Assembly: GCA_019456165.1 (NCBI GenBank)
Contig: VRUJ01000006.1
Coordinates: 3,792 to 67,791 of the forward strand
Reading direction: 5' to 3'
Source of the DNA: Chloroflexota bacterium
GTDB lineage: Bacteria > Chloroflexota > Anaerolineae > Anaerolineales > UBA11579
DNA: 64,000 nucleotides
Part shown: piece after piece, positions 1-64,000 of the stretch
Numbering within the stretch: the stretch's first letter is position 1
Layout: each line of letters starts with the position of its first letter
The notes under the pieces: model-generated
What the model was told of the DNA's origin: nothing
Database searches by the model: none
Seen by the model: only the letters and a program-made list of their open reading frames with translations
Program-made: the position numbers and the translations under genes

Positions 1-330
1 AAGATCAGTTGTCTATTTTCATTCCCACGCGGGAGCATGGGAACGAGGGAAGTCATCTCATCATGTCATTCCGAGCGCATTGTGCGAGGAATCCCTGAGA
101 AGCCAGCCTTCCCCCTCAAAATTCCAACCAAATAACCCACTTTCACCTCTACCCCCACGCCTCTAAAACCTCAGCTTCTTTCTCGCTCGAAATGACGTGA
201 TTTTCTCGTGCCAACGCTCCTGCGTGGGCATGCATTGAAGATCAGTTGTCTATTTTCATTCCCACGCGGGAGCATGGGAACGAGGGAAGTCATCTCATCA
301 TGTCATTCCGAGCGTTTTGGGCGAGGAATC
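1..330. repeat. Tandem duplication (unit ~236 bp; bases 1-78 are identical to 238-315) carrying REP-like hairpins: type B 'ttcccacgcgggagcatgggaa' at ~20-45 and ~258-283; type A 'cgtgccaacgctcctgcgtgggcatgc' at ~210-236
   Basis: Direct comparison shows 1-78 equals 238-315 exactly. The hairpins are palindromic (cccacgc-N4-gcgtggg) and belong to the same family that flanks the RAYT gene at 1840-2810. Confidence 0.8.
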
Positions 331-387
331 CCTGAGAAGACAAAGTAGAGACACACTCCGCCACCTTTCCCCCCACAACATCAACAA

Positions 388-680
388 TTATACCGACTTG
401 ACCCCCTGCCTCCACGCCTCTAAATCCTCAGCTTCTTTCTCTCGCTTTAACCCGGCTTGCCACTCATGCTCATCTGGCCGCGTGCCTGCCCAGGCCAATG
501 TGTCGCGGATTGTGGCTGCCAGGGGGCGGAAGGTGAGTCTCGCGGCGATAGCTTTGCCGCAATTCACCTGCATCAGCCCCACAGATTCTTTCTCATACAC
601 TCAGACGGGCAAATCGCTCCATTCCTCGAGGCTCTGCTCGATGAAAAACTGCGCTTCCACTCGGGTGAGAGTCCCGTCGT
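388..680 (-). pseudogene. Truncated, nonsense-mutated 3' fragment of a paralog of the NmrA-like epimerase gene found at 2860-3855
   Basis: The minus-strand translation reads ...TLTRVEAQFFIEQSLEEWSDLPV*VYEKESVGLMQVNCGKAIAARL...TRPDEHEWQAGLKREKEAEDLEAWRQG. It aligns to the C-terminus of ORF 2860..3855 (TLTWVEAQFLLDQGLEDWSDLPVWVHEQESVGVMQVECSKAIAAGL...). There is an in-frame TGA where the intact copy has TGG (Trp). No 5' part exists because the band-7 gene ends at 681. The downstream non-coding flank is also duplicated (compare 360-470 with 2840-2940). Confidence 0.8.
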
Positions 681-1613
681 TTACGCGGATTTCTTTTTGC
701 CTGACCCCGTTCCGGCGGAAGCAGAAGCGATCTGCTGGCCCATGAGACTATTGGAAGGGTAGACGATGATCATTGAGCTTTCCTCTTTGGACATATCGAG
801 AAGCGCCTGGATCTGTCGTAATTCCAGCGAGCCGTCCTGGGCGGTCAAAATTTCTGTTGCATCAGCTAGCGCGGTTGCCACTGCCACTTCAGCATCTGCC
901 TGGATCTGTTTGGCCCTGGCAGATCGTTCAGCACGGGCGATGACTGCCAGTTCCTCGATCAGTGCCGGTGGTGTGCCGACATCGGTGATCCGCACAGCCC
1001 GAACATTGATGCCGTAATCTTTAGCTGCCGCGTCAATCCCGAGTTTCAAGTCGGACGCGATCCTGCTGGTCTCACTCAGCAGAGGTTTCAGATCGTTACC
1101 ACCGATGGTGCTTTTCAGCGCTTCCATTGAGACCCATTCCGTCGTTTTCCAGTAGTCCTGGACATCGATAGCAGCTTTTTCGGGGTCTTCGACCTCCAAC
1201 TCGACGGCAGCAGTGACATCGACGGGGATGTTATCGCGGGTGAGCGTCTTGGTCGCTTTGACTTCATAGGTGGTGATGCGGACATCCAGGATGCGGGCAA
1301 CTGAGAAGATGAATGGGGGGATGATGAAGAGGCCAGGACCTCTGGCGCCGACAGACTTACCGAGACGGAGGAGGACCAGCCGCTCCCATTGAGGGAGGAT
1401 GAAGAACATCTTGGCGATGGTATTTGCCACCCAGAAGATGGCAAAGAACTTGACCAAGCCGGTGAGAAGGACCGGCACATTGTCCTCGGGAGCGCCCGTT
1501 TCCCAGATCACATTAAAATCGGGCAAGGCGAGCCAGAGCCACAGCGGCAAAGCGATAACCAGCCGGATCGTATTGCGGATAAAACTTTGAACAGGATTCC
1601 TTTGAATGCGCAT
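681..1613 (-). CDS. SPFH/band-7 (stomatin/prohibitin-like) membrane protein
   Basis: An N-terminal TM segment is followed by an SPFH-domain-like sequence and a C-terminal coiled-coil segment (...RAERSARAKQIQADAEVA...). The start is probably the internal Met (MRIQRN) preceded by aaggag. The longest ORF extends to 1643. Confidence 0.75.
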   Translation of the reverse strand: MRIQRNPVQSFIRNTIRLVIALPLWLWLALPDFNVIWETGAPEDNVPVLLTGLVKFFAIFWVANTIAKMFFILPQWERLVLLRLGKSVGARGPGLFIIPPFIFSVARILDVRITTYEVKATKTLTRDNIPVDVTAAVELEVEDPEKAAIDVQDYWKTTEWVSMEALKSTIGGNDLKPLLSETSRIASDLKLGIDAAAKDYGINVRAVRITDVGTPPALIEELAVIARAERSARAKQIQADAEVAVATALADATEILTAQDGSLELRQIQALLDMSKEESSMIIVYPSNSLMGQQIASASAGTGSGKKKSA

Positions 1614-1839
1614 TTCTTTTTCTCCTTTATATGATGTGAACATATGACAGTTATCCGTATTAGCATGAACTCTGACAACTTATAGTAACCTTAATTCTAG
1701 TGCTTATGTGGAAATTGTATACACAGAAAATCTGGGGATTTGGGAGATCGGTATTTTGGTGTGTTTGAAATGAACCACTCTAAACCCTTTTACTTGTTCA
1801 AGTTATTTAGTTTTCGATCCTTATTCAGACGTAGAGATG

Positions 1840-2001
1840 ATCTCAGGAATCGTGCCCACGCTCCTGCGTGGGCATGCAAACGACATCACCTTTTTCGTTC
1901 CCACGCTGGAGCTTGGGAACAAGGATGGAAAATCCGGATTTCCGGATTCGAAAAATCCAAGGTTTCTCTCGTGCACACGCTCTTGCGTGGGCATGCCAAA
2001 A
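1840..2001. repeat. REP-like hairpin cluster: A 'cgtgcccacgctcctgcgtgggcatgc', B 'cgttcccacgctggagcttgggaac', A 'cgtgcacacgctcttgcgtgggcatgc'
   Basis: Three palindromic units lie immediately 3' of the RAYT gene. They share a consensus with the units at 1-330 and 2640-2810. Confidence 0.8.
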
Positions 2002-2535
2002 TCACCAATTTTGCTCCACATCCAACAAGCCAGGTAATCCTGCATAATTAGCCGCGCTGGAATATACCCATTGAACTGGCTCGTCCACCAAACCGCGCTT
2101 AACTGGATTATAGTGAATGTACTCAATCTTTTGTCTCATCATCGCCTTGTTTTGAAGTGCCTGTGGGTGAGAACCTTCCTGCCAGACTTGGAATTGCCTA
2201 TCTTTTTTATGCGGAGCTTTGGCTTGGGCTAACTGCTCCAGCCACTTTTTTTCTTTCTTCTCTTTTAGGGTATCAATGATTCTGCGTGCAGTGAAAGATT
2301 TAAAGTTTGCAATTTCTTTGGATAAGTTTACAGAGGCTGCGACCAAATGCAAATGGGTATCCATAAATACGTATGCATAAATGGTCAGCCGATTGTGTTT
2401 TTGCATAAAACGCAAAGAAGCATATAGGATATCTATTAAATTGGGGTCTTTAAACAATGGGAGCCAATTAACAAGTGTACAGGTGAGAAAGTGAGGAGAG
2501 AAATTTTCATAAACTCGGTATCGGCTGCGGGGCAT
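2002..2535 (-). mobile_element. REP-associated tyrosine transposase (RAYT; IS200/IS605-like Y1 HUH transposase)
   Basis: The 177-aa product carries an HUH motif (FMDTHLHLV) and a C-terminal Y-containing motif (YIHYNPVKRGLV) typical of TnpA-REP/Y1 transposases. The gene is flanked on both sides by REP-like palindromes. Confidence 0.8.
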
Positions 2536-2639
2536 GTGATTATTATAGTTTGTTTGACGTTTTACAGACCCGAGTGGGAGGCTGGGGGCGAGGTCAAGAA
2601 TTCCATTCTATGTTCCTGAATAGGCAATTTCACTATTTT

Positions 2640-2810
2640 CGTTCCCACGCAGGAGCGTGGAAACTAGGGAAGTGATTATGGGGAGATTGTATACACAGAA
2701 AATCTGGGGAATTGGGAGAACCTTATTCTCTCGTGCCCACTCTCCTGCGTGGGTACGCCACAGATCACCTGTTTTCGATCCCACGCGGGTGCATAGGATT
2801 GAGGAAGATG
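2640..2810. repeat. REP-like hairpin cluster 5' of RAYT: B 'cgttcccacgcaggagcgtggaaac', A 'cgtgcccactctcctgcgtgggtacgc', B-like 'cgatcccacgcgggtgcataggattgag'. Also holds a second copy of the 'attgtatacacagaaaatctgggga(t/a)ttgggaga' segment seen at 1715-1755
   Basis: The same palindrome family is found on the other flank, and the ~40-bp segment at 1715-1755 is directly duplicated at 2688-2725. Confidence 0.75.
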
Positions 2811-2859
2811 ATTAACCACGCTTCGCCAACCTTTCCCATCAAATTTCCAAACTAATCGC

Positions 2860-3855
2860 CTACTTTGCCCTTCCTCTCCGCGCCTTTAAAACCTCAGCTT
2901 CTTTCTGTCGAGTTAACCCGGCTTGCCACTCATAGTCGTCTGACCGCGTATCTGCCCAGGCCGACGTATCGCGGATGGTGTCTGCCAATGGGCAGAAAGA
3001 GAGTCCAGCGGCGATGGCCTTGCTGCATTCTACCTGCATCACTCCCACCGACTCTTGCTCATGAACCCAGACCGGCAGATCGCTCCAATCCTCCAGACCT
3101 TGATCGAGAAGGAATTGCGCTTCCACCCAGGTGAGGGTTGCTTCGCTGCCGGTAACCTTTAGGCTGGTCTCCAGCAGTTCTCCCATACTCAGCCGGTTTT
3201 TAGGCCCGGTGGTGTTGTAGATACCCGTGTGTTTATCTGCAACCATGCGCAGCGTCCATTCGGCCAGGTCGCGGGCATCGATGAATTGCACAGGGGTTTT
3301 CGGGTCATCAGGGGCCAACGTCTCGCCACTCTGGGCTATGCGCTGGGGCCAATATGTGAAGCGATCGGTATGGTCGTGGGGGCCGACGATCAAGCCAGGC
3401 CGGACTATCAACGCTCGTCCTGGTATCGCCGCCTCAACGGCTTGCTCGCATAGAACTTTCAAGGGTCCGTAAGTCTCCTCGGTAATTTCTTCAATGCTTT
3501 CATCTTTCATTCTTCCCAGGGGAGCGTCCTCGCGCATGCCGACCTGGCTGAAGTCTGCAAATACCGAGATAGAGGAAATAAAGACATAATGCTCGACTGC
3601 GGAGGCCAAAAGCTCTGCCGAGGCTTTAACCAAGCGCGGCACATAACCGCAGGTGTCGATCACCGCGTCCCAACTGCCGCCCTCTAGCGCTTGCATTCCT
3701 CCATCCCGGTCACCCTGCAAATGCTCTAGTTGGGGGTATAAATCCGGGTTTGTCTGCCCCCGATTGAAGAGGGTTACTTCGTGGCCCCTGGAAAGTGCGG
3801 CATCCACAAGGTGGCGGCCAACAAAGCGTGTTCCGCCCAGGATCAATAATTTCAT
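2860..3855 (-). CDS. NAD(P)-binding NmrA-like/SDR-family epimerase-dehydratase-type protein
   Basis: N-terminal Rossmann motif MKLLILGGTRFVGRHLV. The 331-aa length is typical of NmrA-like proteins. Confidence 0.7.
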   Translation of the reverse strand: MKLLILGGTRFVGRHLVDAALSRGHEVTLFNRGQTNPDLYPQLEHLQGDRDGGMQALEGGSWDAVIDTCGYVPRLVKASAELLASAVEHYVFISSISVFADFSQVGMREDAPLGRMKDESIEEITEETYGPLKVLCEQAVEAAIPGRALIVRPGLIVGPHDHTDRFTYWPQRIAQSGETLAPDDPKTPVQFIDARDLAEWTLRMVADKHTGIYNTTGPKNRLSMGELLETSLKVTGSEATLTWVEAQFLLDQGLEDWSDLPVWVHEQESVGVMQVECSKAIAAGLSFCPLADTIRDTSAWADTRSDDYEWQAGLTRQKEAEVLKARRGRAK

Positions 3856-3908
3856 AGGATTGTCTCCTCATCATTGAGTAGCTTATTTTACGATTAAATC
3901 TTCCGGGT

Positions 3909-4619
3909 TCAAAAAACAATCTGTACAAGATAATCAGATTTAACCAACCAGTATGTCAAAAAGAATACAACGCCATTATTCAACGCGTGAAAAATTACTG
4001 AAGGCCATATCGATTTGCTTCTCTGGTAGAGGAAGGCATAGATTAATCCAATACCAAAGATAGGTATTAATGTGACCAATTCCATATGCACCAAGGCAAA
4101 AAAGGCCGCGCTGATCATAGCAGCTTTTTGCCAGCCATAGCGCTGACGCATTCCGGCGAATAAAAATCCCCTGAAAAAAATCTCCTCCACGAATGGACCC
4201 ACCAGGATGCCGCCAACAATTAACAACCAGGGAGAGTCTAAACCTATTAAGGGAAGCATATAGTTTTTTGGGGGGGACACTTCTAAGAAAGACATAATGA
4301 TTGTGTAAAAGAAGTAACAGATGTTAAACAATAAAACCAATCCACACCCCAATCCAAGTGTACTCCCACTAAAAGCCCGCACACCCAATTCTGTCCAACT
4401 CACATTGTATCTCCGGATGACCAGCCACCACAAAGGGAATAATAGTAACAAATTTCCGAAAATGTTAAATATTGAGGGCCTTAATCCCAGCTCAAGGTAA
4501 TTATTCAGGTACCCAACTTCATAGCCAATTAGCATCCATGCAATCAGGGCAAGGATACCAAGCCATACATCCCAGTGCGTCCATGGAACTTTGTTTATTT
4601 CACCTGATTCTGTTTCCAT
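3909..4619 (-). CDS. CPBP-family (CAAX protease/Abi) intramembrane metalloprotease
   Basis: Multi-TM protein with EEIFFRGF and HALNN motifs, the conserved EExxxR and HxxxN motifs of this family. Confidence 0.75.
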   Translation of the reverse strand: METESGEINKVPWTHWDVWLGILALIAWMLIGYEVGYLNNYLELGLRPSIFNIFGNLLLLFPLWWLVIRRYNVSWTELGVRAFSGSTLGLGCGLVLLFNICYFFYTIIMSFLEVSPPKNYMLPLIGLDSPWLLIVGGILVGPFVEEIFFRGFLFAGMRQRYGWQKAAMISAAFFALVHMELVTLIPIFGIGLIYAFLYQRSKSIWPSVIFHALNNGVVFFLTYWLVKSDYLVQIVF

Positions 4620-4852
4620 AACTTTCCTTTCCCATACATCTTAGTGAGCTTTATGTTAGCTGCGTCATTCTAGCATAGAGTATGTTGTCAAACAAGATAA
4701 AAAACCTTTACCTTCATTTATCGCAAGTTTGTGGTTAGAAACGTCAAGTAAGAGATGGCGATTGAACCACTACATAATAGTAACAATCCTTCCTTTTAGG
4801 AGTGAAATAGTCCTTCCCTTTTCAACGCCAAGGGATCCTGGAGAAAGAAATC

Positions 4853-7800
4853 ATGCTAACGAAATTAAACTTAACTATGCGAGCCAGGCTAATTGCAGCC
4901 TTCTTCTTGGTCGCCCTAATCCCTATGAGCCTGCTGGCATTCTTAAACAGCCGCTCCACCCGCCAAGCTCTGATAGACGATGCTAACCAGGCTCTTTTCG
5001 CGGTGGCGTCACAAACAGCGGCCAGTTTGGATGTCTTTATAAACTCCAACATCGAAGCTGTGCGCACAGAGGCACAGTTACCGGCCATTAAAAATTACTT
5101 GAGCTTACCTAACGAGCAGTTAGCCGGCAGCCCCGAAGAGCTGGAAGTCTTGGCCTTGCTGCAAACGTTGAGCACCAAAGACAACAACATTACTTCCTAC
5201 GCGCTGCTGGACAGCCGGGGGTTTGATCTGGTGGATACTTCGCTCAACGAGATCGGGATAGATAAATCTGACCGTGAATACTACACACACTTCCTGGATA
5301 ACCCAGATACACGAAAAACCTACGTCTCCCCGGTGCAGTTCTACGGGGGTTTTGGAGAGGCATCCCTATATTTCAGCAGTCCAATTTACGCAACTGGCGG
5401 CGAGTTCATGGGCGTATTACGAGCGCGTTACAGCGCTGAGGTGCTGCAAGACCTGGTGGCAGAGAAGAACAACCTTGCCGGACAAGGTTCCTTTGGTGTC
5501 TTGTTCGACGAACATCACATCCACCTGGCGCACGGCGTGGAACCACAGGTCAATTATCTTCCCATCATAACCTTCGACGACGCTCTGGTAGCTGAACTGC
5601 GCGACAACCAGCGCCTGCCAGATATACTCGATGAAGACCTCTTTATCATGGAGTTGACCAAACTAGAAACCCACTTATCTAATCCGGAGGAAGAGCGCTT
5701 CTTCGAGGCTGAAGACGTGGCCACTGGCGAGTTGGTTAACCAGGTTGCCATCGCAGCTATGGAAAACCAGCCCTGGCTGGTAACATTCTTCCAACCGCAA
5801 GAGATCTTCCTCGCACCGGTGCAGGCGCAAACCAACAACACGCTGCTGCTGCTAGGCCTCTTTGCAGTAGCTGCGGTTTTGATCGCCTTCGCAATTGGGC
5901 AGCTCCTGGGCCGGCCAATCATAAAATTGACCGGTACAGTTTCACAGTTCGCAGAAGGTAACCTGGAAGCTCGCTCTGAGATCGAATCTGAAGACGAGAT
6001 CGGTGTGCTGGCAAAGAGCTTCAACTCCATGGCCGAGCAGTTAGGCAATTCGCTGACCGGTTTGGAAAACCGCCAGGTGGAATTGGAGAGCGAAATTTCC
6101 GAACGCCAACGCGCTGAAGGCGCGCTGCGCAAAAGCGAGGAGCGCTACCGTTCCATCTCAGACCTGACCTCAGATTACATTTACAGTGTTGATGTCGCTC
6201 CGGATGGGGATCTGCAGCTCAATTGGTCCACGGAAGCGTTCTCACGCTTCACTGGCTATACGGCCGAAGAGTTAGCCGAGCGCGGCGGTTGGACCAGCTT
6301 GGTGCACCCAGAAGACCGGGAAGATTTCGATGAAAAACGAAACAGGCTTCTCGAATCTGGTGATCAAGATGCTGTCGAATATCGCATTATCACCAAAGAC
6401 GGAAAAATTCGTTGGCTGCGTGACTTTAGGCGTTCAACTTTGGACGAAGAAGGCAAAAGCGTGGTCCGCCTGCTTGGGGCTGCCCAAGATATCACCGCAC
6501 AGAAGAAAGCAGACCAAGAACTCAAGGGCGCAAAAGACAGCGCTGAGGCTGCAAACCGGGCTAAAAGCGCATTCCTGGCAAACATGAGCCACGAACTGCG
6601 CACACCTCTCAACGCAATTTTAGGTTTTACCCAACTGATGGCCCGCGATGGGGGCTTAAACCCTCAACAGAGAGAGCACCTGGGAATCGTCAGCCGCGGC
6701 GGTGAGCACTTGCTCACTCTGATCAACGACATTCTTGAAATGTCCAAGATCGAAGCCGGACGTACACAGCTGAACAACAACAGCTTTGACTTCTACCGCC
6801 TGCTAGACGATATTGAAGACATGCTGCAATTACGAACCAAAGAAGAGGGCTTGTTAATGCTCTTCGAACGCACCCCTGAAGTTCCGCAGTACATTCGTGC
6901 AGACGAAAGAAAATTACGCCAAGTATTGATAAACCTGCTGAGTAACGCCATCAAGTTCACAAAAGAAGGCGGCATATCACTACGCGTGAGATTCGACAAC
7001 GGAGAAAAACGTCTCTATTTTGAGATCGAAGACTCCGGTCCCGGAATCGCACAAGATGAGATCGACTTCCTGTTTGAAGCCTTCGTGCAGACCTCCAGCG
7101 GAGAGAGTACCTTAGAAGGCACCGGCCTGGGCCTACCCATAAGCCAGCAATTCGTGCAATTGATGGGAAGCAAGATTACCGTCAGCACAAAACTTGGTCA
7201 AGGCTCAATCTTCAAGTTTGACATGCTAATGGAAGCTGCAGATGCATCAAAGGTGGCTGCCAAAGAAACCCCCCGCCAGGTGATTGGTTTGGAACCTGGC
7301 CAACCTCGCTATAGAATCCTGATCGTTGAGGACCGCCTAGAGAACCGCAAGCTGTTGATCGAGCTGCTTGAGCCGCTGGGATTTGAACTTCGCGAGGCTG
7401 TAAACGGCCAGGAAGCGATAGAAATGTGGAGGAGTTGGGAGCCCCACCTGATTTGGATGGACATGCGCATGCCTGTCATGGACGGCTATGAGGCCACCCG
7501 GCAGATCAGATCTACTACCAACGGCCCTGAAACAGTTATCATCGCCCTGACGGCCAGCGCTTTCGAGGAAAACCGGGCTATGAGCCTGGAGGCCGGAGCC
7601 TACGACTTTGTACGCAAACCGTTCCGCAGCGGGGAGATCTTCGATAAGATCACAAAGCACCTGGGAGTTCGCTTCATATACGATGATGAGCCCGTCGAAA
7701 CAGAACGTAAAAAGCCAATTGAAACGAGCCAATTAACACCCGCCGCTCTGGCCAGTTTGCCATCCGACTGGGTCGCCGAGCTGCATAGAGCCGCTTCCCG

Positions 7801-7942
7801 GGCTGATAGTGAGCTTATCCTGGAGCTAGTAGAACGAATTCGCCTTCAGGAACCAGACCTGGCGGGTGCGCTGGTCAAGATGGTTGACAACTTCCGCTTT
7901 GAAGTTATTATGGATATTACCTCTGCACAAATCGGAGTATAA
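4853..7942 (+). CDS. Hybrid sensor histidine kinase (periplasmic sensor domain, HAMP, PAS, HisKA, HATPase, REC, C-terminal extension)
   Basis: Two TM segments bracket a ~300-aa extracytoplasmic domain. H-box MSHELRTPLNAILGF, G-boxes GTGLGL, and a receiver domain (ILIVEDRLENRKLL...WMDMRMPVMDGYEA). Confidence 0.9.
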   Translation: MLTKLNLTMRARLIAAFFLVALIPMSLLAFLNSRSTRQALIDDANQALFAVASQTAASLDVFINSNIEAVRTEAQLPAIKNYLSLPNEQLAGSPEELEVLALLQTLSTKDNNITSYALLDSRGFDLVDTSLNEIGIDKSDREYYTHFLDNPDTRKTYVSPVQFYGGFGEASLYFSSPIYATGGEFMGVLRARYSAEVLQDLVAEKNNLAGQGSFGVLFDEHHIHLAHGVEPQVNYLPIITFDDALVAELRDNQRLPDILDEDLFIMELTKLETHLSNPEEERFFEAEDVATGELVNQVAIAAMENQPWLVTFFQPQEIFLAPVQAQTNNTLLLLGLFAVAAVLIAFAIGQLLGRPIIKLTGTVSQFAEGNLEARSEIESEDEIGVLAKSFNSMAEQLGNSLTGLENRQVELESEISERQRAEGALRKSEERYRSISDLTSDYIYSVDVAPDGDLQLNWSTEAFSRFTGYTAEELAERGGWTSLVHPEDREDFDEKRNRLLESGDQDAVEYRIITKDGKIRWLRDFRRSTLDEEGKSVVRLLGAAQDITAQKKADQELKGAKDSAEAANRAKSAFLANMSHELRTPLNAILGFTQLMARDGGLNPQQREHLGIVSRGGEHLLTLINDILEMSKIEAGRTQLNNNSFDFYRLLDDIEDMLQLRTKEEGLLMLFERTPEVPQYIRADERKLRQVLINLLSNAIKFTKEGGISLRVRFDNGEKRLYFEIEDSGPGIAQDEIDFLFEAFVQTSSGESTLEGTGLGLPISQQFVQLMGSKITVSTKLGQGSIFKFDMLMEAADASKVAAKETPRQVIGLEPGQPRYRILIVEDRLENRKLLIELLEPLGFELREAVNGQEAIEMWRSWEPHLIWMDMRMPVMDGYEATRQIRSTTNGPETVIIALTASAFEENRAMSLEAGAYDFVRKPFRSGEIFDKITKHLGVRFIYDDEPVETERKKPIETSQLTPAALASLPSDWVAELHRAASRADSELILELVERIRLQEPDLAGALVKMVDNFRFEVIMDITSAQIGV

Positions 7943-7944
7943 GC

Positions 7945-9285
7945 ATGGGCAACCAACCAAGTGAAACGCCAAGAGGGGACATCCTAATCGTTGACGATAC
8001 CCCAGATAACCTGCGTCTGCTATCTACCTTTCTCACGGACCAAGGTTTCAAAGTCAGGTCTGTGATCAGCGGTCCTATGGCGCTAACTGCCACGCGCTCA
8101 TCACCACCAGACCTGATATTGCTAGATATCACAATGCCGGAGATGAACGGCTATGAAGTAAGCCAACGGCTTAAGCAAGACGAGCAGACCCGCGATATCC
8201 CCATTATCTTCATCAGCGCGCTGAACGAGACGCTGGATAAAGTCAAAGCCTTTTCTGTCGGAGGGGTTGATTTCATTACCAAGCCCTTCCAATTCGAGGA
8301 GGTTTTGGCGCGCGTCGAAACACACCTTAGTTTACGCAAGCTGCAAACACAGCTTCAGACTCTTAACGATGAGCTAGAGGGACGCGTCGAGGCACGCACT
8401 GCAGAACTGGTTGAATTGAACAGCGCTTACGAGCGCTTCGTACCGCGCGAATTCCTGAGCTACCTGGATAAAAAGAGCATTACGGACGTCAAGCTGGGTG
8501 ATCAGATGCAGCAAGACATGACCATCATGTTCTCAGATTTGCGCTCTTTCACCACCCTCTCGGAAAATATGACCCCTCAGGAAAATTTTAATTTCCTCAA
8601 CTCCTACCTGAGCAAGATCAGCCCCGTTATCCGGGAGAACGATGGTTTTATAGATACTTATATCGGGGACGCGGTCATGTCGCTGTTCCCTAAAAGCCCG
8701 GATGACGCTTTGCAAGCTGCAATTGCCATGAGCCACGAATTAACAGACTATAACGCCTTACGCGAGGAAATGGGCCACGAGCCTATCAGCGTGGGCACCG
8801 GCTTGCACACAGGCAGTTTGATGCTTGGCATTATCGGTGGAGAGCAGCGCATGCAAGGCACCGTGATCTCCGATGCCGTCAACCTGGCCTCGCGCATTGA
8901 GCGTCTGACCAAAAAGTACGGCGTCTCAGTGATCGCTTGCGAACGCACTCTGGCGAGCCTGGAAGACACTTCGATATACAATTACCGTTTTATTGACCGC
9001 GTGCAGGTTGAGGGTAAAACTGAGCCGGTGACCGTTTTTGAGGTCTTCGATTGCGACACGGATGAGATGGTCGAGCTTAAACTTAGGACCAAAGATGATT
9101 TCGAAGAAGGGCTGCACTTATATTACGACAAGAAATTTGCAGAAGCCAGCGTAAAATTCAACCGTGTTTTGGAACTAAATCCCGAAGATATAGCCGCACG
9201 CATCTACCTGGAGCGCGCCGCACATTTTATGGTGCACGGCGTGCCATCGGATTGGGTAGGTGTGGAGGCTCTGACTGAGAAGTAG
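7945..9285 (+). CDS. Response regulator receiver fused to a class III adenylate/guanylate cyclase domain (plus C-terminal TPR-like tail)
   Basis: REC motifs (ILIVDDTPDNLRLL, LLDITMPEMNGYEV). Cyclase motifs MFSDLRSFTTLSE, YIGDAVMSLF, GLHTGSLMLGIIG. The start lies 2 nt after the kinase stop, so translational coupling is likely. Confidence 0.85.
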   Translation: MGNQPSETPRGDILIVDDTPDNLRLLSTFLTDQGFKVRSVISGPMALTATRSSPPDLILLDITMPEMNGYEVSQRLKQDEQTRDIPIIFISALNETLDKVKAFSVGGVDFITKPFQFEEVLARVETHLSLRKLQTQLQTLNDELEGRVEARTAELVELNSAYERFVPREFLSYLDKKSITDVKLGDQMQQDMTIMFSDLRSFTTLSENMTPQENFNFLNSYLSKISPVIRENDGFIDTYIGDAVMSLFPKSPDDALQAAIAMSHELTDYNALREEMGHEPISVGTGLHTGSLMLGIIGGEQRMQGTVISDAVNLASRIERLTKKYGVSVIACERTLASLEDTSIYNYRFIDRVQVEGKTEPVTVFEVFDCDTDEMVELKLRTKDDFEEGLHLYYDKKFAEASVKFNRVLELNPEDIAARIYLERAAHFMVHGVPSDWVGVEALTEK

Positions 9286-9608
9286 TATAGCAAGCTATCA
9301 AAACTTAATAGCTCCCCTTTGGAATAATAATATATATCGGTTATTCCTTTGCCAGACCAAACCCCACATTAGTTTTGTTTTCCAAGGCAAAATACTATTA
9401 GCGAAGAGTATCAATGAATATCAGCATTTTACCAATTACAGCTACCAATAAAGGTTACCTCAAAACAGTACTTAAGTACTATTTACCCATGACAAGTTGG
9501 AGTATAATAAGGAATAACTACAAGGAAAAACTCTGGACATTTTCGCGAGGTTTTTCCTTGAGAAAAAACACGACTTAATCAGGATTTCCCATCTTGTCCC
9601 CTAATCGG

Positions 9609-9702
9609 CGGGCAGGGAGGGATTTGAACCCTCGGAGGATGTTGTTGGCACCCTCACTTGATTATAAGTCAAGCGCTATAAACCGAACTCAGCCACCTGC
9701 CC
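9609..9702 (-). tRNA. tRNA-like gene, class II (long variable arm ~23 nt) with anticodon loop CUUAUAA (apparent anticodon UAU); isotype unresolved
   Basis: The minus-strand fold gives a 7-bp acceptor (GGGCAGG/CCUGCCC), a D arm (GCUG...UAGC with GG in the loop), an anticodon stem (CUUGA/UCAAG), a 7-bp variable-arm stem (GAGGGUG/CAUCCUC) and a canonical T arm (GAGGG-UUCAAAU-CCCUC). CCA is not encoded. Confidence 0.6.
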
Positions 9703-9860
9703 ACCATGAGATTCTATCACGGTGGGATATTGAGTGCAAGCACAAATATTCTATTAAAGCTGGGTAAAAACAAATATTACAAAACAAGCAAGAAAAAATT
9801 TGAGAGTATTGATTAAATAGAACATATGTGCTATAATAGGGAAGGGATGGAAGATATATT

Positions 9861-10481
9861 ATGAGAAAAATATCTAAAGAAACACTACAAAAAGTCATTC
9901 TATTGTATTTTGTTGGTAAGTTTCGAGAAGGTGTCTTCACTAATTATCGCTTTCAGAAAGTGTTGTATTTTGCGTTAAAAGATTTGGAAGAAAACCCGTT
10001 CAGATACCAGCATACTACATATGGTCAATATAGCTTTGATGCTAAAGTAATTCTTGAATTATTAAACGAATTGGGATTTGTAAGTAGTTCGGAATTGCCA
10101 AATGTTGGTGATGCGGGAGAGATGTGGGCAGTTTTTGATAAAGATGCTGTTGAGCATTACCGCAAAATATTACTTAGTTATTCACAAGAATTGGTTAATG
10201 CAATTGATACCAGCATCAAAGAAATTGGATACCTATCGAGTCGCGAATTAGTTACATTGGCACATGATGACCCAGGTTTACAATCAACGCCTTTTGGTGA
10301 TACCATTCTTGAGGAGACTTTACTCGAAAAAGTAAAGGTTGATTTGTCAGAAGATGAATGTGAAGATTTGGATCTAATTTTCAACCTTGGTTTCAATAGA
10401 GGGATGGAAAAATTAATAGCTGGAATTGCAGAAACTGATTTTGATTTGGGGAGGGTGGAAAAAACTGCCTCGATCCTATAG
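9861..10481 (+). CDS. Panacea (DUF4065/SocA/GepA-like) domain protein; putative antitoxin
   Basis: The N-terminal region (RFQKVLYFALKDL...FRYQHTTYGQYSFDAKVILELL) matches the KLQKLLYFaq...AW.yGPV..vY signature of DUF4065 proteins as I recall it. Lies in a low-GC region next to a tRNA. Confidence 0.5.
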   Translation: MRKISKETLQKVILLYFVGKFREGVFTNYRFQKVLYFALKDLEENPFRYQHTTYGQYSFDAKVILELLNELGFVSSSELPNVGDAGEMWAVFDKDAVEHYRKILLSYSQELVNAIDTSIKEIGYLSSRELVTLAHDDPGLQSTPFGDTILEETLLEKVKVDLSEDECEDLDLIFNLGFNRGMEKLIAGIAETDFDLGRVEKTASIL

Positions 10482-10851
10482 CATACTTATACATCTGTCT
10501 TTCCAAGAACAAGCAAGGATAGTTGCAAGTAAGAACAAAAGAATACCAAAGCAACTACAAACATCCTTGGGGCAGATTGAAACCAATCCATCATATGGAA
10601 AAATGATGGATGATGTATTAAAGCAAAGCTTAAGGGGAGTTATCCGACGCGTTCATGTAGGCGGAAGAAAAGGACATCGTCTGATTTACTTGCATCCTCA
10701 TAATTCGAATTTTGTTATCCCTGTGTTCCTGTCCCCTACTCAAAAATCATCATTTGAATACGAAAGTGTTGATTGGGAAAAATTGTGTAATGCAATTTAT
10801 CAAGATTACACTAACAAAAATTACAAATCATTTATGAATTGGAATTCATAA
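10426..10851 (+). CDS. RelE/ParE-superfamily-like toxin (true start uncertain; may begin at internal Met ~10600)
   Basis: The C-terminal segment LRGVIRRVHVGGRKGHRLIYLHPHNSNFVIPVFLSPTQK resembles the RelE/ParE core (L.G...R.RvGdyRiIY.....v.il.i.hR). It overlaps or abuts the Panacea gene, consistent with a toxin-antitoxin-like arrangement. Confidence 0.45.
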   Translation: MQKLILIWGGWKKLPRSYSILIHLSFQEQARIVASKNKRIPKQLQTSLGQIETNPSYGKMMDDVLKQSLRGVIRRVHVGGRKGHRLIYLHPHNSNFVIPVFLSPTQKSSFEYESVDWEKLCNAIYQDYTNKNYKSFMNWNS

Positions 10852-11025
10852 AAATCCTTCTCTTCTGAGGGCTTCACAATTTTCCGTCCTCTTTCAATCC
10901 GTTCCATCTAAAGCCATCCATATCCATATTCGCCTCAGTCACTCCCAGTTTTCGAAAATATTCTAATCCCCCTAGATTTATTTCCCCAAAGGATATATTT
11001 TTACCGCCTCTCCCTCCTCCCAAAC

Positions 11026-11088
11026 AAAAAAGCCTTGCGAAAGTATTAGCGACCATAGGCCGCCACCCTCGCAAGGCAAATAATTGAC
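11026..11088. repeat. Hairpin element copy 1: 'aaaaaagccttgcgaaagtattagcgaccataggccgccaccctcgcaaggcaaataattgac'
   Basis: Inverted arms gccttgcga/tcgcaaggc. A second, more perfect copy sits at 12140-12202 in the same orientation. The two bracket the methyltransferase gene. Confidence 0.7.
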
Positions 11089-11269
11089 TAGTTTCTCGAG
11101 TTTCGCCAAAAAATAATCCCAAAATGGCGGATTTTGAGTGATATTATAGAATAAAGACATTTGATCATTAAAGAATTCTATTTTTCATGTAAAAGAACTC
11201 TTAGGAACATTTTATCCAGAGAACATCTCGGATAATACCCCGTTGAGCGCCCAAAGGGAATAATGAATT

Positions 11270-12094
11270 ATGACAAACGAAAATAAAATGGTTGGATCTA
11301 CAGCAGACGGTTTGGTTGTCATTAGATCAGGACAACAGGCCAAAAAGTTAGGTGTTGAAGATCCCTTTGCAGAATGGTTTATTACTGAAGAGGGACATAA
11401 TCTTCTTCAATTAGCTAAAAAAATAGATAACGTATACGAAGAGTACAATCTAGCTCGTTACAAATTCACAACTTCAAGATTACGTGTGCTCTCAAAAAAT
11501 TACCAACAAATGCTCTTTTTGGGATCGGGTTTTGATTGTCGTGCTGTTTGGTTAGATGTTTTTAAAAATGGTAAAACAGCCGTATTTGAAATCGATGAAT
11601 CTACCAAACTTCAACAAAAGCAAGAACAATTAACTTTACATAAAATATCTCTGCCTGAATGGAACCATTATATCCCAAGCAACCTTGAAAACAATAAAAT
11701 CCCTGAGTTATTATTTACGGAAGGTTTGAGACATAATCAGCCTCTACTCGTTCTTGCCGAAGGTCTGTTCTTCTTTGTGCCAACAGATGTTGTAAAAAAG
11801 GTATTAAATCCCAAATGGCTTGGCCTTGCAAGTGGTAGCCTGGTAATTTTTGATTGTTGGTCAGATGACCGAGTTATTGGATTGAATGCTCGGCTTCTAG
11901 AAGGTATAGGGCGCAAATTATTTTATCCATTTCCTTATAGTACTGAAACAGATAAATTGAAGAAAGATTTAATTGATTTGGGATATAGCAAAGTCATGGT
12001 AACACCACTTTCAAAGATAGTAGAAGAATATTACAAACATGTTATTTTAGATGAATACAAATCAGGTTGGCTTGTAATTGAAGCTACGGTTTAG
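11270..12094 (+). CDS. Class I SAM-dependent methyltransferase, LCM/TcmP (PF04072-like) family
   Basis: Motif MLFLGSGFDCRAVWLD (compare the VLxLGAGlDtRafRL signature of leucine-carboxyl-MTase-like O-methyltransferases). ~36% GC, unlike the ~57% GC bulk. Confidence 0.6.
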   Translation: MTNENKMVGSTADGLVVIRSGQQAKKLGVEDPFAEWFITEEGHNLLQLAKKIDNVYEEYNLARYKFTTSRLRVLSKNYQQMLFLGSGFDCRAVWLDVFKNGKTAVFEIDESTKLQQKQEQLTLHKISLPEWNHYIPSNLENNKIPELLFTEGLRHNQPLLVLAEGLFFFVPTDVVKKVLNPKWLGLASGSLVIFDCWSDDRVIGLNARLLEGIGRKLFYPFPYSTETDKLKKDLIDLGYSKVMVTPLSKIVEEYYKHVILDEYKSGWLVIEATV

Positions 12095-12139
12095 CAAACA
12101 AAGCGGGTTGAGCGCCCAACAAAGCGTACACCCTATCCC

Positions 12140-12202
12140 AACAAAAAACGCCTTGCGAAGGTATCAGCGGTCTTTGACTGCCACCTTCGCAAGGCGAATA
12201 AA
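12140..12202. repeat. Hairpin element copy 2: 'aaaaaacgccttgcgaaggtatcagcggtctttgactgccaccttcgcaaggcgaataaattac' (perfect 14-bp arms)
   Basis: cgccttgcgaaggt ... accttcgcaaggcg. Sits 45 bp after the MTase stop. May also act as a terminator, but has no T-tract. Confidence 0.7.
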
Positions 12203-12219
12203 TTACTTGTTGGTTATTG

Positions 12220-12714
12220 TTAAGTAACCCAGGGCAAACTCAGGACTGCATCCACGCTCCAGGCGCCCCAGGCGCCCATGGCCAGCAAAACAACCTGCGG
12301 AACGATCATATTCCAGTTCTGGCCTTGCTCGCATTGGTATGCCGGGTTGACCGAAATATCCTTGGTGGGTTTGACCCCCGCCAAAGTAATGTAGTTCAGG
12401 TTCAAGAAGATCGCCACTATCAACGCTATGGGGGTCAAGAAGCCAAATACCAGACCGATGCCGACGGCCAACTCACCGGCCAAAACCAAATAGGGGAACC
12501 AGGCCCCATTGGGTTCGACCAGCTTCTTGATCGCTCGGCCAAAGGCAGGCACGGGATGGTTATCGGCCAGGTCGAGAGTCCAGCTCACCATCTGCCCGCT
12601 AACGAACTTCTTTAACGGCTTGTGTGCGAAACTCTTGATCCACCACAAGCCGAGGCCAATGCGTAGTATTGCCAACCACTGGTCCACTTCTAAAAATCCA
12701 AATATATCTGTCAT
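12220..12714 (-). CDS. DoxX-family membrane protein
   Basis: 4-TM small protein. The start is taken at the internal Met preceded by ggaggg. The longest ORF extends to 12843. Confidence 0.6.
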   Translation of the reverse strand: MTDIFGFLEVDQWLAILRIGLGLWWIKSFAHKPLKKFVSGQMVSWTLDLADNHPVPAFGRAIKKLVEPNGAWFPYLVLAGELAVGIGLVFGFLTPIALIVAIFLNLNYITLAGVKPTKDISVNPAYQCEQGQNWNMIVPQVVLLAMGAWGAWSVDAVLSLPWVT

Positions 12715-12862
12715 CAGGCCCTCCGGTAATATTATTGTGGGATAAGTGCAAAACCGCCGCCCCGGCTGGCTAGTACATAATCTTTCGAGGCAACCATCGT
12801 GCTGTAAAAAAAAGACGCTATGGAAAGCTAATACCTTACCCAATAAGGATACCCGTAGTAAA

Positions 12863-13765
12863 ATGTGCGCCGTGACTCCTCAAGCCTTACCCTACCTTCT
12901 ATTGCTGGGCAGCTTATACGGCACTACCTTGATCGTCTCGCGCTTCGCTGTAGGGCAGTTCGCACCCACAACCTATATCAGCCTGCGCTTTTTGATCGCG
13001 AGCCTGGGTTACGCCCTAATATTCATATTCTCAGTTCAAGGGCGTAAATGGCCAAAAGACCGCCGCGTTTGGGGGCACTCATCGCTGTTGGGCGTTTTCG
13101 GTACCGCCATACCCATGGTTCTCCTAGTGAGCGCTCTGCTCTACCAATCCAGTGGAATGACCTCGATATTGCTCACCACCGCTCCAGCTATCACCGTACT
13201 AATGGCGCACTTTTGGCTGCCTGATGAGAGTATCAACTTACGCAAATTAGTAGGCATTGGGTTAGCCTTAGGCGGAGCTGTAAGCCTGGTTGCGCTGGGG
13301 GAAAACGGCCTACCCGATGTCAGTCAGGCAAACCCGCTCGGGTATATATTCACAATTATAGCCATGGTTTTAAGCAGCATAATGACTATCTACATACGTA
13401 AATATATGCAGAACATGGATGCATTCGACGTCAGCAGTGTGCGCACGTTTATCGCGGCTCTCACCATCATGCCATTGTCTATCCTATTCATCGGCTTCGA
13501 CTTTAGCCAGGTAAACAGTCAAGGGTTTATGGCTCTAGGCTATGCGGCAGTTGTGGGGACTTTCTTTGCTACCATTGTAGAATTCTATATCGTCAAACGC
13601 TTCGGGGCTACGACCTCCGCCATGACCACTTACATTGTCCCCGTCGTTGCCAGCATTGGAGGGGTCTTCATGTTGGGTGAACAGATCACGGTTGGTATGC
13701 TGTTCGGCATGCTGCTTATCCTTGGTGGTATAGTTGTCCTCAATGGAGGCGAGGCGACTGCCTGA
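12863..13765 (+). CDS. EamA/DMT-superfamily transporter
   Basis: About 10 TM segments arranged as two EamA-like halves. The start is taken at MCAVTPQALPY. Confidence 0.7.
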   Translation: MCAVTPQALPYLLLLGSLYGTTLIVSRFAVGQFAPTTYISLRFLIASLGYALIFIFSVQGRKWPKDRRVWGHSSLLGVFGTAIPMVLLVSALLYQSSGMTSILLTTAPAITVLMAHFWLPDESINLRKLVGIGLALGGAVSLVALGENGLPDVSQANPLGYIFTIIAMVLSSIMTIYIRKYMQNMDAFDVSSVRTFIAALTIMPLSILFIGFDFSQVNSQGFMALGYAAVVGTFFATIVEFYIVKRFGATTSAMTTYIVPVVASIGGVFMLGEQITVGMLFGMLLILGGIVVLNGGEATA

Positions 13766-13774
13766 GTAGATCCT

Positions 13775-14257
13775 TTATTTCAAACCCTTCCAATCACCGC
13801 TGTCGAAATCCTTGAAGAAGAATTCTTTATCCTCTTGATCTCCAATCGCCTCTCCCGCCTGTTGGGCTAATAGAATATATTTCTGCGCCTTTTCTTTATT
13901 GGATGCGGCCGCGTTGGCGCGCGCAATGCCCTCATATGCAAATGCCAGGTCGAAATCTTCCATCAGATCCGCGTGCTCTTCGGTCAATTCCAGGCAGCGG
14001 TTGGCATGCCTCAAGGCCGCGTCAGTCATTTCTAAAACCAGGTAGACGCGAGCGATCAGCCACTCACCGCGTTGGTGATTCACACCCGTCCCCACTTGCA
14101 GCCAGTGGTAATTTGAAGCATGGGCTGTGTGTACCATCAACTCGTTTTCCTGCTTGCTGCGGTCTGCTTTTTCAAGCAGTTCCCATGTTTTACCATTGAG
14201 TGTGCGCGCAAACATTTTGTGGGCTTCGGCTTGGGTATACTTCTCTACCTCACTCAT
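13775..14257 (-). CDS. Hypothetical protein (helical, TPR-like)
   Basis: 160-aa ORF with good coding composition. No recognised motif. Confidence 0.4.
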   Translation of the reverse strand: MSEVEKYTQAEAHKMFARTLNGKTWELLEKADRSKQENELMVHTAHASNYHWLQVGTGVNHQRGEWLIARVYLVLEMTDAALRHANRCLELTEEHADLMEDFDLAFAYEGIARANAAASNKEKAQKYILLAQQAGEAIGDQEDKEFFFKDFDSGDWKGLK

Positions 14258-14459
14258 GGAATCCTCCAGTCTAATTTTGGCGAATATAAATCATTAAGTC
14301 AAACACGCTTACACAGCATTTGTCTTTGAATCCTTCAGGGAAGCTCTAACAAAAAAACCAAAATTACAATATCGCATTTGGGATTAGCCTCCCAAACGTG
14401 TATAATAGATATGCTCCCAGTAATATTCAATTTCTCATCATCATCTAAAAATAGAAGAA

Positions 14460-16232
14460 ATGCCCAAACCAGCCATGAATGACAGGCAAGTCCTATTCAC
14501 CCAAATGATCACAGAACTGGGTGCAGCCGCGGCAGGCAACTGGGAAGACATCCAAAATCTCTTATCCAAATTCACCGACATGCACCCCAAAACGACTGAG
14601 TTGAATAGAGAAGAGTTTATAAAGTTAACCGCCAAAGGCACTGCCTTCATTACTTTCGAATACGGTGTAGATGGGGTTTCTATTGAGATTACCAAATATG
14701 CCCGTGCTCTGGAAGTTCTGCTTAATGAGAACACAGAAGCCGCAATCCATCTGATCGGAGGCGACTTTCACCCTCAGGCAGACGCATTACTCTTGCCGAT
14801 TTGGCGGCAGCACAAAATATCCGGTATAAATGGTTGGGCTAAGTGGGATAAGGGAAAGTGGTTCTCCGCCCTATTCCTCCGAGAAATGCCAGAAGGCAGC
14901 CAGACCTCAGATGGGGTGGCGGTTGAAATCTTCAAACAAGCCGCTTCCATCGCCGAAAGGCTGGGAAGATATCTAACAGAAAACCACGTCTCCCTGCTCA
15001 TTCCAGTCAACATTGCATCTAATCCGGGAAACCTGGCCCTCACCCTGGCTGTGGTCATCGTCAGCGAGGCTTTGGGCTTATATGTCATCAATTCCAACCA
15101 TGATTTCTTTTGGGAAGGAGGTATGCCAGCTAATGAAATAGCCCCAGGCGAACCAGCTGGCATTCGCGACCACTTTTTCCGAAACGCGAGCAATAGACCA
15201 TTCTTTGCATTGTTCGAGTCTCTTTACCCCTGGAACGGGCGCAAATGGATCCAGGTCAATATAAACAAACTTCAATCGCAACGGCTTATCCAGCAATATG
15301 GTTTCGCGAAAGAAAAAGTTGTTGGGATCTCCACAAGTGTGGGCAACTCGCTATTTAGGAGCTATACCCAGAAAGATGTCAGACTCGCGCGATTAAGGAT
15401 GGGTTACATCTTCTCACGAGGCAAGCCCAAAATACATTCCCAGCCCATAAATATTTTCATTCGGGAAATCAAGAACTGGATGCGAAACCAAACTCCTGTG
15501 GTTATAAGCGCTCACTCTGGAGCTGTATTAGATGCAACATCCGAAAGCCTTATCTATATGCTTCAACCCACGCGTATCCTGGCGCGAAAACGAATAGAAA
15601 AAGATCTCCACCTTATCGGCGCGCTTTTGCAACATACCTCATTTAGAGAAAGTTTAGAGGCCGACGAATCCAAGCAGATAGCCCTGCATATTACCGGTCC
15701 CGCGCCCATTGAGCACAAAGCAGACCTTGAAATCGTTCTTCAAGCATTCAGTGATGTGATCGAATCACTACCAGATTCAATTGCGAGTAGAATATTTCTG
15801 GCCCTATCAGTAGGCCATGAAGAACACGCTTCTTTCGGCGAAAACGATTTCAGCCGCATGCGCATCGAAGATTTATACCATCTAGCGACGGCAGTGCTCT
15901 TCCCCAGCGAGGTAGAAGGCCGCGGCTTGCCCATCCTCGAGGCAGCCGCTTGCGGTATCCCTATCATTTGCAGCCGCTATAACCCGCAGGAAGTATTCGC
16001 TGTCGTGGTCGGAGAGGGCTTGTCAGAAAAGGAACAGATCCACTATACCCTATTCCCTGAAGGAGATTTCACAGCCTCTTTTCTAGATGAGGCTGCTGGC
16101 TTGCTGCTGAACCGTGAGCTTCACGAAAACCGGATCGCCCACAACAAAGAAGCTGTTCGTCTGCGTTTCAGCAGTTCAGCGCTAAGGGAAAAGTTCAGCC
16201 GTCTTTTGGATCAGGTGCGCACTTTTAAGTGA
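14460..16232 (+). CDS. GT4-like (GT-B fold) glycosyltransferase, long form (590 aa)
   Basis: C-terminal PSEVEGRGLPILEAAACGIPII, an E-x7-E-type motif. The N-terminal region (GVDGVSIEITKYARALE) is paralogous to ORF 17589..18896. Confidence 0.6.
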   Translation: MPKPAMNDRQVLFTQMITELGAAAAGNWEDIQNLLSKFTDMHPKTTELNREEFIKLTAKGTAFITFEYGVDGVSIEITKYARALEVLLNENTEAAIHLIGGDFHPQADALLLPIWRQHKISGINGWAKWDKGKWFSALFLREMPEGSQTSDGVAVEIFKQAASIAERLGRYLTENHVSLLIPVNIASNPGNLALTLAVVIVSEALGLYVINSNHDFFWEGGMPANEIAPGEPAGIRDHFFRNASNRPFFALFESLYPWNGRKWIQVNINKLQSQRLIQQYGFAKEKVVGISTSVGNSLFRSYTQKDVRLARLRMGYIFSRGKPKIHSQPINIFIREIKNWMRNQTPVVISAHSGAVLDATSESLIYMLQPTRILARKRIEKDLHLIGALLQHTSFRESLEADESKQIALHITGPAPIEHKADLEIVLQAFSDVIESLPDSIASRIFLALSVGHEEHASFGENDFSRMRIEDLYHLATAVLFPSEVEGRGLPILEAAACGIPIICSRYNPQEVFAVVVGEGLSEKEQIHYTLFPEGDFTASFLDEAAGLLLNRELHENRIAHNKEAVRLRFSSSALREKFSRLLDQVRTFK

Positions 16233-16324
16233 CCCATTATCGAAAAACTAGTCTAAAATAGCTTCTTACTTGGTAAAGCTTCGCGATAAATTCTCAGAAT
16301 AATAATTATTTAGGAGAAAATCTA

Positions 16325-17440
16325 TTGCATATTTGTTTTATTGAAGACACACATCTACATGGAGGCACTCAAATTTGGGTCGCCGAAGCCGTGCGTGCCT
16401 TCGTGGCGCGCGGGGAACAGGTCACCATCTTGGCCCCAACCGATAGCTGGGTAGCCGAGCAAGGTGCGCAAGCCAAAGCACGCATATTTACGTACGATTG
16501 GGATGAAGTAATAAACGGAGACGAGCAAAGCAAAGAAATTTGGACAACAGCCTTAGACCCATGCGATGTAGCCATCTGCACCGTGCACCCGCCCCGGCAT
16601 GGATTCCATTGCTCAGTCTTTGCCGCCGTGTGCATCAAGGAAGGGGAGCTTAAAACACACCTGATCCCCAAAACAGGCACAATCGTGCCGGATTACAAGC
16701 GAGAGTTTTACCTACCCGATGAAACGATTAACTCATCAGTGATCGCGATAGCAGATTTCACACGCCAGTACCTGATTAACACCTATAAGATTCCAGAAAA
16801 GAAAACCAAACTCATCTATCAGGGTACTGATGTGCGCCGTTTTCAATCAACAGCCCAAAACAGAGTCAAAGCGCTTGAGCACTACCCACTCCCCGAAAAT
16901 GCTGCGCCGACATTGGCCAGCGTAGGATCGTTTGAAGAGCGCAAGGGACATCCGATACTCTTTGAGGCATTATCAGAGTTAGCTTCCGGACCCTTTCCGC
17001 ACAACCACCTAATGATGGTGGGCGATGGGCCAGACGAGGAGATGCTGAAAGAAAAAGTCAAGATGATGGGCCTTGAAAAGAACGTTTCCTTCTTCCCTTT
17101 CACCGGTCATCCCAACTTGGTTTTTGAACGCATAGACATAACTGTAATGCCCAGCCTTTACAAAGAAGGGCTGCCAAACGTGCTCCTAGAATCAATGTCC
17201 ATGCATGTTCCGGTGATCTCTTCTAATATAGGGGGAGTGCCAGAGATTGTTACCAACGGGGAAACGGGATACATGGTGGAACCAGGAGACAGCGGCGAAT
17301 TGGCGAGGGCGATCCAAAAGCTTTGGGGCGATCAAGAGCAATATCAGAAAATGAGGGCAAATACTCGCAAACTCATAGAAGAAAAATTCGATAAAGAAAT
17401 CCAATTTGAGCGCTTCTTAGATTACTTTAAAGAGGTATAA
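16325..17440 (+). CDS. Glycosyltransferase family 4
   Basis: Motifs GTQIWVAEAVRAF, EGLPNVLLESMSMHVPVISSNIGGVPEIV. TTG start with RBS aggag. Confidence 0.8.
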   Translation: MHICFIEDTHLHGGTQIWVAEAVRAFVARGEQVTILAPTDSWVAEQGAQAKARIFTYDWDEVINGDEQSKEIWTTALDPCDVAICTVHPPRHGFHCSVFAAVCIKEGELKTHLIPKTGTIVPDYKREFYLPDETINSSVIAIADFTRQYLINTYKIPEKKTKLIYQGTDVRRFQSTAQNRVKALEHYPLPENAAPTLASVGSFEERKGHPILFEALSELASGPFPHNHLMMVGDGPDEEMLKEKVKMMGLEKNVSFFPFTGHPNLVFERIDITVMPSLYKEGLPNVLLESMSMHVPVISSNIGGVPEIVTNGETGYMVEPGDSGELARAIQKLWGDQEQYQKMRANTRKLIEEKFDKEIQFERFLDYFKEV

Positions 17441-17588
17441 TTGCGGCCTTGAATCGAGCCTTCACCCAAGATCATATGAGTGTTCTATTTTATCAAAATC
17501 CCCATAAGTATTTCAAGCAGAAATTTGACATTTTGTGTAAACTATCAATATTCTTAGGTCGCGCATACATAATTGAAATATAATCGAA

Positions 17589-18896
17589 TTGCAGGATTCA
17601 GAATTTATGGCCGCAAATAATTACTCTCGTAGACCGCTAAATATCGGGTTCATATCTTTCCGCTTTGCCGGGACCGATGGGGTTTCGCTGGAAACATCTA
17701 AATGGGCGCATGTGCTAGAAGAAATGGGCCACACTTGCTTTTACTTTTCTGGCCTTTCTGATCGCCCAGCAGAACGCTCTATAGTTGTACCCGAGGCGCA
17801 TTTCCGCGATGCGGAAGTATTAGAGCATTACGACCATTTCTTCGGAGCAATGAAACGCTCTGCCGAAGACACTCGTTGGGTGCACGATCGGCGCGAGTTC
17901 TTCCGCGGGCATGTGGAACGTTTCATCAAGGAATTTGAACTAGACCTGTTGATCCCGCAGAATTTGTTTTCTTACCCCTTGAACATCCCCCTATCCCTGG
18001 CCCTGACCGAGATTATTGCTGAGACCAACATTCCGACCATCGCCCACCACCACGATTTCACCTGGGAACGCCAAGTGTTTTTGGTTAACAGCGTCTGGGA
18101 TTACATCAATGCGTCTATTCCCCCCTCCTTGCCAGCTATCCAACATGTGGTGATTAACTCGGCTGCCCAACACCAATTAGCTCGCCGCAAGGGGGTGGGT
18201 TCAACCATCATCCCCAATGTGATGGACTATGAAAATCCCCCTCCGGAGGAGCCGGACGAATACGCTTCGGACGTAAGAGAGACTTTGGGGCTTGACCCGG
18301 ATGAACTTCTGATATTACAACCTACGCGCATCGTCCAGCGCAAAGGTATTGAGCACGCTATAGAGCTTGTCAGCCGGCTAAAATTAAAGGCTTCCCTGGT
18401 GATATCCCATGCAGCTGGAGATGACGGTTACTCATATGAAAAGAGAGTGAAGGATTACGCCAAATTATTGAATGTGCGCGTCCGCTTTGCAGCCGAAATC
18501 TTCGATGAAAACCGCGGCACTACCAAGGATGGACGCAAAATATACAGCCTGGCAGATGTATATCCACATGCTGATCTGGTTACCTACCCATCGGTAGTTG
18601 AGGGTTTTGGCAACGCTTTTCTGGAAGCGCTATACTACCGAAAACCAATCGTAGTGAACAACTATTCGATCTATGCTATTGATATTCGGCCAAAAGGTTT
18701 CCGGGTGATTGAGTTCGATGATTTTATTACTGATGAAACCGTTGAACGCACGCGCGAGTTATTGAATAATCCAAAATTGGTTGCGGAGATGTGCGACCAT
18801 AATTACAGGTTAGCCGTGAATCATTTCTCCTATATGGTGCTGCGCCACAAGCTGCAAATTGAGTTGGATAACGCCTTCGGTACGAACGGCAACTAA
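17589..18896 (+). CDS. GT4-like glycosyltransferase (paralog of 14460..16232)
   Basis: Motifs FAGTDGVSLETSKWAHVLEEMGH, YPSVVEGFGNAFLEALYYRKPIVV. Confidence 0.65.
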   Translation: MQDSEFMAANNYSRRPLNIGFISFRFAGTDGVSLETSKWAHVLEEMGHTCFYFSGLSDRPAERSIVVPEAHFRDAEVLEHYDHFFGAMKRSAEDTRWVHDRREFFRGHVERFIKEFELDLLIPQNLFSYPLNIPLSLALTEIIAETNIPTIAHHHDFTWERQVFLVNSVWDYINASIPPSLPAIQHVVINSAAQHQLARRKGVGSTIIPNVMDYENPPPEEPDEYASDVRETLGLDPDELLILQPTRIVQRKGIEHAIELVSRLKLKASLVISHAAGDDGYSYEKRVKDYAKLLNVRVRFAAEIFDENRGTTKDGRKIYSLADVYPHADLVTYPSVVEGFGNAFLEALYYRKPIVVNNYSIYAIDIRPKGFRVIEFDDFITDETVERTRELLNNPKLVAEMCDHNYRLAVNHFSYMVLRHKLQIELDNAFGTNGN

Positions 18897-18987
18897 CCCT
18901 CCTACAAAATATTATTTTATTGGAGAAAGCTTTGGGATGGAAATATTCTTCAATGCTGCAATCCCCCCAAGAACAACATACTTCACT

Positions 18988-19257
18988 TCATGTTTTTGTA
19001 AGGACGCGAACACGCCCTGCAATCGGTTGAGCATCCTTTTGCTCCACGATATGTGGATTGTTTTCCAGGATCAGGTCAGTGAATGCGCACAACATTTCCA
19101 TGCGTTCTTCTAACGTGAGGGACTGAAACCAGCGCGCTTTGGCCTCGGGTGTTTCTTCCTGGCGGTCGTGGGAAATGATTTTTTCCATTTCAGGTAAACC
19201 TAGCGAATTCTTTTCTTTTATTGTACTCGGAAAGGTGTTGAAACGCTTGGAAAACAA
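18988..19257 (-). CDS. Small hypothetical protein downstream of mutS2
   Basis: 89-aa ORF that would be co-directional and probably co-transcribed with MutS2. Confidence 0.35.
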   Translation of the reverse strand: MFSKRFNTFPSTIKEKNSLGLPEMEKIISHDRQEETPEAKARWFQSLTLEERMEMLCAFTDLILENNPHIVEQKDAQPIAGRVRVLTKT

Positions 19258-19303
19258 TAACTAATATGGCCAATTATTAGTAAACTTGGGAGACGTTTTC
19301 CAT

Positions 19304-21697
19304 CTAATCCGTCTTCAAAAATGCAACCGTGACGCCATCTCCGCCCTCGCCGCGCTGGCCGGTCTCATACCTCTCCACCTGGGGATGCTTGGCCAGTTCT
19401 TTCCGCATCGCCTGACGCAGCTTTCCCGTACCCTTACCGTGGATTACGCGCACGAAGGGCAGCCCGGCCAGGTAGGCTGCATCCATATGCCGGTCCAGAG
19501 CTTCCAGGGCTTCATCCACACGCATGCCGCGGAGAGCCAGCTCCACTCCCGGTGATTCAACCGAAAAAACTATGCCTCCAGAGGCTTCTGGTATTACTTC
19601 TTTTTCAGGTTTCGGACTGACTATTTCTAAGTCAACCAAGCGTGTGCGTACCCTGAGGACACCTATTTGCACCTCGGTTTCCTCCATCCCCAGCGCACTG
19701 ATCACTCCTTCTTTATTCAAACTGCGCACCAGTACGCGGTCACCCAAGCGCAACGCTCTACTAGGCGCGGATTCTGGCACTTCTTCGCGCTCCACCGGAG
19801 TTGCAACTACTGTTTCTAATTCGACAACTTTTTCGGCTGCTTTTTCGAGAACTTCAAGCGGCTGACGCGCCCTCTGCAGATCACGCCGCACAGCCAGGAT
19901 TTCCTCTTGCAAAGCCTCTATTTCATCTTGAGATTGCTCACGCGCTAGTGACAAAAGTTCCAGGCGCTCATCTTCAATCTTTTCCAGGCGCTCAGCCAGC
20001 GCGTTGCGGATTAGTTCCGCCTCCCGCTGGGCTTCTTCGACCGCGGCTCGCGCAGACCGGGTGAGGTCGCGCTGCCGGTGAATCTCATCCAGTAAATCTT
20101 CAGCGCGTAAATCGGATGGGTCAATCACGGCGCGGGCTGCTTCTACGACCTCATCCTGCAAACCTAACCGCTTTGCAATCGCCAGCGCGTTAGAGCGTCC
20201 GGGCAAGCCGATCGTCAGGTGATAGGTGGGACGCAGGGTATCCATATCGAATTCTACGCTGGCATTCACCACCCCTTTTGTGGTGTGCGCGTAAGCTTTC
20301 AGCTCTGGGTAATGCGTGGCAACCAGCGTAGTGATGCCTTTGTTTACAAAGGTATCCAAAATAGAGCGCGCCAAGGCAGCCCCTTCTTGAGGGTCTGTTC
20401 CGGCGCCTAATTCATCCAGGATGACCAGCGATTTGGCGTCGGCTTTTTCTAGAATTTGGATAATATTGGTGACATGCCCTGAAAAGGTCGAAAGCGACTG
20501 CTCAATGGATTGCTCATCGCCTATATCTGCAAATACAGAATCAAATATGCTGATTTGGGAGCCCGCTTGGGCAGGGATATGCAGCCCTGATTGAGCCATC
20601 AAAGCCAACAGGCCAACCGTCTTCAGGGTAACTGTCTTACCTCCCGTATTCGGCCCGGTTATCACCAATATATAGTTCTGTGGGTGCAGCTCAACGTCAA
20701 TGGGGACCACTGACTGCGCATCCAGCAGTGGGTGGCGCGCCTGCCAGAGTTTCAGAGTTACGCCTGGATGGGGTGAATTTTTCTGAGCCTTGAAAGCCTG
20801 CAAATCTGGTTGGGTAGCTTGGAGGACAACAGCGTATTTTGCGCGCGCAAAAGCCAGATCGAGCTCAGCCAGCGTTTCCACCGTTTGCTGCAGCTCATCA
20901 GCATGCTCTCCGACCTTGCCAGATAGCTCAGCCAGGATACGGCGCTCTTCATCGCGTTCGGCCAACTGTAGTTTGCGCCACTGGTTGTTGATTTCCACAG
21001 TCTGCAAGGGTTCGATGAAAACAGTAACACCGGAGGAAGATTGGTCATGCACTACGCCTTTAACCCGCCCTTTGGCATCCGCCCTCACCGGCAGTACGTA
21101 GCGGCCGTCACGCTGCGTCACCAGGCTCTCTTGGAGATAAGGCGTGATCTTGGGGTTGGTCAGCATGCGCTGCATGCGGGTTAATAAGCGTTCGTGCACC
21201 ACACCTAACTCGCTGCGTATGCTGCCCAAATCTTTTGAGGCCGAATCCAGCACCTCGCCGCGCTCTGAAAGTGTGCGTGAGATGGCATCCACCAAACCTA
21301 ACGGCGGCGGTAATTTGGCAGCGATTTCCGTAAGCTGTGGGTAGGCGCCCTCTGTACGCTCGAAGTTCCTGGCCAATGTACGCGCCGATATCAGCGTGGA
21401 TTTGACATCCAGAAAGTCTGCGGGGATAAGTACTACCCCGCGCTTAGCAGCTTCGACCACTTCACGCACATCGCGTGCCCCGCCAATGGTGGTCTCAGGT
21501 TGAGCCTCCAGCAGTTGGCGCGCTTCGGAAGTCTCGGTTAATAATTTCTGCACCACCTTGAGGTCTGCTGTAGGTCGCAAGGCACGCGCCTTCTCGCCAG
21601 AAGCGCCGAAAGCTGTAAATGCAGCCAGCCGTTCCAGGACTTTATCATATTCCAATATGTGCAGCGTTTTGTCTTCCATCGGGGGGGAGTTTACCAT
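19304..21697 (-). CDS. mutS2: Endonuclease MutS2 (MutS domain plus C-terminal Smr)
   Basis: Walker A GPNTGGKTVTLKTVGL, a long coiled-coil region, and a C-terminal Smr domain (VIHGKGTGKLRQAMRKELAKHPQV). Confidence 0.9.
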   Translation of the reverse strand: MVNSPPMEDKTLHILEYDKVLERLAAFTAFGASGEKARALRPTADLKVVQKLLTETSEARQLLEAQPETTIGGARDVREVVEAAKRGVVLIPADFLDVKSTLISARTLARNFERTEGAYPQLTEIAAKLPPPLGLVDAISRTLSERGEVLDSASKDLGSIRSELGVVHERLLTRMQRMLTNPKITPYLQESLVTQRDGRYVLPVRADAKGRVKGVVHDQSSSGVTVFIEPLQTVEINNQWRKLQLAERDEERRILAELSGKVGEHADELQQTVETLAELDLAFARAKYAVVLQATQPDLQAFKAQKNSPHPGVTLKLWQARHPLLDAQSVVPIDVELHPQNYILVITGPNTGGKTVTLKTVGLLALMAQSGLHIPAQAGSQISIFDSVFADIGDEQSIEQSLSTFSGHVTNIIQILEKADAKSLVILDELGAGTDPQEGAALARSILDTFVNKGITTLVATHYPELKAYAHTTKGVVNASVEFDMDTLRPTYHLTIGLPGRSNALAIAKRLGLQDEVVEAARAVIDPSDLRAEDLLDEIHRQRDLTRSARAAVEEAQREAELIRNALAERLEKIEDERLELLSLAREQSQDEIEALQEEILAVRRDLQRARQPLEVLEKAAEKVVELETVVATPVEREEVPESAPSRALRLGDRVLVRSLNKEGVISALGMEETEVQIGVLRVRTRLVDLEIVSPKPEKEVIPEASGGIVFSVESPGVELALRGMRVDEALEALDRHMDAAYLAGLPFVRVIHGKGTGKLRQAMRKELAKHPQVERYETGQRGEGGDGVTVAFLKTD

Positions 21698-21893
21698 AGT
21701 TCAGTAATCTATTTGCGGCATACAATCACAGGAGTGGTAAATACTTTTATATCTAAACCAGATTGGTTTTGAAACCCCTTCGGGTTTGAACTTTCGGTTA
21801 ACAACATATCACTATTACTCCTCCCCAGCCTCCTATTGGACAACCCAGAATTATGCTATATTTGTTACCCAGATATAGTTTGAGGAGCAACTT

Positions 21894-22640
21894 ATGAGAC
21901 AGCCGCGAAAACAAATCCAACTATTGATTTGTGGAATTACCGTGATAATCGCCATCTTAGCTTGTTCGCTCCCCGAAAGCCCGGAGGAGACGCCCACTGC
22001 CGTGGCAGAAACCTTGAGCGCAACACCAACAAATCCAACAGCAACCCCCACACCAGAGGCTGAAGCCCCAACCGCGATAGCCACAGATGCGCCTCTCCCC
22101 ACAAACACACCTGTCATTTCTACTGCAACTCAACCCCCTCCGCCCGATGGAGTCAGTTTGAACTGTGATGGCACATACCAGCGCTTTCGGCTCGCCGACC
22201 AGGGCATCAATGGTAAGACTGTCTCGATAGATAGTTGGGACGGCAATGCCTGGGTAAATGTATGGAACGTTTCCAGCGGAGACCCAAATCTACAACAATA
22301 CACCATCGAAACTGGTCATTACCAGTTTGGCGAATGTCAAAGACTTGTCATCGTTCCCACGCGCTACTCAAATCCACAGGTATTTGTCGAGCTGGATATT
22401 TATGTTTGGAATGGCGCGGGGATGTCTTTGGTTTATCACCACGAAGGAGCGTATGGCGAATGGAGCAAAGCCGGGCTGGCGATCACCTTCGAATGGGCCA
22501 GCACGTTGGGCTGGGTGAACGGTGGGCCGCTTGGCCCCTGCGAATACACCACTTTGCAGCATACCTGGGATGGGACGGCTTTCAACCAAACCGGTTCAGC
22601 AGTAAACCCGGTACCCAACTGCACTCCAAGCGCTCCCTAA
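21894..22640 (+). CDS. Secreted/lipoprotein-like hypothetical protein with Pro/Thr-rich linker
   Basis: Signal peptide with a Cys (ILACS), a PT-rich low-complexity stretch, then a ~170-aa globular domain. Confidence 0.55.
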   Translation: MRQPRKQIQLLICGITVIIAILACSLPESPEETPTAVAETLSATPTNPTATPTPEAEAPTAIATDAPLPTNTPVISTATQPPPPDGVSLNCDGTYQRFRLADQGINGKTVSIDSWDGNAWVNVWNVSSGDPNLQQYTIETGHYQFGECQRLVIVPTRYSNPQVFVELDIYVWNGAGMSLVYHHEGAYGEWSKAGLAITFEWASTLGWVNGGPLGPCEYTTLQHTWDGTAFNQTGSAVNPVPNCTPSAP

Positions 22641-22734
22641 ACACTCTGGAATGAACACGTATTTGACATTACCTTTTCCGTGGCCTACAATATAAAGCGT
22701 TTTATTAGCCATAGTATTTGTTAACAATTCATTT

Positions 22735-25700
22735 ATGATAGATTCCCTGGTTGGCACAACCATAAACGAACGTTACCGGATTGACTCCGAACTAGGAAAG
22801 GGCGGTATGGGAACTGTATACCGCGCCAATGACTCAGCCCTAGAGCGTGATGTAGCTATTAAATTAATGTCCAACTCAAAACTGGGCACTGAAGGCCGCA
22901 CCCGGTTACTGCGTGAAGCTAAACTGGTGGCCAAACTAGATCACCCTAACATAGTCACGGTCTTCGACACAGGCGAGGTTGACAAGAATCCTTACATCGT
23001 CATGCAGTTAGTTGAAGGTCATACCTTATACGAGAAACCTCCGAAAGGTTTGGAAGAAATCACCACAATCATGCGCCAGGTGTGTACTGCTTTGGAGCAC
23101 GCGCATAACAATGGTATCATCCACCGTGATCTGAAACCTGAAAATGTGATCATTGAGACTGGCGGAAAGGTTAAACTGATGGATTTCGGTCTGGCACGCT
23201 CAGTGGCCTCTCGCTTGACTTCCGAAGGCACTATCATCGGCACAGTGTTCTATATGGCGCCTGAAATCGCGCTTGGGCAAGAGATTGATGAGCGCACTGA
23301 CCTTTACTCCCTGGGTGTAATGCTTTACGAATTAACCACCGGTGTGATGCCCTTTGAAGATGCTGACCCGGTGGCCGTTATCTCCCAACACATCCACGCC
23401 CCTGTGGTGCCGCCCAGAGCTAAAAACGAAGACCTGCCCCCCGCGCTAAATGACCTCATTGTCAGCCTGTTGAGTAAAGCCCCCGCTGACCACCCTGCTT
23501 CTGCCTCGGAAGTGATCGGTACCTTAGATAGTCCCAACCTGCTCGACAAAGATGCCACCCCTGCCGAGGAACTCACCATGCTGGACCGCATTGTGCGCGG
23601 CAGGATGGTGGGTCGCAAAAAAGAATTTGAAGACGCCCGCGCAGCCTGGAAAAAAGCTGCCGCTGGTGATGGTCAGCTGCTGCTAATTAGTGGCGAACCG
23701 GGAATTGGGAAAACGCGCTTGACGCGTGAGATCAGCACGCATGCCGATGTGACTGGCGGGCAAGTGTTCGTGGGAGCCAGTTATGCAGAGGGCGATACCC
23801 CATACGCCCCCTTCCGCCAAATCCTGCGTGAGGCGCTAAGCGGTAAGAACACTCAAGAAATTGACCTGCCCGATTTCGTCCTGGCAGACCTGCTCTTTTT
23901 AGCGCCTGATCTACGCTCACGCTACCCTGAAAGCATAACAAATCAAAGTAAAGATTTGCAAATAGAGCAGCAAAGTCTCTTTGAGAACTTCGCTATTTTT
24001 ATCAATAAGCTCAGCGAGCAAGCCCCATTGCTGCTTGTGTTGGAAGATGTCCATTGGGCAGACAGCGGAACACTCTATCTGATGCGTTACCTGGCGCGCA
24101 ATACCCGCAAACAGCGTGTGATGATTACTCCTACCTACCGCGAGGTGGAACTTGATGAAGCGCGTCCATTGCATGAAGTATTGTTAGATATTGAACGTGA
24201 AAATTTAGCCGCGCGTATTAAACTCTCCCGCCTGACACGCGACCAAGCCCAGGATATGTTGGCTGCCATGTTCGCCGAAGATATCCCAGATGAGATCCTG
24301 AATGGTATTTACCGCGAAACTGAGGGAAACCCGTTCTTCATTGAAGAAGTTTGTAAAGCGTTGGTCGAGAGCGGTAAATTTTATTATCAAGCTGGTGAGT
24401 GGCATAGTCCAGACATGGCAGAGTTGGGCATCCCGCAGAGTGTGCGTGTGGCCATCCAATCACGTCTGGGCAAACTGCCAAAGGATGTCCAGGATATATT
24501 GCGACAGGCCGCATTCTTGGGACGCGAATTCAATTTCGAAACCCTAGCCCTCGCCGCCGAATTAGATGAAGACACTTTAATAGACGGTCTGGAAAGCGCC
24601 GAACGCGCCCAATTGATCGAAGAATTGGAGAGCAAAGAGCCGATCACATTTGCCTTTGTGCATGCCTTGATCCCCACCACCCTGGTCGAAGGTGTGCGCA
24701 CACTGAAGCGCCGCAGGCTGCACCGCCGCGCGGCCAATGCTATCGAAGCTTTGCACCCAGATGATCTGGAAGCCCTAGCCTATCACTTCCTCGAAGCCGG
24801 GGAAACCGAGAAAGCAGTGGGCTATTTGCTCCAGGTAGCAGACCAGGCACGCGTGTTATACGCTCACCAGGAAGCTATCGACAGCTACCTGCAGGCTTTA
24901 GAATTCCTCAAAGAGAGCGAGCATCTCGAAAGCGCCGCCCGCACCCAGATGAAGTTAGCGCTGACCTACCACAACGCATTCGAATTCGCCAAATCCCGGC
25001 AAGCATACCAGGAAGGTTTTAATTTATGGCAGCGGGCGGGAGAAACAGGGCCAGCCGAAACAACGCCTGCGCCCCATGCACTGCGCCTGGTTTGGGGTGA
25101 TCCAATTTCCTTAGACCCAGGATTTTGCAATGATAACTTTTCGGCATTTGTCAGTTGCCAGCTCTTCAGTGGTTTAGTGGAACTAACTCCCAATTTAAAT
25201 ATCCTGCCTGACGCCGCCCGAAAATGGGAAGTGCTAGATGAGGGCCGTAAATACATCTTTCATTTACGAAAAAATATGCTTTGGAGTGATGGCATCCCCG
25301 TAACAGCGGGTGATTTTGAGTTTGCCTGGAAACGGATGTTAGCACCAGAAGAAAATATGCCGGGAGCTAATCTCTTATACGATATTACTAACGCAAAAGC
25401 TTTCCATCAAGGCAAATTGAAAGATATCCAGCAAGTGGGCATCACAGCTAAGGATGATCTCACCCTGATTGTGGAGCTGGAAGAACCTGCCAGTTATTTC
25501 TTACAGATGCTTGCCGGAGTTATCGGCTTTCCCATCCCACAGCACACGCTAGCTGAGCACGGGGAAGCTTGGACTGATCTGGATAAGATGGTAACTAACG
25601 GCCCCTTTAGGATTGTGGGCTGGGAGCGGGGAAAATCAATGCTGCTTAAATACAACCCTGGCTATAACGGCCGTATTTCGGGTAATTTCCAGGAAATGAA

Positions 25701-26571
25701 ACTGGCGCTCAATTGGAATCAAATTGAGGAAATATTACACATGTACGAGCATAATAAATTGGATGCAATCAATACATTGTTCATATCCAGGGGTAGAGTG
25801 AGAGCTCACCAGAAGTATGCTGGAGATTATGTCACGGGGCCTTTATTACTCACCCAATACATTGGGTTTAATGTGGAGCAGCCTCCCTTCGATGATTCAC
25901 GCGTGCGCCAGGCTATAATCCTCGCCACAAATAGAGAATTTCTAGCTGATGAGGTGGTTAGAGGTTTGTTTTCCCCGGCTACAGGAGGCTATATTCCCCT
26001 AGGGATGCCTGGACATTCACCGAAAATTGGTTTGCCTTACGACCCCGATAAGGGCAAAGAACTTTTGGCCGAGGCCGGTTACGCTGGAGGTGGAGGATTT
26101 CCCACAATTGAAGCGCTAGCGTCTTCAGGAAGACAAGGACCCGGGACTGCGTATTTGCAAACGCAGTGGTTGGAAATCCTGGGAATCGAGATCAACTGGA
26201 CCTTTTTAGAATTCGACATGTTACTCGAAAAACTAAAAACTGATAACCCACAAATGTGGTTCATAGGGTGGACCCCAAATTACCCCGACCCAGATGATTA
26301 TTTACGGATTAGTAGTGCTATGGAGGAAACCAATTGGCGCAACAATCAATTCCAACAACTCGTAAAAAAGGCCAGACGGTTGCAAGACCAGCCGGAACGT
26401 ATAAAACTATACCAGCAAGCAGACAAGATTCTAATAGAAGACGCTGCCATCTTACCCCTGCTCTATGGGCGCAACCATTTACTTATAAAGCCTTGGGTGA
26501 GGAACTACCCGATGACTCCTCTAACAGCGGTAAGTTTAAAAGATGTGATCATCGAGCCGCACGAGGAATAA
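22735..26571 (+). CDS. Multidomain Ser/Thr protein kinase, AAA/P-loop NTPase, TPR, C-terminal SBP5 (family-5 solute-binding) domain
   Basis: Kinase motifs GKGGMGTVYRA, HRDLKPENVII, DFGLAR. Walker A GEPGIGKTRL and Walker B LLVLEDVHWAD. The C-terminal ~500 aa resemble oligopeptide-binding SBP5 proteins. No TM segment is apparent. Confidence 0.8.
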   Translation: MIDSLVGTTINERYRIDSELGKGGMGTVYRANDSALERDVAIKLMSNSKLGTEGRTRLLREAKLVAKLDHPNIVTVFDTGEVDKNPYIVMQLVEGHTLYEKPPKGLEEITTIMRQVCTALEHAHNNGIIHRDLKPENVIIETGGKVKLMDFGLARSVASRLTSEGTIIGTVFYMAPEIALGQEIDERTDLYSLGVMLYELTTGVMPFEDADPVAVISQHIHAPVVPPRAKNEDLPPALNDLIVSLLSKAPADHPASASEVIGTLDSPNLLDKDATPAEELTMLDRIVRGRMVGRKKEFEDARAAWKKAAAGDGQLLLISGEPGIGKTRLTREISTHADVTGGQVFVGASYAEGDTPYAPFRQILREALSGKNTQEIDLPDFVLADLLFLAPDLRSRYPESITNQSKDLQIEQQSLFENFAIFINKLSEQAPLLLVLEDVHWADSGTLYLMRYLARNTRKQRVMITPTYREVELDEARPLHEVLLDIERENLAARIKLSRLTRDQAQDMLAAMFAEDIPDEILNGIYRETEGNPFFIEEVCKALVESGKFYYQAGEWHSPDMAELGIPQSVRVAIQSRLGKLPKDVQDILRQAAFLGREFNFETLALAAELDEDTLIDGLESAERAQLIEELESKEPITFAFVHALIPTTLVEGVRTLKRRRLHRRAANAIEALHPDDLEALAYHFLEAGETEKAVGYLLQVADQARVLYAHQEAIDSYLQALEFLKESEHLESAARTQMKLALTYHNAFEFAKSRQAYQEGFNLWQRAGETGPAETTPAPHALRLVWGDPISLDPGFCNDNFSAFVSCQLFSGLVELTPNLNILPDAARKWEVLDEGRKYIFHLRKNMLWSDGIPVTAGDFEFAWKRMLAPEENMPGANLLYDITNAKAFHQGKLKDIQQVGITAKDDLTLIVELEEPASYFLQMLAGVIGFPIPQHTLAEHGEAWTDLDKMVTNGPFRIVGWERGKSMLLKYNPGYNGRISGNFQEMKLALNWNQIEEILHMYEHNKLDAINTLFISRGRVRAHQKYAGDYVTGPLLLTQYIGFNVEQPPFDDSRVRQAIILATNREFLADEVVRGLFSPATGGYIPLGMPGHSPKIGLPYDPDKGKELLAEAGYAGGGGFPTIEALASSGRQGPGTAYLQTQWLEILGIEINWTFLEFDMLLEKLKTDNPQMWFIGWTPNYPDPDDYLRISSAMEETNWRNNQFQQLVKKARRLQDQPERIKLYQQADKILIEDAAILPLLYGRNHLLIKPWVRNYPMTPLTAVSLKDVIIEPHEE

Positions 26572-26700
26572 GGGCGCTCAGCTCAATTTCTGAATACATA
26601 TCTATCTTCGCCAGGTTGAATGTGGCTGATATACCAATCTCCAATACTTAATTAGGCGCCGAAGGCAACAAACCATCAACATCTCAGATTATGCAAATAC

Positions 26701-27927
26701 ATGATTGAAAAACTACGCACGATCTATAACGATTACCCCAGCCAGTTCTGGCTCTTGATGGCCGCCAGCTTGGTTGATATGGTGGGTGGGGTCTTGATAT
26801 TTCCCTTTTTCTCGCTCTATTTCACCGAGAAATTCGATGTCGGGCTGGCCCAGGTCGGGATCATTTATGCCCTATGGGCGTTTTCCGGTATTCTCGGTCA
26901 GGCCTTGGGTGGGGCACTTACCGACCGAGCAGGCCGCAAGCTTATGGTAATTGCCGGTTTGATATTTAGCGCGCTGACAAGCCTCGCCTTGGCCCTCGTA
27001 ACAGATTTCGGGTTGGTCTATATCACCGCCGCTGTCGGCGGCCTTTTCTCCAGCAGCGCCGGACCCGCTAGGCAAGCTATGATAGCCGACCTTTTACGCG
27101 AAGATCAACTGACTGAGGGCTATAGCATCTCACGCGTGATCGGTAACGTGGCATTTGCCATTGGTCCTGCAATTGGTGGACTCCTGGCAAGCGTATCGTA
27201 TGTATTGCTTTTCTTCATTGACGCGGCCACGAGCATAATCACCGCTATTATCATAGCCACGTTCCTCTTGGAAACGCGATCCCAGTCCGCTGCTCAAAAA
27301 ACATCCCGGCAATCCCTTGCTCAAGTCTTCCGGGGCTATTTCCAGGTATTGAGAGATCGTATCCTGGTCGTTGTGCTTTTACTAGCGGGGATAGTGTTTC
27401 CAGTCTACTGGCAGTGGTACTTTTCGGTACCGGTGTTCATGCGCGACGCGCATAGTATGCCGCCCTATTTTTACGGCAGCTTGATGAGTATGGCCGGGAT
27501 CATTGTCGTGGTTGTCCAGTTTCCCCTCACTCGCTGGCTGCGCCCATATCCACCCCTGACGCTCATGGTAGCTGGCAGTTTGCTGTTTGCGCTGGGTTTT
27601 GGTATGTTTGGCTTCGTGATGGGTTACAGTATGTTTATGCTCGCCTTCGCTATCATCACCTTTGGGGAAATGATATTCCTCCCAACTCAGCAAGCTATAG
27701 TGGCTCGGCTGGCGCCTGAAGAAATGCGCGGCCGCTATATGGCTGTATCCGGCATTGCATTTTCCCTTCCGAATATATTCAGGCCTGCGCTGGGAGGCTA
27801 TCTGCTGGATAAGTTCGATCCTAATTGGCTATGGTATCTTGCTGGAATAGTTTGCACCGTTGGAGCAGTTGGCTATTGTGCTCTTCACAATCGCTTACCG
27901 GATGACGGCCCCCTTTCCTCCCAATAG
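26701..27927 (+). CDS. MFS transporter
   Basis: 12 predicted TM segments. GxxxDRxGRK motif (TDRAGRKLM). Confidence 0.8.
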   Translation: MIEKLRTIYNDYPSQFWLLMAASLVDMVGGVLIFPFFSLYFTEKFDVGLAQVGIIYALWAFSGILGQALGGALTDRAGRKLMVIAGLIFSALTSLALALVTDFGLVYITAAVGGLFSSSAGPARQAMIADLLREDQLTEGYSISRVIGNVAFAIGPAIGGLLASVSYVLLFFIDAATSIITAIIIATFLLETRSQSAAQKTSRQSLAQVFRGYFQVLRDRILVVVLLLAGIVFPVYWQWYFSVPVFMRDAHSMPPYFYGSLMSMAGIIVVVVQFPLTRWLRPYPPLTLMVAGSLLFALGFGMFGFVMGYSMFMLAFAIITFGEMIFLPTQQAIVARLAPEEMRGRYMAVSGIAFSLPNIFRPALGGYLLDKFDPNWLWYLAGIVCTVGAVGYCALHNRLPDDGPLSSQ

Positions 27928-28102
27928 CCCCTTTGCCAACCTTCCTAGTATAACCGCGTCCAGCGATTTCTTCTTTATGGTGCTGGAACCATGGGCCAAT
28001 CACCGAAGCTCAGGCTGATGTCATCGACCTAAAACATAACGTTGGGCTTTTGGTAGACTAGAGTGAACTCCTGATCCTAGTTTTCCGAGTAAATTAGCCA
28101 TC

Positions 28103-29864
28103 TCACTCATGCGGATCGCCATCTATATTAGTATCTCTGGCTGGCAGGGGATAATCCCCGGCGATGCCATATGCCTCATAGCCAATGCCATACATGTACC
28201 ACCTGCCGTTGGATGGCCGGTATATTGTCTGATCCCAGCTTCCATCCCCATCATAATCTCCTGGTACTGGAATATCTCCAGATATTCCATAGGCCACGTA
28301 GCCTTGCCCCAACACATACCACCTACCATTGCTTGGGCGGTAGATGGCGACATCAAAATCTCCATCTCCATCGTAATCTCCGGGCACGGGTATGTCTCAG
28401 GGATGCCCCAGGCCGAATAGCCCTGATCCTTGACGTACCACCTGCCGTTGCTGGGCCGGTATATTGCTACGTCACAATCCCCATCCCCGTCATAATCTCC
28501 AGGTACCGGGATATCTCCAGCGATCCCATAGGCTGTTTAGCCTTGGTCTTTAACGTACCACCTGCCGTCGCTGGGCCGGTAAATGGCGACGTCAGCATCC
28601 CCATCTCCATCATAGTCGCAGGGCATGGGGATATCACCGGTAACGCCATATCCCGAATTACCACCACCGTAGAAGTACCATCTGCCATTAGATGGACGGA
28701 AAACTGCGATGTCTGTATCTCCATCCCCATCATAATCTTGCGGGATAGGGATATCTCCTGTGGTCCCATAAGCGGCAAGAAGTCCTGCGGTTGATGTGTA
28801 CCAACGCCCATTAGATGGACGGAAGACTGAGACATCCTGTCGCCATCGCCATCAAAATCAGTGGGTAACCCTCCACAGATAATGTTAGAGCTGGATAAGT
28901 CCGTCACACTGGACAGCCAGGTCTGGAAACTTGAATCAGGAGGTTCACACAGGCTGGTGCCGTTAAACTCAAATGTGAACAAACTGGTCAGGTTGGTCAG
29001 GCTCGCAGGCAGCCATCCGGCTAGGGAAGTGTTGTTTTGAATATATAAGTCAATTAGATTGGTCAAGTTACCAAGCTCAGTTGGAACGATTCCGCCTAAA
29101 CTATTGTCGCTCAAATAGATACCTTGCAGGTTTGTGAGATTGCCCAACTGTGTGGGGATACCCCCCGTTAGGCTGTTGCCTGACAAGCCCAGGACCTCCA
29201 AGTTTGAAAGATTTCCCAATTCCGAGGGAATACCCCCCGTCAGGCTATTGCTCCCCAACCTGAGATGTCCCAAATTTACAAGATTGCTCAACTCTGTGGG
29301 GATGCTGCCGCTCAAGTTGTTTTGGGACAAATTGAATATTAGCAGGTTTGTGAGATTGCCCAACTGTGTGGGGATGCCCCCCGTCAGGCTGTTGTTACTC
29401 AACCAGAGCTGTGTCAAGTTTGTAAGATTGCCCAACTCAATAGGGATGGTGCCTGTCAAGCCGTTAAAATTCAACACGAGATTTGTCAAATTTGAAAGAT
29501 TGCCCAACTGTGAAGGGATGCTGCTGGCAAGATTGTTGTTCGTTAAATCTAACGTGGTCACATTCCCGGTGGTGCAGGTTATGCCATACCACGTGCAGGG
29601 CGTATTGGTAGTTTTCCAACCCGTATTGCTGTACCAGCTTGCCCCGGTCGTCCCATCATACAATGCCACCAACGCCTCACATTCAACTTGGGGTATATCG
29701 GTCTGGTCGCCTGGATAGGTGCAGCCTGTGTAGGTCGCGGCAAGAGGTTCTGCCTGGGCATTGCTGACTCCTACTAGCGCAATAACCAATAAAGACAAGA
29801 TAAATACCAGAGCAACTCCGCGCCCTGATAATCTCCGCTTTTGTGACATCCTTTTTTCCTCCAT
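28103..29864 (-). pseudogene. LRR/FG-GAP-repeat secreted protein, copy 1 of 4; disrupted by frameshifts and a nonsense codon
   Basis: The N-terminal half is intact (MEEKRMSQKRRLS..., plant-type LRRs). The C-terminal half is read only in fragments. Lesions relative to copy 2: a 1-bp deletion at ~28397, a TAA (G->T) at ~28527, and a 1-bp deletion at ~28838. The conserved C-terminal tail ...[16 protein letters not shown] is still recognisable at 28103-28387. Confidence 0.75.
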
Positions 29865-30025
29865 GTTCTGTTCTCCATTATCCGTAGTTGATATATTTAT
29901 TTGTATTGCAGAATTAATCTTTTTCTCTCCACCGAATAGCCAGCCAATTGATTCAACATCGAGTGGATACATAGATTATACAGGCTTACCTATTGGAAAG
30001 CCATTATTTGATGTAAAAAAATATC

Positions 30026-31903
30026 TTATTCATGCGGATCGCCATCAATATTGGTATCTCTAGCAGGCAGGGGGTAATCCCCAGCAATGCCATATGCTTC
30101 ATAGCCTATGCCATACATGTACCACCTGCCATTGGAGGGCCTGTATATCGTCTGATCCCAGCTTCCATCCCCATCATAATCTCCCGGTACAGGGATATCT
30201 CCAGGTATACCCCAGGCCACATAGCCTAGCGAATACACATACCATCTGCCATTGCTGGGGCGGTAGATAATAAAATCGGTAGCCCCATCTCCATCGAAAT
30301 CTCCAGGTACGGGTATGTCTCCAGGTATCCCCCAGGCAGCATAACCCTGATCCTTGACGTACCACCTTCCGTTGCTGGGTCGATATATGGCAATGTCGCA
30401 ATCCCCATCCCCGTCATAATTCCCGGGGACTGGGATGTCGCCTGCGATCCCATAGGCTGTGTAGCCCTGGTCTTTGACATACCACCTGCCGTTGCTGGGC
30501 CGGTAGATGGCAATGTCAGCATCCCCATCCCCATCATAGTCGCATGGCATGGGGATATCACCAGCAACGCCAAAACCCACATTGCCACCCCCGTAAAAAT
30601 ACCATCTGCCGTTGGAGGGCCGGTAGATGGCGATGTCAGCATCCCCATCCCCATCATAATCTCCTGGTACGGGGATATCCCCTGTGGTCCCGTAGGCGGC
30701 TAGTAATCCTGCGTTTGATGTGTACCAACGCCCATTGGATGGGCGGTAGATCGAGACATCCGTGTCGCCATCACCATCAAAATCAGCTGGGGGAACAGCA
30801 GAGCAGATAACGTTTGTGCTGGATACGATCGTCACTCCGGACAGCCAGGCCTGGAAACTTGCGCTAGGTGGTTCACACAGGCTGGTATAACTAAAGTCGA
30901 ATATGTTCAAACTGGCCAGATTGGTAAAGCTCGCGGGCAGCCACCCAGTCAAGTTGTTATGGTCCAAATAGAGCCTTGTCAAGTTTGAGAGATTGCCCAA
31001 CTCTGTGGGGATGCTGCCTGTCAGGCTGTTGTTCCACAAATAGATCTCAACCAAATTTGTGAGATTTCCCAACTCAGCCGGAATACTTCCCGTCAAGCCA
31101 GTGTTGAACAAATAGAGAAATTGTAGGTTTGTGAGATTGCCCAGCTCTGCCGGAATGCTTCCACTCAGGCTGTTGTTATGCATAGAGAGCTCTTGTAGGT
31201 TTGAGAGATCACCCAACTCTGTGGGGATAGCGCCCGTCAGGCTGTTGTTGCTCAACGACAGTAACGTCAAGTTTGAAAGATTGCCCAACTCTGCTGGGAT
31301 GCTGCCTGTCAGGTTATTACTGGACAATCCCAGGCTATACAAGTACGGGATATTCCCTAACTGTGCCGGGATGCTTCCCGATAAGTCGTTTTGATACAAA
31401 TTGAGCTGTATCAAGTTTGAAAGGTTGCCCAACTCTGGGGGTATGTCCCCCGTCAGGTTGTTATTGCCCAAATTAATGTGCGTCAAATTTGAAAGATTTC
31501 CCAACTCTGCGGGAATCTCCCCCGTCAGGCTACAGTTGATACAATGGAACTTTATCAAGTTCGATAGATTCCCCAACTGTGTGGGGATAGTTCCCACAAG
31601 ATTGTTGTTCGTTAAGTCTAACGTGGTCACACTCCCGGTGGTGCAGACTACGCCATACCAACTACAAGGCGTGGAACTAAAAACCCAATCTGTAGATGTT
31701 GTCCAACTGCCGCCATTTGTGCTGCTGTGCAGCGCCGCCAATGCTTCGCACTGTGCCGTGGGTATCTCGCTCTGATCTACGGAACAATCATATGCAATTA
31801 GCATAGCCGGAGTGGATTCTATCCCCGGGGCAATGAGGATTAATGAGCTAAATAACATCAGCACGATTCCACTCCATGATAGCCTTCTTTTTTGTATCAT
31901 CAT
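30026..31903 (-). CDS. Secreted protein: signal peptide, LRRNT-like cap, ~10 plant-type 24-aa LRRs, six FG-GAP-like (DxDGDG...YRPSNGRWY) repeats (copy 2, intact)
   Basis: Signal peptide MMIQKRRLSWSGIVLMLFSSLILIA. Cap CSWYGVVCTTGSVTTLDLTNNNL. Repeats of LTGSIPxELGNLSNLTxLxLxxNx. Repeats of [28 protein letters not shown]. Terminal [16 protein letters not shown]. Confidence 0.85.
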   Translation of the reverse strand: MMIQKRRLSWSGIVLMLFSSLILIAPGIESTPAMLIAYDCSVDQSEIPTAQCEALAALHSSTNGGSWTTSTDWVFSSTPCSWYGVVCTTGSVTTLDLTNNNLVGTIPTQLGNLSNLIKFHCINCSLTGEIPAELGNLSNLTHINLGNNNLTGDIPPELGNLSNLIQLNLYQNDLSGSIPAQLGNIPYLYSLGLSSNNLTGSIPAELGNLSNLTLLSLSNNSLTGAIPTELGDLSNLQELSMHNNSLSGSIPAELGNLTNLQFLYLFNTGLTGSIPAELGNLTNLVEIYLWNNSLTGSIPTELGNLSNLTRLYLDHNNLTGWLPASFTNLASLNIFDFSYTSLCEPPSASFQAWLSGVTIVSSTNVICSAVPPADFDGDGDTDVSIYRPSNGRWYTSNAGLLAAYGTTGDIPVPGDYDGDGDADIAIYRPSNGRWYFYGGGNVGFGVAGDIPMPCDYDGDGDADIAIYRPSNGRWYVKDQGYTAYGIAGDIPVPGNYDGDGDCDIAIYRPSNGRWYVKDQGYAAWGIPGDIPVPGDFDGDGATDFIIYRPSNGRWYVYSLGYVAWGIPGDIPVPGDYDGDGSWDQTIYRPSNGRWYMYGIGYEAYGIAGDYPLPARDTNIDGDPHE

Positions 31904-32077
31904 CTTCTCCTCTATGAGTAGGTTTCCCCGGTCCGGGGTGAGTTACCCTTTATCTGTGTTACTAAATTACTCAAATACCTCTACCGAATATCCGGCCAAT
32001 TGATTCAACATCGAGTGGATGCATAGAATTTACAGGCTGGCCAATGGGAAATCCATTATTTGCGTAAAAAAGGTTAC

Positions 32078-33985
32078 TCACTCATGCGGATCGCCATCAA
32101 TATTAGTATCTCTGGCAGGCAGGGGATAATCCCCTGCGATGCCAAATGCTTCATAGCCTATGCCATACATGTACCACCTGCCGTTGGATGGCCTGTAAAT
32201 CGTCTGATCCCAACTCCCATCCCCATCATAATCTCCAGGTACTGGGATATCGCCAGGGATGCCATAGGCCACGTAGCCTTGTCCTAACACATACCATCTG
32301 CCGTTGCTCGGGCGGTAGATGGCCACATCGAAATCGCCATCCCCATCATAATCTCCAGGTACGGGTATGTCTCCAGAGATCCCCCAGGCCGAATAACCCT
32401 GACCCAGGACGTACCACCTTCCGTTGCTCGGCCTGTAGATGGCAACATCACAACTCCCATCCCCGTCATAATCTCCAGGGACTGGGATGTCGCCTGCGAT
32501 CCCATAGGCTGTGTAACCTTGGTCTTTGACATACCACCTGCCATTACTCGGACGGTAAATGGCTACGTCAGCGTCCCCATCTCCATCATAGTCGCAGGGC
32601 ATGGGGATATCACCAGCAACGCCAAAGCCCGAATTCCCGCCCCAAAAGAAGTACCATCTGCCGTTAGAAGGGCGGTAGACGGCGATGTCAGAATCCCCAT
32701 CCCCGTCATAGTCTTGAGGTATGGGGATATCACCTGTGGTCCCATAGGCGGCCAGTAATCCTGCGGATGCTGTGTACCACCTCCCATTGGATGGACGGTA
32801 GATCGATACATCCGTGTCGCCATCACCATCAAAATCAGCTGGGGGAACAGCAGAGCAGATAACGTTTGTGCTGGATACGATCGTCACTCCGGACAGCCAG
32901 GCCTGGAAACTTGCGCTAGGTGGTTCACACAGGCTGGTATAACTAAAGTCGAATATGTTCAAACTGGCCAGATTGGTAAAGCTCGCGGGCAGCCACCCAG
33001 TCAAGTTGTTATGGTCCAAATAGAGCCTTGTCAAGTTTGAGAGATTGCCCAACTCTGTGGGGATGCTGCCTGTCAGGCTGTTGTTCCACAAATAGATCTC
33101 AACCAAATTTGTGAGATTTCCCAACTCAGCCGGGATGCTGCCTGTCAAGCTGTTTTCGTTCAAATAGAGCTCATACAAATTTGTGAGATTTCCCAACTCA
33201 GCCGGAATACTTCCCCTCAAGCCAGTGTTGAACAAATAGAGAAATTGTAGGTTTGTGAGATTGCCCAGCTCTGCCGGAATGCTTCCACTCAGGCTGTTGT
33301 TATGCATAGAGAGCTCTTGTAGGTTTGAGAGATCACCCAACTCTGTGGGGATAGCGCCCGTCAGGCTGTTGTTGCTCAACGACAGTAACGTCAAGTTTGA
33401 AAGATTGCCCAACTGTGTGGGAATGCCCCCCGTCAGGCTGTTGTTGTTCAAAGCGAGCCTTGTCAAGTTTGAGAGATTGCCCAACTCTGTGGGAATGCCC
33501 CCCGTCAGGCTGTTGCCGCCCAAATCGAGCCTTGTCAAGTTTGAGAGATTGCCCAACTCTGTGGGGATGTTGCCTGTCAAGCTGTTGCTATTCAACCAAA
33601 GCGATTCCAAGTTAGTAAGGTTTTCCAACTCTGTGGGGATATTACCCGCAAGATTGTTAAGCCCTAGGTCTAACGTGGTCACATTCCCGGTGGTGCAGGT
33701 TACCTCGAACCACGAGCAGGGTGTGTTGGTTGTTTTCCAGCCTGTATTGTTATTCCAGCTTGCCCCGGTCGTCCCATCATACAAAGCCACCAGAGCTAGG
33801 CATTGCGCCTCTGGCATATCGGTCTGGTCGCCTGGATTGGTGCAGCCAGTGTATGCCGCAACAAAAGGCTTGGCCTGGGCCTGGGTGGCTCCTCCAAGCG
33901 CACTAACCATTAAAAACAACATAAATATCAGCGCGAATACAAGCCGTGATAATCTCCGCTTTTGTGACATCCTTTTTTCCTCCAT
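32078..33985 (-). CDS. Secreted LRR/FG-GAP-repeat protein (copy 3, intact; one extra LRR unit relative to copy 2)
   Basis: 635 aa. Long stretches are nucleotide-identical to copy 2 (e.g. 32834-33130 equals 30783-31080). An extra 72-bp LRR unit sits at ~33130-33200. Confidence 0.85.
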   Translation of the reverse strand: MEEKRMSQKRRLSRLVFALIFMLFLMVSALGGATQAQAKPFVAAYTGCTNPGDQTDMPEAQCLALVALYDGTTGASWNNNTGWKTTNTPCSWFEVTCTTGNVTTLDLGLNNLAGNIPTELENLTNLESLWLNSNSLTGNIPTELGNLSNLTRLDLGGNSLTGGIPTELGNLSNLTRLALNNNSLTGGIPTQLGNLSNLTLLSLSNNSLTGAIPTELGDLSNLQELSMHNNSLSGSIPAELGNLTNLQFLYLFNTGLRGSIPAELGNLTNLYELYLNENSLTGSIPAELGNLTNLVEIYLWNNSLTGSIPTELGNLSNLTRLYLDHNNLTGWLPASFTNLASLNIFDFSYTSLCEPPSASFQAWLSGVTIVSSTNVICSAVPPADFDGDGDTDVSIYRPSNGRWYTASAGLLAAYGTTGDIPIPQDYDGDGDSDIAVYRPSNGRWYFFWGGNSGFGVAGDIPMPCDYDGDGDADVAIYRPSNGRWYVKDQGYTAYGIAGDIPVPGDYDGDGSCDVAIYRPSNGRWYVLGQGYSAWGISGDIPVPGDYDGDGDFDVAIYRPSNGRWYVLGQGYVAYGIPGDIPVPGDYDGDGSWDQTIYRPSNGRWYMYGIGYEAFGIAGDYPLPARDTNIDGDPHE

Positions 33986-34146
33986 GTGCTGTTCTCCCTA
34001 ATACGTAGTTGATATATTTATTTATATAGCAGAATTAATCTTATTATCTCCACCGAATATCCGACCAATTGATTCAACATCGAGTGGATGCATAGAATTT
34101 ACAGGCTGGCCAATGGGAAATCCATTATTTGCGCAAAAAAGATTAC

Positions 34147-36141
34147 TCACTCATGCGGATCGCCATCTATATTTGTATCTCTGGCTGGCAGGGGATAATC
34201 TCCTGCAATTCCATATGCTTCATAACCGATACCATACATGTACCATCTGCCGTTGGAGGGCCTATATATCGTCTGATCCCAGCTGCCATCCCCATCATAA
34301 TCCCCCGGCACGGGGATGTCCCCAGGGATGCCGTAGGCCACGTAGCCTTGACCCAACACGTACCACCTGCCGTTGCTTGGGCGGTAGATCGCAAAATCGA
34401 AATCCCCATCCCCATCGTAATCTCCAGGTACGGGTATGTCTCCAGGGATCCCATAAGCCCAATAGCCCTGATCCTTGACGTACCACCTGCCGTTGCTGGG
34501 CCTGTAGATGGCGATGTCACAATCCCCATCCCCGTCATAATCCCCAGGCACCGGGATGTCCCCTGCAATCCCATAGGCTGTGTAGCCCTGGTCTTTGACA
34601 TACCACCTGCCATTGCTCGGACGGTAGATGGCGATGTCAGCATCCCCGTCTCCATCATAGTCGCATGGCATGGGGATATCACCAGCAACGCCAAAACCCA
34701 CATTGCCACCCCCGTAAAAATACCATCTGCCGTTGGAGGGCCGGTAGATGGCGATGTCAGCATCCCCATCCCCATCATAATCTCCTGGTACGGGGATATC
34801 CCCTGTGGTCCCGTAGGCGGCCAGTAATCCTGCGTTTGATGTGTACCAACGCCCATTGGACGGACGGAAGATGGATACATCTGTTGAGTCATTACCATCA
34901 AAATCAGCGGGGAGAACTGATACTGGTGAGCAGATAACGTTAGTGCTAGAATAGGAATCCAAGCCAGTCAGCCAGCTTTGGAAACTTTAATCAGACAGTT
35001 CACACAGACGGGTGCCGTAAAAATGAAATATTTCCAAATTGGTCAGATTGGTCAGGTTCATGGGCAACCATCCACCCAGGGAAGTGTTGTTTTGAATCAT
35101 TAAGTCAGTCAGATTTGTCAAGTTGCCCAGCTCTGTTGGAACAATTCCTCCTAAACTATTGGCGTTCAAAAAGAGAATTTGCAGATTTGAGAGATTGCCC
35201 AATTGGGAGGGGATGCTACCCGTCAAGCTGTTGTTGTTCAACCAGAGCTTTGTCAAGTTTGAAAGATTGCCCAACTGTGTGGGAATGCTCCCGGTCAGGC
35301 TGTTGGTGCTCAACGCCAGGTACGTCAAGTTTGAGAGATTGCCCAACCATGTGGGAATGCCCCCCGTCAAACTGTTGGTGTGCAAATTGAGTTTTGTCAA
35401 GTTTGAAAGAGAGCCCAACTGTGTAGGAATGCTCCCCGTCAGGCTGTTGCTGGCCAACACCAGGATCATCAGGTTTGAGAGATTGCCCAACTGTGTGGGA
35501 ATAGCGCCCGTCAAGCCGTTATCCCATAAATTGAGCTCTATCAAGTTTGTGAGGTTTCCCAACTCAATGGGGATTGCACCAGCCAGGCTGTTGCGGCCCA
35601 ATGACAAATACGTCAAGTTTAAGAAATCGCCTAACTCTGTGGGAATGGCGCCCGTCAAGCCGTTATAGCCCAAATCGAGATGTTGCAAGTTTGCCAGGTT
35701 ACCCAACTCAGTGGGAATGCCCCCCGTCAGGCTATTGCTTTTCAACGACAGGTACGTCAAGTAAGTGAGGTTGCCCAATTGTGTATGAATGCTGCCCGCA
35801 AGATTGTTAAGCCCTAAGTCTAACGTGGTCACACTCCCGGTGGTGCAGGTTACGCGATACCACGAGCAGGGGGTATTGGTGGTTTTCCAGCCTGTATTGA
35901 TATCCCAGCTCCCCCCGGTCGTCCCATCATACAAAGCCACCAGCGCCTCACATTCAACTTGGGGCATGTCAGTCTGGTCACCTGGATTGGTGCAGCCGGT
36001 GTAGGCCGCAGCAGCAGGCTCAGCCAGGGCATTGATGACTCCGCCAAGTGCAATAGCCAATATAAACACCATAAACACCAGCGCGATTCCACGGCGTGAT
36101 AATCTCCGCTTTTGTGACATCCTTTTTTCCTCCTTGGGCAT
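34147..36141 (-). pseudogene. LRR/FG-GAP-repeat protein copy 4, interrupted by a single in-frame TAA (may still yield a truncated secreted LRR-only product from 34987..36141)
   Basis: Minus-strand reading ...RLCELSD*SFQSWLTG... versus copy 1 ...LCEPPDSSFQTWLS. The TCA->TAA change lies at ~34966-34968. The two halves are in the same frame (ORFs 34987..36141 and 34147..34962). Confidence 0.7.
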
Positions 36142-36382
36142 TTCTCCTTTTTCCGTAGTGAATATATTTATCTATATTGCAGATTTAATCGTATTATCTC
36201 CCCCGAAAATCCGGCCAAAAATTTCAATATCGGGTGGATAAAAAGATTATACAGAATCAGTCCCATGAAGTCAAGCATCGGAAACAACCAGGTATTCTGG
36301 CTTTTTCCACAATAATCTAATTGAGGTAGAATTCACTTAAGAATAAATAACTAACTTTGCCCTGGAGGAAAATATAAGATCG

Positions 36383-36838
36383 ATGAGCGATAATAGAAAA
36401 GACGATCTGTCCGCATTGGAAGTGGTTACTGAATATTCCGCCGCCATAGCTGCAGCAAATACCGATAAGATGAAAGCGCTGCAATCCGCAGACTATCTGT
36501 TAGATTGGGTTTATGCAGATGCCTTTGAAAACCCTGCTAGAACAGCACAGGAAATGGATACCTTTTGGCCTGCCTGGTTCGCAGGTTTCCCAGATATGGA
36601 TTATGAGGTCACCCGCACAATCGCCGCTGAAGAAGTCGTCGTTGTGCAATGGGTTTTCACAGGTACGAATACCGGCACTTTAATGCCTCCCGCTTTTAGA
36701 GAACCAAGAGAGCCAACCGGAAGAATAATCCAGATCCGGGGTGTATCCATATACGATGTGCGCGCAGGTTTAATCAGCTGCGAGACCACTTATATTGACC
36801 TGGCTACGCTGATGGTCGAACTTGGGATCGTTTTGTGA
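36383..36838 (+). CDS. SnoaL-like / NTF2-fold protein (ester cyclase-like)
   Basis: 151 aa with a weak, pattern-level resemblance to SnoaL-like polyketide cyclases (N-terminal helices then beta-sheet pattern). Confidence 0.5.
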   Translation: MSDNRKDDLSALEVVTEYSAAIAAANTDKMKALQSADYLLDWVYADAFENPARTAQEMDTFWPAWFAGFPDMDYEVTRTIAAEEVVVVQWVFTGTNTGTLMPPAFREPREPTGRIIQIRGVSIYDVRAGLISCETTYIDLATLMVELGIVL

Positions 36839-38253
36839 GTCAACCTGGTAAACACCCCTTCCATATGGGTGAGATGGTGGCCGCCGATCAAGTCATCACC
36901 GCTGGAATGTCCTCGCGTCGCGCCTGGAGGGTTGTGCTGCTGTTATCCATCAGCATGGGCATCATGATGACAGGATTTGGTATAGTATTCCCTATCTTTG
37001 CCAGACGTTTGGGTGAACTCGGCTCTGGAGTAGAAGCTCTGGGCTTAATGATCATGGCCTACGCGCTAACCAATATCGTCGGCGCGCCGTTGATGGGGGT
37101 ATTGGCAGACCGGTTGGGCAGGCGTCCTGTAGTGCTTGGCTCACTGGCAACATTTGTAGCCGTCAACCTGGGGTTTTTATTGGCAAACTCAACTAATGAG
37201 TTCATCCTGATACGCGCCATTGAAGGCTTTTTTATGGCCGGGCTAAGCCCGGCTGCTCTGGGAATTATCGCGGATATAGCCCCAGAAGACAGCCGCGGGC
37301 GTTGGGTTGGAATTTTCAACGGCGGCGCCTCTGCAGGTTGGATCCTGGGGCCAGCCTTAGGCGGGGTGCTTTACGATTCATTTGGTTTCGCGGCTCCTTT
37401 CATAGCTTCCGCAATTATGGCCTCCCTGGCTTTCGCAGCAGCATTCTTTCTAATCCCAGAAACCCGCCCGCGTATTGTGCGCCAACGCGAGGCGCTGCGC
37501 CACCTTAGGACTGCGGCAATATCCCCAACCAAGAAAGCCACCTTCTGGGATACGATCCCCCGGCCAATCTCAACTTTTGGGATTTTGCTTTTTGTCAATT
37601 TCATGCTTTTCTTCTCTTGGACTTTCATCGACCCGGCATTGATGTTCTACGTTTACGATGAGCTTCTGTGGACAAGCGCGCAGTTTGGGATCGCGGTTGG
37701 CGGCTATGGGGCCGCAGCAATGTTTGGCGAGTTGACGCTAGGGCGTTTGAGCGACAGATACGGACGCAAGCCAGTATTGATTGCTGGAATATTTTTATTC
37801 TCGGCCCAGTTCTTCGGGGTGGTGTTTTCTACCAGTTTACTTATGATAATGCTGGCCTTTTTCATTGGCGGCCTTGGAGAATCGCTGATATGGCCTGCCT
37901 TGAACGCCTTATACATGGATATCACCCCAGAGCAGCACAAGGCGAGGGTGATGGGGATCACAGGGTCAGCGGGTTCGTTGGGTGGGGTTGTCGGTCCTGC
38001 GCTAGTAATCCTTGTCGCCGGGGTCATCTCTCCCCGCAGCATCTTCGCGATTTCACTGATCGTAGTTCTATCGGGGACATTGCTGGTGTTTATCATCCTT
38101 AAAGAACCCAAAAAAGTAACCAAAAAAGCCACCTACCTGACGCTAGAAGCCACTAAAAAGCGTTCCATGGCAGCACAAGCTTCCTTGCGCGGCGTGGTTA
38201 CGCGTGCAAGCGCTTCACGGAGCACAAAAGTTACTGGGAAGCGATCAGATTAA
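36835..38253 (+). CDS. MFS transporter
   Basis: 12-14 TM segments. GVLADRLGRRPV motif. GTG start overlapping the upstream stop. Confidence 0.8.
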   Translation: MSQPGKHPFHMGEMVAADQVITAGMSSRRAWRVVLLLSISMGIMMTGFGIVFPIFARRLGELGSGVEALGLMIMAYALTNIVGAPLMGVLADRLGRRPVVLGSLATFVAVNLGFLLANSTNEFILIRAIEGFFMAGLSPAALGIIADIAPEDSRGRWVGIFNGGASAGWILGPALGGVLYDSFGFAAPFIASAIMASLAFAAAFFLIPETRPRIVRQREALRHLRTAAISPTKKATFWDTIPRPISTFGILLFVNFMLFFSWTFIDPALMFYVYDELLWTSAQFGIAVGGYGAAAMFGELTLGRLSDRYGRKPVLIAGIFLFSAQFFGVVFSTSLLMIMLAFFIGGLGESLIWPALNALYMDITPEQHKARVMGITGSAGSLGGVVGPALVILVAGVISPRSIFAISLIVVLSGTLLVFIILKEPKKVTKKATYLTLEATKKRSMAAQASLRGVVTRASASRSTKVTGKRSD

Positions 38254-38336
38254 CCTCAAACTAGATTCACAAGTTTAGTATATGAGATAATATTAGTATT
38301 AATCAGCATGTTGTATTCATCAATTAGGAGCCGACT

Positions 38337-39545
38337 ATGGACTTCAGTATTCCTGACAAAATCAAAAGCATTATCGAGACCATTGATACATTTGTGCGCG
38401 AGGAAATCCAACCACTCGAGGAAGATTTCCTCACCAGCCCTATCGAACAGACCCTTCCAAAGCTAGAGGAAAAGCGCAAAAAGGTTAAAGACCTGGGGTT
38501 GTGGTCCCCGCACCTGCCTGAAGAATACGAAGGCATGGGGCTTTCCTTAAACGAATTTGCCCATGTTAGCGAGACTCTGGGGCGCAGCCCTTTGGGTCAC
38601 TATGCCTTCAACTGCCAGGCGCCGGATGTGGGTAATATGGAAATATTACTCGAGCACGGCACAGAGGAACAGAAGGAAACCTACCTGCGGCCGCTTGCTC
38701 GTGGCGAGATACGCAGCTGTTTTGCCATGACAGAACCTGAGTTTGCCGGCTCCAACCCCACCCACATGGCCTCCAGCGCAGTTAAGGACGGCGAGGATTA
38801 CGTGATAAATGGGCACAAGTGGTTTACTTCTGCCGCGGATGGTTCCGCATTTGCGATCACGATGGCGATCACCAACCCAGATGCAGAAAAAATTCACCAT
38901 CGCGCCAGCCAGATCATCGTGCCTACCGATACGCCTGGTTACGAACTGGTGCGCAACATCCCTGTGATGGGGCATACAGGTGAGGGTTATTTCAGCCACG
39001 GAGAGACTCGTTTCACAGACTGCCGCGTCCCGCAGAGCAACCTGCTTGGCGAGGAGGGCCGCGGTTTTGCTATCGCCCAGGAAAGATTGGGCCCTGGGCG
39101 CATCCACCACTGCATGCGCTGGATCGGCATTTGCGAGCGGGCTTTGGAATTGATGTGCAAATATGCCGTCTCGCGCGAACTCAGCCCCGGTAAACCTTTG
39201 GCCAGCCGCCAGATCATCCAAGCCTGGATTGCTGAGAGTCGCGCCGAGATCAACGCTGCCCGCCTGTTGGTTCTGCAAGCCGCATGGAAAATAGATAAAG
39301 AAGGCCAATACGCCAGCCGCAATGAGATCTCGATCATCAAATTCTTTGTTGCGGGTGTACTGCAGAAAGTGGTCGACCGTGCTATCCAGGTACACGGCGG
39401 GTTGGGAGTGACTGATTACACACCCTTAGCCTACTGGTTCCGCCACGAACGTGCAGCCCGAATTTACGATGGTCCCGACGAAGTACACAAGGCTGTGATT
39501 GCCCGTCGGATTTTAAAAGAGTACGGTGTGCAAACCAGCATTTAA
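38337..39545 (+). CDS. Acyl-CoA dehydrogenase family protein
   Basis: ACAD N/M/C-domain hallmarks (CFAMTEPEFAGSNP, ...QVHGGLGVTDY...). Confidence 0.85.
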   Translation: MDFSIPDKIKSIIETIDTFVREEIQPLEEDFLTSPIEQTLPKLEEKRKKVKDLGLWSPHLPEEYEGMGLSLNEFAHVSETLGRSPLGHYAFNCQAPDVGNMEILLEHGTEEQKETYLRPLARGEIRSCFAMTEPEFAGSNPTHMASSAVKDGEDYVINGHKWFTSAADGSAFAITMAITNPDAEKIHHRASQIIVPTDTPGYELVRNIPVMGHTGEGYFSHGETRFTDCRVPQSNLLGEEGRGFAIAQERLGPGRIHHCMRWIGICERALELMCKYAVSRELSPGKPLASRQIIQAWIAESRAEINAARLLVLQAAWKIDKEGQYASRNEISIIKFFVAGVLQKVVDRAIQVHGGLGVTDYTPLAYWFRHERAARIYDGPDEVHKAVIARRILKEYGVQTSI

Positions 39546-39556
39546 TTATTTCGTCT

Positions 39557-40516
39557 ATGAATCCGGTTATCGAAAAACTACTCAATTCCCAAAAACCAAG
39601 CATACGTTACAAAGCCCTGGTGAATGTTCTCGGGCATGATCCAGACGCATCTGAAATTAAACAACTTCAGGAGGAGATACACAGTTCTCAGCGTGTAGGG
39701 TTGCTGCTTTCGGAGCGGGGTAAAGATGGCTGCACACCCCAACACGCGTATTCCAAATGGGACGGCGCGCATTGGATCTTAGCCACCCTGGCAGATCTGA
39801 GCTACCCTCCCGGAGACCAAAGCCTGGAGCCTCTACGCGAACAAGCCCTCGAATGGCTATTCTCCAGTGGTCACGAAAAGCACTTCGCCAAGCGAACGAT
39901 TGCCGACCGGGTGCGTATGCATCCATCCCAAGAGGGCAACGCCATCCATTACCTGCTCAAGCTCGGTCTGGCCGACGAACGCGTGGAAAAACTTGTAGAG
40001 CGCGTATTGTCGTGGCAATGGCCGGACGGCGGTTGGAACTGCGACATGAACCCAGAGACAAGTATCTCATCGTTCATGGAAACACTTATACCCCTGAGAG
40101 GCTTGGCGCTCTTTGCCCGGACCACTGGGGATAATAAGGCGAAAGAGGTAACAGAGCGCTCCGCAGAAATTTTCCTGAAGCGTAATTTGTATAAAAGGCA
40201 GCAGGATGGCGCCGTGATGAACTACAACTTCGTCAAGCTGCACTACCCCTGCTATTGGCATTACGACATTCTGTTCGGCTTGAAGGTCATGGCAGAGGCA
40301 GGTTATATCAACGACAAGCGCTGCACCGCAGCTATAAGCTTGCTAGAATCTAAACGCCTGCCCGATGGCGGTTTCCCTGCGGAAGCCAAGTATTACCGGG
40401 TTACTGATAAAAGCATTTCCGGCCGCTCTCTGGTGGATTGGGGAGGCACCAGCAAAAAGCAGATGAACGAATTCGTGACTGTGGATGCTTTGTCAGTGTT
40501 AAATGATTTAGAATAA
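39557..40516 (+). CDS. Hypothetical protein with prenyltransferase/squalene-oxidase-like (alpha/alpha-toroid) repeats
   Basis: Repeated Q/W-x-x-DGGW/F motifs (WQWPDGGWNC, RLPDGGFPAE). Confidence 0.4.
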   Translation: MNPVIEKLLNSQKPSIRYKALVNVLGHDPDASEIKQLQEEIHSSQRVGLLLSERGKDGCTPQHAYSKWDGAHWILATLADLSYPPGDQSLEPLREQALEWLFSSGHEKHFAKRTIADRVRMHPSQEGNAIHYLLKLGLADERVEKLVERVLSWQWPDGGWNCDMNPETSISSFMETLIPLRGLALFARTTGDNKAKEVTERSAEIFLKRNLYKRQQDGAVMNYNFVKLHYPCYWHYDILFGLKVMAEAGYINDKRCTAAISLLESKRLPDGGFPAEAKYYRVTDKSISGRSLVDWGGTSKKQMNEFVTVDALSVLNDLE

Positions 40517-40542
40517 CTTTAATCTCAAATACCCAAGATCAT

Positions 40543-41631
40543 ATGGATCCAAACCTGTTTGACCAAGCCTTCAGCGTGCGCCCCGGCGAAGAGCTGGACA
40601 CCGCCAAGCTGGAAACCTATTTACTAGCCCAGCTTCCCGATTCGAGCGGCCCGTTGACCGTGGAGCAGTTCCCCGGGGGGTACTCCAACCTGACTTACCT
40701 GCTGCGCATTGGACAACGCGAGCTGGTGCTGCGAAGGCCTCCTTTCGGCAGGAAAATAAAGACCGCCCACGATATGGGGCGAGAATACCACATCCTCTCC
40801 AATCTAGAAAAAGTCTATGCACACGTGCCGCGCCCTTTGGCTTTTTGTGAGGATGAAGACGTGATAGGCGCGCCTTTCTATATTATGGAACGCATCCAAG
40901 GAGTAGTGCTGCGCGCTAAACCATCCAAAGATTTGAATCTATCACCAGGAAACATGCGGAACCTATCCGAAGCTTTCATTGATAACCTGGCCGCGATACA
41001 CACGCTTGACTACAAGGCTGCCGGGCTGGGCGAGTTGGGAAAGCCTGAGGGATATGTAGAACGGCAAATAAAAGGCTGGACCAAACGCTACTATGACGCA
41101 CAAACTGATGAAATTCCGCAAATCGAGGCGGCTGCAGAGTGGTTGGCAGAAAACATGCCTCCAGAAAGCGGCGCAGCGCTGATCCACAATGATTACAAGT
41201 ACGACAATTTGATCCTGGATCCCCACGACCTAAGCAACATTTTGGGTGTGCTGGATTGGGAGATGGCAACAATCGGTGACCCGCTAATGGACCTGGGTAC
41301 CACTCTAGGGTTTTGGGTGGACCCAGACGATCCCCAAGAGCTTAAAGACTTGGCCTTTGGCATCACTTCGATATCGGGTAACTATACACGCATGCAGCTA
41401 GTTAACCGCTATGCTGAACGAACCGGTCTCGACCTTTCCCAGGTGCTATTCTATTATGTCTACGCCTTATTTAAAATCGCTGTGATCGTGCAGCAAATTT
41501 ATGCGCGTTACAAAGCCGGGCACAGCCAGGATGAGCGTTTCGCCAGGATGATAGATGTTGTGCGCGTGATGGGTTACGTATCAAACCGAGCTTTAGAATT
41601 GGGTCGTATAAATCACCTTTCGATGGTATAG
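40543..41631 (+). CDS. Phosphotransferase-family (APH/ChoK-like) kinase
   Basis: Brenner motif LIHNDYKYDNLIL and DWEMATIGDPLMDLG. This family is often found beside acyl-CoA dehydrogenases. Confidence 0.75.
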   Translation: MDPNLFDQAFSVRPGEELDTAKLETYLLAQLPDSSGPLTVEQFPGGYSNLTYLLRIGQRELVLRRPPFGRKIKTAHDMGREYHILSNLEKVYAHVPRPLAFCEDEDVIGAPFYIMERIQGVVLRAKPSKDLNLSPGNMRNLSEAFIDNLAAIHTLDYKAAGLGELGKPEGYVERQIKGWTKRYYDAQTDEIPQIEAAAEWLAENMPPESGAALIHNDYKYDNLILDPHDLSNILGVLDWEMATIGDPLMDLGTTLGFWVDPDDPQELKDLAFGITSISGNYTRMQLVNRYAERTGLDLSQVLFYYVYALFKIAVIVQQIYARYKAGHSQDERFARMIDVVRVMGYVSNRALELGRINHLSMV

Positions 41632-41877
41632 TATAGGGGATATATTTAGTCTTATTTGCCATGTTTTGTTTCTAGCCGAAAATTTTACATAAACGTCTAC
41701 AACTCAAACTTTATTGGGCTATGAGAAGGAAAAACGATATTACTCAGTTATTTTTCGATGGTCAAAGCACTGTGTATTGTTTATGCATTCAAAATCTTGT
41801 ACAATGCGAGCAAGTCACAATGTTGGAGTAAACCGCACGGCTAGCAATCCACTAGGATGTTAGCAAGGAGCACTAAG

Positions 41878-42195
41878 ATGGATATCATCAAAGTTTCTGG
41901 GACATCAAGAACATCTGCCGTAGCGGGCGCGATTGCCGGGGTATTTCGCGACTTTAAAAGAGCGGAGGTACAGGCAATTGGCGCCGGAGCAGTAAACCAA
42001 GCGGTAAAAGCGTTGGTATTAGCCAAAGGCTACCTAGCTGAGGACGGATACGAAGTGATATTCTGGCCGGAATTCATCGATGTAGATATCGATGGCAAGA
42101 TCCGCACAGCCATCAGGTTAACCGTCGAGCTACGCTATTTGACTGAGGATACTGGGGAACCAGAGGCGGAAACCGAGATAATAAAATCTTTTTAA
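41878..42195 (+). CDS. spoVS: Stage V sporulation protein S (SpoVS)-like protein
   Basis: MDIIKVSGTSRTSAVAGAIAGVFRD...VQAIGAGAVNQAVKALVLAKGY...VIFWPEFIDVDIDGKIRTAIRLTV closely matches the SpoVS family. RBS aaggag. Confidence 0.8.
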   Translation: MDIIKVSGTSRTSAVAGAIAGVFRDFKRAEVQAIGAGAVNQAVKALVLAKGYLAEDGYEVIFWPEFIDVDIDGKIRTAIRLTVELRYLTEDTGEPEAETEIIKSF

Positions 42196-42318
42196 TCTCG
42201 AAGAAAAACGTCACCCCCCCTCAATAAGCAATAATCTATCAGCCAGGCTGATATAATTAAACGTGCCTGTTATTATAATCAGGCTGGTTTTCTAAGCACA
42301 CCTAAATCCAGTTACCTC

Positions 42319-43317
42319 ATGCTGCCTCTTGCTGATATCAAGAATTTTAATGCTGCTGCTGACAGCGTAGATAAGAGATTAACTGCGCGCCTCACTAAGT
42401 GGGAACTTTTTGCTTTGGCTTTCAGCGCTTCTCTGGTGGGGTTCTTTATTTGGGTGCATGCACAGCTTCAGATGCTCCCTTTTGATTACACAGTTTATAT
42501 TGATACAGCGGATAATATTTTTCAGCACTATTACTACAGCACATGGATTTTGCCAATTTTCTGGTTGTTAGCCAAGCTGCCATTTGCGGTTGGCTTTGCA
42601 CTCTGGAATATTATCAACATATTGAGCGTTTTCTTTGCCGCGCGCGTATTCGGAGGCAGGGCAGCACCCGCGCTGCTCAGTTTTCAAATGTTTTATTGTT
42701 TGTTCCTAGGTTCCATCATAGGAATTTTGGTCGGAGGACTAGCTCTATTCTGGTGGGGTTTAACGCATAAACGCTGGAATATAGCCGGGCTGGGGTTAAT
42801 CCTGGCTATCACAAAATTTCAGATCGGGCTGGCCTTCGGCCTGTTTCTCCTATTTGCAACCAATATCTCTTGGCGTGATAGGCTGAGGGTAATGCTTGTG
42901 CCTGTCATCGTCGTATTATTATCGCTGGTTATTGATCCATCCTGGCCAATGAACCTTTTAAACAGACTGGAGGTCGTCCCTGCTTACGACTGGGGAAGCG
43001 TCTCCCTTTTCCGCTGGGTTGGTATCTCAGCGCTGCTGTTGTGGCTGCCTCCTTTACTTCTGAAGCTTAGGCGCACAGAACGGTTCGTTAGTCTGGCGGC
43101 CACCACCCCCATGGCGGTGCCATACTTCCAACAGGTAGATTTGCTAACCTTGTTTGTTCTGCCGGTTGGGTGGTTGCCGGTGCTGCTCGGTAACTTTGGG
43201 TTCCTTTTCTTCATTTACCAATTCAAAGCTCTGGAAAAACTATTCATTGTGCCCTTGCTAATTTATATATCAGTTATAATTCCTGCAATATTAAAACGCA
43301 GACAATCAATCAGATAG
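42319..43317 (+). CDS. Polytopic membrane protein, hypothetical
   Basis: About 9 TM segments. No catalytic motif recognised. Confidence 0.5.
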   Translation: MLPLADIKNFNAAADSVDKRLTARLTKWELFALAFSASLVGFFIWVHAQLQMLPFDYTVYIDTADNIFQHYYYSTWILPIFWLLAKLPFAVGFALWNIINILSVFFAARVFGGRAAPALLSFQMFYCLFLGSIIGILVGGLALFWWGLTHKRWNIAGLGLILAITKFQIGLAFGLFLLFATNISWRDRLRVMLVPVIVVLLSLVIDPSWPMNLLNRLEVVPAYDWGSVSLFRWVGISALLLWLPPLLLKLRRTERFVSLAATTPMAVPYFQQVDLLTLFVLPVGWLPVLLGNFGFLFFIYQFKALEKLFIVPLLIYISVIIPAILKRRQSIR

Positions 43318-43376
43318 TGTTGGCCTACAGAAAACCATATTGATCTGTGCAATAGATGCTTATCGAGGTCTAAAAA

Positions 43377-44249
43377 ATGTCTATCCGAAGCAAACACATT
43401 GACATACCGCAATCTAGCGCAAAGCTGGAGACAAACGCGCGCTGGATGCAAACCTCATATGTTTTTTTTGAACGGCTTACCAGGAAATGGTGGTTTTACC
43501 TGCTGTTACTCGTTGTGCCTTTCTTTATCTTGCCAATTAGCACAGAAAAAGGATTAACTGGCCCAAGCGATGTGGGACCGCTAATTTGGAGATTGGGTGA
43601 CGATTGGCTGAGAAGGAAAGCTCTTTTCGTGCCATACCAACCTTTCGCTCACCTTGGCGTGGTTTTGCTGATCGCGGCTGTATTCCGTTGGGGCAATAAA
43701 TTTGGCCGAATTTTTTCCACCGCCATTGGCTTGCACTTTATGTCTTTGATCTACTTCCAGGCAGTTGGGGTGGCCGAAAATTACGGGCTTGTGCTGGTAA
43801 TCATGTTCACTATCTGGTTCCTGGCAGCCGCACTGCCGTTCCTGTGGGAGGGTATAATAAATATAGGCGACTATACATTTAAGCGTTTATCCTTGTGGAG
43901 ATATTGGGTAGTTCCCCTGGCGATCCTCGCATTCTGGGACCCAGACCAAACTTGGGATTTGGACCCGGCCATGTTCGTCTATTCTCCATCACCGACTGCG
44001 GCTTGCATGATGGCACCGATATACCTGGCGGTGCTCAGCCTGCTCTATCCCAGAGTGAACATGGTAGCTTTCCGGATGATGAGTTTTACCAGCCTGATTT
44101 TCGGCGTGCTTTCTATTGCTGTGGGTATATTCAAGGAAGGGGATGACGCAGTTTATTGGACATTGCTGCACATGCCTCAGATCTTGATTTCGCTTTATTG
44201 TTTTGTGCTCGGGTTGCGGGCGCCTAAGCCGGAAGCTGTGGTGTCTTAA
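43377..44249 (+). CDS. Polytopic membrane protein, hypothetical
   Basis: About 7 TM segments. Confidence 0.5.
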   Translation: MSIRSKHIDIPQSSAKLETNARWMQTSYVFFERLTRKWWFYLLLLVVPFFILPISTEKGLTGPSDVGPLIWRLGDDWLRRKALFVPYQPFAHLGVVLLIAAVFRWGNKFGRIFSTAIGLHFMSLIYFQAVGVAENYGLVLVIMFTIWFLAAALPFLWEGIINIGDYTFKRLSLWRYWVVPLAILAFWDPDQTWDLDPAMFVYSPSPTAACMMAPIYLAVLSLLYPRVNMVAFRMMSFTSLIFGVLSIAVGIFKEGDDAVYWTLLHMPQILISLYCFVLGLRAPKPEAVVS

Positions 44250-44419
44250 CGACTGCTAAATCTTTATACTAAGGTGAACAGAGATTATGCGAATCTCACC
44301 TAACTTGTAAAACAATTATCACAAATGAGGATAGACCAGAACCGTTCATTCATGAAATCAGAAACACTCATTTCTAGCTATCTGACATTTTTATTAATGC
44401 ATGTCAATCCTGTAAACCA

Positions 44420-44558
44420 CGATTTGTCATTTCGAGAAGGACAAAACCCTGTTTTGTCCGCCGAGAAATCCCTGAAATGCTCTTTTTTAGGTTGTCAGGT
44501 CTTGGAAAACTGGGGTTTCAGGGATTCCTCACCCCCTGCGGGGGGTTCGGAATGACAA
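44420..44558. repeat. Inverted pair of 'GTCATTYCGAG...GARAATCCCTGA' family elements (forward copy ~44426-44477, reverse copy ~44519-44558)
   Basis: gtcatttcgagaaggacaaaaccctgttttgtccgccgagaaatccctgaaa ... cagggattcctcaccccctgcggggggttcggaatgacaa. Each has an internal perfect hairpin. The same family occurs at 65-102, 302-339 and 50087-50126. Confidence 0.7.
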
Positions 44559-44696
44559 TAAACTACCAAAATCCTCTAAACTCCTATCCCCGCTGCAAGC
44601 TACGGGGTATTCAGCAAGAATAACCAGTATATTTTCATTCTTTTGCAACCTTATTAGATCGATTTGTTAAAACTATCTAGTGGCGAGATAAAATAT

Positions 44697-45317
44697 TCAA
44701 TCAATCTCAGTAATGTTACCATTATCGCTTACAAACAAGGCACTAATTGCCGTTCGCGCCTTTGCCAATTTTGGAAGTCGCCTCCAAAGATTTCGAAACT
44801 GTTTCATGTCTGGTATTGCAATGCTGTATTTTGCACCTGGATCACCCATTCTTTGTAAAGTTTCTCCAAGAACTGCAAGAAAGTAATTGACCCTCATTGG
44901 ACTTCGTGACCCTTGCCCTTTCACTTCAATAATCCATCTTCTGCCGCCCCGAAAGGCTTCAATATCAATTCCTTGTGCCCTCCCCCAGGCAATCTCAGTA
45001 TGCCAGCCTTTTTCCTTCAACCATTGCTCTAGTATTGTTTTGATCTTGTCTTCAGAAAGATGACTACCTTTATCAATATTCGCACCAGTCTTGCCATGCA
45101 GTTTTCCTTGAAAATCTGGCACAAGCAAATAATTACCAATCCGACCGTCTGAACGCTTATGCCGATCAAGAATACCTCTTGTTTCCAGTGAGCGACACGA
45201 TTGATTCACAGCTTGCTGAGGGGCACCTGGACCAACAAGGATATCAGTAATCTCACGATCTGATAGTCCAGGTTGATCTTCTAAAATGGAGGTTATTTTC
45301 TCTGCCAAAGTTTTCAT
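44697..45317 (-). CDS. wHTH DNA-binding domain fused to an Mrr-cat-like PD-(D/E)xK restriction-endonuclease domain
   Basis: C-terminal GIDIEAFRGGRRWIIEVKGQGS matches the D...(D/E)xK core of Mrr-type nucleases. The N-terminus has a winged-helix pattern. Moderately low GC. Confidence 0.5.
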   Translation of the reverse strand: MKTLAEKITSILEDQPGLSDREITDILVGPGAPQQAVNQSCRSLETRGILDRHKRSDGRIGNYLLVPDFQGKLHGKTGANIDKGSHLSEDKIKTILEQWLKEKGWHTEIAWGRAQGIDIEAFRGGRRWIIEVKGQGSRSPMRVNYFLAVLGETLQRMGDPGAKYSIAIPDMKQFRNLWRRLPKLAKARTAISALFVSDNGNITEID

Positions 45318-45349
45318 TTTGAATGAGTAATTACACTTGCTGTGAGGGC

Positions 45350-46015
45350 TTACCGTGAATTGGCTACTTCTTCGGGGTAGAAAACAACTTCCTCTTTGCC
45401 TGTCAACTTCTCCTGCACCTTCTGCACGATCAAATCCAAGTGACCTGGGTGGGCGACGTAATCCATCTCATCAGCGGGGACGGTGAGTACGGGGCAGAGG
45501 GCAAAGCTTGCGATCCAGGCTTCGTAGAGATCATTTAGCTGCAGCAAGTAATCGGAAGATATCTGGCTTTCGTATCCCCGGCCGCGCAGTTCGATGCGCT
45601 GATTTAGCGTGGGAACCGAAGCGCGTAAATAAACGACAAGATCGGGTGGGGAGAGCATCTCGGTGAGCAGGCTGAAGAGTTCGCGATATGTAGCGAAGTC
45701 TCGCTCGGTGATGTGCCCGCGCAAGTACAGATTCTTGGCAAAAACCTCTGCATCCTCGTATACCGTGCGGTCTTGGATAACAGAATTATCATTTGCCAGC
45801 AATTCACGGTGCGAGCGTAAGCGGTGGGTGATGAAATAGACTTGCGAGTGAAAAGCCCAAGCCTGCATGTCTTCGTAAAAGTCTTCTATATATGGATTTT
45901 CGGCAACCGGCTCGTAATACGGTTGCCAGCCCATTTTCTCACACAGCATATCCACCAGGGTAGATTTGCCCACACCAATGTTTCCTGCTACTGCAACGAA
46001 TTTTTTCACACTAAT
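45350..46015 (-). CDS. Deoxynucleoside kinase (dAK/dGK/dCK family)
   Basis: P-loop VAVAGNIGVGKSTLV. ERS-like motif (..DRTVYEDA..). Typical length. Start approximate (ATG 46015 or GTG 46006). Confidence 0.8.
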   Translation of the reverse strand: MSVKKFVAVAGNIGVGKSTLVDMLCEKMGWQPYYEPVAENPYIEDFYEDMQAWAFHSQVYFITHRLRSHRELLANDNSVIQDRTVYEDAEVFAKNLYLRGHITERDFATYRELFSLLTEMLSPPDLVVYLRASVPTLNQRIELRGRGYESQISSDYLLQLNDLYEAWIASFALCPVLTVPADEMDYVAHPGHLDLIVQKVQEKLTGKEEVVFYPEEVANSR

Positions 46016-48356
46016 CATCCTCCATTTCAGGGGTCTCATCTTTAACAAAGAAAGCTACTGCTCGGCCTGCTTGGTCATCCATCACCAAATCCAAATGATA
46101 TCCTGGCCGGAAAGCGGCTGCATCGATCAAATGTAAGCTGTCGGCGAGCTTAGCATCTCTAGGCATTACATCCAGCAAGATATTGGGCGATGAGTAGAAA
46201 AAATCGCGATTGAAGATCGCATCTTCATCGTCCAGATAGATTGCCAATGGAAAAATTTGCGACTCAATCAGGTCCTGGAAAAAATGTGTGCCCAGAGACG
46301 GCTCAGGTGCAGACCCAACCCCCTCACCAGAAATCTCAATCAAAGCCCTTGAATTGAAAATATCAGAATAACTAACCTGCACACCCAAATCTGAGTTTGT
46401 GGACCCCCACCTGCCAGGACCCAGGAGGATGAACACCTGGCCTTCTAATTCGGTGTTCAAATGACCAATAGCACGGCTTAATTCTGTGCGAGCGGCTGGA
46501 GTTGGTAATGAAAAATACCCTTCGGGTGGAACATATAGCACATAACGAATATCATTCACTTGCCCGTGCGGCAGGACACGGCTGGTGGAGAAGATGATAT
46601 CCTTCTCATCCAATTCTTCAGGCAAGCGGATATTAGTTTCCTGCAAATGGCTCTGAGGCCGGCACTGCAAAAGGAAGATATCCACATCTGGATGAGATGT
46701 GTTTGTGTTACGAATCTGTGCTGTGAATTCTATATCTACAGGTGAGTGATACTTCTCCTCCAATATTTTTAGCATCCGGCGCATCTTATCGGCAAATGGT
46801 GTGCGGGCAATAAGCTCATCTAGAGTTACAACCAGTTGATCGGGTTTATCCTCAAGCAGGTTGCTGCGCAGAGATAAGATGTAGTTATCCTGGTAAAGCT
46901 GGGCAATATAACGCAAAACCGGATACCGTCGATTTAGGACTTCCTGAACCGGGAGTGTTTTGAATTCATTTGCTTCTAGATCTATCAGGTCAACAAAGCG
47001 CTGGGAGTAACGGTGAATGGCCTGGGGCGAAGGTTCAGCTCGTAAAAGCGGATGACTGAGAGCCACCAAACGAGGATAATCGCTGCCCACACGTTCCACC
47101 GCGCGTGTTCCAAGGCCCCAAACCAGGCGCAGAAAGCCTTCTTCCCTACCAATATGCGGAGACCAGCGGAACAGATTGCGGCTGAAAGCAACTCCGGCAA
47201 CGTGCGGCAAGTAATAACGGCCAAAAGGTTCACCCTGGACTACTTGTATTAGTACTGCAATGCGCTCGTCATAATCTTGTAAGCCCTTTGCTCTACGGTA
47301 CAGCAAGGGGTCGGCGCCCAGAACGCTGGCATACACGCCTGCAATCGCGTGGCAGAAAGCGTCCAAGTTTTCCTCCGGAGTGCCCTGGTTTGGGCAGAAG
47401 AAACTATCGTATTTTCCGGCAAACGACGTGCCAAAGTTATCTTCCAACAAGCTGGAGGAACGCACAATAATGGGACGGTTTCCAATTTTATATAATAAAT
47501 TTTCTAGATCCCGGACAATATCCGCTGGAAACTCACCTGCAAGATATTCTTTTTGAATCTGAGGAAACTCTGCCTTGATTTCATCTGCAGATTTGTACTT
47601 TTGGCCAGCCCAGTGCATCAGATCATTAGCGCTCATGAAAGCATACATAACATCTGCCCCCAAAAAATAAGATTCTGGGATATTCAAGCAAGCTTTAATC
47701 TCTTCATCACCTGATCCTTGCAAGATGCTTTGCGCTAGCAGCATCCCGGCTGCTTTGCCTCCGATCTTTCCCCGGCCTATTTTCCCTTCACGGATGCTGA
47801 TCAAATCATCAATGTCAAGCCATTCTTTAGCTATATTGATATACGCCAACTGGTCGCTAATCATGTTGCGGATGAGGACAACTTTTATCTCCTGCAAGCG
47901 TGCCTCATAGCGCTTTCTCTCTTCCGGGGGCATATTATTTATCAAATATGCTTGCTCAAAAAGGAGCTCTTGGGGAGCCAGTTCTGCATAAAATGAAGCC
48001 AACAGAGTATCGGTATCCGCTCCACGTTCCGCCAGGGTTGCACTCACAATCTCTTCAAACAATTCGAAAGGCAGGTTGTTGGCAAAGTGCAAATCTGTCA
48101 GATAATTGCGCACCCTCCTCAGACGTTCGCGCCATACATTCGGCGCTTCCTCGGCAAAGGGATCCTTAATCCCTTCGCTGCTCTGCGACTGAATCGCCTG
48201 TTGGCGGACCTGTTTTTCAAATTCATTCATGGAGACCACACCGCGTTCAACCAATTCGTGAAGCATCCTTGAGCGCATGCGCGTTTGAAGTATAGGGTAT
48301 TGGGAGAGCGCCAAGTAGATACGAAAGGTGGGATCGGAAGAGATCGGATGGGTCAT
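46011..48356 (-). CDS. PEP-utilising enzyme family protein (pyruvate,water/phosphate dikinase-like ATP-grasp/PEP-binding domain)
   Basis: IGGKAAGMLLAQSIL resembles the GGKaa nucleotide-binding motif of the PPDK N-terminal domain. 781 aa. Confidence 0.5.
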   Translation of the reverse strand: MTHPISSDPTFRIYLALSQYPILQTRMRSRMLHELVERGVVSMNEFEKQVRQQAIQSQSSEGIKDPFAEEAPNVWRERLRRVRNYLTDLHFANNLPFELFEEIVSATLAERGADTDTLLASFYAELAPQELLFEQAYLINNMPPEERKRYEARLQEIKVVLIRNMISDQLAYINIAKEWLDIDDLISIREGKIGRGKIGGKAAGMLLAQSILQGSGDEEIKACLNIPESYFLGADVMYAFMSANDLMHWAGQKYKSADEIKAEFPQIQKEYLAGEFPADIVRDLENLLYKIGNRPIIVRSSSLLEDNFGTSFAGKYDSFFCPNQGTPEENLDAFCHAIAGVYASVLGADPLLYRRAKGLQDYDERIAVLIQVVQGEPFGRYYLPHVAGVAFSRNLFRWSPHIGREEGFLRLVWGLGTRAVERVGSDYPRLVALSHPLLRAEPSPQAIHRYSQRFVDLIDLEANEFKTLPVQEVLNRRYPVLRYIAQLYQDNYILSLRSNLLEDKPDQLVVTLDELIARTPFADKMRRMLKILEEKYHSPVDIEFTAQIRNTNTSHPDVDIFLLQCRPQSHLQETNIRLPEELDEKDIIFSTSRVLPHGQVNDIRYVLYVPPEGYFSLPTPAARTELSRAIGHLNTELEGQVFILLGPGRWGSTNSDLGVQVSYSDIFNSRALIEISGEGVGSAPEPSLGTHFFQDLIESQIFPLAIYLDDEDAIFNRDFFYSSPNILLDVMPRDAKLADSLHLIDAAAFRPGYHLDLVMDDQAGRAVAFFVKDETPEMEDD

Positions 48357-48485
48357 TAGATGTTTAGAGATTCAAAAAAAGTTTGCCTTAACAAAAAAAC
48401 TAAGACAAACCGCTTTTTACTGGTAAAAATGTGGTTGTGTATATTTAGCGACGTTGATAGCAGCCTGATTTTTTCCAGAACAACC

Positions 48486-49619
48486 TCAACTACCGAGATG
48501 CATGGGCATGATTACGTGCAAATAGTTTTCTTCCCCCAAAGGCCTGATTAACCCAGGTGAGGTGGCGACGGAGGTTTCCAGCGCCACGTTGGGTGTATTG
48601 ATCACATCCAGCACTTCGCGCAGGAAACGCACGTTGAAGGCGATCAAAATGGGTTCGCCCTCAATTGTGGCGTCTACCATTGTTTCATTTGAACCGGTCT
48701 CTTCTGATTGAGCAGCAATTTCGACTTCCCCAGTTTGCGTATCATCACCTGGAGAAACTCTCAAACTGGCAATGTGCGAACCCTCACGGGCAAATATCTC
48801 AGCTTGCTTGCATGCTTTTAGGAAAGCATCCGTGGAAACCACAGTGCGGGTTTTAAACCCGTTGGGGATGATCTGCTCATATTCTGGAAAAGTGCCTTCG
48901 ATAAGCTGCGAGGCCAACTCAACATCTTTCAAGCGAAAGATAACCTGGCCGCGCTCAGGCGGTATTACCATGGTCACCATTTCGTCAGAGTCTCCTGCAA
49001 TCCGTGCCAATTCGCTCAGGGCGCGCGCCGGAATGACTGCCTGGAGGGGCTGTTTAACCGGGGCGGCCAATTTTGAGTGGCGCACAGAAAGCCGGAAGCC
49101 ATCCGCGGCAGCCATCGTGATGCGGTCGCCTTCTACAGTCACCAGCACACCGGTAAGTACAGGGCGGGCGTCATCGGTAGATGCGGTAAAAACTACTTGC
49201 TGGATCATTTCTTTTAGTTCGCTTACCTTGAATTCCAAGCCGCCATCCAACTCTGGTACGGGCATAGGTGGGAATTCCTGCGCATCAATGCACTTGATAT
49301 CCGTATTGGAGGCTCCGCTGCGGACATTTAGGTTCTGGGTACGTACGGCCAAATCCATATCAACTTGCTCATTTGGCAGTGTGTTCACCAGGTCTAAAAA
49401 TGTGCGCGCCGGGACCGTTGTAGAACCCTCATCTTCGATCTTGGCGCCAATCCAGCAGGTGATGCCTAATTCTAAATTAGTCGCAGAGAGACGCAGGCGT
49501 CCTTCGTCGGTGGCCATCAAAATGTTTGCCAGTACCGGTAATGTGCTGCGCGGGGAGACGGCGCGTGAGACAATACCAAGCCCCAAAGCCAGGTTTTCTT
49601 GTAACACGGATGCTTTCAT
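48486..49619 (-). CDS. dnaN: DNA polymerase III beta sliding clamp
   Basis: MKASVLQENLALGLGIVSRAVSPRSTLPVLANILM... and the 377-aa length are canonical for DnaN. Confidence 0.9.
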   Translation of the reverse strand: MKASVLQENLALGLGIVSRAVSPRSTLPVLANILMATDEGRLRLSATNLELGITCWIGAKIEDEGSTTVPARTFLDLVNTLPNEQVDMDLAVRTQNLNVRSGASNTDIKCIDAQEFPPMPVPELDGGLEFKVSELKEMIQQVVFTASTDDARPVLTGVLVTVEGDRITMAAADGFRLSVRHSKLAAPVKQPLQAVIPARALSELARIAGDSDEMVTMVIPPERGQVIFRLKDVELASQLIEGTFPEYEQIIPNGFKTRTVVSTDAFLKACKQAEIFAREGSHIASLRVSPGDDTQTGEVEIAAQSEETGSNETMVDATIEGEPILIAFNVRFLREVLDVINTPNVALETSVATSPGLIRPLGEENYLHVIMPMHLGS

Positions 49620-50328
49620 AAGCTTATGCCCTTCAAAAATGAGATGATTCTATAATCTCTTACAGTATACAACGGGAAGCACAAAATTACCAGTAACTCT
49701 ATAAAAACGACAGATTCTATAGGAATAATTTCCCTCCGGAGCTCCCTTGCCTTTTGGGAGGTTAAATTAAATTTGGCCTCCCAGGGCGCGCCGCGATTAC
49801 CAAATAAGGCCCGATAAAAGGCAGCATGAGCGCCAGCAAACCCCAGCCTAAATAGGCCATGAAGGTCAGCTCTCTGCGGCGCAGGAACAAGGCTGCCAAA
49901 AAAAGCATACAAAATAGGCAAATGAAAAGTAAAGCTCGCATGGTCTCGGGGGAGGTCAACAACATAGCAGTAAACCCAATTCGAATAAGAACAAACGTTC
50001 TGATATAAATTGTATATCATTTTTGGGTTATACGCAAGGGGAGGAGGGGGAGCTCCAGGGCCAGAATTCATCCCAAAATAGCTGTTCAGGGATTCCTCTC
50101 TCCCTCTGGTTGTTCAGAATGACATTGCTCACACATTTCATTCTGAACCCTGCAGGGGTGAAGAATCTCGAAGAATGCAGTTAATTAGCGGCAGTTTGTC
50201 CTTCGTATAGAAGTGTGCGTTCGCGAGATTCTTCGCTGCGCTCAAAATGACACGCCCCAATTATTCTCATGCTGATAAAAAACAAGCCCCGCTGAGCGAG
50301 GCTTGTGTGAACTCAATAGTGTGGGCGC

Positions 50329-51582
50329 TTACACCCAACCGCGCAGCTGCATCGCCTCGGCGACGCGGTTAATGGCTACCATGTAGGCGGCCAAACGGTT
50401 GTGTACTTCGTGTTCCTGGGCAGTCTCGTGTACCGTGTGGAAGGCGGCAGTCATTTTCTTATCCAGACGTTTGTGTACCTCTTCTTCCTCCCAGTAATAA
50501 TCATAGGCGTTTTGCACCATCTCAAAGTACGAAACGGTAACGCCGCCCGCGTTGGCCAGAAAATCCGGGATAACGTAGGTGCCGTTCTTGTGCAGTATCT
50601 TATCAGCTTCCGGCGTGGTGGGGCCGTTGGCTAATTCAACGCTGACTTTGGCTTTTATGCGCTCTGCATTCTCAGCAGTGATCACATTCTCAAGCGCGGA
50701 GGGGAAGAGCACGTCGACGTCCAATTCGAGCAGCTCTTCATTGGTGACCTCTTTAGCTCCCTTAAAGCCAGCTACCTTGCCTGTATCTTGCTTGTGCTTG
50801 AAGACTTCTGCGTACTTCATGCCGTCAGGGTTGTAGATGCCCCCCCGGGAGTCGGAGACAGCCACGATCTTCAGTCCGAGCAGTTCTTCTCCCAGCTTGT
50901 GGGCAAAAGAGCCAGCATTACCGTAGCCTTGGACGGCCGCGGTAGCGCCTTTTAGCTCCAGGCCGAGCACTTTGCCTGCCTCGCGCAATGTGAAGATACC
51001 GCCGCGTGCAGTAGCATCGCCGCGTCCAGCAGAGCCGCCCAGGGGCAGCGGTTTACCTGTGATCACGCCGAACTCGTTCTCGCCTTTCATAAAGGAGTAT
51101 TCATCCATCATCCAGGCCATGATCTGCGGAGTGGTGTACACGTCCGGAGCAAGCACGTCTTTCTCCAGGCCGATGATGCGGCCAACCTGGCGGATATATG
51201 CCCGGCTGAGGCGTTCCAGCTCGCCAGGTGACATGCTGCGCGGGTCGCAGACCACGCCGCCTTTGCCGCCGCCCAGAGGGATATCGACAACGGCGCATTT
51301 CCAGGTCATCCATGCTGCCAGAGCGCGCACGGTGTCGATGGTTTCCTCGAAATGGAAACGGATGCCGCCCTTCGTGGGGCCGCGCGAGTCGTTGTACTGC
51401 ACGCGGAAACCCTGGAAAATTTTGGTGCTGCCGTCATCCATCTTGACCGGCAGGGTAACGTGCAGTTCACGCAGCGGTGTGCGCAAAAGTTGGTGGGTGG
51501 CCGGGTCTAATTTGAGCTGTTCCGCGGCCTCATCCAATTGCGCCTGCGCGATTGCAAAAGGATTAAGTTGTTCTGAAGACAT
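50329..51582 (-). CDS. gdhA: Glu/Leu/Phe/Val dehydrogenase (glutamate dehydrogenase)
   Basis: Catalytic lysine box PLGGGKGGV and the NAD(P) motif [10 protein letters not shown]-like ([12 protein letters not shown]). Confidence 0.9.
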
Positions 51583-51942
51583 GTGTCCTCCTAAAAAGGA
51601 TTGTGGGATTTGGCGAAGAACCCCACATCCTGTGGGGGCTTCTGGGTTGGTAAAAATTCTTATTACTCGTTTTTTATAACAATTTGGCGGGTTGCGAACT
51701 TAAAATATGAGCGGACATCTCGGTGAGTGTCCGCTAAAATTTCTTATCCTTTTGCTTCTGGGCAACCAGCGCTTGTTCATGGCAAAATAATCCGTATGCC
51801 AGTTATTTTGTCGTCTCCGACAGCCGAATTAGAACGCAAAACATGCCAGCCGTCAAGTGATAAATATCACTTATTAGCTTGCAGGCTTGATAGCGTTTAC
51901 TGGGGATTTAGCCCTGGATAACCACGGTAAAAGCTCGGGAAA

Positions 51943-52512
51943 TTAAGGCTCCCACACCTGAACGCTGTCACCCACATTTATTTTGCCGGGTTTTTCCACC
52001 CAGGCAACCAGGCCGCGTTTGCTCAGCGCAGCTTTAGGAAAAGCAGTGGTGAGGCCGCTCTTATCTGTATAGTTATCTTGCACTACCTGCCCGGGCGCGG
52101 TGCAAGGAGGGTTGGAGTCCTCAACAACCAAACCGGCTCCCTGCGAAAATATCAGGCGTGTGCCGGAAGGCAGTTGAGTGAGGTCGCCAATTCCGGAGAG
52201 TAACAGATTAGCGCCCAGCCATGCGGATTGCAGTTCGGGGACATCGAGTATTGCGGCGATTTTAGCCAATTCTTCTTCGGAGACCAGCGAAACCTGGCGC
52301 GTGTTGCGCACCTCACTATCACGCGAGTAAAAATCGGGGCTGTCCGCGGACATACTCACGCCGGCATGTTTATCACCTTCGACCCCGTCCCAGGTAAGGG
52401 TGATTTGCTGTTCAGATGTTGAAATAGGCGACATATCTGGGTGCATGACCAGGGCCGCCTTGACAATTCCTGTGTGTGTTTGTTTCATGAATTTATCATA
52501 ATATAGACCCAA
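51943..52512 (-). CDS. MOSC-domain protein
   Basis: 189 aa with a MOSC beta-barrel pattern and a conserved Cys near the C-terminus (..PPCTAPG..). Confidence 0.55.
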   Translation of the reverse strand: MGLYYDKFMKQTHTGIVKAALVMHPDMSPISTSEQQITLTWDGVEGDKHAGVSMSADSPDFYSRDSEVRNTRQVSLVSEEELAKIAAILDVPELQSAWLGANLLLSGIGDLTQLPSGTRLIFSQGAGLVVEDSNPPCTAPGQVVQDNYTDKSGLTTAFPKAALSKRGLVAWVEKPGKINVGDSVQVWEP

Positions 52513-52707
52513 TTAGTCCGCAAGGCTGGATTAGGGGGCTAGCTGGCGACTAAAGGCGCAGCCACGGTGGCGAAACCCGCCCCGCGGCGTACTGAATCCC
52601 AAGCAGGGGGGGCTTTGCAGGTGAGTGGGGCAGTTTTAACTGTCGCTATCATCTCCCCCCAACTAGCTGCTAGGTTGGCGAAAGTGTGGGTGAGCTGGTT
52701 TTTCATT

Positions 52708-54093
52708 CTATTCTGGCTCTTCACCCCAACCTAAAGCAAACGGGGCATAAGGAGCATAACTAATTATTTCTTTGGAGTCAATATTTAAGGTATATAGATC
52801 TCTAATTCCACCGGTTGTTGCAGAAATTGCTAAATACTGTCCATCACCCGATATTGCTGCTTGATCATACGATAGATTAAGGATGTATGGCGCTTCTGGA
52901 TTCGATAGATTATTTATTAAATCCGAAACACTCCAGATTACCTCTAATGTCTCTAAGTCAATTACTTGCCAACATGGAACATCTTCAAGAATTTCTCCTG
53001 TACCAAAAAAGTTGCTATATTCAGGACAAGATATATTCCCAGTTCCTCTTGCGTAAACTAACAACCGATTCCCATCTTGAGACCATTCGAGTAGACGACT
53101 GTCATACTGAAATACCTCCGAATGCCAATATGCTGCACCTTTAAGAATTTGGGCCTGTATACCTTCGGCGCTAGCGATATATAAATAATCTTCTGAATCA
53201 TTTGGATCGAAATAAGCAACTTGCTGTCCATCTGGTGACCACCCCCAATTATATCTGCTAGCCTCCTGCTTAGAGACAAGAATATTTTCAGGCTCAACCT
53301 CACTAGACCAAATCTCTCCCCCCCACTCGATCACTGCGTATTCACTCTCATCTTCGGAAGACACGCACCAGGTTGCTAGTCCACCGCTATTTTGGGAAAA
53401 TGCCACCCAAACGCAATCATAATTCCATTCTTCAATGCTTTCTGTATCTACATGATAAATTAAATCTTGGTTATTATCTTCTTTGAAATCTATGATTAAG
53501 TGATTATCATCAGCCGACCAAAGTAAAGCAACATCTCGAGTATATGGGTCATTATTAATTGAGTATTCTCCTTCAATATCTGTAAAAATCGTAACAGGGT
53601 TTTCGAAAGCGATATCCGATATCCATAATTTTGCGGGTGTGCTAGGTATCCAATATGCAATTTTATCTGCCGTATTTGAAAATTCAAAGTAGCTTGCTTC
53701 CCCCGGGCCACCATCTCCATCTGAAAGGTTTGAGTGTGGAGTATCTAAATAATTGACCATTTCTGGTATTCCGATGTTTAGATCTAGATATAAATAGCCT
53801 AAAAAAATGAAATCTTGTACATAGACTACATAATTTACTTCATCCTCGACAGGAGTTGGTGTAAGGATTATGGTTGGATTCGTCGGTAATGGGGTCTTAG
53901 TGTGCGTAGAACTGGGCGAAGGTAGCGGTGTAGAGGTGGTGGTCGGCGAGAGCATAGATGTGGCAGTTTCTACAGCGTGAGTTTCAACAGTTAGGCTGCA
54001 CCCCATGAGAGATAGCCAGATGAGGAGGGGGATGATTGGCTTGGTAATAAAAGACATGGGCTGCTGGGTTAGCCCTCCTAAAAGGTTATTCAT
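52708..54093 (-). CDS. Secreted hypothetical protein (signal peptide, Thr/Pro-rich linker, probable beta-propeller/TolB-like domain)
   Basis: N-terminal signal/TM segment, a TPT-rich linker, and WS/DG-rich repeats. Confidence 0.5.
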   Translation of the reverse strand: MNNLLGGLTQQPMSFITKPIIPLLIWLSLMGCSLTVETHAVETATSMLSPTTTSTPLPSPSSTHTKTPLPTNPTIILTPTPVEDEVNYVVYVQDFIFLGYLYLDLNIGIPEMVNYLDTPHSNLSDGDGGPGEASYFEFSNTADKIAYWIPSTPAKLWISDIAFENPVTIFTDIEGEYSINNDPYTRDVALLWSADDNHLIIDFKEDNNQDLIYHVDTESIEEWNYDCVWVAFSQNSGGLATWCVSSEDESEYAVIEWGGEIWSSEVEPENILVSKQEASRYNWGWSPDGQQVAYFDPNDSEDYLYIASAEGIQAQILKGAAYWHSEVFQYDSRLLEWSQDGNRLLVYARGTGNISCPEYSNFFGTGEILEDVPCWQVIDLETLEVIWSVSDLINNLSNPEAPYILNLSYDQAAISGDGQYLAISATTGGIRDLYTLNIDSKEIISYAPYAPFALGWGEEPE

Positions 54094-55553
54094 CTCCCCT
54101 CACTCAGCTCCTCAAGTTGGCGGTCTAGTTCAGCACGCAGCAGCCGAGGGTTAGCTTTGCCCTCAGCCGCCTGCATCACCTGCCCAAACAGCCAGCCGGA
54201 GAGGGCTTGTTTGCCGCCCAGATACTCGGCCACCTGGTTTGGGTTGCCCAACAACACCCCCTGCACCCAGTGGGCGATCTGCTCTGGGTCTGAGATCTGC
54301 TGCAAGCCGCGCGCCTTTACGATAGCCGCGGCGCTCTCACCGCTGGTGAGCATTTCTTCTAATACTTCCTTGGCGGTGTTCTGGTTGATGTGCTCCGCGT
54401 CCACCAGCTTGATCAACCCAGCTAGATCCTCTGCCGGGAGGTTTAGCTGTTCAATGCCAACATCCTGCTGGCGCATCAAACCAAACAGCTCTCCGCTGAT
54501 CCAGTTGGCGGCCAGCTTGGGGGGCGCGTCCGCGGCAACCACGGCCTCGAAATAATCGGCCACCGCTTCATCGGCCACCAACACGCCGGCATCGTATGCG
54601 TTCAGGTCATATTCTGCTTGAAAGCGCTTGAACTTGGCATGCGGCAATTCCGGTAGGGAGGCACGAATTTCATCTACCCAATCCTGCTCGATAACCAGGG
54701 GTGGCAGGTCCGGCTCGGGGAAGTAACGGTAATCATCCGCGTCTTCCTTGGAGCGCTGCGAGACGGTTGCTTGTTCGGCCTCGTCCCAGCCCACCGTTTC
54801 CTGGACCACATCTTTACCCTGCAGCAATAACTCCGTTTGGCGCTCAATTTCGTAGGTCACACCGCGCTCGAGGGCCCGGAAGCTGTTCAGGTTCTTGATC
54901 TCTGTGCGCGTCCCCAAAGTGCGCGACCCCACCGGGCGAATGGATACATTAGGCTCAATGCGGAAAAAGCCTTTTTCCAGGTTGCCGCTGTTGACCCCTA
55001 GATAGCGCAAGATGCTGCGCAGGCCAAAAGCATAGGCGCGCACCGCCTTTGCCGAGTGCATATCCGGCTGGCTGACGATCTCTAATAAGGGCAGTCCAGA
55101 GCGGTTGAGGTCCACTAACGAGTAAGTTTCGCCGTCCTCGTTCAAGTGGGTGAGCTTGCCGGTGTCTTCTTCGAGATGCACGCGGCGAATGCGGATGGTC
55201 TGCTCGCCTTGAGAAGTGTCGATTTTGAGGCGGCCGTTGCGCGCTAGTGGCTGTTCGTATTGGGATATCTGGTAGCCTTTGGGCAGGTCGGGGTAAAAGT
55301 AGGATTTGCGGGCAAAGATGCTGGTCGTGGCTATTTCACACTCCAGAGCCAATGCGACGCGCAGGGCATATTCGACCGCTGCGTGGTTGACTACCGGCAA
55401 CGTCCCTGGCATGCCCGAACATACCGGACACACAGCCACGTTGGGCTGCTCGTGGGTGGATGCCACCAGGCGGCAGTCGCAGAACATCTTCGAGCGCGTC
55501 TCGAGAACTGCGTGTATCTCTAAACCAATGACAGGTTCAAACTCTGGGTGCAT
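54090..55553 (-). CDS. gatB: Asp-tRNA(Asn)/Glu-tRNA(Gln) amidotransferase subunit B
   Basis: MHPEFEPVIGLEIHAVLETRSKMFC... matches the canonical GatB N-terminus, and a GatB/YqeY-like tail follows. Confidence 0.9.
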   Translation of the reverse strand: MHPEFEPVIGLEIHAVLETRSKMFCDCRLVASTHEQPNVAVCPVCSGMPGTLPVVNHAAVEYALRVALALECEIATTSIFARKSYFYPDLPKGYQISQYEQPLARNGRLKIDTSQGEQTIRIRRVHLEEDTGKLTHLNEDGETYSLVDLNRSGLPLLEIVSQPDMHSAKAVRAYAFGLRSILRYLGVNSGNLEKGFFRIEPNVSIRPVGSRTLGTRTEIKNLNSFRALERGVTYEIERQTELLLQGKDVVQETVGWDEAEQATVSQRSKEDADDYRYFPEPDLPPLVIEQDWVDEIRASLPELPHAKFKRFQAEYDLNAYDAGVLVADEAVADYFEAVVAADAPPKLAANWISGELFGLMRQQDVGIEQLNLPAEDLAGLIKLVDAEHINQNTAKEVLEEMLTSGESAAAIVKARGLQQISDPEQIAHWVQGVLLGNPNQVAEYLGGKQALSGWLFGQVMQAAEGKANPRLLRAELDRQLEELSEGR

Positions 55554-55563
55554 AAAAACCCCT

Positions 55564-56727
55564 CTAGCTAACCTTGCTCACGAAGCGCTCAATGCGCTCT
55601 AAAGCCTGTTCAATGTTTTCGTAGGCAGTGGCATACGAACAGCGCACAAAGCCCTCGCCACCCGCGCCAAAGGCCGAGCCGGGCACCAGCGCTACGCGTT
55701 CTTTATCCAGCAGTTCTTGGGCGAATGTGGTGTCATCCAAACCACTGGGAGTTATATCCGGGAAGGCGTAGAACGCGCCGCGTGGCTCAAATGTGGGCAA
55801 ACCGATCTCGTTCAAGCCATCCACTATCAAGCGCCGCCGCCGGTCGTATTCATCCCTCATATCCGCCACGTGTTGTTGACCCACTTTGATAGCTTCCATT
55901 GCTGCCATTTGCGCAGTGGTGGGCGCGGACATGATGATGTATTGGTGCACGCGCAGCAAACCATCAATAACATCCGCGGGACCTGCCGCATAGCCCACGC
56001 GCCAGCCTGTCATGGCGTAATCTTTAGAAAAACCACCCAGCAGGATGGTGCGCTCTTTCATGCCCGGCAGGGATGAGAAACACACATGTGGCTGGCCGTA
56101 AACCAATTGGTCGTATATCTCATCCGAGATCACGATCAGGTCATGCTGCTCAGCAATACGCGAAAGTTCCAGCAAGACTTCCCGCGAGGCAACTGCCCCG
56201 GTGGGATTATTGGGATAGCCGACCAACACTGCCTTGGTGCGCGGGGTGATGGCTACTTCCACTGCCTGGGGGTCTAATTGGAAGTTATCTTCAAACTGGC
56301 TGGGCACCTCAACAGGAACTCCGCCAGCCAGCAAAACATCTGCTTGATAAGAAACGAAGCAGGGCGTGGGGATGATGACCTCGTCGCCGGGGTTTAGTAA
56401 AGCCATCATGGCAATGTGCAGCGCCTCGGAGACCCCGACGGTTATTACCAGCTCATTCCCCGGGTCGTAGGCCACCTCGTAAAGCTGCCGCAGATGTTCC
56501 GAAACTGTCTCACGCACCTCAAATATGCCCGCGTTGGATGTGTAGCTGGTTTCCCCGGCTTGCAAAGAACTAATGCCAGCTTGCAGGATAGGTTGGGGAG
56601 TGACAAAATCTGGCTCGCCAATTCCTAGGGAGATGACATCATCCATCGTGGCTACTATGTCAAAAAACACGCGAATACCAGAAGGCGGCAAGTTTACGAC
56701 TTTCTCAGAGAGATAATGTTTCGACAC
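55564..56727 (-). CDS. Class I/II pyridoxal-phosphate aminotransferase (AspAT-like)
   Basis: PLP-lysine region LGGFSKDYAMTGWRVGY. 387 aa. Confidence 0.85.
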   Translation of the reverse strand: MSKHYLSEKVVNLPPSGIRVFFDIVATMDDVISLGIGEPDFVTPQPILQAGISSLQAGETSYTSNAGIFEVRETVSEHLRQLYEVAYDPGNELVITVGVSEALHIAMMALLNPGDEVIIPTPCFVSYQADVLLAGGVPVEVPSQFEDNFQLDPQAVEVAITPRTKAVLVGYPNNPTGAVASREVLLELSRIAEQHDLIVISDEIYDQLVYGQPHVCFSSLPGMKERTILLGGFSKDYAMTGWRVGYAAGPADVIDGLLRVHQYIIMSAPTTAQMAAMEAIKVGQQHVADMRDEYDRRRRLIVDGLNEIGLPTFEPRGAFYAFPDITPSGLDDTTFAQELLDKERVALVPGSAFGAGGEGFVRCSYATAYENIEQALERIERFVSKVS

Positions 56728-57010
56728 ACTCGCTCCTTTATTGTGATATTAATTTTGATTTTATGTTGAGTTCAAGGCTGCGCACCAGCGCCTCGCAGCA
56801 CATAACACAGCTTTATTATTAAATTCCGCCTAATTGTAACATCAACCGATAATAACCAAGAACAATGGGCTTAGGCCCCTTGTTGGGAATAACATATATT
56901 TTGGTTTCCGAAACCCTTCGGGTTTGATCCTCTTTTATCAAGGTATCCCCAGCGCTTTTCCCCTCTCGATTAAGTATTTAAATTAAAACCCCTTGCCCCA
57001 GAGAACTTGA

Positions 57011-57226
57011 TCACACCACCCAGATGCGCCACTCGTCAGCATGCTCCGAGTAGACAAGCTCAAAGGAGAGGCCGTCAGTCGTACGCACGCGGAAATGCTT
57101 GCCCTGCGGGGTCTGCCATTCTGCCTCAACCACAGATATTTTTAAACGCTCACCTTCCCAGTGCAGCGCGCTGGGATATTCAGCATATGTGTACCCAGAA
57201 TGGCATTCAACCAAAGCGCTCATCAA
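57011..57226 (-). CDS. Small conserved hypothetical protein
   Basis: 71-aa ORF whose stop overlaps the start of the upstream nucleotidyltransferase (ATGA-type overlap), suggesting co-translation. Confidence 0.4.
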   Translation of the reverse strand: MMSALVECHSGYTYAEYPSALHWEGERLKISVVEAEWQTPQGKHFRVRTTDGLSFELVYSEHADEWRIWVV

Positions 57227-58242
57227 GTCTGCTTTACTTCTGCATCCTCCCCAATATTCAAAGAACCTGAGACACCCTGCACCTGCGCTCTAGCCCCAAT
57301 CAGAGAAGCGCTCAATTCTGCATCTCTCACCTGGGCGCTGTGCTCAAGCACGCTGTCTACAATTTTGCTGCCGGTTACCACACAACCCTCTGCGATGGAG
57401 ACATGCGGGCCAATCCTCGAGTTTTCGATTGCCGCCTTGGGGTGAATGAACACAGGCGGAATAATCTCCACACCCTCCCGTTTGGCAACTTCATCCGAGT
57501 TGGCCCTACCGTTTTCCAGAAGATAGCGGTTGGTCTCCAAGACCGTTTCCGGTAATCCGGTATCCAACCACACATCCACAGTTTGGGGCCGCATTTTAAG
57601 ACCTCCTTGCAGCATAATACTCATCGCATCCGCTAGATAGAATTCACCTTTGGTCTGGATATTATCCTTGATCTGCTGGGCAATCGCGGAGAGCAAAGTC
57701 TCGCCTTGCTTGAAATAATAAAATCCGATGATTGCCCGATTATTGTTGATATCATCCGGCTTTTCAATCATCCCAGCAACCCAGCCAGCCTCATCTACCT
57801 CCACTACGCCAAAGCGGCGCGGGTCCTCGACCTCTTTCACCCAGATAACGGCCTCCGCAGGTTCCTCTGCTAGAAAGGAAAAATCTTCAGTGGGGCTGAT
57901 CGTATCCACAAACATTATCAGTGTGGGGCCGCTGATGTACTCGCGCGCCAGCTGTATGGCGTGCGATTGGCCGCGCCTTTCTTCCTGTTCAACAAAATGG
58001 GCTTTGATATCAGGATAATTCGTCTGCATAAATGTCTCAACCTGGTCTCCCAGGTAACCGACGATGAAGATGAATTCAGCATTCTGCACATCAGGGACGG
58101 TGCCAAGTATGTCAAACACGTGATCGAGCACAGTTTTTCCCGCTACGCTGACCAACGGCTTGGGTTTGCTCCAGGTGTGCGGGCGCAGGCGTGTGCCGTA
58201 ACCCGCCATGGGGATGACGATCTTTAAGTTATCTTTTGGCAA
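57223..58242 (-). CDS. Sugar-1-phosphate nucleotidyltransferase with C-terminal left-handed beta-helix (hexapeptide) domain
   Basis: N-terminal VIPMAGYGTRLRP (G-x-G-T-R-L). C-terminal hexapeptide repeats. Confidence 0.8.
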   Translation of the reverse strand: MPKDNLKIVIPMAGYGTRLRPHTWSKPKPLVSVAGKTVLDHVFDILGTVPDVQNAEFIFIVGYLGDQVETFMQTNYPDIKAHFVEQEERRGQSHAIQLAREYISGPTLIMFVDTISPTEDFSFLAEEPAEAVIWVKEVEDPRRFGVVEVDEAGWVAGMIEKPDDINNNRAIIGFYYFKQGETLLSAIAQQIKDNIQTKGEFYLADAMSIMLQGGLKMRPQTVDVWLDTGLPETVLETNRYLLENGRANSDEVAKREGVEIIPPVFIHPKAAIENSRIGPHVSIAEGCVVTGSKIVDSVLEHSAQVRDAELSASLIGARAQVQGVSGSLNIGEDAEVKQT

Positions 58243-58281
58243 ATTTACCTCCCGGCTTGTCTATAGATAGAGAACAATGTC

Positions 58282-58881
58282 TCATATTTTCCTGCATACC
58301 AACAATCCCTTGCCAAGCGGCACAACAATGGAATCAACACGCTCGTCCTTCTCTGCCTTATCTACCAAGGGCTGCAGGTGTTGTTCGTGACTGATGACGT
58401 TATCGGCTACCAAGAATCCCCCACTCACCAGGCTGGGGACCACCATATCGTAGAACTCAGCATACATCTCTTTTTCGGCGTCCAGAAAAAAGAAAGCGAT
58501 TTCATCATAATCAGACATATGGCCGCGCGCATCGCCATGTATCAACTCCACAAAGGCAGCGACTTTAGCTTTTTTGAAAGTCTTCTTGGCAATGCTCACC
58601 TTATCGGGAAGCAGCTCAAAAGTTAGCAGCTTCTCGCCGCGCAGCTTGCAGGCCAGTGAGAGCCACAAAGCAGAATATCCCGCACTAGTACCGATCTCAA
58701 GCAGCGAGCCTTCTGGCACGCCAGCAGCCATTATCGCTAGGAACTTGCCTGTTTCCGGAGGAATTTGGCGCAAACGTTCCAAATTTGGCGTACCGTCCTC
58801 TCGGTCGCGCGTATCAATCTCTTCCAGATCCTTCATGCGATCTAGGATAGGTTTTGGAATGTCATTAAACATAACAATCAA
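58282..58881 (-). CDS. Class I SAM-dependent O-methyltransferase (family 3, caffeoyl-CoA OMT-like)
   Basis: LEIGTSAGYSALWL motif I. 199 aa. Confidence 0.75.
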   Translation of the reverse strand: MIVMFNDIPKPILDRMKDLEEIDTRDREDGTPNLERLRQIPPETGKFLAIMAAGVPEGSLLEIGTSAGYSALWLSLACKLRGEKLLTFELLPDKVSIAKKTFKKAKVAAFVELIHGDARGHMSDYDEIAFFFLDAEKEMYAEFYDMVVPSLVSGGFLVADNVISHEQHLQPLVDKAEKDERVDSIVVPLGKGLLVCRKI

Positions 58882-59238
58882 CCTCCCTTATAATTGTAAG
58901 GCATTTTATTAGTTACCGGGTCTTTTCTGTTAGTATAAAGTAGCACCAATTATCAGTTTGTGTCTTTCAATAATTTAATCTTGGTTCGTGTAATTTTTAG
59001 CTGGTTACGAAGTAAACTGTGGCATCTTTTTTCAGAAGGCATGAAAACTCAATGGTCCCTAATGGTAAAATATCCTCAGCTAATAATAATCTCCTTTTTG
59101 CTCGCTGCGCATAAACCAAATAATCGGTTCAATCCAACCTGGTTTTTAACAGATAAATCTTCACTACAGAAAATATGGATACTGAGCATTCACGGTGCGA
59201 GATTATTTCAAGAAGTGAAATAAATATCCTGGTATTAC

Positions 59239-60396
59239 ATGCAAACTAAAAAACCCTCAATCCTTTTCCTTGGCACACAGATGGCCCTTGGTGGAGCGCA
59301 AACTGTCCAACTTACTCAAGCAGACTGGTTTCACAAACAAAGTTATCCTGTAACTGTTGCTTTTTTCTATGACAAAGAAGGTTTCGAGAATCGCTGGAAA
59401 AGCGATTTCGATTTCAGGGTCATTAATTTAAAGGGTTGGACGATTGAAGGAAAAAAGTTTAGTAATTACCTACGTCTAATAATCAGCTTATTCCGCCTAC
59501 TTCGTCTAATATTAAAGAATAAATTCGATATCGTTGAAACGTTCGGGATAGACAGCAATATATTTGGAATCCCTATTGCTTTCATCTGCGGAGTAAAAAA
59601 TCGTATTGGCACTCATCATGGATACACAGGAATTACTACGCAATCCAGATTAAAACTGCACAGTTTAATAATAAACAGCAAACTGACTACATATCTAATC
59701 ACAGTTTCAGATGCCTTAAAAACCCAGGTAATAAATAATGAAAATATTTCCGCCCATAAGGTGAAAGTCATAAAAAACGGCATTCAGTTATTTTCCGAAT
59801 ATGAGAATTCCCCCGTAAGCATGGAGGCTGTGCGCGCCTCATTAAATATTTCAAGAGATGAACATGTTGTACTTTCCGTTGGCCGCCTAGTTATTGAAAA
59901 AGGATTCCAATTCTTAATCGAAGCTATTCCACAGGTTCTTGAAGTTTTTCCTAATACTGTTTTTATCATCGTGGGGGGCGGCCACATGAAAGATACATTA
60001 AACATAACAGCTCAAAAATTGGGAATAGAAAAATCTCTCCGTTTGATAGGTAAACGCGAAGACATCAGAAACATTTTGCAGAGTTCCGATATCTTTGTCT
60101 TACCATCTTTGTCAGAAGGGCTGTCAATCGCAATTATGGAAGCTATGAATGTTGGTCTTCCAGTTATAGCATCTCGAGTAGGCGGAATCCCAGAGATAAT
60201 CCAACACGAAACAAATGGCTTTCTCATCTCCCCAAAAAGTTCCGATGCGATTGCCGATTCTATTATCGATCTGCTCAAAAATGATGCGGTCCGAAAAAGA
60301 ATGGGGCAGGCAGCTAAAGTACATATAAAAAAGAATTTCACACTCGAGGGTATGGCTTTGAAGTATGAAAAACTTTTTTATGAGCTTATGTTTTAA
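59239..60396 (+). CDS. Glycosyltransferase family 4 (low-GC, probably horizontally acquired)
   Basis: EGLSIAIMEAMNVGLPVIASRVGGIPEII. About 36% GC against a ~57% background. Confidence 0.8.
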   Translation: MQTKKPSILFLGTQMALGGAQTVQLTQADWFHKQSYPVTVAFFYDKEGFENRWKSDFDFRVINLKGWTIEGKKFSNYLRLIISLFRLLRLILKNKFDIVETFGIDSNIFGIPIAFICGVKNRIGTHHGYTGITTQSRLKLHSLIINSKLTTYLITVSDALKTQVINNENISAHKVKVIKNGIQLFSEYENSPVSMEAVRASLNISRDEHVVLSVGRLVIEKGFQFLIEAIPQVLEVFPNTVFIIVGGGHMKDTLNITAQKLGIEKSLRLIGKREDIRNILQSSDIFVLPSLSEGLSIAIMEAMNVGLPVIASRVGGIPEIIQHETNGFLISPKSSDAIADSIIDLLKNDAVRKRMGQAAKVHIKKNFTLEGMALKYEKLFYELMF

Positions 60397-60466
60397 TAAC
60401 CACTAAATTATGTCCTAGACTCTCGTTAGGTGAATCTCTGGGAATTTTAATTCAAGGCAGGTTACT

Positions 60467-61447
60467 TTAACGATGTCCCAATATCGGATGGGGTTGATAA
60501 AGTTCATCTAAGTGCTCGATTTCTTTATCGGTCAGTATGATCTCTAGCGCAGCTCCAGCTTCCTCTAAATGTTTCAGTTTAGAAGCCCCCACAATGGGCG
60601 CGGTAACCCCTGGTTTATGCAGCAACCAGGCAAGGGCTAGCTGTGCTGGACTGACATCCTTTTCTTTTGCTTTGGCTGTCAAGCGATCGACTATCTCAAA
60701 GTCTGTCTCTTGATAGTACATATTATGCGCAAAATCATCACTTTTTGAGCGCGTTGTCTCACCGCTCTTCTCGCGTGTGCGGTTACCGGCTAAAAAACCG
60801 CGTGCAAGGGGACTCCACGGAATTATGCCAACGCCTTGGTCCAGGCATAGGGGTATCATCTCGCGCTCTTCCTCACGGTAAACAAGGTTGTAATGATTCT
60901 GCATGGATACGAAACGTGTCCAGCCGTGTATATCAGCAACGTGTTGCGCTTTCGCGAACTGCCAGGCAAACATGCTGGATGCGCCTATATAGCGCACTTT
61001 GCCAGACATCACAAGGTCATGCAAGGCTTGCATCGTTTCTTCAATTGGGGTTTCATAATCCCAGCGGTGAATCTGGTAAAGGTCTATATAGTCCGTATCA
61101 AGGCGGCGCAGAGAATCTTCAACTGCGCGCATGATGTGCAGGCGGGAGAGACCGCCCTGGTTGGGTTTATCATCGTAAGGGAAATACACCTTGGTGGCGA
61201 TAACAACTTCCTCGCGCTTAGCAAAATCCTTGAGCGCCTGTCCGGTGATTTCTTCACTGACTCCATCCGAATACACATTGGCGGTATCGAAGAAGTTGAT
61301 ACCCATTTCCACGGCTTTTTGGATGAAAGGGCGGCTCTCTTCTTCATCAAGGATGTAATCACGCCATTTGGAGCTGCCATAACTCATCATCCCCAAACAG
61401 ATACGTGAGACTTTTAGGCCTGTGCGGCCAAGATTTTGATATTGCAT
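60467..61447 (-). CDS. Aldo/keto reductase
   Basis: N-terminal MQYQNLGRTGLKVSRICLGMMSYG and the IGASSMFAWQF motif. Confidence 0.85.
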   Translation of the reverse strand: MQYQNLGRTGLKVSRICLGMMSYGSSKWRDYILDEEESRPFIQKAVEMGINFFDTANVYSDGVSEEITGQALKDFAKREEVVIATKVYFPYDDKPNQGGLSRLHIMRAVEDSLRRLDTDYIDLYQIHRWDYETPIEETMQALHDLVMSGKVRYIGASSMFAWQFAKAQHVADIHGWTRFVSMQNHYNLVYREEEREMIPLCLDQGVGIIPWSPLARGFLAGNRTREKSGETTRSKSDDFAHNMYYQETDFEIVDRLTAKAKEKDVSPAQLALAWLLHKPGVTAPIVGASKLKHLEEAGAALEIILTDKEIEHLDELYQPHPILGHR

Positions 61448-61567
61448 TTTATTAGCCGGTCTCCTTTTTGGTTTAATTACCAGATAGATGATAACCCAAA
61501 AATGATATGTCAGGAAGAAAACTTTGTGGGTTGGTATAATTAATTATCATTATTTTGAGGAGTTGAT

Positions 61568-62314
61568 ATGCAAATCCAGTTGATCCGCAACGCAACCTTG
61601 CGCGTACGCTACGCCAATAGGTTGTTCATTATCGACCCTGATTTGGGAGCAATACACGCTCGCGAACCATTGGCAGGAATTTCTCGCAACCCCACTGTTG
61701 CTTTACCGCGCACGCCCGAAGAGATCTTGGATGGCATTGAAATGATTATAGTTTCACATCTGCATCAAGACCATTTCGACGAAACAGCCCAAACCTTGCT
61801 GCTGAAAGACTTGCAGTTATTCTGTCAGCCGGGTGATGAGGGCAAGATCAAAGAAATGGGCTTTCAGGTAGTAACTCCAATAGAACAAGATGTGGAATGG
61901 CAAGGTATAACCATCAGCCGCACACCCGGCCAACACGGATCCGCTGTTTGGGCCGAAAGGTTGGGGAACGTGGCCGGTTTCACCTTCCACGCTCAGGGAG
62001 AGCCAACAGTATATTGGGCCGGGGATACGATCTGGTATCCGGCAGTAAAAGAGACCTTAGAAAGGGTGCAGCCCGATATCATCATCACACATTCCGGTGG
62101 CGCACAGCTAGAGCAGGGCGAACCCATCGTGATGGACGGCGAGCAAACCTTAGCCCTAAGTGAAGCCGTACCCGAAACCACCGTTGTGGCCGTGCACCTG
62201 GAAGCATTGGATCACTGCATCGTCTCGCGTGAAGAACTGCGGGCAGCCGCTGAGCAAGCTGGCTCGCAAGCCAGAATCATGATCCCGGATGATGGGGAAT
62301 TAATGGAATATTAA
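61568..62314 (+). CDS. MBL-fold metallo-hydrolase
   Basis: HLHQDHFD (an HxHxDH motif). Confidence 0.75.
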   Translation: MQIQLIRNATLRVRYANRLFIIDPDLGAIHAREPLAGISRNPTVALPRTPEEILDGIEMIIVSHLHQDHFDETAQTLLLKDLQLFCQPGDEGKIKEMGFQVVTPIEQDVEWQGITISRTPGQHGSAVWAERLGNVAGFTFHAQGEPTVYWAGDTIWYPAVKETLERVQPDIIITHSGGAQLEQGEPIVMDGEQTLALSEAVPETTVVAVHLEALDHCIVSREELRAAAEQAGSQARIMIPDDGELMEY

Positions 62315-62493
62315 TTCATTCCGAAGAATTTATATCCGTGGGAATAACTGTGGTTACTAGACAAATTAAGCCGTCACCATGAGGGTGAACAAAGCTCAAC
62401 GATTGTTGAATGATTAACCATCGACATAGTCCTTCCGCAAGAGCTATTATATGATTTTTTATTAACCTCATGGTATTATAAAGAAAAAGGATC

Positions 62494-63144
62494 GTGAAGT
62501 GGAGCAAAGCATCTAAGATGTCCATTGAAACTAAAATACGAGAAGTCGCAATCGATTTTTCAGAACGTCTAAAAGAAAGAATAGAAAAACGTGTCGAAGA
62601 AATGAGAGATGACGACACATCTCATTTTCTTATCTATCGCGTATTAGGTATTACTGATAAAGAAGGAGATCTTATTGATGTTTACCAGAATAAAGGGCGG
62701 TTTCTTTACCGGTATGCAGGGGGGTTTCTTGAAAAAGTAGCAAAACTCTGTTTCCAAGAGAAATTCCCTGAAGCTGACTCGATTCGGATTCCTAACACAG
62801 AGAGTCGACGGCCAAAAACCTTTGAAGTTGATTGCCTGATCGGAAAAGACGCAATTGAAATCAAATGGCGAGATGCTACGACCGATGGCGACCACATCAC
62901 AAAAGAGCACACGCGTATCAGAACCGTTGCGGAGGCAGGTTATAAGCCGATTCGCGTAATGTTTTACTATCCGAATCGCGACCAAGCAATCCGAATTCAA
63001 AAGACGTTGGAAACTCTTTACACCGGAGTTGGAGGAGAATATCATTATGGTAATGACGCTTGGCAATACATAACACAAAGATCCGGCATTGATTTAAAAG
63101 CCATCCTTTATAAACTGGCTGATGAAAATACAAATACATCATGA
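62494..63144 (+). CDS. Putative type II restriction endonuclease (PD-ExK)
   Basis: 216 aa with FEVDCLIGKDAIEIKWRD (D...EIK). Its stop overlaps the ATG of the downstream DNA methyltransferase (ATGA). ~35% GC. Confidence 0.55.
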   Translation: MKWSKASKMSIETKIREVAIDFSERLKERIEKRVEEMRDDDTSHFLIYRVLGITDKEGDLIDVYQNKGRFLYRYAGGFLEKVAKLCFQEKFPEADSIRIPNTESRRPKTFEVDCLIGKDAIEIKWRDATTDGDHITKEHTRIRTVAEAGYKPIRVMFYYPNRDQAIRIQKTLETLYTGVGGEYHYGNDAWQYITQRSGIDLKAILYKLADENTNTS

Positions 63145-64000
63145 AAACACAGCTTTTCCACGGAGATTGTTTAGAAATTTTGAAGAACTTTGATCCCGAA
63201 AGTATTGATCTGATATATCTTGATCCCCCTTTTTTTACTCAAAAAAAACACTCGCTCCAGACAAGAGATCGAAAGCAGAAGTTTTCTTTTGATGATTTGT
63301 GGCCATCTCATACTGAATATACGAAATTTATTTATAATCGGCTTGAGCAAATGTGGAAGGTATTATCGCCAAAAGGTGCAGTATTCTTTCATTGTGACCG
63401 AAACGCGTCCCACATTATTAGGGCTTTGCTAGATGAAATTTTTGGTCCAACGATGTTCAGGTCTGAAATAATATGGAGTTACCGACGTTGGTCGAATTCC
63501 CAAAATGGCCTCTTGCCTGGACATCAAAACATTTTTTACTACACAAAGTCAAAAATTTTCACATTTAATAAAATTTTTCGGGAGTATTCGGAATCTACCA
63601 ACGTTGACCAAATTTTACAAAGAAGAAAACGCGACGTAGCAGGTAAAGCCGTGTATGAAACGGATGATAAGGGGCAGGTCATACCTAGCGGTGGTAAAAA
63701 AGGTGTGCCATTGAGAGATGTTTGGAATATTCCGTACCTCAATCCAAAAGCGAAAGAAAGAACTGGATATCCAACTCAAAAACCACTTTTATTATTAGAG
63801 AGAATTATTAAGATAGCAAGTAAAGAGGGAGATATTGTTTTGGATCCGTTTTGCGGTAGTGGGACAACGCTAGTGGCGGCTATGCTAATGAACAGACAAG
63901 CGATTGGTATTGATATTTCAGAAGACGCTTTAGAGATTACTCAAAAACGTTTAAACAAACCAACAAAAACTGAATCAAGGTTAATTCAACGAGGTAGAGA
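63141..64000 (+). CDS. Beta-class DNA amino-methyltransferase (N6-adenine or N4-cytosine), 5' part; the gene runs off the window end
   Basis: Translation from 63141 reads MKTQLFHGDCLEILKNF...DLIYLDPPFF (motif IV DPPF) ...TGYPTQKPLLLLERIIKIASKEGDIVLDPFCGSGTT (motif I). This is the beta-group motif order. The ORF is absent from the supplied ORF track because it has no stop inside the window. Confidence 0.8.
   Translation, partial: MKTQLFHGDCLEILKNFDPESIDLIYLDPPFFTQKKHSLQTRDRKQKFSFDDLWPSHTEYTKFIYNRLEQMWKVLSPKGAVFFHCDRNASHIIRALLDEIFGPTMFRSEIIWSYRRWSNSQNGLLPGHQNIFYYTKSKIFTFNKIFREYSESTNVDQILQRRKRDVAGKAVYETDDKGQVIPSGGKKGVPLRDVWNIPYLNPKAKERTGYPTQKPLLLLERIIKIASKEGDIVLDPFCGSGTTLVAAMLMNRQAIGIDISEDALEITQKRLNKPTKTESRLIQRGR

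What the first reader, a model, noticed from the sequence alone, without database searches (positions are those of the whole stretch)
1..2810. RAYT transposase embedded in REP-like palindromes, with REP-associated tandem duplication and a decaying gene fragment
The 177-aa ORF 2002..2535 has the HUH (THLHLV) and YxxxNPVxxGLV motifs of REP-associated tyrosine transposases. It is flanked on both sides by two alternating palindrome types (A: cgtgcccacgc-tcct-gcgtgggcatgc; B: ttcccacgc-ggga-gcatgggaa), which is the REP/BIME-like organisation. The same repeats occur at 1-330, where a ~236-bp unit is duplicated in tandem (1-78 identical to 238-315). A 3'-truncated, nonsense-bearing copy of the neighbouring epimerase gene sits at 388-680, along with the duplicated downstream flank of that gene. 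The RAYT/REP system therefore appears to be remodelling this locus actively.
Basis: partly seen in the sequence, partly recalled or inferred. Interest (0 to 1): 0.6.

Follow-up and report, generated by a model that had tools for sequence, protein, structure and literature searches.

The report
RAYT transposase with REP hairpin cluster
This is an ordinary "REPtron": a single intact REP-associated tyrosine transposase gene in a Chloroflexota metagenome genome, surrounded by ten copies of its cognate hairpin repeat and by old, repeat-bordered duplications of neighbouring DNA. It is a known kind of element that had only been annotated as "transposase".

Summary
ORF 2002-2535(-) is an intact RAYT: it scores 101 bits against NCBIfam REP_Tyr_transpos (cut-off 80), has invariant H61/H63 and Y139, and its predicted fold matches E. 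coli TnpA-REP. A covariance model finds exactly nine REP hairpins in the window, all within 16-2805. A tenth lies just beyond an assembly gap, and there are none in the other ~73 kb of the scaffold.

Corrections:
- Types "A" and "B" are one REP family in opposite orientation, differing by a compensated stem pair. They form inverted doublets like E. coli Y/Z REPs.
- The epimerase fragment is 5'-truncated, not 3'-truncated. With dN/dS 0.21 and dS 0.76, it is a relic of a long-diverged paralogue, not a recent copy.
- The "tandem duplication" is a mosaic: a 128-nt REP doublet that is 100% identical, next to flanks only ~75% identical. It abuts a scaffold gap, so its arrangement and copy number are unverified.

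The same REP flanks RAYT homologues across phyla. It also occurs as RAYT-less, mostly intergenic doublets in other genomes and metagenomes. Genome-wide dispersal in the source organism could not be tested. "Active remodelling" is not shown. Verdict: a new member of a known kind, of low-to-moderate interest.

The parts
2002..2535 (-). RAYT / TnpA-REP gene: 177 aa, intact, with HUH at H61/H63 and catalytic Tyr139 in a YxxxN motif.
   Evidence: NCBIfam NF047646 scores 101.2 bits (cut-off 80), while IS200 scores only 17.7 (cut-off 55). It aligns to E. coli TnpA-REP 4ER8. The catalytic residues are invariant in 18 homologues. The AlphaFold model (pLDDT 83.7) matches 4ER8 with rmsd 3.1 A over 152 columns. 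dN/dS is 0.10-0.20 against relatives.
1966..1999 (+). REP, alpha subtype (G-C closing pair), 3 nt downstream of the RAYT stop codon. It forms one end of the conserved core REPtron.
   Evidence: CM R1 scores 42 bits. The ssDNA hairpin folds at -10.1 kcal/mol, z -5.1. It is conserved with the RAYT in L123 (window 1964-2537 at 89.6% identity).
2636..2669 (-). REP, beta subtype (T-A closing pair), ~100 nt upstream of the RAYT start and inverted relative to the downstream REP. It forms the other end of the core REPtron.
   Evidence: CM R1 scores 44 bits. The upstream region 2525-2667 is conserved with L123 at 76.5%. The layout of a forward REP upstream and a reverse REP downstream recurs in several phyla.
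1847..1925 (.). Inverted REP doublet (alpha 1847-1880 on +, beta 1892-1925 on -), REPIN-like.
   Evidence: CM scores 46.3 and 43.1 bits. The fold gives -22.3 kcal/mol, z -4.5.
2728..2805 (.). Inverted REP doublet (alpha 2728-2761 on +, beta 2772-2805 on -), lying downstream of the intact epimerase gene.
   Evidence: CM scores 42.9 and 36.3 bits. The fold gives z -2.2.
203..286 (.). Inverted REP doublet (alpha 203-236 on +, beta 253-286 on -). It is part of a 128-nt block (187-314) that is identical to the copy spanning the assembly gap and window 1-77.
   Evidence: CM scores 47.1 and 49.7 bits. It folds as one long hairpin of -21.9 kcal/mol, z -4.4. Identity is shown.
16..49 (-). REP beta, the second half of the first doublet. 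Its alpha partner lies beyond the window start at L001 12620-12653.
   Evidence: CM scores 49.7 bits and 47.1 bits for the partner in L001. The 100-N gap lies between them.
102..187 (-). Module copy 1: the epimerase downstream flank plus about the last 47 nt of an epimerase ORF, broken off where it meets the next REP.
   Evidence: Repeat family D3, alignment A1, and 76-77% identity to the other two copies.
359..681 (-). Module copy 2: the downstream flank (359-387) plus a 5'-truncated epimerase relic (388-681; 97 codons plus its stop, one internal nonsense codon). It abuts the stop codon of the SPFH gene.
   Evidence: dN/dS is 0.21 and dS 0.76 against the intact gene. The intact neighbour is its closest homologue (69% aa, against 56% or less for any database protein).
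2825..3855 (-). Module copy 3: the downstream flank (2825-2859) plus the intact SDR/epimerase gene (2860-3855).
   Evidence: Pfam Epimerase 8e-14; repeat families D1 and D3.
1699..1755 (+). A 57-nt direct repeat (copy 1) upstream of the SPFH gene. Together with a REP doublet it brackets the core REPtron.
   Evidence: Repeat family D6, 88% identical to 2671-2727. It is absent from the relatives L123 and L126.
2671..2727 (+). The 57-nt direct repeat (copy 2), lying between REP beta 2636-2669 and REP alpha 2728-2761.
   Evidence: Repeat family D6 and alignment A2.

Best explanation
The locus is a REPtron. It holds one intact gene for a REP-associated tyrosine transposase (a Y1 HUH single-strand DNA nuclease/ligase). 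This gene sits between inverted copies of its cognate REP hairpin, and more REPs lie nearby as inverted doublets (REPIN/BIME-like).

**Inferred mechanism, by homology to E. coli TnpA-REP and IS608 TnpA.** The protein binds the 11-bp-stem, 4-nt-loop hairpin when the DNA is single-stranded. It cuts next to the hairpin foot using Tyr139, with the metal held by His61/His63, and it rejoins the ends. This lets REP doublets be copied or moved.

**Local repeats.** The duplications around the gene are REP-bordered segmental duplications:
- three nested copies of the module "epimerase 3' end + flank + REP doublet";
- a 57-nt repeat plus a REP doublet on each side of the core REPtron.

Most of these are old (73-88% identical). 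They are equally well explained by host recombination between REPs. The one sign of a recent event is the 128-nt REP doublet that is identical in two adjacent modules. That could be a REPIN copy, a gene conversion, or an assembly effect.

**Shown:** the identity of the protein, the hairpins and their covariation, the layout, and the age pattern of the repeats.
**Inferred:** catalysis on these REPs, and any role of the RAYT in the rearrangements.
For: **Protein.**
- NCBIfam REP_Tyr_transpos scores 101 bits (cut-off 80), against 17.7 for IS200.
- The HUH motif and Tyr139 align to E. coli TnpA-REP and are invariant in the family.
- The predicted fold is closest in rmsd to 4ER8.
- The gene is under purifying selection.

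**REP hairpins.**
- Nine copies are in the window and one is beyond the gap, all within 2.9 kb.
- In 52 REPs, 93.9% of stem cells pair, with 34 double-sided changes against 8.4 in shuffles.
- At the unconstrained closing pair, all 8 non-A partners are Watson-Crick compensated.

**Association of RAYT and REP.**
- RAYT homologues of 89%, 73% and 62% identity, in different gene neighbourhoods, are flanked by the same REP.
- So are homologues of 47-56% identity in Stutzerimonas, Balneatrix and Planctomycetota.

**Dispersal of REPs elsewhere.**
- 113 of 120 REP-bearing genome blocks lack a RAYT.
- 47 of 52 REP-bearing metagenome stretches lack a RAYT.
- Many of these are mostly intergenic beta+alpha inverted doublets.

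**Repeat ages.**

Against: - No REP was found in ~73 kb of the same scaffold outside the cluster. Genome-wide dissemination in this organism is therefore undemonstrated. The 95% upper bound is still about 40 copies per Mb.
- The REPs lack the GT[AG]G foot typical of classic REPs. They have a conserved 5' CTCGT instead.
- RAYT relatives of 73-89% identity sit in non-syntenic contexts. This could mean that the unit itself moves.
- No biochemical data exist for this family.
Confidence: 0.85

Rival explanations
1. One reading: the RAYT is currently and actively remodelling this locus, and has itself produced the tandem unit and the gene fragment.
For: The 128-nt REP doublet is 100% identical in two adjacent modules, while the other doublets in the locus are only 68-70% identical to it. 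The RAYT is intact and under selection. Every duplication junction lies at or next to a REP.
Against: - The duplicated flanks are 73-77% identical, the D6 repeat is 88% identical, and the gene relic has dS 0.76 with dN/dS 0.21. These copies are therefore old.
- Identity confined to the REP doublet fits gene conversion or RecA-dependent exchange just as well.
- The identical block straddles an assembly gap.
Confidence: 0.2
2. The apparent tandem repeat at 1-342 is wholly or partly an assembly artefact. Two separate loci or strain variants that share an identical REP doublet were joined, or the copy number is wrong.
For: - The source scaffold has a 100-N gap inside the first doublet, and it overlaps window 1-22.
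- The independent Logan contig stops at window 285. That is exactly where a k=31 unitig must break if 238-314 has two different continuations.
- The identical block (128 nt) is about as long as a short read.
Against: - The unique segment 78-186 is joined to REP sequence on both sides within one contiguous contig. The graph therefore needs two doublets either on one molecule or at another locus.
- Tandem reiteration of REP dimers together with flanking DNA is a documented feature of REP clusters.
Confidence: 0.25
3. The unit beta-REP / RAYT / alpha-REP (window 1966-2669) is itself an autonomous IS200/IS605-like insertion sequence that transposes as a whole.
For: - The ~700-nt unit is the only part shared with relatives, and it lies in different gene neighbourhoods at 89% and 73% protein identity.
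- It is bracketed by direct repeats consisting of a REP doublet plus 57 nt.
- The family is spread patchily over many phyla.
Against: - IS200 profiles score below threshold (17.7 against 55; Pfam 21.9 against 23).
- The motif is YxxxN, not YxxxQ.
- There is no tnpB, and only one copy in 76 kb.
- RAYT-less REP doublets are the majority elsewhere.
- The family is almost absent from plasmids (5 of 72,556 records).
Confidence: 0.1
4. The hairpins are host regulatory elements (terminators or mRNA stabilisers) that only happen to lie near a transposase gene.
For: They sit downstream of genes and between genes. G-U-compatible variants are common: 20 G-U at pair 6/29 and 14 U-G at pair 13/22. This would suit an RNA role.
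Against: - The same hairpin accompanies the same RAYT family in the same upstream-forward/downstream-reverse layout across phyla.
- No T-run follows the hairpin on either strand.
- There is no Rfam match.
Confidence: 0.05

Closest known systems
E. coli K-12 REPtron (tnpA-REP/yafM flanked by Y and Z2 REPs; PDB 4ER8)
   Same: - A single Y1 HUH transposase gene lies between REP pairs in inverted orientation, made of two REP subtypes.
- It has HUH plus a catalytic Tyr in a YxxxN motif.
- The fold is the same, with rmsd 3.1 A.
   Different: - Protein identity is only ~20%, and the phmmer E-value is 0.005.
- The hairpin here has a perfect 11-bp stem and a 4-nt loop, with no GTAG foot.
- REP abundance in the host genome is unknown.
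REPIN-RAYT systems of Pseudomonas fluorescens SBW25 (Bertels & Rainey 2011; RAYT groups of Bertels et al. 2017)
   Same: - REPs occur as inverted doublets able to fold into one long hairpin.
- The RAYT is flanked by them.
- RAYT-less doublets are dispersed and intergenic in other genomes.
   Different: - The distribution across many phyla and the low local REP density resemble the paper's Group 1 or Group 4 (about 12-14 flanking-16mer copies; Group 4 is common in Caldilineae) rather than the REPIN-rich Groups 2 and 3.
- Group assignment was not tested, because no reference sequences were available.
Thermomicrobium roseum (Chloroflexota) GTAG-23 REPs (Di Nocera et al. 2013)
   Same: [quoted passage not shown] That matches the clustering seen here.
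   Different: Those REPs carry a GTAG tag and sit inside CCGSSCC palindromes. The REPs here have neither feature.
IS200/IS605 transposases (IS608, ISDra2 TnpA)
   Same: They share the HUH/Y1 fold and hairpin-guided ssDNA chemistry (Foldseek E about 3e-5).
   Different: - The IS200 profile scores below its cut-off.
- The motif is YxxxN instead of YxxxQ.
- The protein has a longer C-terminal part.
- There is no tnpB, and no multi-copy whole element is seen.

Membership tests
RAYT / TnpA-REP (REP-associated tyrosine transposase) | Match to the curated family profile above its cut-off | tested here: met
   NF047646 REP_Tyr_transpos scores 101.2 bits against a cut-off of 80, covering residues 6-159.
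RAYT / TnpA-REP (REP-associated tyrosine transposase) | HUH metal-binding motif and a catalytic tyrosine on the C-terminal helix, in a YxxxN context | tested here: met
   H61-L-H63 and Y139-IHY-N143 are present. Y139 aligns with the first Tyr of the DYIYINPVK motif of E. coli 4ER8, chain position 115. H61, H63, Y139, N143 and P144 are invariant in 18 homologues of 56-89% identity.
RAYT / TnpA-REP (REP-associated tyrosine transposase) | HUH/Y1 fold resembling solved TnpA-REP | tested here: met
   The model has pLDDT 83.7 and pTM 0.82. Against 4ER8_A it gives rmsd 3.1 A over 152 columns and TM 0.58/0.62, the best rmsd of all hits.
RAYT / TnpA-REP (REP-associated tyrosine transposase) | Gene flanked by its cognate REP hairpins in inverted orientation (REPtron) | tested here: met
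   REP alpha 1966-1999 (+) and REP beta 2636-2669 (-) bracket the gene. The same layout is found in L123, L127, L035, L081, L101 and L063.
RAYT / TnpA-REP (REP-associated tyrosine transposase) | The same REP is dispersed, away from the gene, in the same genome | tested here: inconclusive
   No REP was found in ~73 kb of the source scaffold outside the 2.9-kb cluster. Dispersal is shown only in other genomes and metagenomes.
RAYT / TnpA-REP (REP-associated tyrosine transposase) | GT[AG]G tetranucleotide at the 5' foot of the REP | tested here: not met
   The Chloroflexota copies have no GTAG beside the stem. The conserved flank is 5' (C/T)CTCGT, of which CGT is part of the stem. REP families without the tag are recognised in the literature.
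RAYT / TnpA-REP (REP-associated tyrosine transposase) | Cleaves and rejoins REP ssDNA | not testable with these tools
   This requires biochemistry.
REPIN / BIME (inverted REP doublets) | Two REPs in inverted orientation separated by a short spacer and able to form one long hairpin | tested here: met
   Three alpha(+)/beta(-) doublets have start-to-start spacings of 44-50 nt. Positions 200-295 fold as a single hairpin of -21.9 kcal/mol, z -4.4. The other two doublets fold as two hairpins or as a weaker long one.
REPIN / BIME (inverted REP doublets) | A population of many similar doublets across the genome | tested here: inconclusive
   In the source genome this has the same limitation as above. 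Beta+alpha doublets without a RAYT were found on metagenome contigs L129, L148, L160 and L173.
IS200/IS605 insertion sequence | TnpA matching IS200 profiles above their cut-offs, with a YxxxQ motif | tested here: not met
   NF033573 scores 17.7 against a cut-off of 55, and PF01797 scores 21.9 against 23. The residue four positions after the Tyr is Asn.
IS200/IS605 insertion sequence | Whole element present in multiple copies, often with tnpB | tested here: not met
   There is one copy in the 64-kb window, and tblastn finds no second copy or relic there. The gene calls for the further ~12 kb of the scaffold (L001, L180) list no other Y1_Tnp gene. No tnpB-like ORF is adjacent. Only part of the genome could be examined.

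The most novel reading that the evidence does not exclude
This REPtron lineage is not an immobile, domesticated system but is still mobile in cis.
- The 704-nt core (REP-RAYT-REP) entered a REP-bearing intergenic region. It is bracketed by direct repeats of a REP doublet plus 57 nt.
- REP-primed copying carried adjacent host DNA along, which would produce the nested series of 996-, 290- and 47-nt copies of the epimerase 3' end.
- The 128-nt doublet was copied very recently.

Combined with the near-invariant hairpin shared by RAYTs of only 42-62% identity in Gammaproteobacteria, Desulfobacterota, Planctomycetota and Chloroflexota, this would describe a horizontally spreading REP-RAYT lineage that transduces flanking sequence.
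Probability: 0.12. Interest if true: 0.55.

Novelty: new member of a known kind. Interest (0 to 1): 0.28.

Why it matters
The finding adds a clearly documented REPtron from an uncultured Chloroflexota genome. Its cognate REP is an 11-bp stem with a TCCY loop and two strand-specific subtypes related by a compensated pair.

The same hairpin accompanies the same RAYT family across several phyla. This is useful for annotation, because the gene is currently labelled only "transposase" and the gene relic "hypothetical protein". It may also serve as a test case for RAYT-REP specificity.

It does not change what is known about how such systems work.

The practical lesson for genome scans is that REP clusters create assembly breaks and mosaic repeats. 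These can look like recent duplications when they are not.

Tried and rejected
- **Intact orthologue of the epimerase relic.** The search found only 7 hits and none closer than the neighbouring gene. The ancestral locus could not be reconstructed.
- **Close relatives of the host, via the intact epimerase.** The best homologue is only 66% identical. No presence/absence comparison between strains was possible.
- **Genome-wide REP count in the source organism.**
  - Only ~76 kb of the scaffold could be reached.
- **Rfam.** No match was found in 1-4200.
- **Candidate third hairpin.** The sequence gtcattccgagcg...cgaggaatc (65-93 and 302-330) folds no better than shuffled sequence (z -0.3). It occurs only in these two modules, so it was rejected as a structured element.
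- **Weak REP candidate.** The member at 2558-2601 (61% identity) is not recognised by the covariance model and was rejected as a REP.
- **Half-site at 22350.** It has no palindromic partner.
- **Tandem Repeats Finder.** It does not call the 237-nt period, because only ~1.4 diverged copies lie in the window.
- **Literature search for the exact REP sequence.** It returned only unrelated papers. Figures are not searchable, so this does not prove the motif is undescribed.
- **CGTC-tagged REP superfamily.** This was considered because of the CTCGT flank. It was rejected because CGT is paired within the stem, and those REPs are reported to lack a transposase.


Full report
**Source.**
The window comes from a 113-kb metagenome scaffold (ENA ERZ23499938, ZHAO22-1_SAMN11268109 scaffold_70). 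NCBI holds it as "MAG: Chloroflexi bacterium", with the ORF annotated simply as "transposase". The scaffold copy (L001) is identical to the window except that a 100-N gap overlaps window 1-22. An independent Logan assembly of the same run (L002) is identical over window 285-12,535 and ends at 285. The finding therefore touches an assembly break.

**The protein.**
ORF 2002-2535(-) encodes 177 aa.
- It scores 101.2 bits against NCBIfam NF047646 "REP-associated tyrosine transposase" (cut-off 80). It fails the IS200 models: NF033573 scores 17.7 against 55, and Pfam Y1_Tnp scores 21.9 against 23.
- phmmer against PDB sequences finds E. coli TnpA-REP (4ER8). The query's THLHLV lies over the E. coli HUH motif, and the query's EYIHYNPVK lies over DYIYINPVK, so Y139 is the catalytic tyrosine in a YxxxN context.
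- In 18 homologues of 56-89% identity, H61, H63, Y139, N143, P144 and a W118-Q-x-G-x-H123 block are invariant.
- An AlphaFold model (pLDDT 83.7) retrieves only Y1 HUH transposases. 4ER8 is the best superposition, at 3.1 A over 152 columns.
- dN/dS against relatives is 0.10-0.20, so the gene is maintained by selection.
- Homologues are numerous (1,707 hits), typically exactly 177 aa long, and often on short contigs. The family is almost absent from plasmids.

**The palindromes.**
- The core CCCACGC-N4-GCGTGGG occurs nine times in the window where 0.14 is expected, and all nine lie in 24-2797.
- The two subtypes differ mainly by a compensated closing pair, G-C against T-A, and they always sit on opposite strands. 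Alpha is on + at 203, 1847, 1966 and 2728. Beta is on - at 16, 253, 1892, 2636 and 2772.
- Three alpha/beta pairs, 44-50 nt apart, are inverted doublets. One folds as a single long hairpin with z -4.4.
- This is the REPIN/BIME arrangement. It matches the E. coli REPtron, which is built from Y and Z2 REPs in inverted pairs (PMC6006769), and the reported "heterodimers with different stems" (PMC3733652).
- The hairpin is supported by covariation. In 52 REPs from this and related loci, 93.9% of stem cells pair, and there are 34 double-sided changes against 8.4 in shuffles (0 of 500 shuffles reach the observed value). The slid controls collapse to 27-53% paired.
- In 145 genome hits where the closing pair was left free by the search pattern, all eight non-A 3' partners have the Watson-Crick 5' partner.

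**Association with the RAYT, and dispersal.**
- RAYT homologues of 89% (L123), 73% (L126) and 62% (L127, Desulfobulbus) identity lie in unrelated gene neighbourhoods. Each is flanked by the same REP.
- Only window 1964-2667 (REP alpha, RAYT, 5' region, REP beta) is shared with L123. This ~700-nt unit is the core REPtron.
- A scan of GTDB species genomes for the REP core stopped at its 120-block limit. Hits came from Pseudomonas, Vibrio, Planctomycetota, Desulfobacterota, Anaerolineae, Caldilineaceae and others.
- Seven of those blocks hold a RAYT homologue of 42-56% identity. In the full-length cases that could be examined, the layout is a forward REP upstream and a reverse REP downstream.
- A scan of JGI metagenomes for the Chloroflexota-type beta REP gave 52 stretches, 47 of them without a RAYT. 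Many are beta plus inverted-alpha doublets lying between genes.
- The REP family is therefore dispersed and RAYT-linked in general.
- In the source organism the test is weak. A filter-free covariance-model search finds no further copy in the window, and none in another 11.9 kb of the scaffold apart from one REP just beyond the gap. Zero in ~73 kb still allows about 40 copies per Mb.
- Clustered rather than dispersed REPs have a precedent in Chloroflexota, in T. roseum. RAYT groups with few REPs are also described (Groups 1 and 4, with Group 4 common in Caldilineae).

**The duplicated host DNA.**
- The module "epimerase 3' end + downstream flank + REP doublet" occurs three times in the same orientation, carrying 996 nt (the intact gene, 2860-3855), ~290 nt (388-681) and ~47 nt (137-187) of the ORF.
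- The three flanks are equidistant from one another, at 73-77% identity.
- The 290-nt piece is in frame, has no indels and has one TGG->TGA change. It differs from the intact gene mostly at third codon positions: 21/7/33 differences by codon position, dN/dS 0.21, dS 0.76.
- The intact neighbour is its closest relative, at 69% aa against 56% or less for any database protein.
- It is therefore the 5'-truncated relic of a paralogue that was functional for a long time. It is not a recent decaying copy, and it is not 3'-truncated. Its break point coincides with the stop codon of the SPFH gene at 681.
- A second repeat, 57 nt at 88% identity (1699-1755 and 2671-2727), together with a REP doublet, brackets the core REPtron. 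It is absent from the relatives. I cannot say whether this records an insertion or a duplication.

**The "tandem duplication".**
- Units of 237 nt repeat at the window start, but the repeat is a mosaic.
- A 128-nt block (window 187-314, holding the alpha and beta REPs) is identical to the copy made of L001 sequence before the gap plus window 1-77. The following ~110 nt are only ~75% identical and contain a 20-nt indel.
- The other doublets in the locus are 68-70% identical to this block.
- So the modules are old, and only the doublet was homogenised or copied recently. The possible causes are RAYT-mediated copying, gene conversion or recombination.
- The block sits on the scaffold gap. The Logan contig ends exactly where a k=31 unitig must break if 238-314 has two continuations. 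This confirms that the sequence is repeated in the sample but not that the copies are adjacent.
- Tandem reiteration of REP dimers with flanking DNA is a known property of REP clusters.

**Verdict.**
The identification as a RAYT embedded in REPs is correct, and it is now supported by profile, motif, fold, covariation and comparative evidence. The element is a new member of a known kind, a REPtron. The claim of ongoing remodelling is not established. The most that can be said is that REPs mark every duplication junction and that one doublet is suspiciously identical. The cross-phylum constancy of the hairpin and the nested gene-end copies are the only mildly unusual aspects.

Noticed in passing
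L003-L122 (GTDB genome blocks), e.g. L063, L081, L101, L035: An essentially identical REP, CTCGTTCCCAYGCTCCYGCGTGGGAAYG, occurs in Gammaproteobacteria, Desulfobacterota, Planctomycetota, Ignavibacteriota, Calditrichota and Chloroflexota. It sits next to RAYTs that are only 42-62% identical to the one here. In many Proteobacteria and Planctomycetota it is followed 8-9 nt later by GACG, and in Desulfobulbus (L127) that GACG begins a second small palindrome (GACGCTCCGCGTC).
   Followed up: partly
L081 4135-4345 (Balneatrix alpica), L024 4309-5202 (Pseudomonas brassicacearum), L161 1848-2060: REPs of this family form regular tandem arrays in three loci. In L081 at least six copies repeat with a 63-nt period directly downstream of the RAYT gene. 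In L024 five copies repeat with a 218-nt period. In L161 five alpha-type copies repeat with a 49-nt period. In L081 and L024 the flanking sequence recurs from copy to copy, so these look like tandem repeats and not CRISPR arrays.
   Followed up: no
window 1-22 / L001 12514-12613: The ENA scaffold carries exactly 100 N where the window has real sequence for its first 22 bases. The window therefore derives from a slightly different version of the record; NCBI lists 113,388 nt against 113,279 nt in ENA.
   Followed up: partly
window 65-93 and 302-330: A 29-nt segment, GTCATTCCGAGCG..TTG.GCGAGGAATC, is present in the two upstream modules but absent from the module next to the intact epimerase. It looks palindromic but folds no better than shuffled sequence.
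   Followed up: yes
window 9607-9702 (-): ARAGORN calls a 96-nt tRNA-Ile with anticodon TAT. That is unusually long for a tRNA. It lies next to a low-GC stretch (10,001-12,000, GC 0.37, against ~0.49 elsewhere).
   Followed up: no
window ~62,500-64,000 and beyond (L180 10951-17145): Restriction-modification genes are present: an ApaLI-like endonuclease with an N4/N6 methyltransferase, and further on an Eco57I-like N6 methyltransferase.
   Followed up: no
window 1933-1948: A small perfect tandem and palindromic sequence, TCCGGATT x2, lies within aaatccggatttccggattcg in the spacer between REP beta 1892-1925 and REP alpha 1966-1999.
   Followed up: no
window 681-1613 (-): The stop codon of the SPFH/Band-7 gene lies exactly at the break point of the epimerase relic. 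A copy of the 57-nt repeat sits 56-86 nt upstream of its start. The gene may therefore have arrived, or been retained, as part of the same rearrangement.
   Followed up: no
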